Under the pieces are notes generated by a model. That model searched no databases. It saw only the letters and a program-made list of their open reading frames with translations, and was not told where the DNA came from. A stretch of 63,731 nt of DNA, counting the filler, from Octopus bimaculoides (lineage: Eukaryota), in NCBI RefSeq assembly GCF_001194135.2. It is 5 parts of 5 records of this genome, joined end to end, with 100 filler letters (N's around TTAATTAATTAA, not from the genome) between each part and the next. Parts side by side here need not be neighbours in the genome. Positions count along the whole stretch, not along the records: positions 12,681 to 33,335 come from NC_068998.1; 4 more parts are not named here. One strand, written 5' to 3'. Positions 1 through 63,731 of this stretch are shown here, piece by piece. A program made the translations under genes and the position numbers. Each line of letters begins with the position of its first letter. Position 1 is the stretch's first letter.

Positions 1-91
1 AAGTTTAGATGCTGAGTGCAAAATAATAAATAAAAATTCGAGTTTTCTTGCTGACCAGACCCCACGTTTTTTTTGCGTTTGTTTTTTTTTT

Positions 92-461
92 TTACTCTTT
101 TAGTTGTTTCAGTCATTTGACTGCGGCCATGCTGGAGCACCGCCTTTAGTCGACCAAATCAACCCCAGTAATTATTCTTTGTAAGCATAGTACTTATTCT
201 ATCGGTTTCTTTTGCCGAACCGCTAAGTTACGGGGACGTAAACACACCAGCATCGGTTGTCAAGCGATGTTGGACACACACACACACACACATATATATA
301 CGACGGGTTCCTTTCAGTTTCTGTCTACCAAATCCACTCACAAGGCTTTGGTCGGCCCGAGGCTATAGTAGAAGACACTTGCCCAAGGTGCCACGCAGTG
401 GGACTGAACTCGGAACCATGTGGTTGGTAAGCAAGCTACTTACCACACAGCCACTCATGCA
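92..461 (-). mobile_element. tRNA-derived SINE, family A (internal microsatellite), full length
   Basis: Minus-strand head GCATGAGTGGCTGTGTGGTAAG...GGTTCCGAGTTCAGTCCC (A/B-box-like), central (TA)n/(TG)n tract, tail ...CAGTCAAATGACTGAAAC. More than a dozen homologous copies in the window. Resembles the octopus OK/OR SINE group; exact family name not verified. Confidence 0.85.
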
Positions 462-1881
462 CCTTTTTTTCTGGAGTCATGACTTTATTTGACCAAGCTC
501 CGGTGTTTTTTTAACTGTCTCAATCTCCATTGATGTGTAGGTGGCCGTAGACATCTGAAGAACTGAAACAAACCCTGACGTCATAACCTCTCGTCACCGG
601 ACAATCCCATAGAGTTTCGTCCTTTTCACGTCACATTTATATCATTAGTGGTATGTTCCATACATAATGGACATTGTTATTGAAACAAGAAATTAATAGA
701 ATACTATTACGTATATTATAACTAACTGGCAAACAAACCCCTCCTTTGGACGATTTATGTTGTTTTGGTATTTTTTTCTCCAAATAATTGAACTAGTTTA
801 TGAGTAGCACGGCAGTCTGTTTCCGAATAACCTAGGAACGGAAAATCAAATTGTAGGCTGGTTAGTGGAGGTCGTTGCACTTTAATGATCATAGAACATA
901 TAAGTTTGCAAGCGATGCAGAGTAGAGCTACTGAAGTGTTTTGGGAGTAGATTACTGATAATGACTACAAAGTATAGCTGTTTTACGTGAAAGCAAAATT
1001 TCTTGTGATTGTTTAAAAAAAGGCTAGAACGACAGTGCTAAAACATATTTGGAACAATGAACAACAGTCGAAATATCATAATGGATGGGTAAATGAGCAT
1101 CCTTAAAGTGAAACAACGCATTGGTAGGTAAACAAAGGTATCAACAAATAGAAGAGGGGGAAAGGAACATCACCTTTCAAGTAACTCGGAATAGGTAATG
1201 GTAAGCTTGCCAAAGTTTAATGCAGTTTAAATACGGAGATTAAGCTTGTTTGGTATTGGATATTCATCGTGTATTGTGTTCCTAGTCGATTTAATCACCG
1301 TCGCAGGTGGACAATCGAAGTAAAGAGAAAGTCCTTTCACTTTTATAATATTCTCTAACCAAAAACTCAAGTAATACACACCAATACACGTATAAAAAAT
1401 AGAGATTAATAATACACAGTTGCAACATGTAAATAAACAATAAATTAAAAAAACGTAAAAACAACTAAAAAATATTCTGTAATGCAAATATACGACCATA
1501 TCGATTTAAAATGTATGGAAAACAGTTGAAATAAATAGTGAAAATCTTGACCATCTTTTTTTTTTTGTTCTTGAAGGCATTCTATCTAGGACCACATTAT
1601 TAAATGGGATTACATGAAGAATCATCACCCCAGCTTTTGACTGAGTGATAATTTTCTGGTGGGCCTTCCTGGGGTGTAAAATCTTTAAGTAACGACACCT
1701 GGGTTGATTAATGTATTCTTATATCACTGTAACAACTCCTTAAAAATTAAACACGCGTGTCCCCACCACCACCCCTATCATTATCCTCAACACAACCAAT
1801 ATCAGCCCCAAGTAGCACTTTCACCATCCACAAAAACGTCGGCCCTATTTTCATTTATATAGCTACAAAAGGAATCTATGC

Positions 1882-4281
1882 CAGTTGTTCTCAAACTGGG
1901 GTCCGCGGTCCCCTACAGGACACTGAAATATCACGAAAACGTGTGGCTTGAGACAGTTAAGTTAAAAAAATTTCAAGACTTCCTATTTTTCGCGTGCTAT
2001 CATCCTTGTTCACAAGATATCAAGCCAGATTTGCACGCCAAATTCTCCGATGTTCGTTTTGTGATCTGCTTGGAATTTTTGATGGACATATTCGAGTCAG
2101 TGAATGCCGTCAATCATTCACTGCAAGGGAAAGATATAACCATGCTTCATTCTCATGAAAAACTGTTTTCAAAGTTGGATAGAAAGAATTTTGCATCATT
2201 TCCTCAACTAAACGTGTTTATTGATTAGAACTAGCTTCAAGTCGATGATGATATCATTGAACTCATGAGACAAGTGTCAATACTTGGCAAAGAAATATAT
2301 TTTTATTTTCCCGATCTTCATGACTTCGACATTACTGCCGCTTTATCAGGGACCCCTTTGTACTCTCTGTGAAGGCGATTACATCTACTCGTACGCACAC
2401 ACCACAAGCTATTTCGGCGCATTCCCTCGCCATTAAAAGGCCTGATCACATCGCTGGCGATCCTAATCTTGGCTGCCATCGCGGCGAATTTCTACACGTG
2501 GGGCCGAAGTAGCTTGTGGTGTGTGCGTACGAGTAGATGTAATCGCCTTACCTCGGTTTTCCTTTCGTCGACTGCGAGTCTGTCTTGCGGTATCCAATCC
2601 TTGAAGCTTGCCCCGACCCAAAGAACACCAGGAATAGCAGCTGCTTCTCCCAAACCTAGACCGTCACTAGACACGTCTTGTCCTGTCCGCGACCCCGTTC
2701 GAAAAGGGCACGAATCCCGATCGAGGCTCCCTCTTCCCTTTTTCCTCTTCCGGTCAGCCTCCCCAGACACTGACGTCATACCACACTCTCTGTTAGCGAT
2801 CTGCTTACAGAAGACAATTTAATTCAAGAGCAATTCATTGATTTGGTCAATGATGGAGGTACAAAATGTTTTTTTTTTCCCGTAAAATGTGCTGTTCTGA
2901 TTGGGAATGAAATGGCACGGTCATATTCTGACATCGCAAAGATGACTTTTAGAGCACTGATACCATTTCCAACCACCTATGAGTGTGAGACCATGTTTTC
3001 CACTCTCCTTGCCACCAAAACGAAGTAACGAAATCGACTGGATGTCACATCAGAAATGAGGGTTATCCTCTCCAAAACAGAGCCGAACATAAATGAGCAG
3101 GTCACTGCAATGCAAGTACATCCATCTCACTGAACTTTGTTGTAAATAAGATAACAGATGGCCTGCGTTTGTAAATAAATAATTTCTTACATAACATGAC
3201 AACAACAAAAAATTATATATCAGAGATTCAGGAAGAGGGATGGCTACCTTCAGAGAATGAGGAGAAGAAGACGGTTCTTCTAAAATTGTGATTTTTTGTG
3301 TGCATACTAGTGGTCCACTTGGTAGAAACTTCAGTACACTTTGGGATGCTATTACAAATCTGATGAAATTGGTTGAAATGCACCTATTGGATAATGAATA
3401 TGAGGAATGACCTACCAGTGGGGAGGAATAGCGTTCCAAAACACAGCAAAAGGGGAAGGTGATGCCAAAAGCTCGAGAACCACTTTTATGTACGTATATG
3501 TACCGTAGTTTTCAGTGTATGATTCGCGGTTTCTCTCTGCTAAATGGGCATAAATGGGTCTTACGTAGTTGTTAATAGATGTTCGGTATATTTTCGGACT
3601 GTTTTTTTTTTATCACATTTATTTTGTAACCAATTGATCGACTAATTCCCTATATTTTCATGTGTATTTACTGTATCCCTATGGGTTGTTGCGTGGATTA
3701 CGTTGTGGTTTTCGGCGTTGCAGGCATATGAACAGTTCATAGTCCGGAAAATACGGTACACGAATGTACTTAATTTTTTTGGCTGTGTGATAAGTACTTG
3801 TTTACCAACCACATGGTTCCAGGTTCAGTCCCACTGTGTGGCACCTTGGGCAAGTGTCTTCTACTATTCTACTATAGCCTCGGACCGACCAAAGCCTTGT
3901 GATTGGATTTGGTAGACGGAAACTGAAAGAAGCCCGTTGTATATGTATATATATATATATGTGTGTGTGTGTAGTGTGTATGTTTGTGTGTCTGTGTTTG
4001 TCCCCCCAACATCGCTTGACAACTGATGCTGGTGTGTTTACGACCCCGTAACTTAGCGGTTCGGCCAAAGGGTCCGATAGAATAAGTACTAGGTTTACAA
4101 AGAATAAGTCCTGGGGTTGATTTGCTCGACTAAAGGCGGTGTTCCAGCATGGCCACAGTCAAATGACTGAAACCAGTAAAAGAGTAAGTTAATTATCCTG
4201 CATTTTATAAGGTACCGCGAATCATCAAAAAAACTAAGGGGACCGACGCGTAAAACTTCCTGTAAAGTTTAAGAACCACTG
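1882..4281 (+). mobile_element. Decayed hAT (Charlie-like) DNA transposon with nested insertions
   Basis: TIRs CAGTTGTTCTCAAACT (1882) and AGTTTAAGAACCACTG (ending 4281) match 14/16. Flanking 8-mers ATCTATGC/CTCCATGC match 6/8 (degraded TSD). Transposase remnants FLMDIFESVNAVNHSLQGKD...FPQLNVF (~1985-2365) and LIPFPTTYECETMFSTL...RNRLDV (C-terminal dimerisation region, ~2815-3135), with stops and frameshifts. Confidence 0.8.
3781..4187 (+). mobile_element. SINE family A, full length, nested in the hAT element
   Basis: Same head, central microsatellite and tail as 92-461. Confidence 0.85.
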
Positions 4282-4869
4282 CTCCATGCAGTCGTTCGCT
4301 CTGTTAGAAATAGCAGCCAAATCTTCCTCACATTACTTACTATTGTCTTCAAATAAAAAGAATATATTGAATTATAGGGAAAGACGATATGTCATTGATC
4401 TTAACTTTATTCGATCAAGTTTGAACTGTAGTTAATGCGGCCATGCTAGAGCACCGCCTTATAAATTCTTTTCACTTCGGTTGAGATGGGTTGACACCCG
4501 GTGGACATTCTCAGTGGTCAAAGCTTCTGGTGATCCATTCAAAGTGCCTTATTTATATATATTTCTCTTTTAAGAAGTAGCGTGTGATTTAAGGATATTT
4601 TGATGCTACTTCTAGTACGTTGAAGGAATTTAGTTGCTATTTCTAGCCGTTTGAGTGATCACATCGAGGTGAGTAATTTTTTTAGCCAACCCTGATAAAT
4701 CTGTTCGAGCTGATTCGTGATCAGATATCCCAACCGTGACCATCCCACTTTTTTATTTACTGTGTCCTGTCCTTACATAATAAGACTGCAGGCTATTTGA
4801 ATGGTAGTTGTAACTGCTCGAACGAACGACTTTATTGGGACGCCAACGTTATTTTTTTGTATCGTGGTC

Positions 4870-5210
4870 GTCACCTCCTCTCATTCTTCCTTCTCTTCCT
4901 CGTCTCTCAATCTTTTCCTCTTTCTTACCCCTTCTCACTCTTTCCTCCTTCCGCTCTCTTCCCCCTCTCTGCTGCTTTATTGCCCTTTCTCTTTCTTTCT
5001 CCTCTTTGCCTCTTTCTGCCCCCCCCCTTTCTCTTTCTTCCCTCTCTCTCTGCCTTTTTCTACCCTCTCTCTCTGCCTCTTTCTTCCCTCTCTCTCTCTG
5101 CCTCTTTCTTCCCTCTCTCTCTACCTCTTTCTTTCCCATCTCCCCCGTTCCCCCCTCTTTTCTCCCCTATGTTCCTCTTTCTTCATCCCCTTCCTCCTCC
5201 TCCTCCTCTC
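4870..5210. repeat. CT-rich low-complexity / microsatellite tract
   Basis: Polypyrimidine (CT)n-like sequence; explains the spurious overlapping ORFs here. Confidence 0.9.
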
Positions 5211-5668
5211 CGATGTCGTTCGTCTGTTGCTGTAGGGCTTTTGCTTTTGTATTCAAAAGTCTGACACTTGTTCCAAGTTTCAGTTTCTTTTTTGTCTTTA
5301 ATGAATGTTTTCAATGAGGTTTCTTCCATTGAATTTTATTGTTTAGCTCCAGGCCAGGTTTTATATAGCAGACTTATATAATCAAAACGCATCCTAACGT
5401 TGACCATTCCGTCATTATTGCATTTAAGTCCTTGCATCTGCCAACCGTTCCCTTTTATATTTTAAAGTCGGAAGGGTATGCTTATAACTTAGGTTTCGGC
5501 CAGTATAGGCCCAGGCCATGTCTAACTTAATAGCACCACTTGATTTGAGGGAGATTTTGCTGCTATAGCCAGCAAACCGAACGACCACTTTGAGAAGTCC
5601 CTCATTTTCTCATTTGTAACACTGCTGTTGCAAAAGCCCTTGTTATCTGAATGTGTTATTTCATTACT

Positions 5669-6227
5669 GTGGAGGCGCAATGGCCCAGTGGTTAGGGCAG
5701 CGGACTCGCGGTCATAGGATCGCGGTTTCGATTCCCAGACCATGCGTTGTGAGTGTTTATTGAGCGAAAACACCTAAAGCCCAACGAGGCTCCGGCAGGG
5801 GATGGTGGCGAACCCTGCTGTACTCTTTCACCACAACTTTCTAGTGGAGGCACAATGGCCCAGTGGTTAGGGCAGCGGACTCGCGGTCATAAGGTCGCGG
5901 TTTCGATTCCCAGACTGAGCGTTGTGAGTGTTTATTGAGCGAAAACAACTAAAGCTCCACGAGGCTCTGGCAGGGGATGGTGGCGAACCCTGCTGTACTC
6001 TTTCACCACAACTTTCTCTCACTCTTACTTCCTGTTTCTGTTGTGCCTGTAATTCAAAGGGTCAGCCTTGTCACACTGTGTCACGCTGAATATCTGCGAG
6101 AACTACGTTAAGTGTACACGTGTCTGTGGAGTGCTCAGCCACTTGCACGTTAATTTCACGAGCAGGCTGTTCCGTTGATCAGATCAACTGGAACCCTCGA
6201 CGTCGTAAGCGACGGAATGCCAACAAC
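5669..6227 (+). mobile_element. tRNA(Arg)-like SINE family B (OR-type), dimeric: 175-bp 5' part plus full copy
   Basis: Head GTGGAGGCGCAATGGCCCAGTGG...GGTTTCGATTCCC at 5669 and again at 5844; tail ...GCCAACAAC. Perfect 11-bp TSD ATTTCATTACT at 5658-5668 and 6228-6238. Confidence 0.9.
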
Positions 6228-6910
6228 ATTTCATTACTAAATGCAATTCGCTGTTGGGACTTAAATGCAGTCTTGAGCAAACTGCAGCCCGCAAGACTTC
6301 TTGAATAGCACGTCTAAACGAAAAATTACCTTGAATTTTTTTTCTTCTTTTAGTATGGGCCCTGCCTGGTGATGGGAGTGTCATGTGGCCCGCCTTTCGT
6401 AAAATGTTTCCTCCGATTGCTTTACTGGACGTGACTTTAAAGTTGCTTGTTACTGGATATTATGTTGCGGCAAGTGTTATTATTGTAAATGTAAATAAAT
6501 TATTGCAGTTGGAACTGTGTCAGTGACCACCTTGTAGTTAGTGCGAAGAAAATTTTGATCCTAAATGATTAATGCTTATGCGAAGTTAACGGTTTTTGGT
6601 GTGTTTTGAATGGAATGGCTAACGTGCGTCTTCCACGCTGTAATTATTTTAGTTTCCACAAATGATCTCGGATCAAATTACTTGCCAGACAAGTACATCT
6701 CCAAAATTTTTGTTCTTATATTCCTGATATGTGATAGTACTGCATCAGATAGCATACAAGGCGTACTTTTTTCTTCAGAAGTGTCTCAAAGAAAATCACT
6801 CCGAGTCCTATATGCGAAGTTGGACCTTTCTTAAGCTAATTTTGTCCCTGACGCTTATTACTATGGGCTAATTTTAATCCACACAGTGTCGTCTACCTAT
6901 CCCGGCGCCA

Positions 6911-7560
6911 TAATAGGTATACCATTACAAGTGTGCTCCCCTCGACTTTGTTTCCTCATAACTTACAGGAAAATTCGTATTTTTTAACGAAATTTTCTAC
7001 AAATATGCTTCAGCTGGTGTATATTAGAATTATATCGGAATTTGTTGTGAAAATGTTTTCGGGGAAGTGGGGAGGAAATTTTCTACAAATGCTTTTCAGA
7101 GGGTGTAGATTACGATTATATCGCGGAATTTGATATGACCCCCCCCCCCACCAAATTCGTAGGCTCGTACACATACATGCAGACACACATCTCCAATGAA
7201 AATTGAAATTTCAAAAAAAATTGTTGTGTGTGAATTCACCATTTTTTTGTTTTTCATATTAATTTCCAATGTAATTGTAATCTACACACTCTGAAAGGTA
7301 TCTATAGGAAATTTTATTTAAAAAAATTATCATTTTTCTGAAAGATATGAGGAAACAAAGTCGACTTGTGTGAATTTTCTGAAACTCCCCATTCGACCCT
7401 TAAGAAAAACTTTTCACAATAAATTCTGATATAATCAGAATCTGCAAAACCTGAAGCGTATTTGTAGAAAAAATTTCACTATAAGATATCCATTTTCCTG
7501 AAACTTATGTGGAAACAAAGTTGGTGGGGAGGCACATTTGTGTAGGTATACTCCATAATA
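6911..7560. mobile_element. Foldback / MITE-like element with long imperfect inverted arms
   Basis: Left arm ...GACTTTGTTTCCTCATAACTTACAGGAAAA...TTCTACAAATATGCTTCAG...GAATTTGTTGTGAAAA matches the reverse complement of ~7400-7555. An inner inverted module lies at ~7077-7118 vs ~7270-7310. Confidence 0.6.
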
Positions 7561-7960
7561 ATAAAATTTACTTAAACATTATTATTATACTATAATGTGT
7601 TTCTAGTATTGCTTAGGTACTTTTGTAATGGTTTGTAATATATTACTAGGTGGCATTAAATATTACATACTTGCTTTAATGCTCTAAAAACTTATTCATT
7701 GAATATGTGATTCTGAAATTGGGTTGCAGCTGATACATGCCCACTTGTCTTTTATGCCATCAAATAAAGTAAACATAATTGTTGCTGAGATAGTCTCTGT
7801 GAATCCACCACTACACATTTTATCGCTAACCTCATAACCAATAATACACATGTATGTTAGTAGTTATGGCATCACTAGCTGCCATATTTTGTGAACTGAA
7901 TTTTTTTATTATTGTAAAGTTGGATGGACTGATGATTGCTTTTTTTTGTTTTCTTTTTAA

Positions 7961-8130
7961 AGTGGTTGTGTGGTTAGAAGCTTGCTTCCCAACCACATGT
8001 CTCCAAGTTCAGTCCGACTGCGAGCACCTTGGGCAAGTGTCTTCTACCATAGCCTCAGGGCAATCAAAGCCTTCTTAGTGGATTTAATAGACAGAAACTG
8101 AAAGAAGCCCATCGTGTGTGTGCATGTATA
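7961..8130 (+). mobile_element. SINE family A, 5' half (runs into gap)
   Basis: Homologous head, ending in (TG)n at the N-gap. Confidence 0.75.
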
Positions 8131-8276
8131 NNNNNNNNNNNNNNNNNNNNNNNNNNNNNNNNNNNNNNNNNNNNNNNNNNNNNNNNNNNNNNNNNNNNNN
8201 NNNNNNNNNTACTTGGAGTGTATATATTATAATAATGATAATAATAATATATGATTATAGTTATTTGTTTATGAAT

Positions 8277-8337
<61 letters not shown>

Positions 8338-8562
8338 TGCAGGAAGTAAATAGACACCTTTGCAAATGCTTATAATGGCACCTGGAATGGAAAAAAATAA
8401 TTACGTTGCAACTTCTACACCACTGAAAACACATTAAGACGCTTAGATCAGAAATTTTGAAAATTAAAGGTGTCTATTTACTCCTGCATGTCTATGTATA
8501 TATGTTTATTGCATTTACGTCTGGTGAAAATACTTTACACACATACACATGCACACACACAC

Positions 8563-8715
8563 ATCATCATCATCATCGTTTAACATCCGTCTTCCATGCA
8601 TGGGTAGGATGGTTGACAGGAGCCGGCCAGTTAGAAGACCACCCCCAAGCTATGGTCTGTTTTGGCAGGGTTTTTACAGCTGGATGCCCTTCCTAACACC
8701 AACCACTCTGCAGTG
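8563..8715 (-). mobile_element. SINE / non-autonomous LINE-tail element, family D, (GAT)n-tailed
   Basis: CATCATCATCGTTTAAC...TACAGCTGGATGCCCTTCCTAAC motif shared with 10758, 11025 and 17477. Confidence 0.7.
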
Positions 8716-9889
8716 TTAATGTTTGTTTTTATGTTCAGTTATAATAAAAACAATTTTACATTAACCTGATGAGTAACTCTGTACTTTTGTAGAGTACAAA
8801 TTTATTATTCTTAAACGAACATGTTGTTAACTGTCAACAACATTTTTGTATAAAAGTAAATATATATATATGTGTCTATGTGTCTGTTAGTCCCCCCCCC
8901 CACACTGCTTGAGGACTGGTGTCGGTTTGTTTACGTCCCTGTACCTTAGCAGTTTAGCAAAAGACTGATAGAATAAGTACCAAACTTTTTACAAAAATTC
9001 TCAAGGCAATGCCTCCAGTATGGCCACAGTCTAGTGAGGGAAATAAATGAAATATCTATTTGACCTGCTAGGACATTCACGCAAATGTATATCCGTCTGT
9101 AATACGTAACTGTAAAATCTGTTGCATTTGAGAAGAGCCATAAAAAGATTTTCATCTCTATAACTTTGAAGTGGTTTAATGAAATTGTAGATGCCTAGAG
9201 CTACATCTGGAACTAAAAAGTTGATGTTATTTCAGTATATTATTTGTCTTTGTATTTCATAGCTGCTGACAAGTCTAACCATAACTGGATTCCCAATGCT
9301 ATATCAATCAACTTTTATAGCATTGTCTCTCTGACAGTAAAATACACTGATGCAATCCATGAAATTCCACATACTTATTTCAAGTAATTAAGTCAAAAAT
9401 AGACTGTATGAATGAAATGAAAATGTAATATTGATTTGGCAGAGAAAAAAGACTTTACATGTTTTCTTTTTGTTAATCATGCAGAAATTAAAATAAAACA
9501 ATATGAGAGTAAAATGAAGATTTGAAAACATTTATTTTTTTATTTTTATTTTATTTATCTGAATTTATTTTACAGTTTCTGTCATGACTGAAGTGTTCAT
9601 GAAATTCTACGTCTGAATCTATTATAGTCAACAATGAATGTTGATGGTAGATAAAATAATTTAAACATTTATATGTATATATANNNNNNNNNNNNNNNNN
9701 NNNNNNNNNNNNNNNNNNNNNNNNNNNNNNNNNNNNNNNNNNNNNNNNNNNNNNNNNNNNNNNNNNNNNNNNNNNNNNNNNNNNNNNNNNNNNNNTATAT
9801 ATAATGGTATCTTGGTATTCACCAGACTATTAGATGTTGTTATACAACACTAGTCACAATGCACTTTCTATTATTTTACCTTTTGAATG

Positions 9890-10101
9890 ATGCCACTTCA
9901 CTGCCAAGGTAAGCAGGCCAACATCACCCCTGATCAGAAGGCTTGTCCTTCACAGGGTTACCCATGTACAGCTGGGTGAACTGGAGCAATGTGAAATGAA
10001 GTGTTTTGCTCAAGAACATAATGCACTACTCAGTCTGAGAATCGAACTCACAGTCTAGCAATTGTGAGTGCAACACCCTAACCACTGAGCCATGCACTTC
10101 A
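9890..10101 (-). mobile_element. tRNA-derived SINE family B2, partial
   Basis: Minus-strand head GTGCATGGCTCAGTGGTTAGGG...GAGTTCGATTCTC followed by CTTGAGCAAAACACTTCATTTCAC; homologous to 26812 and 29100-29241. Confidence 0.7.
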
Positions 10102-10110
10102 CATTATGTA

Positions 10111-10336
10111 TATTCTCTTTTTTTTATACCTGCTTCACTCATTTGACTGTGGCCATGCTGGAGCACCGTCTTAAATGGTGCTAGTCGAAGAAATCAACCC
10201 CTTATTCTTTGTAAGCCTAGTACTTATTCTATCAGTTTCTTTTGCCAAACAACTAAGTTACAGAGACATAGACACACCAGCATTGGTTGTCAAGCGATGG
10301 CGGAGGGACACACACACATACACAAATATATGAATG

Positions 10337-10395
<59 letters not shown>

Positions 10396-10534
10396 TGGCT
10401 TCCAAATCCACTCACAAGGCTTTTTCAGCCCGAAGGTATAGGAGAAGATACTTACTCAAGGTGCCATGCAGTGGGACTGAACATGGAACCATGTGGTTGG
10501 GAAGCAAGCGTCTTACCACACAGTCACGCCTGCA
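10111..10534 (-). mobile_element. SINE family A, full length
   Basis: Full head, central (TA)n and tail; an extra 3' half copy follows at ~10548-10692. Confidence 0.85.
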
Positions 10535-10757
10535 CTGCTTTTGGTATTTTACTCTTTTACTTGTTTCAGTCATTTGGCTGTGGCCATGTTGGAGCATGGC
10601 CTTTAGTCAAACAAATCGATCCCAGGACTTATTCTTTGTAAGCCTACTACTTATTCTATTGGTCTCTTTTGCCGAACCTCTAAGTTACGGCATGGATGGA
10701 AAGTAAAAAATGCCATTGACTAGAAGATAGCATTCATCTGTAAAGATGGTGCAATCA

Positions 10758-11020
10758 TCACCATCATCGTCGTCGCTTAATGTCCACTTTCCATGCTGGC
10801 ATGGGTTGGACGGTTTGACTGAAGGCTGGCAAGCCAGAAGGCTGCACCAGGCTCCAATCTGATCTGGCAAAGTTTCTACAGCTGGATGCTCTTCCTAATG
10901 CCAACCACTTCGTGAGTGTAGTGGGTGCTTTTGATGTGCCACCAGCAAGAGGGCCAGTCAGATGGTGCTGGCATCGACCATGCATGAATGGTGCTTTATA
11001 CGTGCCAGCGACATGGGAGC
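10758..11020 (-). mobile_element. Family D element
   Basis: CATCATCGTCGTCGCTTAATGTCCACTTTCCATGC...CTACAGCTGGATGCTCTTCCTAATGCCAACC. Confidence 0.75.
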
Positions 11021-11024
11021 CTGA

Positions 11025-11154
11025 TTGGCTCCTGTGCCAGTAACACATAAAAAGCACCCACTACTCTCTTGGTGTGGCTGGCATTAGGAAGGGCATCCAG
11101 CTGTAGAAACGTTGCCAGATCAGATTTGAGCCCTGGTGCAGCCGCTGGCTTTCT
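11025..11154 (+). mobile_element. Family D element, opposite orientation, truncated by gap
   Basis: GGCATTAGGAAGGGCATCCAGCTGTAGAAAC, the reverse complement of the motif in 10758-11020. Confidence 0.75.
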
Positions 11155-11440
11155 NNNNNNNNNNNNNNNNNNNNNNNNNNNNNNNNNNNNNNNNNNNNNN
11201 NNNNNNNNNNNNNNNNNNNNNNNNNNNNNNNNNNNNNNNNNNNNNNNNNNNNNNNNNNNNNNNNNNNNNNNNNNNNNNNNNNNNNNNNNNNNNNNNNNNN
11301 NNNNNNNNNNNNNNNNNNNNNNNNNNNNNNNNNNNNNNNNNNNNNNNNNNNNNNNNNNNNNNNNNNNNNNNNNNNNNNNNNNNNNNNNNNNNNNNNNNNN
11401 NNNNNNNNNNNNNNNNNNNNNGATGATTATGATGATGATG

Positions 11441-11442
<2 letters not shown>

Positions 11443-11477
<35 letters not shown>

Positions 11478-11555
11478 CCCCAGTGTTTGACAACTGGTGT
11501 TGGTGTGCTTATTGTCCCTGTGGATTTGGTAGGCGGAAACTGAAATAAGCCCGTC

Positions 11556-11589
<34 letters not shown>

Positions 11590-11795
11590 TTGTGTCTGTT
11601 CATCCCCTGACCATTGCTTGACAACCGATGCTGGTGTGTTTACGTCCCCGTAAATTAGAGGTTCAGCAAAAGAGACCGATAGAATAAGTACTAGGCTTAC
11701 AAAGAATAAGTCCTGGGGTTGATTTGTTTGACTAAAGGCGGTGCTCAAGCATGGCCACAATCAAATGACTGAATCAAGTAAAAGAAAAGAAAGAA
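11443..11795 (+). mobile_element. SINE family A (central and 3' parts)
   Basis: GGATTTGGTAGGCGGAAACTGAAATAAGCCCGTC, then (TG)n, then tail ...CAAATGACTGAATCAAGTAAAAG. Confidence 0.8.
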
Positions 11796-12081
11796 ATATA
11801 TATTCATGTCATTGTGTGTTATTGCGAGCGTTGCATACAACGTTCATTAGTTCCCCAAAATAACTACATATTGTACATTCCTACTTTAGACACATCATTA
11901 TCTCATTAGCAGAGCTGGGGAATGCACACGTAATCACATCATGGTTTACAGATTGTATATTTTCTATTTTCTATCAATATTCGAAAAAATATTCTTATGA
12001 GATGGTTGGAATTTCATTCTTTTATTTTTAACAGACTTGTTAGCAACATCTTAGTATTTTATCTTTTATTATACTTCAGTA

Positions 12082-12296
12082 AGGCAGTGAGCTGGCTGAA
12101 TCATTAGCATGCTGGGCAGAATGCTTTGTGGTGTTTTGTCTGCTGCTACGTTCTGAGTTCAAATTCCGCCGAGGTTGACTTTGCCTTTCATCCTATCGGA
12201 GTCAATGAATTAAGTACCAGTTGAGTACTGGGGTTGATGTACTTGACTATCCCCTTCCTCCAAATTTCAGTCCTTGTGCCTATAGTAGAAAGGATT
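12082..12296 (+). mobile_element. tRNA-derived SINE family C
   Basis: GGCAGTGAGCTGGC...GTTCTGAGTTCAAATTCCGCCGAGGTTGACTTTGCCTTTCATCC...AAGTACCAG; homologous to 35497, 36405 and 58262. Confidence 0.8.
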
Positions 12297-12322
12297 ATAT
12301 ACATCAGTTTATGTGTGGGGAG

Positions 12323-12353
<31 letters not shown>

Positions 12354-12355
<2 letters not shown>

Positions 12356-12580
12356 AGAAGTTTCAGGTGTGGAAGCAAGGTCTAGAATTGAAGGGCCTTA
12401 GAGTCAACCTAGCTAAAACCAAAATCCTAATAAGTAGGAAGGTAGATAAAACACAAACCCCTTCAGGTAGATGGCCCTGCTCAGTATGTAGAAAAGGAGT
12501 AGGTAGTAACTCTATAAGATGTACCCGGTGCAAGCTATGGACACATAAGAGGTGCAGCAACATCAAAGGCAGGTTAACTA
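12354..12580 (+). mobile_element. 5'-truncated RTE-type LINE fragment (end of RT plus Cys-rich finger)
   Basis: WKQGLELKGLRVNLAKTK...WPCSVCRKGVGSNSIRCTRCKLWTHKRCSNIKGRL, typical of the RT C-terminus and zinc finger in mollusc RTE-like elements. Begins right after a (TA)n tract and ends at a linker. Confidence 0.75.
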
Positions 12581-12680
12581 NNNNNNNNNNNNNNNNNNNN
12601 NNNNNNNNNNNNNNNNNNNNNNNNTTAATTAATTAANNNNNNNNNNNNNNNNNNNNNNNNNNNNNNNNNNNNNNNNNNNN
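12581..12680. other. Artificial scaffold linker N44-TTAATTAATTAA-N44
   Basis: Exactly 44 N, a 12-mer with stops in all six frames, then 44 N. Identical structure at 33336, 52053 and 60226. Confidence 0.95.
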
Positions 12681-12810
12681 GATCTTTGGCCAAAATTACT
12701 GGTCTTGGGCCAAAATTGCTGGTCTTGGGCCAAAATTGCTGGTCTTGGGCCAAAATTGCTGGTCTTGGGCCAAAATTGCTGGTCTTGGGCCAAAATTGCT
12801 GGTTTGGGTC
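12681..12810. repeat. 20-bp minisatellite (GGTCTTGGGCCAAAATTGCT), six units plus a partial
   Basis: Five exact units at 12701-12800, a variant at 12681-12700 and a partial at 12801-12810; starts at the contig edge. Confidence 0.95.
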
Positions 12811-14454
12811 AGGTAATGAAACAGTATTGTAAGTGTTTTGGCCCCTTCCAAAGCTAGATACTATCTTCCTACGATACTAGATCTTATCAAAAATATTTAC
12901 AATCCTATCTGTTGGAAGAATTGTCCTCTTTGCAATATCAGATATACATCAGAACCAGAATGCATCCACAGTTGTCAAAATATGGAAGATTGGTGGCATA
13001 TTCCAATAAAAACAACAGAATGGTGGAAACAAAAGAGTTAATATTTTTAAAATGCTCTGAATTCATTTGAATGCAACATTTTGACTTTTATATGATTAAA
13101 AAGTCAAGATGTGGTAAATATTCCAACAATATTCAAGACATTCTAAATAAAGATCTGTCAGAAATTCCAAACATATTCATGTTTCATCTAAGACTAAAAA
13201 TATTCATGCAACTAGCAATTTGGCATATCACAAACTTCTTTCTAATAATATAATGAAAATCCATAAAAAAATTTCTTACACATATAATTTAATTAACTTA
13301 GAAGCACAGTAATAGCAACTAATCTCAATATATTAAGAGATTGGAAAAAAAAATGCTATTTTTGTGTAAAAATAGCATTTTTCCAATCTGTTACTATTTG
13401 TGTAATTTTTCGTATAAAAAAACCCCCCGAAAATGCAGTATTTTAATGCTGCTAATGTTGCACATAAAATTCCAATTCATTTCTTCATGCCATCATCAGA
13501 GTAAATTATTACAAAAGTTTATTTACCTTTGGGTAAGAAAAATCCTATTTTGCAAACAGTATGTGGTCTAATTTCTGATTTACATATCATTTTTATGACA
13601 TTCTTTCATCATTATAAGGTGGTGAGCTGACAAAATCATTAGCACAGCAGGCAAAACATTGAGCAACATTTCATCTGGCGCTTTACGTTCTGTGTTCAAA
13701 TTTTGCCTTAGTTGACTTTATTTTTCATACTTTCATGGCCAATAAAATAAAAACCAGTCAAGTATTGAGGTCAATGTGTCCAACTTGGACCAAAATTAGA
13801 ACAAATTCTCCTCACTCTATCTTACAATCCAATTTAAGCACGCTCCGTAAGGAACTTACACGACAATCATTAAAATTTATTTCATCCAGTCTTGTATATC
13901 AATCAGTATTTTTTAAATATTTAATCGGTTTTTTTTTTTTTGAAAGGATATATTTTGCTTCCTATGAGAGCTTAGACCATCGATTACTTTTCTATACTGC
14001 CTCGACTTTAGGCTGTCTTTTCTGTTTCTCACCAGTAGGATTCTAGCTTATGTCTCCCTGAGGGAAAGCTTCCTCTCACAGGTCTTGTTGAGGACATTTG
14101 AATTGAAGTCACGATGTATAATGATAACACTTGATATGCACGTGTGTCCTCTGGCATACGATATGTATTCAAATTTTATAATTATAAGTCTCCAGCAGTG
14201 TCTACTGATGATCCACAGATAATTAATTTATTTAATTATTAATGGTAAAACTTCGGGGTAGAGAAATAACTAGTCTTTTCAATTTTCTCAAATTGTCTTG
14301 TTTGCCTACATCCAACATGCTATAAATAAGAATGTATTTTTCGTGGTTTGGAGTTTTGGTATCTCTTTTCAGCATGCAAGGAGACCACTTAGTGGTTATC
14401 CTCTTTGTGTATAATTTATAAACACGTGTGTATTTTATATATATATATATATAT

Positions 14455-14620
14455 ACACACACGAGGGGCTTCTTTCAGTTTCCGTCGACCAAATCCACTC
14501 ACAAGGCTTTGGCCCGCCCGAGGTTATAGTAGTAGATATCTGCCCAAGGTGCCACACAGTGGGTCTGAACCCGGAACCATGTAGTTGGGAAGCAAGCTTC
14601 TTACCACAATCCTGCGTCTA
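14455..14620 (-). mobile_element. SINE family A, 5' half
   Basis: Homologous head and central region. Confidence 0.75.
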
Positions 14621-14840
14621 CTGTGTAACAAAATTATCATTATCATTTTCTTCTTTTTTTTTTTGTTTTTGTCTTTGGTCAGTAAGTGTTACTTCCTGTT
14701 TGCTTCTATCTAGAAATCAAAGGAAATGACTACTATTCCCTTCAAACTTTGCTTTTGTGACTAGGGCATCAATGTTTTGAAACTGACCTATTTCCCATTA
14801 CATTTCAGACAGATTCAGCGTTGATTTGCTGAAACAAAAT

Positions 14841-14880
14841 TTTCTAGAACTTTCGAGAAGTTTCTAGAACGTTCTCGCAA
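14841..14880. promoter_or_regulatory. Heat shock element (HSF-binding array)
   Basis: tTTCt aGAAc tTTCg aGAAg tTTCt aGAAc gTTCt cGCAa: seven perfect contiguous inverted nGAAn pentamers plus one with a single mismatch. Confidence 0.8.
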
Positions 14881-14892
14881 TATAGAAGGCAG

Positions 14893-14926
14893 TATATACA
14901 GGGATCGTAAGCTCAATAGTTCAGTT
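14893..14926 (+). promoter_or_regulatory. TATA box and initiator
   Basis: TATATA at 14893-14898 and TCAGTT at 14921-14926. The Inr A (14923) is exactly 30 nt from the first T of the TATA box. Confidence 0.6.
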
Positions 14927-14984
14927 CGCTTTGAGCTGTCCAAGTGGAGACAAGTCATCATTGATAGCTGCAAGCGTCACATAT

Positions 14985-15246
14985 GGCGTCATTTGGTTGT
15001 AAGCATCCAGCAGACACATTTTGCTGCCTGTGGCAGATTTATCAAGACAAGAGCAAAAAAATACTCTCTGGTAATATCTGCTAAAACGTGTGAGACCTAC
15101 AAGGCATATATCCTAGGCGTCAGTTGGTTGTAAGCATCCAGCAGACGCATTTTGCTGCCTGTGGCAGATTTATCAAGACAAGTACAAAAATGTACTCTCT
15201 GATAATATCTGCTGAAACGTGTGAGGCCTACAAGGCATATATCCTA
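14985..15246. repeat. 131-bp tandem repeat, two copies
   Basis: Units 14985-15115 and 15116-15246 both begin GGCGTCA(T/G)TTGGTTGTAAGCATCCAGCAGAC and end GGCATATATCCTA. Confidence 0.95.
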
Positions 15247-16059
15247 ACAAAAGCAATGTTTTAAGGAAATATTAGCCATTTTTCATGCTTTCTAAGGGTA
15301 AGCAAATAGAAAATACCAGCTGTTACCCAAGGACAAAAATCGTGTTACAGTGTTATAAAAAAAGACATGCAAATAAAACTAAATTGTCAAAATAAAAAAC
15401 GTAAGAAATAAAAAGAAAAAATACCCATATAACTTTCCCATAGCATTATAAAAGTTGGCAATTTTCTTAAGTTGATAGCTTTGCACATCGTGAAGGCAGG
15501 ATATCTTAATTCAAGTAATGATTAACATTTCTGAAAATCGTTTGATGAAGAATAAGATTTATTAGATAGAATCAGAGATATTTTACAGCAGATAAAGAAA
15601 GCATAAGAGTAAAACACAAAGCAACGTGCGCACACGCACACACATAAGCGCGCACACGCACACACATAAGCGTGCACACGCACACACATAATCACACACA
15701 CACAAATTTGAATAGAAATAAGAATGCTGAAATAAAATTTCTTTTAAACTGTTCGCTAAAGTCCTATGAAACTTAATTAGTAGTTAGAAGGAATAAAATG
15801 TTCTAATTAAAAACAAAAAGGAAAAAAAACAACTTTTTTTTACGTTCTTAACAAGTCATTAGTGCTTGAGTTGCGTTCAACAACGAAAAGTTTATGCAGT
15901 TACTGTTAATTGTTGCTTTCATTTGATAATTAATTAAACACTGTCAAATCTGGCTTGAATTTAAATGAAAAACATATAAATATATTTGATGAACTTCTGT
16001 GCGCGTGCGCGTGTGCGTGTATATGTGCGCGTGCCTGCGTGTATGTATGTATGTATGTA

Positions 16060-16700
16060 TGTGAGTTCCTCCGCCCTTTGATGAGTCTTAATTTTCATCC
16101 CGCAGGGTGTCCAACAATCACCCTCCTCACCAGGCAAGCCTAGTGGAGGTGCCAGTTTAGTCACTGATGACCCGATCATGCAACAGGTTGCACTGGATCA
16201 CATGTTACCAGCAGCACCCAAGAGCGACCTGGCAAGGCACTTCTCTCTCAAACCTTGAACCCCAGCTCAAACAAAACTTACAGAAAGCTGAAAGGGAAAG
16301 TGCAGACTGTTGTAAGAAATATTAAACAGGAATGGTGAAACGATAGAGCAAAAGGGGCGCAAGAAGCAACTAATAGAAATGACACCAAGGGTTTGTTAAG
16401 GAGGGATATGGCCCAAAATCTTCTTCAATAGCTCCAGTGAGACCAGCAAATGGACATTTGCTTCTGCCTGACACCACTTCTATTCATAAGCGCTGGGTAG
16501 AACATTTTTCTTCACTTTTGCATAGACTATCATCTGCTGACATGAGGATGATAGAAAAAATCGAACATCTTCCAGTTATTGAGGAGATAGCATTTGAACC
16601 AAATCTAAATGACATTTATTTAGCTGTAAACAAGCTGAATAGCAATAAGTTTCCAGGGTCTGTTGTAATCTGTGCAGAGGTCTTGAAAACATCCCAACAG
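16060..16700 (+). mobile_element. RTE/BovB-type LINE remnant, internally deleted
   Basis: HKRWVEHFSSLLHRLSS...EPNLNDIYLAVNKLNSNKFPG...AEVLK matches the endonuclease-RT linker of RTE elements; preceded by a GC-richer 5'-UTR-like segment. Confidence 0.7.
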
Positions 16701-16739
16701 CACTGCACAAATGATGTTGGCATCGACTTTAAAAATTCA

Positions 16740-17000
16740 TCGTAACTCTCTCCTTATGCTATCCGTCCTCTACAAAATTCATGCTCGCATCACATTAAGA
16801 CAGAACTGTTTCACCTCAGCTGACCGTGCTCTCTTTAACATCATGCCACGACACATTAGAGATGAAGAAGTGCTCATAACATTCACACAGGTCCTGGACA
16901 AATATCTCCAATAAATTCACGATAAACCACCAACACCTGGATATATCTCTGCAAATAATAACTCTTTACTCGAATGGGCTATGATGCCCAAAGAATGACT
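16740..17000 (+). mobile_element. CR1/L2-like LINE 3' end
   Basis: TLRQNCFTSADRALFNIMPRHIRD...LDKYLQ*IHDKPPTPGY...NNSLLEW resembles the ORF2 C-terminus of invertebrate CR1-like LINEs. Confidence 0.6.
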
Positions 17001-17476
17001 GTAATATGAATCATCATTAAATGTCTTTTCCAGGTGGTGCTACTTGGACATAGTCAGGGCCAATTCTGTCCGGAACGTATTTAAGTATATTACAACGTGA
17101 ACATTAACGTTCTTGGTTACAGATTTCGAAATGACCAACAACTGGCCCATGACATTTCTTATAGAAGAGAAATTAATGTAGGATGTCTTCACCGTTCGCT
17201 GCACAAAAATACTACATAGGATGTTTTTATTCATAAGTATTAGTTATTGTTCTGTATTATTGCCAATGTTTAATCATGCGTAAACAAAATAGAATTTATA
17301 GTCAACGGAAGAATGCTGCTACCACTCTGAAAATTTTCCTACTTTACTTTCCTTTGACCTTTCACATTATTTATGTTTCTGACTGTATCTCATTGTAAGT
17401 TTGATTTCTGTACGATATATATATACATACACACACTTGTACATATATTGAATACACTCATATACATATATACACA

Positions 17477-17790
17477 TCATCATCATCATCATCATCGTTT
17501 AACGTCCGCTTTCCATGCTAGCATGGGTTGGACGATTTGACTGAGGACTGGTGAAACCAGATGGCTACACCAGGCACCAATCCGATTTGGCAGAGTTTCT
17601 ACAGCTGGATGCCCTTTCTAANNNNNNNNNNCGATTTGGCAGAGTTTCTACAGCTGGATGCCCTTTCTAACGCCAACCACTCAGAGAGTGTAGTGGGTGC
17701 TTTTTACGTGTCACCCGCACGAAGGCCAGTCAGGCGGTACTGGCAATGGCCACGCTCAAAATGGTGCATTTTATGTGCCACCTGCACCAT
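17477..17790 (-). mobile_element. Family D element
   Basis: (CAT)n-CGTTTAACGTCCGCTTTCCATGC...; interrupted by a short gap with duplicated flanks. Confidence 0.8.
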
Positions 17791-18299
17791 ATGTACATAT
17801 ATTTATATATTGACTATATCTAAGTATCTATCTCTTTGTCTGTCTGTCTCTATATTTATGTACACGCGCTTACCATAATATTCGAGGTGAAACTGGAGTA
17901 AATGTGAGTTGAAACCGGTAGACGTAGAAATATCACACAAGGTCTGAAGAGAGTATATTAAGTAAAAGTGAGTTTCCTTCTTCCATCAGACTGTGGGTTT
18001 GGGGGATTCTTTACTGCAAATATATTAGAATAATTGCATGCTTTCTTTTAATAGGAAGTTTGTTCCTAGGAAGTGTTGAAGTGATACATTGTGAGTTGGT
18101 AAGATGCACACTTTATCTTTCATTTAGAAGATTAAGAGTTTGACTGAAAGGCGGAGAACAGAAACAAAAGTTATATAAAGCTGTCTCTATTTGACAGCAC
18201 ATGCATGTAAAATGTTTTCAAGTGTAACAGTAGGATTTAAATAGAAATTAAATTAAAAACATGTCTTTATTGTCAAGTAATATTTCATTCATTCATCAG

Positions 18300-20000
18300 T
18301 ACTTTCATATTTTTCACTTGAAACTACTTTTCTAAGGAATTCATTGTCATTTTTAATTTTATCAAAAAGATTCAGATTAGCTTAGTAAAATGTTTATTTT
18401 AGTTATCAGAAATCTTCTGGCTAGCTCTTGCCATGCTGCTACTTTCATCTGATCGCACATTATTTGCTACAGAAAATATTCATTCAACTGGTGCAGAAGT
18501 ACCAAGAAGACAAAAATGCTCTTTATTAAAGAGCTAAGATTTTTAACTAGTATACATTTTTTCTTTGAAATACCACCAAAAAAATTAAAATGTTACTTAT
18601 TTTCATACTTAAAGTTCTGTATTGTGCAGCCTTCACCCTTAGAAACCTAAAAGCTCAGTGCAATAACAATTCTATGAAATAATTTATCAAAATTTATTAC
18701 TTGCTTTCTAATCCTTTGGTAAATTCACCTTAAATGCAGACTACTCCACATTCGGCCAAGATATATTACCAGAATTTAATCACTCAAATTATTCTACCTA
18801 TTCAAAGTTCTAAGTACGAGAGACATCTCTCATGAAACTTTAAATTCTCGCTTCGTTTTTTTTTTTCATTATTATCACTGTTTTCTTCAATACACAGTTT
18901 TTTTGGGTTTTTTTTTTTGCTTTTTCTTTTTTCTATATTTGTAATCAGATTTTCCATTTCTTTGATATGTGTGCATTAAAATTGTCCTTCTATATAGCCA
19001 GAAACGATCTGTTGAAATGACTAAGCTGTCTCTGCATAAACCATAAATACATTTCTCCAAAATCTCTTTCAAAGAATTGATTTATAAGTTACGGATAGCA
19101 TTCTTTGCAGCATTGACAAAATTTTGTATTACCATGCTGTAATAACTTCTTTTATATTTCAGTCCGGCGAAGTCATTAAATTCTTTTAGCTGTGTTACAC
19201 GAACTGTCTCGATGTAAAAATGTTTAAAAATTTTTTACAATAAGTGCTTCGATATCAGTTGGTAATACATGAACTGCTGTTTGGAGATAGCTGCGCACAA
19301 GATGTGCAGCACAACTAATGCCAACAAGGTCACTTGCAAATTTCGTTTTTAATCGTTTCTAATTAGATAAACAGATTGTTTTTGTTTTTTTTGTTCTACA
19401 TCACCAAAATTTGTGTTGCAGTTGTTCTGTCAACCTGTGATTGACAATAACTGACTCTAAGGCATGAGTCAAAATCTCAGCCATCTAAACTGGAAGTTTG
19501 CATAACCCAAAATTTGACTTGTAGTCTACTGACCAGGAAAGTAATATCAAACGTTGAAAAGTATCATTTCAACATCTTTTCGATTCAAAGGATCCATAAA
19601 AATTGTCACAAATTTACCAAGCTGAGCTATTGGTAAAATTACATTTAAAATGTTGGCCGCATATTTTGTCCATTCTAGACGAAACTTTGGTTCAAAAAGT
19701 TTTGAGACCAACTTTCATGAACGGTCAGATATCTTGAAACTCAATTTTGGTAAAAGTGTATGGAAATCAAAAGTGGTTTCTTTAGCGACAATGACAAGCT
19801 CCAATAATCCTTATTTCTGGTTTTATAAAATATATCCTGTCGTGACCAACTAGCAACAAAATTGCTTTGTGCCATTAAGATTTCAAATGACCTTTAATAT
19901 CTGACCTATCTCCATGCACCACAGAGACATCTGCATAACTGTGATCACATTTTACTCTGTTTTCTTTTTTTGGAAAATGGTAACCCTTGCTTTTCGGCAT
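18300..20000 (-). pseudogene. Near full-length decayed hAT transposase
   Basis: Read piecewise across frames: ATG at 20000 (MPKSK), BED-finger remnant VKC..HGDRSDIKGHLKS*WHK, KLFEPKF...TK, NNCNTNFG, GISCAAHLV...TAVHVLPTDIEALIVK, TVRVTQLKEF, and C-terminal GTSAPVE*IFS. Many stops and frameshifts. Confidence 0.75.
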
Positions 20001-20120
20001 TGTAAAAGTAAATCAAGAATTTTTAAGAGAAATATGTACGAAATATAAAAGAAAAGGGCAATATTAACTATAGATAATAACTAGTTTATTCTCGAACGCG
20101 CCAACACCAACAGAAATTTA

Positions 20121-20950
20121 GGATCTAGTTCAAAACGGGGGCGCCAGTATTTTCTTAATGAAACACTTTGAAATTTGGGACACTGGTAGAATGTGTCATA
20201 TAAAACATCTTTTTCTCTTAGTCTTCTTAAGAAAAATTATTATATTGCAACTTATTTCATGTTAAAGTTGTTGTATTTCTGTAATTTCAACCAATGACTG
20301 ACGTCCATTCAGCCGAATACAGTAAGTGCTGACTACATAAACAAACGATTCTCAAACGATTCTGGCGGTGATAAAATTATTATTTCCTTGTCAAAAAATG
20401 GCTGAAGCATATTGGCAGTAGCTAATAAACCTTTCTATTATAGGCACAAGGCCTGGTTTTNNNNNNNNNNNNNNNNNNNNNNNNNNNNNNNNNNNNNNNN
20501 NNNNNNNNNNNNNNNNNNNNNNNNNNNNNNNNNNNNNNNNNNNNNNNNNNNNNNNNNNNNNNNNNNNNNNNNNNNNNNNNNNNNNNNNNNNNNNNNNNNN
20601 NNNNNNNNNNNNNNNNAGATGTTAACGAAATTATATTAAAAATAAAACGAAGGAAAACGAACACACGCGTGTTGCCTCTCTGCAAAATGTCAGAAGTAAT
20701 GGAGATTAAATACGCTTTACACCGCTTAAACTGCCAAAGGAGTAACTGTAAACAGCTGAATACTTGTCAGTGATTGGTTGAAATTATCGAAATAAGACAA
20801 TTTTTTACATGAAATAACTTCGAATACAAAAAATTTTTTCTGTTCTATAACACAAAATAGATAAGTATACGAAGTTTGAAAGTCTTTCGGTACCAAAAAC
20901 ACTACATAAAACATAAATGAAAACTGGTGCCCCCGTTTTGAACTAGATCC
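20121..20950. mobile_element. Non-autonomous TIR transposon (MITE) with 8-bp TSD, possibly Merlin-like
   Basis: TIRs GGATCTAGTTCAAAACGGGG... and ...CCCCGTTTTGAACTAGATCC. Perfect TSD GAAATTTA at 20113-20120 and 20951-20958. Contains a gap and a family C SINE tail. Confidence 0.85.
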
Positions 20951-21140
20951 GAAATTTACTCACACATACATACATACATACATACAAAGACACACACTAG
21001 ACCTAATCTGCAAGATCATTCCACTGTTAGCAAAAGTTCACTCCGGATATGTTACATACGCACTGCTCGCCTCCCAGACGTAGTCAGTTGTCATTTTAAC
21101 AATGTTGTTCTTATAGCATCATGAATATTTTGGGAGTAAT

Positions 21141-21438
21141 TTTTTAGGGAGAATCGCATGACCGTGATATGTAGAACACATTATCGAAAGCGAAAATCGC
21201 CAAAATAAAAAAATAAAAAAGTTACAGCCATTTTTCCCTCAGTGTCTAATCCCAATGTCCACCAAAAAAAGACCCCACCCCCGGGGTGTTGGGGGAGGGG
21301 TCGGGGTCTAAAATTTTTTTAGAGAGAATCGCATGACCGTGATATGTAGAACGCATTATCGAAAGCGAAAATCGCCAAAATTAAAAAATAAAAAAAGTTA
21401 CAGCCATTTTCCCTCAGTGTCTAATCCCAATGTCGACC
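21141..21438. repeat. ~123-bp direct repeat pair separated by a GC-rich hairpin
   Basis: Units ~21141-21263 and ~21316-21438 (GAGAATCGCATGACCGTGATATGTAGAAC...CCCAATGTC); spacer AGACCCC...GGGGTCT. Confidence 0.9.
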
Positions 21439-21629
21439 AATATCCGAAGTATCATACATGTAATTTCTATCAAATGTTACTATAGTCTCAGTGTTGCTGC
21501 GAGATTTGCTATTTCAGTCAAAGAACAAGAGTTTAAATGACAAAAACAGTCATATTTGGAAGTAGGCTGGTCCCTGGCACATACTACAGGGGCTCACTAG
21601 ACTCCCTATTGAGCTCTACAGCAGTAAAA

Positions 21630-21915
21630 ACTTTAACAGCAAATCAAAGAATTGGCAAGCAAGCTTAATTCAAGCCATTCAATTGTTCACCGTCATCTTC
21701 CACAGCTTGGAAAGGTGCCCAAACTTGGAAAATGTGTTCCCTGTGATTTGACAGAAGCCAATCGAAAATCATGGCTGGACATCTGTTCATCTCTTTACTC
21801 CCGTGAACAAATATCACCATTTTTGAACAATGGATTTTTAAATGAAAATGTTAAGCAACGCAGGCAATGGCTTAGTTGAGGTGTACCGGCAAAACCACAA
21901 CCCCAAAAAGACCTA
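21630..21915 (+). pseudogene. Mariner transposase fragment
   Basis: ASKLNSSHSIVHRHL..LGKVPKLGKCVPCDLTEANRKSWLDICSSL..PFL...NVKQRRQWLS: a degenerate WVPHEL motif region. Confidence 0.8.
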
Positions 21916-23065
21916 TACAATAGTTGAATTCGAATGAAACAGCTCTGTGAGATTAATCTTATGGTGAAAACCCCGTCAAAAAATATTAGCTACAAAAAAT
22001 GTAGTGTGGTCTTAAGTGACAAAATGGTGATTATGTTAACAAATTAAAACATTTTTATCATGTTAAGATATTTAACATTATAAAAGATACATAACGCAGA
22101 ATTCAAAGACTTACGTGTTCACTGGGGAAATAGATTTGGGCTACGAAACTTCATACTACAGTTGGAATTTTCTGGAGCACAACGCTTCTGTAATTCGGAC
22201 TGTCTAGGATTAAGAACTCCTCGGTTGAAATATTGGTCACGCTAGCATCGACGTACTGAAGACAAAACGATGGGGTGGGGCGTTTATAGGTACAACGTTT
22301 TTGATCACTGGTCTGTTCAATTAAGGTTCGAATCTAATGAATTACAATAAAAACACAAACGTTTCGGAGGTTAGATTAAATAATAACAATCTTTGGAACC
22401 TACAGCGTTGATCTCGAAAGACAAATGAAGGAAGCCTCAACAGGTTGAAGATAGCAGATAAATCTCTATCACATTATGCCCTATCGTTAAATAAAAATGG
22501 ACGGACACATCTATTAATGTAGTTTGGTATTTCTGTACGTACAAAAAACAAAACAAAACAAAATACGACCGGATGTCAACGTCTTTGATCTGAAGCTTGT
22601 CTGATCGATCAGAGTGTGGGAGTGAGACTGATCCAGTGTTAAATTACCACCGTCACTACTACTACCTCGATATTTTCATTCTACGATGACAAATACACTT
22701 TTAGCCATCATCAATTATAGTATTAATCTCCTTCAACGCAGGCATGAAGCAGACTTTTTCACTAATCACGTGTAGAATAGAATCGTTCCCTTTATTTTTC
22801 TTTTAATCCCTCCCGGATCGAGTTTGTTTCATTCATAAAATCATCCCCCACCCGCTTTAATTTTGCTCAGATTGCTTTCAAATTTGGTGTATCAATAAAT
22901 TTCTGAAAAATTTATATTTATCAATTAGAATTTTATTGTAGATATTTTTCGTCAATTGTCTTAGTATTTTTCATATATATTTTACATAATTTCGTGAAGT
23001 TTTTCTGTGGTTTTCTGTTTTTACTGTTGCTTAGAATGGCTGCATCCACATTCAAGCCATTTAAT

Positions 23066-23582
23066 TGTAGTGTTTTTGGTACCGAAAGACTTTCAAACTT
23101 CGTATACTTATCTATTTTGTGTTATAGAACAGAAAAATATTTTTGTATTCGAATTTATTTCATGTAAAAAATTGTCTTATTTCGATAATTTCAACCAATC
23201 ACTGACAAGTATTCAGTTGTTTATATATACTCCTTTGGCTGTTTAAGCGGTGTAAAGCGTATTTAATTTCCATAGCTTCGTTTTGCTTTTTTCTTTTTAA
23301 ATTTGCTGTTTTACCCTAACCCTAACCCTATCACCGATAGAATTGTTTCAGAATCGTTTGTTTATGTAGTCGGCACTTAATGTATATCGGCTGAATGGAC
23401 GTCAGTGACTGGTTGAAATTATAGAAATACGACAACTTTAACATGAAATAATTTGGGGATTTCTTTTTTTTTTTAAGAAGACTAAGAGAAAAAGATGTTT
23501 TATATGACACATTCTACCAGTGTTCCAAGTTTCAAAGTGTTTCGTTAATGAAAAATGTGGCCCCCGTTTTAAAAAAAGATCC
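23066..23582. mobile_element. Second, inverted and truncated copy of the 20121-20950 MITE
   Basis: Reverse-complement match to both halves of copy 1; ends CCCCCGTTTTAAAAAAAGATCC; internal CCCTAACCCTAACCCTA. Confidence 0.85.
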
Positions 23583-25734
23583 CAACAAGAGTCAGAAAGT
23601 GGTTGGTGGGAATTTGTACTGGCAATACACATGCAATGGTGGCAACGAATGCCTGTTAGTAAGGACAGGGACATGGCTGGATGGAACCACCTTTCCTCTT
23701 ATGACTATATTGTTATTTAATGTGTCCTTCGTTTTTAAAACGTTAGAGCATAGCATGAGGGAGATTTGGCTGTTATTTCTAGCAAATTGAACAACCACCC
23801 ATTGGTTCATTTGCTGATGTGTATAAGTAAACAAAAACTAAAGGAAATGGGTCTTCACATGTTTCTAGGATGATTATTCCAGTTGTATGGTCAACTGAAC
23901 TGGTTACACATTCAACTGGTATTTATTTTATCAACCCTGAAAGGCAAAGTCAGCATAAGTGAAATTTGAACTCAGAATGTAAAGCATTTTGCCTAGATAA
24001 GAACTTCAATGGCCCAAGAGAGGCTCCTTGGACGAGCCACAATTTCCATAGAACATGAAATTTGTTGAAAAATTCTACTCCAAGAGCTTGTAAAAAATTT
24101 TTCAAGACAGAAAGCTCGCTAAATTAGCTTCTAAGTACCAAGAGTAAAAAACAGTATTTAAATATTTCAACAACCAATAATAAAAAAAAAAACATCTTTG
24201 AGTTAAATCAAATCAAAGACAAGAGCTTGATGAACTGCTGTTTGTTTACCATATTTGCTCGCATCCAATTAGAAAATATTAAATTTTCAATACATCATGT
24301 TTATTANNNNNNNNNNNNNNNNNNNNNNNNNNNNNNNNNNNNNNNNNNNNNNNNNNNNNNNNNNNNNNNNNNNNNNNNNNNNNNNNNNNNNNNNNNNNNN
24401 NNNNNNNNNNNNNNNNNNNNNNNNNNNNNNNNNNNNNNNNNNNNNNNNNNNNNNNNNNNNNNNNNNNNNNNNNNNNNNNNNNNNNNNNNNNNNNNNNNNN
24501 NNNNNNNNNNNNNNNNNNNNNNNNNNNNNNNNNNNNNNNNNNNNNNNNNNNNNNNNNNNNNNNNNNNNNNNNNNNNNNNNNNNNNNNNNNNNNNNNNNNN
24601 NNNNNNNNNNNNNNNNNNNNNNNNNNNNNNNNNNNNNNNNNNNNNNNNNNNNNNNNNNNNNNNNNNNNNNNNNNNNNNNNNNNNNNNNNNNNNNNNNNNN
24701 NNNNNNNATATATGCCTGATACGTGGGTAGGTATACAGCTGTGTATGTGTGTGTGAAAGAAAGAAAGAGAAAGAGGGAGGGAGGGAGGGGGAGAGAGAGA
24801 GGAAGAAAGAAAGAAACGACATTGGCCTGCGTGAAGACGAGAGTTACGTCCCTTTGATATGGTACTACCTCTGAAAGTTTTCAAAAGTTGTGTCCCTTTG
24901 AATCCAAAGTCGATATCCCTGTAAAGGAAAGAGAAAGAGGGAAAGAATTGATCAATTTCTGTCGCTATACAACGGGGATTCAGGTATTCGACCAGTTGAA
25001 TTACGAATAGCCAGCTCGTTGAATTAATAGGAAAGTGGCTGAACATTCTCCTGATACGGATACTCCGGGTGCCATTAACATAATTCTAAGACAGAATCAG
25101 TGTGACAGAGTACAAGTTATACTCTTGTACTCTTTGAATTCCAGGTATGTAGTGACGTGAAATTATGCAAGTACATTAAGGAAGTACAATCTACGCATGC
25201 GCAAGGGACTTGCCTTCCCGGAAGTCCCTCGAGTACGCATGTGTAGTAAAACCAGTACTTAAAGAGTTTCTTTCACTTTCTAACCCTCTTAGCGCGATGC
25301 CTTCGATCTAATAACTTGCTCTTGAGCGCAATACCTTCGACGTGACAGCTACTTGCTCCTTTGGCATGCATCAACGAAGCTCTTAACCTTCCAATGCCGA
25401 TCACAAGTTAACTAGCAGCTGCTAAGCTGAATGGCACAGGATTTGTAAAACCAAGCATCACCAAAAATAAAACTTATTTTTATTATGTTGGTAATTGTTC
25501 TATTGTTTCTTAATATATAATTTTGTTGAAAGGTGATAGAGAGAGACTAATGTCTCTATTGCAACTATCAACCTTTTACAGGTACAATCCATATCATGCT
25601 CACACAATTTCATTCGGCTGACGCTTTTGAAAATCACATTTGCCCAAAATGCTATGCACTCGTATTGAACAATATGGTTATGTCAATACACCACGTATTT
25701 ACGTGTATATATGTTGTTTATTCATTTTTTTTTT

Positions 25735-26063
25735 ACTTATTTCAGTCATCTGACTGCTGCCATGCTGGGACACCACCTTGAAGAATTTTTAGTCGAATGG
25801 ATCTACTTATTTCTTTTTAAGTCTGGTACTCAGTTTATCTGGGGTTTTTTTTGTCAAACCGCTAAGTAACGGGATCGTAAACACACCAACAGCAATTGTC
25901 AAGTGGTGGTGATGGGCAAACACAACACACACACATACGTACGTACGACAGGCTTCTTTCAGTTTCCATCTACGAAATCCACTCGCAAGGATTTGGTCGG
26001 CCCGAGGCTATAGCAGAAGATATGTGGTTGGAAAGCAAACTTCTTACCACACAGGCACGCCTA
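25735..26063 (-). mobile_element. SINE family A, diverged
   Basis: Tail, central region and partial head homologous to 92-461. Confidence 0.75.
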
Positions 26064-26811
26064 TAAGAGAGAGACGAGCGAGACCCGTGAATATTTCATG
26101 AAATTAATGGTAAACCTATTTGGGTTATTTCTGGTCGATTTTGCCTTTCAGCCTTTCGCGGTCGATAAAAGAAAGTAATAGTCAAATACTAGAGTCAATA
26201 TAATCAACTAACCGCCTTCCTTAAGTGCTGGTTTTGAGTCACAGTTTAAAACCATTATTATTAAAAGGGAAATTAAATACCTGAGTATATGAATTAGATC
26301 AAATCTTACTGGAAATAGAAACGTCTATGCTTCAGATCTGCGAAATTCTTCTCATTCTGCCATGCTACTTCATTCAAAACAATATGCACAACCATTCTTA
26401 CTAGAAATTACACTTCTCGTTATTTCAATTTCCAACCTAGTAGCATTTTATTTATTTTCTGTGGTTTCAGTCATTGGACTCTGGCCGTGCTAAAATACCA
26501 TCACAAGGCTTTTTTTGTTCTTTTCATTTTATAAGTAAAAATTAATCATTGTTGCAAGGGGAGATGTTTTTAATGTACCAGATTCTCAATCGATACTGAT
26601 AAACACTCACCAAACACACAACAGTAGATTCCAACCAAATGGATCTCAAACTATAATAAAAATCTTCCTCACAGATATTCCGATTGAATAAACAGGATAT
26701 ACACATGGAGTTCTAAACACTTGTTATTTGTCCTGCCGAGCAATTTAAATCTGTCTGTCTGTATGTATGAATACAGGTATATAGGTAGGCAGGTATTATT
26801 AGTGAGGGCAT

Positions 26812-27030
26812 ATAGCTCAGTGGTTAGTGTATTGCATTCGATCCCGAGACTGTGATTTCAATTCCTGAATCAGATGATGCGTTGTGTACTTGAACAAAAC
26901 ACTTCATCTCACGTAGCTCTGCGATCACTTCGACACCAGTTGTGGTACACCGTGCACCTGTTTGGGTTACGTCAATTTTATGGAGGGAGTGAGCAAATGC
27001 ATACCGCACATACATTCGATCACTATTAAC
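26812..27030 (+). mobile_element. SINE family B2, diverged
   Basis: GGGCATATAGCTCAGTGGTTAG...CTTGAACAAAACACTTCATCTCACG. Confidence 0.6.
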
Positions 27031-27570
27031 AAATCATTTGTGCAAGTCGTTCAGGAGATTCCATCATACGGAGGGGAATATATTGAATAAAATCATAACT
27101 AACTGATCCTCCTGTATTTTTTTTTTTTTTACCCAAAGCCAGTAACTTTTCAGCACCCTCTTGTACATTAGACCAAATGTTTAGTGGAATTTCTTCTGGC
27201 TCTTTGCATTCCAAGTTCAAATGCCAATGATGTCAGTTTTGCCTTTCATCACTTCAAGGTTGATAAAAAAATTTAAAAAGTACCAGCTGACCACTGGGAG
27301 TGGGGTTCAATATAATTGACTTCCTCTTCCCCTCAAAAATCACTTGTCTTGTGCCAAAAATTTAAAAGAATCATATATTCCATCTGGCAAATAAACTCCA
27401 AGTAAAAATCATAAACGAAAGCAACATTTAGCATTTATCTTTTCTGCTATTATCTAAACATCACAACTACAGCATAGAACTGTTTCAATGCAAGTTTTGG
27501 AAAGTATTTCTTCATATAGACTTATCATATTAATATTATTAATCTGTTGTAGCAACATTTATATTTCTAG

Positions 27571-27936
27571 TTTTTTTGTTGTTGGCACTCCGTCGCTTAC
27601 GACGTCGAGGGTTCCAGTTGATCCGATCAACGGAACAGCCTGCTCGTGAAATTAACGTGCAAGTGGCTGAGCACTCCACAGACACGTGTACCCTTAACGT
27701 AGTTCCCAGGGATATTCAGTGTGACAAGGCCGACCCTTTGAATTACAGGCACAACAGAAACAGGAAGTAAGAGTGAGAGAAAGTTGTGGTGGAAGAGTAC
27801 AGCAGGGTTCGCCACCATCCCCTGCCGGAGCCTCGTGGACGTTTTAGGTGTTTTCGCTCAATAAACACTCACAACGCCCGGTCTGGGAATCGAAACCGCG
27901 AGTCCGCTGCCCTAACCACTGGGCCATTGCGCCTCC
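27571..27936 (-). mobile_element. SINE family B (OR-type), complete with TSD
   Basis: Perfect 10-bp TSD ATATTTCTAG at 27561-27570 and 27937-27946; (AAC)n/A tail. 14-nt deletion in the tRNA-like head between two TCGCGGT repeats. Confidence 0.9.
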
Positions 27937-28479
27937 ATATTTCTAGTAATAAAGGAATGAAAGAATTTTCATTATTTTTCAATATCATAAACTCTTCATT
28001 ACTACTTCAGTTTCTTTATTTCTTTTATTATCTTATCGTTGGCAAAACTGGAACACATAAATGCTAAGTCATTTTCTTTGAATTAATAAATAGATTATCA
28101 TTATCATTATCATCATCAAATTACACCCGTTTTTCTCTACTGGTATTGGACGGGCATAGCATCATTTTTACCACAATGTTGATCCTACATTCTGAAGTCA
28201 GAACTCACCACTTCTATGTGTTTCCCTCTTCTGCAAATTTCTTCCACTTGGATTATTTGTTAGATCCGATATACAGTTTATGGTTTTCTTTGTTGTCTAT
28301 TTTCTTTCTTTTCTTTTAATGGTCTCAGTCATTAGACTGTGGCAATGCTGGAGCACCATCTTAAAATGATCAACCACATCATCTGGTCTGATGCTTATCG
28401 CATCAATCTCATAACAAACGAAATGTGAAGGAGACGCTTGTTTGAAGGGAGATAACTTAGTAGGACGTAAATATTGATT

Positions 28480-28625
28480 TCAAATTTTGGCACAAGGCCA
28501 GCAAGTTCTGGGCTGGGGATAAATCGATTATATCGACCCCAGTATTCAACTGGTACTTATTATTTTATCGACCTCGAAAGGATGAAAGTCAAAGTCGATC
28601 TCAGCGGAATTTAAACTCAGAACTG
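28480..28625 (-). mobile_element. SINE family C, 3' part
   Basis: GGCACAAGGCC...AACTGGTACTTA...GAAAGGATGAAAGTCAAAGTCGATCTCAGCGGAATTT. Confidence 0.7.
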
Positions 28626-28915
28626 CCACCCTCCCCAAATTTTGGAACCAGATTATTGGGAAGCCATGTCTTTGTTCTGTGTGTGCATGATGGTTGCAGG
28701 AGTCACTATCATGTGAGTTGTGTCATTCATTTCTAGTCTTCTGTGAAAAAATGTTTAGCTGAGGGGAAATATTTTTTTCTAGGCACAAGGCCCGAAATTT
28801 GGTAGATGGAAACAGAAAGAAATCTGTTGTATGTGTGAGAGGGAGGGAGGAGAGAGAGAGAGATTGAAAGAGCATTTCAAAGAGACGTGATATATTTTAA
28901 CCTTTTATCATTTAC

Positions 28916-29241
28916 TGGCACTCCATCGGTTACGACTATGAAGGTTCCAGTTGATCCAATTAATGGAAGAGCTTGCTCGTGAAATTAACGTATAAGTAGC
29001 TGAGCACTCCACAGACACACGTACCCTTAATGTAGTTTTCAGGGAGATTTTAACAGGACACAGGAGGTGACAAAGCTGGTCCTTTTGAAATATAGGTACT
29101 ACCCATTTTTGCCAATTGAGTGGCCTGGAGCAACATGAAATAAAGTGTTTTACTCAAGGAAACAACATGTCACCAGGAATTGAACTCATGACCTTACAAT
29201 CACAAGCTGAATACCCTAACCACTAAGCCATGAACCTGCAC
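28916..29241 (-). mobile_element. SINE family B2, full length (B-type 3' tail, different 5' half)
   Basis: 28916-29090 matches the family B tail; 29100-29241 matches the B2 head. Confidence 0.75.
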
Positions 29242-30171
29242 CCTTTAGCATTTAAACTGGCCATATCCGGCCAAAATATTATACTTCTTTTATGTTCAAG
29301 CTGGATGTATCTGGCTTCTCACACCCACCCTGCAATGTCATCCTAAAAATATAGAATTACATCATTGAAATCTCAGGGCTACAAGATAATACATTATTAA
29401 TTCAAAAATGTGAATAAATATGCATTGAATTTGATAGAATACTTTGAATGCTAACGGGTTAAATATATAATTAAGAAATATTAATAACTTTACATAGTTA
29501 TGTCAATTAGTTGCCCAGAAGCACAATTTTCAATATTTTCAGTTACAATTATGCAATCTGAAGTAGTCTAATGGAAAAGTCATTAAGATGCCAAGCTTAT
29601 ATATCGTTTTTAGGTTTGTTTCCGAGGTATGGTTGTCTTATTGAGAACTTTGGGTTGCAACATGCTGCCAAGAGTTCAACAAAGGTCACAGCATGTTGAC
29701 TCCACCAAACATGGTCTGATGCGGAGGCTATGAATTTGAGCATGAGATCACTGATATATTATATATATACATATATATATATCCATCATCATCATTTCAC
29801 ATCCTCCTTCTATGCTGAATAACAACATCATGCTCTAATGTTTCAGTTCTGTATAGTTTCTACAATCAAATGCCAGATGCCCTTCCTAATGCCATCCAAT
29901 TTAGAGTGTACCGAGTAACTTTTTCCATGGCACCACCACTAGTGATGTCACCATGTAATGAACAACGTATAAAAAAAAAACTCATCACTCCTCCTTTTAG
30001 GGGCAGGACAAGATTTTCCACATACATCCACAGCACTTCTCTTAGATTTCACAACAGATATTAACAACATCTTGAGTTGGATGGGTTTTTTTTCTATTTT
30101 TTACTTGTTTCAGTCATTATACTACGGCCATGCTGGGGCACAGCCTTGAAGAATTTTAGTCAAATTTATTG

Positions 30172-30285
30172 CAGTTGTCCTTCAGTTTTTCTAAGCCCTG
30201 TAAAAGAACTCAGGTGGTTGGGATTCCAGCCAGGCCTTGTGCAATACCCTTAAAGCAAGGAACTTTTCAACACCCTCTTGGGTGT
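30172..30285 (-). mobile_element. Mariner-derived MITE fragment
   Basis: Minus strand GAGGGTGTTGAAAAGTTCCTTGCTTT (mariner-type TIR) followed by a LEKLKD-like transposase 3' remnant; a related lone TIR lies at ~27130-27165. Confidence 0.55.
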
Positions 30286-31970
30286 ATAAATATATAATCT
30301 AAGGTCCTGGTAGGATGCAATCAACCCAAGTTCTTCAGGTGTAGAAAATCCTGGTTTCACGTTAGTAAAATCATTGTGTGGATTTAGCGAAGAGTAAAAT
30401 ACAATCTAAATAATAAGAAAAAAAGAATTTGACCACACCTTTAAGTAAAGATGTGTTAAAGTAGGATATGGTAGTGTTTCACAACATTGGGTGATGTTGC
30501 AGTATTGGTGCGTCTTGTATATAATGGTACACTGTGTTGTAAGCTGGCATAAGATAGTGTCTAAGTGTTGTACTGTAAGGTTAAAGGATTCCGTTACATA
30601 ATCCTAGAAGGAACACTCATAAACATTGCAGAATGGTGAAGTTGAGGAGACTCATGTCCAGCTTGCACTTCTGCAAATTGATGATGTCTAAAGGGAAAAT
30701 ACAGACAGTGGAGGAAGGATTGCGAAAACTGATTAGTGTGGACTTAGCGTGATGAAAGGTGGTGCACCCAGTGGCTGTGTGAAGGAAGGTGAGCAGACAG
30801 CCTGCTAGTTTAAAGGGCATATGCCACAGGTAGAAGAGACGTGCCAGTTGGCTAATCATCATTAAGTGTCTTGTTCCTGGAGACATACAGAGCCCCAAGC
30901 TGGTCATGAACTACAAACCTTTATTTCTGAACTAGGTGTACTATATACACACACATCAAGGAATAAGACACCCAATGATAATTAGAACTGGATAATAAGG
31001 TAGTTATATGTAAATTCTAAATATGCTAACTATAATTTCATTGAGTCTTTGGTAACCCATGTTGCTTAAATAATTTCTGGATTTAAAACAAGGAGTCGTT
31101 TTAGTGAAATTATAATTTCAAATACAAATGACATTTATTACGTGCTTTCTCAACTCATCGTCCTCAAACATTTTTTATGGCTTAATATCTTTCCTAATAT
31201 TATTAACCACTCAAGTATTTAAGTTTGTGTGCTTTGTTTCAATTAAATAAATCAATGCATCTTTGTTCGATAAACACTAAAAGCCGCGTTACTTCAACAA
31301 GAGGAAAGTGCTGAAATTTATAGTAATTTGTCAAATATTAAGATAAAATCTATACACACATTTTAAAAAGCATTAGATTAAAACAACGATGTATACACAA
31401 ACGCAGAACAGTAGTAGCTGTAATATTTTTGTCTCAGAGAAACTTCTCGTAAGAGAATTGGTGTATTAAAAACGCAGAACTCGCTCAGAACGTAGTCAAC
31501 TTATCGCCAAACACCGGTGTTTCTTCTAACTCTAATTGCTCAAAATATAAAGGAGGCTACGACTTTACTTTGGTTTTTGTAATATTATTATTATTATTAT
31601 CAAATATACAGAAAGTGGACAGTGACTATAACCTTCTCAGACACTGGATTATTGTTAAATGAGTGAAGTTACTGCGGTTAATATTTACAAACTGATCGCG
31701 GCACGACTGGCTAGCTAACAGTGTTTTCGACAAGTAGCACTTCACGCTTGAGAGGTGTTAGGAAAGATATTAAATTACAAAACATTGTCTAGTTATAACA
31801 TAAAATGAGTAATTTTATGACAGGGAAAAAAACGAAAAAAAAATTAGAATTTCAATATAGTTTCATAACTTCAAACATTTAATTAAAACTGTAAAGAGAA
31901 TAGATTCGTGTTATGAGTTTGTGTATGTGTAATTATTTCTTATTACAAACAGATAAGAAGAAAAGGAATC

Positions 31971-31976
31971 TTTATT
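31971..31976 (-). terminator. Candidate polyadenylation signal for glutaredoxin-3
   Basis: AATAAA on the minus strand 48 nt after the stop codon, followed by a U-rich stretch. Confidence 0.5.
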
Positions 31977-32023
31977 GATCAATACATAGATCATTTGTGT
32001 CACCTTAAATAGGATTAATTATT

Positions 32024-33004
32024 TTATGAAGTTCCTTTTAAGGTATCAACTAGTTGATTGTTTTCTTTAAGTTCTTTAATAATGTCAAGTCCACCTACCA
32101 GTTCACCATTCACATACAACTGGGGGTATGTAGGCCAGTCGGAATAGGTTTTCAACCCTTGCCTCACACTTTCATCCTGAAGAATATCAAACGTTTCGTA
32201 AGTGACGCCAGTTTCTTCCAAAATACCAATAGTAGTTTTACTGAATCCACAACGTGGTGTATCGGGGGAACCTTTCATAAACAGCATAACACTTGCTTTG
32301 TTGATGAGGGTTTTCAATTTAGCATTCAAATCTTCTTTCTGGGGCAACATCTTTTGAAGCTCGTTCGATTCTGACAATTCTTTGACTATATCCAATCCAC
32401 CGATAAGTTCCCCTTTGTGATATAACTGAGGATAAGTAGGCCAGTCGGAGAATTTCTTCAATCCCTGGCGCACATTTTCATCGCTGAGTATGTTAAAATG
32501 AGAATAGTCGATATTGTGCTCATTCAGGATACCGATGATGGTACGACTGAAACCACATCTAGGTTCATCGGGAGTACCCTTCATGAAAAGCATGACAGGA
32601 GCTTGGTTAACGAGCGCTTGTAGTTTCACATTTATGTCTTCTTCGCTCTCTTCAGCTGGTATCGAAACTGTAGCTTCGACGAGATTCTTGACTTTTTTAC
32701 ATAGTTCCAAGGCATCGACACCTTCCAGAGTATCGATCCGTGATTTATTTTTGAAAAAGATAAACACAGGAACGTTAGCTACTTGATACTTCTTTGTCAA
32801 TTCAACAAGATCTTCAGCCTCCACCAAAAGGAACCGTACGTTTACATAATGAGGGTCTTTTGCCAGTTCACGCAATACATCATTCATTTGCTCACATTCT
32901 CCCGACCATTTAGCAGAGAAATGTAAAACAACAAGGTTCGATCTCGCCTCAGTAAGGATTGTATTCAGTCTGTCCACGCTGGTAACTTCCTCAACCTGCG
33001 CCAT
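32024..33004 (-). CDS. GLRX3: Glutaredoxin-3 (PICOT), 326 aa, single coding exon
   Basis: Uninterrupted ORF with an N-terminal thioredoxin-like domain (WSGEC at the WAPQC-type site) and two monothiol glutaredoxin domains, each with FMKG.P..PRCGFS, SDWPTYPQLY and GELxGGLDI. Good start context CAAAATGG. Confidence 0.97.
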   Translation of the reverse strand: MAQVEEVTSVDRLNTILTEARSNLVVLHFSAKWSGECEQMNDVLRELAKDPHYVNVRFLLVEAEDLVELTKKYQVANVPVFIFFKNKSRIDTLEGVDALELCKKVKNLVEATVSIPAEESEEDINVKLQALVNQAPVMLFMKGTPDEPRCGFSRTIIGILNEHNIDYSHFNILSDENVRQGLKKFSDWPTYPQLYHKGELIGGLDIVKELSESNELQKMLPQKEDLNAKLKTLINKASVMLFMKGSPDTPRCGFSKTTIGILEETGVTYETFDILQDESVRQGLKTYSDWPTYPQLYVNGELVGGLDIIKELKENNQLVDTLKGTS

Positions 33005-33257
33005 TTTGCTGTAACATGCGGTGTGATGTCAACCTGTTCGTTTTATTAAACGGCTATTCTGACTAAACCGATCTTCTTCAGAATAGAGAGTTAGACTACT
33101 GAAAATATCCCGACTTCAAATAATTGAAAATTAATGAAAATAAATACATACACACACACAAAATGTTTACGTACATATATGTGTATATCGTGCATCTTCC
33201 GTCTTACATTTATCATATAAATAAATAAATAAATATATATATATATATATATATATA

Positions 33258-33335
33258 TTACTCTTTTACTTGTTTCAGTCATTTGACTGTGACCATGCTG
33301 GAGCACCGCCTTTAGTCGAACAAATCGACCCCAGG
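33258..33335 (-). mobile_element. SINE family A, 3' end (truncated by linker)
   Basis: TTACTCTTTTACTTGTTTCAGTCATTTGACTG...GACCCCAGG. Confidence 0.75.
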
Positions 33336-33435
33336 NNNNNNNNNNNNNNNNNNNNNNNNNNNNNNNNNNNNNNNNNNNNTTAATTAATTAANNNNNNNNN
33401 NNNNNNNNNNNNNNNNNNNNNNNNNNNNNNNNNNN
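33336..33435. other. Artificial scaffold linker
   Basis: N44-TTAATTAATTAA (33380-33391)-N44. Confidence 0.95.
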
Positions 33436-33518
33436 GGCTGTTTCACTGCATGTTTGAAAATCGTTACGAGTGTAGAGAAGACTCTGTCACAGATGGATAA
33501 AAAAAGTGTCCAATAAAT

Positions 33519-33589
<71 letters not shown>
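33519..33589. repeat. (GTA)n microsatellite
   Basis: Pure trinucleotide run. Confidence 0.95.
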
Positions 33590-34864
33590 CACAACAGCAG
33601 CAGCGGTAATTGGGGCCGCTTCTTGGTGCTGTTGATGTCGGTTAACTCTTGTAGGTCATGCGCGATCTGATATAAAACAGACGTAGACATTTACGGTGAG
33701 GTACATCCGCTTGATATTTATCAGACATATTGGATTTTTGTACTGCGTTATCCCTAACTTGTAAACGTTTGTCGAAAGGGCAATTGTTCTTCACCACATA
33801 ACGAGAATCAGTTTTATCTCAGAACACTCACACAAAAAGTCATTAATAAAAATTTTGAATGATTTTCAAGTAATGGAAAACAATAAAAATAGTAACAGCG
33901 TGTTGATTTAATGTTATAATGTTTTGGTATGATTGTTTCGATAATTCTAGTTATTATTATAAAATTGGAGGGAAAAAATCACCGAAAGAATGTGTACAGT
34001 ATCCACCTAGTTGTCTAAAAGATGTGTAATTTCGACATAAGTATAGAACGCTTTGTCTTATTATTATTATTTGTTCAGAGATATGCACTAAAATAATTAT
34101 AATACGCAGTCGAGCATAAAGAAAGAGATATATTGCATCAGAAAGAAAAAAAATATACACGAATAAAGAACTAACAGGCAAAAATAATAAAAAAAAGATA
34201 AGATCTTGATAAATAAGAGAAAGGAAGTAGTTAATAAGAAAACGAAACGGTGAGCACATATAATGACTCATCTAATTTCGTATAATTCCATTTTAGAGTA
34301 ACGTACGTCAGTGGAAAAACCAAGACAGCTTAGGTTAATTATGATCTATTGCCGCCGACCGACTGGTTACGACTAATTTTACATAATTTCTGGAGAATAA
34401 AGATAGATATTATAGTTAAACACAGACACGGTAACACCCGCACATACGCGCACACACACCCACATACACGCATACACACACACACACACACACACATACA
34501 CACACACACACACACACACAAACAAGTACATATGTGTCTGTATGTAATGTGTATGCGTGCATAACTGTAGCATGTGTCCATCCCTCTGACTCTCTCTGTC
34601 TCTATTTATCTCTGTCTGTCTGTCTCTCTCTGCACACACATACACACACATATACATATACGCATAGATACACACACACATATACATACTTACACAGATA
34701 TGTATGCATATAAGATNNNNNNNNNNNNNNNNNNNNNNNNNNNNNNNNNNNNNNNNNNNNNNNNNNNNNNNNNNNNNNNNNNNNNNNNNNNNNNNNNNNN
34801 NNNNNNNNNNNNNNNNNNNNNNNNNNNNNNNNNNNNNNNNNNNNNNNNNNNNNNNNNNNNNNNN

Positions 34865-34903
<39 letters not shown>

Positions 34904-35240
34904 ACGTATGTGTGTATAAATGTATAAGAATATGTCTTTATCATACCAATTGAATTGCGTCTATATAATCAAGTATCAAGACAGTAATATCCGACGCTGT
35001 GCTCTATCTGTGCCCACCTAACCATCTCTAGCATCACTTGTCGAACACTTTAATTACTTCTGCACACGTCTTGATGTCGTGCACGCCATGTGTGACTACT
35101 ATAAAAGATAGCAAACGTATTTCGTGTTCCCAGTCATGCTGATAGAGTTGCCCGAGTGGTTTTATTTCATTTGTATGCTAGAAGTCTACGTGAACGGTAA
35201 TGTTTCTGGCTGGGACCAGATATATTATAGAACCTTAGTA

Positions 35241-35468
35241 TTGGGTTGCCCGGAAAGTTCGTGCCGATTTTTAAAGGAAATAAAAACGTCAATAGATACT
35301 TGCCATTATATTTTTGATCAACCAAATATGAAACATTTTATTGCACAATGCGTCTCCATCGTTCCTTTAACTTAAAAATACCCTCTTCCCACAATTGAGG
35401 TGGTTTCATGGCAAATAATTCGAAAGGTAAGCTATTAGAAATCGGCACGAACTTTGCGGAAAACCCAA
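35241..35468. mobile_element. Mariner-derived MITE, 228 bp
   Basis: TIRs TTGGGTTGCCCGGAAAGTTCGTGCCGATTT and AAATCGGCACGAACTTTGCGGAAAACCCAA, with TA on both sides. Interior resembles a mariner transposase C-terminus on the minus strand (GIFKLKERWRRIV). Confidence 0.85.
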
Positions 35469-35496
35469 TAGTTTTCCCTATTCTTTTCTTAATATA

Positions 35497-63029: not shown

Positions 63030-63320
63030 ATGAATTCTCCAGTAATAAGGGTGTTGGTCTGCACGTCTATCTTCTGCATCGTTTTCATGCAAGTCACAGA
63101 AGCTGCCAGACCGGGGTGTTGTTTTATCGATATCTTCTGTTCTCGTTCTTGTCTCTTCTCTCGATCGACGTACGTCAGTCGATTTAAGGGAATTTTTAGC
63201 CCTCACAAAAGGTCGGTTGATTCTCAAAGCACTTATACTGAATACTTAAAACGGAAGGTGCGGCGGAGCATTGCCCATAGCATGCGCCGCGTATTTGGAA
63301 AGCCGGGAGGTACTGGGTAG
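63030..63320 (+). CDS. Candidate secreted cysteine-containing prepropeptide (neuropeptide- or toxin-like), 96 aa
   Basis: Non-repetitive, GC-richer island. Basic n-region, hydrophobic VLVCTSIFCIVFM, cleavage-like VTEA|A, then RPGCCFIDIFCSRSC, KR, KRKVRR, RR and F-G-K. A at -3 of the ATG; AATAAA at 63452-63457. No family recognised. Confidence 0.5.
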   Translation: MNSPVIRVLVCTSIFCIVFMQVTEAARPGCCFIDIFCSRSCLFSRSTYVSRFKGIFSPHKRSVDSQSTYTEYLKRKVRRSIAHSMRRVFGKPGGTG

Positions 63321-63692
63321 ATATTTTATATAATGTGGCCTCGTAGTCCATCACAGAAGTTAATAAGACCCTTCCTGCAACTACTACTACTACTTCTACT
63401 TTTACCACCTACAACGATAATATTACCATTATTATTATTATCAATATTATTAATAAATTGCTGATAAAAATAATTATGGTGATAATTATAACAATATAGA
63501 AAGGCATTGTCATATGTGTGCTTATGTGTATGTATATATATACATAGATAAACACGCATATGAATATATATGTATATGTGTGTGTATATATATATATATA
63601 TATTTATATGTGTGCACAAACATATATGCATATGTTATCTATGTGTAAATTACTTCAGTCAAGGTGTGCATTTGCATATATATGTACATATC

Positions 63693-63727
<35 letters not shown>

Positions 63728-63731
63728 ATAT

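What the first reader, a model, noticed from the sequence alone, without database searches (positions are those of the whole stretch)
14841..15303. Textbook heat-shock promoter driving an apparently non-coding, tandem-repeat transcript
Seen in sequence: seven perfect contiguous inverted nGAAn units (14841-14875) plus one near-perfect unit, TATATA at -30, and a TCAGTT initiator at 14923. Downstream come two 131-bp tandem units, only a 33-codon ORF (14983-15084, MASFGCKHPADTFCCLWQ...), and a donor-like AGG|GTAAGC at 15298. Established: three contiguous units suffice for one HSF trimer, and HSE-TATA-Inr is the layout of hsp70-type promoters. Drosophila hsr-omega is a heat-induced lncRNA built on tandem repeats. 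Inference: this is a strongly heat-inducible cephalopod lncRNA, or the non-coding first exon (14923-15297) of a gene whose other exons are not recognisable here. No hsp ORF is visible in the window.
Basis: partly seen in the sequence, partly recalled or inferred. Interest (0 to 1): 0.82.

Follow-up and report, generated by a model that had tools for sequence, protein, structure and literature searches.

The report
Orphan heat-shock promoter in octopus DNA
An Octopus bimaculoides intergenic region holds a near-ideal heat-shock-factor binding array with a correctly spaced core promoter, but no heat-shock gene follows it; it sits inside a transposon-like inverted-repeat cassette and most likely makes a short non-coding RNA on heat stress, which has not been tested.

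Summary
There are seven perfect alternating TTC/GAA pentamers (14841-14875). TATATA lies at -30 and TCAGTT has its A at 14923. Two 131-bp units are 93% identical. There is a 33-codon ORF and a strong donor at 15298. The HSE is far beyond chance (0 of 100 shuffles; about 0.003 expected per genome).

The window is O. bimaculoides chromosome CM046618.1, with the predicted start at about 13,900,515. I found no coding exon on the + strand for 17 kb downstream. Pfam gave none, and two searches of 5.8 billion proteins gave only a repeat-derived fragment. The next + strand gene, riboflavin kinase, lies 21.5 kb away and has a TATA-like motif just upstream of its ATG.

One new feature changes the picture. 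The promoter and both units are bracketed by a 93-bp imperfect inverted repeat (14666-14758 / 15247-15339). This makes a 674-bp MITE-like cassette, and the donor lies in its right arm. Three AATAAA signals follow at +450 to +490.

Best reading: an HSF-responsive promoter, probably transposon-derived, that gives a short non-coding RNA. The hsr-omega analogy is weak, since there are only two repeat units. I could not obtain expression data, orthologues or genomic copy number. This is a new member of a known kind, of moderate interest.

The parts
14666..14758 (.). Left arm of a 93-bp imperfect inverted repeat that brackets the module
   Evidence: blastn gives 72% identity, E 1e-8. Local alignment scores 64 against shuffles of 21 +/- 2.8. 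The repeat finder lists it as I1.
14841..14875 (.). Heat shock element: seven perfect contiguous alternating nTTCn/nGAAn pentamers, -82 to -48
   Evidence: 0 of 100 shuffles match. All three GAA units are AGAA and three of four TTC units are TTCT, which is the preferred extended consensus (own knowledge). The variable bases lie at the unconstrained GAAnnTTC junctions (CT, GT, CG).
14876..14880 (.). Eighth, imperfect HSE unit (CGCAA), which extends the array to -43
14893..14898 (+). TATA box (TATATA) at -30 to -25
14921..14926 (+). Initiator TCAGTT; predicted start at A 14923 (CM046618.1 position about 13,900,515)
   Evidence: The start site is predicted from motif spacing and has not been observed.
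14923..15297 (+). Predicted 375-nt transcribed leader or first exon with no recognisable coding capacity
   Evidence: Six-frame search of 14760-15420 against 5.8 billion proteins found nothing. Pfam found nothing. Rfam found nothing. RNA fold z-score is -2.7.
14983..15084 (+). 33-codon ORF from the first ATG, probably not coding
   Evidence: C at -3. The unit-2 counterpart has no ATG, and the 6 amino-acid-position differences are all non-synonymous.
14985..15115 (+). 131-bp tandem unit 1
15116..15246 (+). 131-bp tandem unit 2 (93% identical to unit 1), which ends exactly where the right repeat arm begins
15162..15214 (+). 53-nt hairpin of about 22 bp inside unit 2; a weaker counterpart lies at 15031-15083 in unit 1
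   Evidence: unit 2 folds with z -3.7, unit 1 with z -0.45.
15247..15339 (.). Right arm of the 93-bp inverted repeat; it contains the donor-like site
15295..15303 (+). Donor-like AGG|GTAAGC (intron would start at 15298)
   Evidence: top 4 of 1095 GT sites in the piece
15372..15412 (+). Cluster of three AATAAA hexamers (+450, +469, +485); possible end of a short unspliced RNA

Best explanation
This is a real binding array for heat shock factor (HSF), joined to a TATA/Inr core promoter that points rightward. It lies inside a 674-bp cassette bounded by 93-bp inverted repeats, which is most simply an old non-autonomous DNA-transposon (MITE-like) remnant.

Inferred mechanism: on proteotoxic stress, two or three HSF trimers bind cooperatively to the 7-8 pentamers at -82 to -43. 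They activate RNA polymerase II at the TATA/Inr, and transcription starts near 14923.

The product is non-coding. It is either an unspliced RNA of about 470-510 nt ending at the AATAAA cluster (15372-15412), or a 375-nt first exon spliced from 15297 to unannotated non-coding exons. The two 131-bp units are a young local duplication, each carrying a hairpin. They are not an hsr-omega-type repeat array.

Shown: the motifs, their spacing and statistics, the inverted repeat, and the absence of recognisable coding sequence. Inferred: HSF binding, heat induction, the start site, the RNA ends and the transposon origin.
For: HSE:
- Seven perfect units plus an imperfect eighth; 0 of 100 shuffles; about 0.003 expected per genome; the only HSE in about 30 kb.
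- Variation among the 10-bp repeats falls only at positions HSF does not read, while all 21 core bases are intact.
- The flanking inverted-repeat arms are about 28% diverged and the 131-bp units 7%. A neutrally evolving HSE as old as the arms should have lost about 3-4 core bases.

Core promoter and RNA ends:
- TATA at -30 and TCAGTT sit at canonical spacing, 13 bp after the 8-unit HSE.
- A strong donor lies at +376 and three AATAAA at +450 to +490.

No coding sequence:
- Pfam finds no family in + strand segments of 30 aa or more over 14900-32009.
- The six-frame query of 14760-15420 and the + strand query of 15276-32010 found only a 40-aa repeat-derived match.
- The GenBank annotation has no CDS between window 22024 and 32024.
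- No Rfam family or tRNA was found.

Cassette: the inverted repeat is at 14666-14758 / 15247-15339.

Precedent:
- HSF1/HSF-1 directly drives non-coding RNAs (PMC9032817; PMC6765114).
- Transposons carry functional HSEs (PMC6927752).
Against: - There is no expression, 5'-end, HSF-binding or chromatin evidence of any kind. Logan RNA-seq contigs for O. bimaculoides appear not to be indexed.
- The orthologous interval in O. vulgaris and O. sinensis could not be reached, so conservation is unknown.
- No target-site duplication was found for the inverted repeat. No second copy exists in about 70 kb of other octopus DNA. The transposon origin is therefore an inference from the repeat alone.
- The HSE has 10-bp periodicity (TRF) and could owe part of its length to slippage.
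- TATA-Inr pairs also arise at SINE/microsatellite sites in this genome.
- A silent, chromatin-repressed relic would look the same in sequence.
Confidence: 0.45

Rival explanations
1. It is a conserved, single-copy host lncRNA gene of the heat-shock response. It would be functionally analogous to Drosophila hsr-omega or human NEAT1/SatIII, with the repeat and hairpin units binding RNA-processing proteins during stress.
For: - The promoter quality is strong.
- No coding capacity was found.
- Unit 2 folds unusually well, z -3.7.
- HSF1-driven lncRNAs are an established class (PMC9032817).
Against: - There are only two 131-bp units, 7% diverged, and no array.
- Unit 1 folds no better than shuffles, z -0.45.
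- The module sits inside an inverted-repeat cassette typical of transposon remnants.
- Conservation is untested.
- There is no sequence relation to any Rfam family.
Confidence: 0.15
2. It is the non-coding first exon of a protein-coding gene whose coding exons lie far downstream. One form would be a heat-inducible alternative 5' exon of riboflavin kinase, 21.5 kb away. Another would be an unannotated gene.
For: - A strong donor lies at 15298.
- The next + strand CDS is riboflavin kinase, starting at window-equivalent 36465.
- An acceptor-like ...ccttcag|g lies about 70 nt upstream of its ATG (read by eye).
Against: - Riboflavin kinase has a TATA-like motif about 100 nt upstream of its ATG, so it may have its own promoter (read by eye).
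- An intronless glutaredoxin-3 gene on the opposite strand would have to sit inside the intron.
- No coding exon was recognised in 17 kb.
- Three AATAAA lie 75-110 nt after the donor.
- The donor lies in the inverted-repeat arm.
Confidence: 0.15
3. It is a silent relic with no present function. It could be a decayed transposon promoter, or an HSE-like array made by 10-bp slippage that happens to lie next to TATA and Inr-like motifs.
For: - The array has 10-bp periodicity.
- TATA-Inr pairs are common at repeats in this genome.
- The surroundings are rich in SINE, LINE and mariner remnants.
- The locus has no annotated gene.
Against: - All 21 core bases are perfect, while non-contact positions vary and flanking repeats have diverged 7-28%.
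- The joint occurrence of HSE, TATA at -30 and Inr within 90 bp is very unlikely by chance.
Confidence: 0.2
4. It is a heat-inducible primary microRNA transcript, with each 131-bp unit giving one precursor hairpin.
For: Each unit holds an inverted repeat. The unit 2 hairpin has about 22 bp and folds with z -3.7.
Against: - The hairpin is only 53 nt with a 4-nt loop and no clear basal stem, which is too short for canonical Drosha/Dicer processing (own knowledge).
- No Rfam miRNA match falls there.
- The unit 1 hairpin is degraded.
- The octopus miRNA paper's held supplements hold no full sequences, so that check was uninformative.
Confidence: 0.03

Closest known systems
Drosophila hsp70-type heat-shock promoter (HSEs upstream of TATA and an Inr)
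   Same: It has contiguous inverted nGAAn units just upstream of a TATA box at -30 and a TCAGTY initiator. The proximal HSE ends at about -45. The AGAAnnTTCT preferred form is present (the consensus is own knowledge).
   Different: No HSP coding sequence follows. There is one long 7-8-unit array rather than several separate 3-4-unit HSEs. The promoter lies inside an inverted-repeat cassette. Induction is untested.
Drosophila hsr-omega (93D) heat-inducible lncRNA
   Same: A candidate HSE-driven transcript with no long ORF, a very short ORF near the 5' end, a donor site and tandemly repeated sequence.
   Different: hsr-omega carries 5-15 kb of about 280-bp repeats that organise omega speckles (own knowledge; cited within PMC9032817). 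Here there are two 131-bp copies. There is no sequence similarity and no evidence of nuclear retention or conservation.
Helitron-borne HSEs in Caenorhabditis (PMC6927752) and HSF-1-bound HSEs at ncRNA genes (PMC6765114)
   Same: HSEs are carried inside DNA-transposon sequence and can make nearby or non-coding transcripts heat-responsive. Here the HSE lies inside a transposon-like inverted-repeat cassette.
   Different: Helitrons have no terminal inverted repeats and carry many separate HSEs (10 in the example). Here there is a single array with its own TATA/Inr, and the family and copy number are unknown.
Mammalian HSF1-driven non-coding transcripts (NEAT1, SatIII, TERRA, SINE RNAs, enhancer RNAs; PMC9032817)
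   Same: A direct HSF target that yields non-coding RNA. The class includes both unique loci (NEAT1) and repeats.
   Different: There is no homology. The predicted RNA is much shorter than NEAT1 or SatIII. A TATA/Inr core promoter argues against a simple bidirectional enhancer RNA.
MITEs / internally deleted DNA transposons
   Same: Size is 674 bp, terminal inverted repeats are about 93 bp, there is no coding capacity, and it lies in a transposon-rich region.
   Different: No target-site duplication was found. The arms are only 72-78% alike. No other copy was seen in about 70 kb. An internal Pol II promoter with an HSE is not a usual MITE feature.

Membership tests
hsp70-type heat-shock promoter | At least three contiguous inverted nGAAn units (HSE) within about 250 bp upstream of the start site | tested here: met
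   Seven perfect units plus one imperfect at -82 to -43
hsp70-type heat-shock promoter | TATA box at about -30 and an initiator at +1 | tested here: met
   TATATA at -30 to -25 and TCAGTT with its A at 14923. The start site itself is only predicted.
hsp70-type heat-shock promoter | Drives a heat shock protein gene | tested here: not met
   No Pfam family was found on the + strand over 14900-32009. No protein match apart from a repeat fragment. No annotated CDS lies between 22024 and 32024.
hsp70-type heat-shock promoter | HSF binding and heat-induced transcription | not testable with these tools
   Needs ChIP or EMSA and RNA from heat-shocked animals
hsr-omega-like stress lncRNA | Long array (kilobases) of tandem repeats in the transcript | tested here: not met
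   Only 2.0 copies of a 131-bp unit, and no further copies in the piece
hsr-omega-like stress lncRNA | No long ORF, only a very short ORF near the 5' end | tested here: met
   The longest ATG ORFs in 14923-15297 are 33 and 24 codons. A 36-codon ATG ORF starts at 15285 and runs past the donor.
hsr-omega-like stress lncRNA | Heat induction, nuclear retention and conserved gene architecture among related species | not testable with these tools
   The orthologous interval is out of reach: the 10-kb flanks of the O. vulgaris and O. sinensis GLRX3 loci end at window-equivalent about 27.3 kb
MITE / non-autonomous DNA transposon | Terminal inverted repeats bounding a short non-coding element | tested here: met
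   93-bp arms at 14666-14758 / 15247-15339, alignment score about 15 sd above shuffles. No coding capacity.
MITE / non-autonomous DNA transposon | Target-site duplication flanking the repeats | tested here: inconclusive
   No duplication longer than 5 bp at plausible ends. The left end is blurred by a microsatellite and an adjacent SINE.
MITE / non-autonomous DNA transposon | Multiple dispersed copies in the genome | not testable with these tools
   No octopus genome search was available. There were 0 further copies in about 70 kb held, which only excludes a very abundant family.
Helitron-borne HSE | Helitron termini (5' TC, 3' CTRR with a subterminal hairpin, no terminal inverted repeats) | tested here: not met
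   The module is bounded by inverted repeats. Helitron termini themselves were not searched for.
microRNA precursor | Hairpin of about 55-70 nt with a roughly 22-nt duplex, a basal stem and a loop of about 10 nt or more | tested here: not met
   The hairpin is 53 nt with a 4-nt loop and a weak base. No Rfam miRNA hit falls there.

The most novel reading that the evidence does not exclude
The 674-bp inverted-repeat cassette is one copy of a mobile element family that carries a complete HSF-responsive promoter (HSE, TATA and Inr). Such a family would have seeded heat-inducible transcription units around octopod genomes. It would be a cephalopod counterpart of Helitron-borne HSEs in Caenorhabditis, but delivering whole promoters rather than binding sites alone.
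Probability: 0.15. Interest if true: 0.6.

Novelty: new member of a known kind. Interest (0 to 1): 0.35.

Why it matters
If the locus is heat-inducible, it would be, as far as I could find, the first candidate direct HSF target in a cephalopod that makes non-coding RNA. It would extend a class known from flies, worms and mammals (PMC9032817, PMC6765114).

If the cassette proves to be mobile, it would show transposons rewiring the heat-shock response in a second animal lineage (compare PMC6927752).

There is also a practical use. [quoted passage not shown] A compact endogenous block of about 110 bp (-82 to about +30) is an obvious candidate for an inducible expression tool.

Tried and rejected
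- **Transcript evidence through the protein and contig indexes.** An exact look-up of the 33-aa ORF found nothing. A six-frame query of 14760-15420 found nothing. O. bimaculoides RNA-seq seems not to be indexed, because its own GLRX3 protein was found only on the NCBI chromosome.
- **Hidden coding exons.** Pfam on all + strand stop-to-stop segments of 30 aa or more over 14900-32009 gave 0 families. A protein search of segments of 38 aa or more over 15276-32010 gave only a 40-aa, 93% match to an O. bimaculoides VWFD gene model, which is most likely repeat-derived. Its locus is not on record.
- **Known RNAs.** Rfam at E<=1 gave only low-complexity miRNA-like noise elsewhere in the piece. No tRNA was found.
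- **miRNA check.** The supplements of PMC9699675 hold no full miRNA sequences: a let-7 control string was absent. The negative result is therefore uninformative.
- **Solo-LTR idea.** TG...CA ends with duplications occur only at chance level and lack terminal inverted repeats.
- **Target-site duplication for the inverted repeat.** None was convincing.
- **Relation between the 131-bp unit and the repeat arms.** None was found.
- **Orthologues.** GLRX3 orthologues from O. vulgaris and O. sinensis were fetched with 10-kb flanks. Those flanks end at window-equivalent about 27.3 kb, 12 kb short of the HSE. Neither holds a copy of the module.
- **O. bimaculoides hsp70 promoters as comparators.** I had no cephalopod HSP70 query sequence and found no paper that held one.
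- **Riboflavin kinase as the driven gene.** Considered unlikely, because a TATA-like motif lies about 100 nt upstream of its ATG.
- **Bacterial promoter and terminator scan.** Irrelevant to this eukaryotic locus.

Full report
**Where the window comes from.** The piece is Octopus bimaculoides, assembly GCA_001194135.2, chromosome CM046618.1. The 326-aa ORF at 32024-33004 (- strand) is found exactly there. Window 22024-33335 is 100% identical to the fetched locus L001. Record coordinate equals window coordinate plus 13,885,592, so the predicted start site 14923 is at about 13,900,515.

**Check of the observation.** Every sequence claim is correct.
- From 14841 the pentamers read TTTCT AGAAC TTTCG AGAAG TTTCT AGAAC GTTCT. 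These are seven perfect alternating units. CGCAA follows and AAAAT precedes, each with 2 of 3 core bases.
- The seven-unit pattern never occurs in 100 dinucleotide shuffles. Base composition predicts about 0.003 such arrays per 2.3 Gb.
- It is the only run of three or more perfect units in the roughly 30 kb I hold for this species.
- TATATA is at -30 to -25, and TCAGTT places its A at 14923.
- The two 131-bp units (14985-15115 and 15116-15246) differ at 9 positions.
- The 33-codon ORF starts at the first ATG after the predicted start.
- AGG|GTAAGC at 15298 is among the four best of 1095 GT sites in the piece.

One caveat applies to the core promoter. A TATA-N-Inr pair occurs at five loci in the piece, at least three of the others at (TA)n-type microsatellites. 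The core-promoter match is convincing only because it lies 13 bp downstream of the 8-unit HSE and is not microsatellite.

**Signs of constraint on the HSE.**
- All three GAA units are AGAA and three of four TTC units are TTCT. This is the preferred AGAAnnTTCT form (own knowledge of the HSE consensus).
- The three GAAnnTTC junctions, which HSF does not read, all differ (CT, GT, CG).
- All 21 core bases are intact. Nearby sequence has drifted: the 131-bp units by 7% and the flanking inverted-repeat arms by about 28%.
- If the HSE were as old as the arms and neutral, about 3-4 core substitutions would be expected.
- TRF does see a 10-bp period, so slippage may have helped build the array. This argument is suggestive only.

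**What lies downstream.** I found no heat shock gene and no recognisable coding exon on the + strand.
- Pfam finds no family in any stop-to-stop segment of 30 aa or more between 14900 and 32009.
- A six-frame query of 14760-15420 against 5.8 billion proteins finds nothing.
- A query of + strand segments from 15276-32010 finds only a 40-aa, 93% match to an O. bimaculoides VWFD gene model, which is most likely repeat-derived.
- The GenBank annotation lists no CDS between window 22024 and 32024.
- By my reading, the interval holds a LINE-like fragment (about 16383-16911). It also holds a mariner-like element bounded by inverted repeats (20118-23585), SINE copies and three N gaps.
- The next + strand gene is riboflavin kinase. 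Its CDS starts at window-equivalent 36465, a TATA-like motif lies about 100 nt upstream of its ATG, and an intronless glutaredoxin-3 gene on the opposite strand lies in between.
- In the 33-codon frame, the 6 amino-acid-position differences between the two units are all non-synonymous, and unit 2 has TAG where unit 1 has ATG. Nothing suggests a peptide.
- No Rfam family or tRNA matches the region.

The whole module is bracketed by a 93-bp imperfect inverted repeat. The left arm is 14666-14758 and the right arm is 15247-15339.
- blastn gives 72% identity with E 1e-8. A gapped local alignment scores 64 against 21 +/- 2.8 for shuffles. The repeat finder reports the pair with a shorter seed.
- The right arm begins exactly where unit 2 ends, and it contains the proposed splice donor.
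- The unit from 14666 to 15339 is 674 bp, non-coding and bounded by inverted repeats. That is the anatomy of a MITE or an internally deleted DNA transposon.
- I found no convincing target-site duplication. There are no LTR-like ends. The arms and the 131-bp unit are unrelated.
- No second copy exists in the rest of the piece, in L001, or in 42 kb of O. vulgaris and O. sinensis DNA. This only excludes a very abundant family. Copy number in the genome could not be tested.

**The RNA that would be made.**
- From 14923 the transcript would carry a 62-nt leader, the two units and then the right repeat arm.
- Three AATAAA hexamers lie at +450, +469 and +485. An unspliced polyadenylated RNA of roughly 470-510 nt is as plausible as a 375-nt first exon spliced at 15297.
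- The 375-nt stretch folds somewhat better than shuffles, z -2.7.
- Each unit contains an inverted repeat. In unit 2 it forms a 53-nt hairpin of about 22 bp (z -3.7). In unit 1 the apical part is degraded (z -0.45).
- The hairpin is too short, and its 4-nt loop too small, for a canonical microRNA precursor. The one literature check I could make was uninformative.

**Attempts to bring in related sequence.**
- Glutaredoxin-3 orthologues (94% identical) exist in O. vulgaris and O. sinensis, and their loci were fetched.
- The 10-kb flank on the relevant side ends at window-equivalent about 27.3 kb, because that interval is longer in those species. The orthologous HSE interval is out of reach.
- Alignable non-coding flanks are 84-91% identical, so conservation of the HSE would be informative once the right interval is examined.
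- O. bimaculoides hsp70 promoters could not be obtained as comparators.

**Interpretation.**
- The sequence is best read as a working, or recently working, HSF-responsive promoter. Two or three HSF trimers would bind the 7-8 pentamers at -82 to -43 and activate a TATA/Inr core promoter that fires rightward at about 14923.
- The product is most likely non-coding.
- The inverted-repeat frame makes a transposon-derived origin the simplest account of why a complete heat-shock promoter sits alone in transposon-rich intergenic DNA.
- Both halves have precedent. HSF1/HSF-1 directly drives non-coding RNAs in mammals and worms (PMC9032817; PMC6765114). DNA transposons spread functional HSEs in Caenorhabditis (PMC6927752).
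- The hsr-omega analogy is weak. Two 131-bp copies are not a repeat array, and nothing is known here about nuclear retention or conservation.

**Rivals.**
- A conserved host lncRNA gene: 0.15.
- A non-coding first exon of a distant protein-coding gene, such as riboflavin kinase: 0.15.
- A silent relic: 0.20.
- A primary microRNA transcript: 0.03.

**Verdict.** I rate this a new member of a known kind and of moderate interest. Its main practical value is as a candidate compact endogenous heat-inducible promoter. [quoted passage not shown]

Noticed in passing
window 32024-33004 (- strand); L002, L003, L004: There is an intact, intronless 326-aa glutaredoxin-3 (PICOT-type) gene with one thioredoxin and two glutaredoxin domains. 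Orthologues 94% identical occur in O. vulgaris and O. sinensis, also as single 981-bp ORFs. A Logan RNA-seq contig from another octopod (SRR11869385) is colinear with the genomic sequence over 1.7 kb. So the intronless gene is probably expressed in that octopod, and the single-ORF form is shared among Octopus species. Glutaredoxin-3 is multi-exon in most animals (own knowledge), so this may be an old retrogene that replaced the parent.
   Followed up: partly
L001 1-6540 (window-equivalent 36465 onward, + strand): A riboflavin kinase gene (156 aa, Flavokinase domain) lies head to head with glutaredoxin-3, with about 3.5 kb between the two ATGs. No HSE of three or more units occurs anywhere in L001.
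   Followed up: partly
window 20118-23585: A mariner-like DNA transposon remnant is bounded by nested inverted repeats (arms up to 214 nt at 95%). It contains a decayed transposase-like ORF (21652-21879), a 175-bp internal tandem duplication (21140-21440) and a 156-bp N gap. Pfam did not recognise the ORF; the mariner call rests on my reading of the peptide.
   Followed up: no
window 16383-16911 (+ strand): ORF fragments resemble the region between endonuclease and reverse transcriptase of non-LTR retrotransposons (...IHKRWVEHFSSLL...). Pfam gave no hit, so this is an inference.
   Followed up: no
window 14461-14617 and 25945-26062; also 25718, 26443, 28301, 30086, 33251: At least two SINE-like repeat families are present. 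One copy ends about 50 bp upstream of the left inverted-repeat arm and is followed by (ATTATC)n and a T-rich microsatellite. Together with (TA)n tracts, these repeats create several spurious TATA-Inr motif pairs.
   Followed up: partly
window 12683-12808: A minisatellite of 6.3 copies of a 20-bp unit (TCTTGGGCCAAAATTGCTGG, 97% matches) lies at the left edge of the piece.
   Followed up: no
window 15628-15691 and 15998-16062: Two GC-rich CA/TG-type minisatellites lie on opposite strands, about 300 bp apart: a 22-bp unit GCGCACACGCACACACATAAGC x2.9, then its approximate complement. They give weak mir-297-like Rfam noise.
   Followed up: no
L003/L004 10982-20981 versus window 27300-32024: The interval 3' of glutaredoxin-3 is about twice as long in O. 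vulgaris and O. sinensis (10 kb) as in O. bimaculoides (about 4.7 kb). This shows lineage-specific insertions. Alignable blocks are 84-91% identical.
   Followed up: partly
window 17622-17631, 20461-20616, 24307-24707: There are three assembly gaps (10, 156 and 401 N). The sequence on each side of the first gap is a perfect 39-bp direct repeat (17583-17621 / 17632-17670), which looks like an assembly artefact.
   Followed up: no
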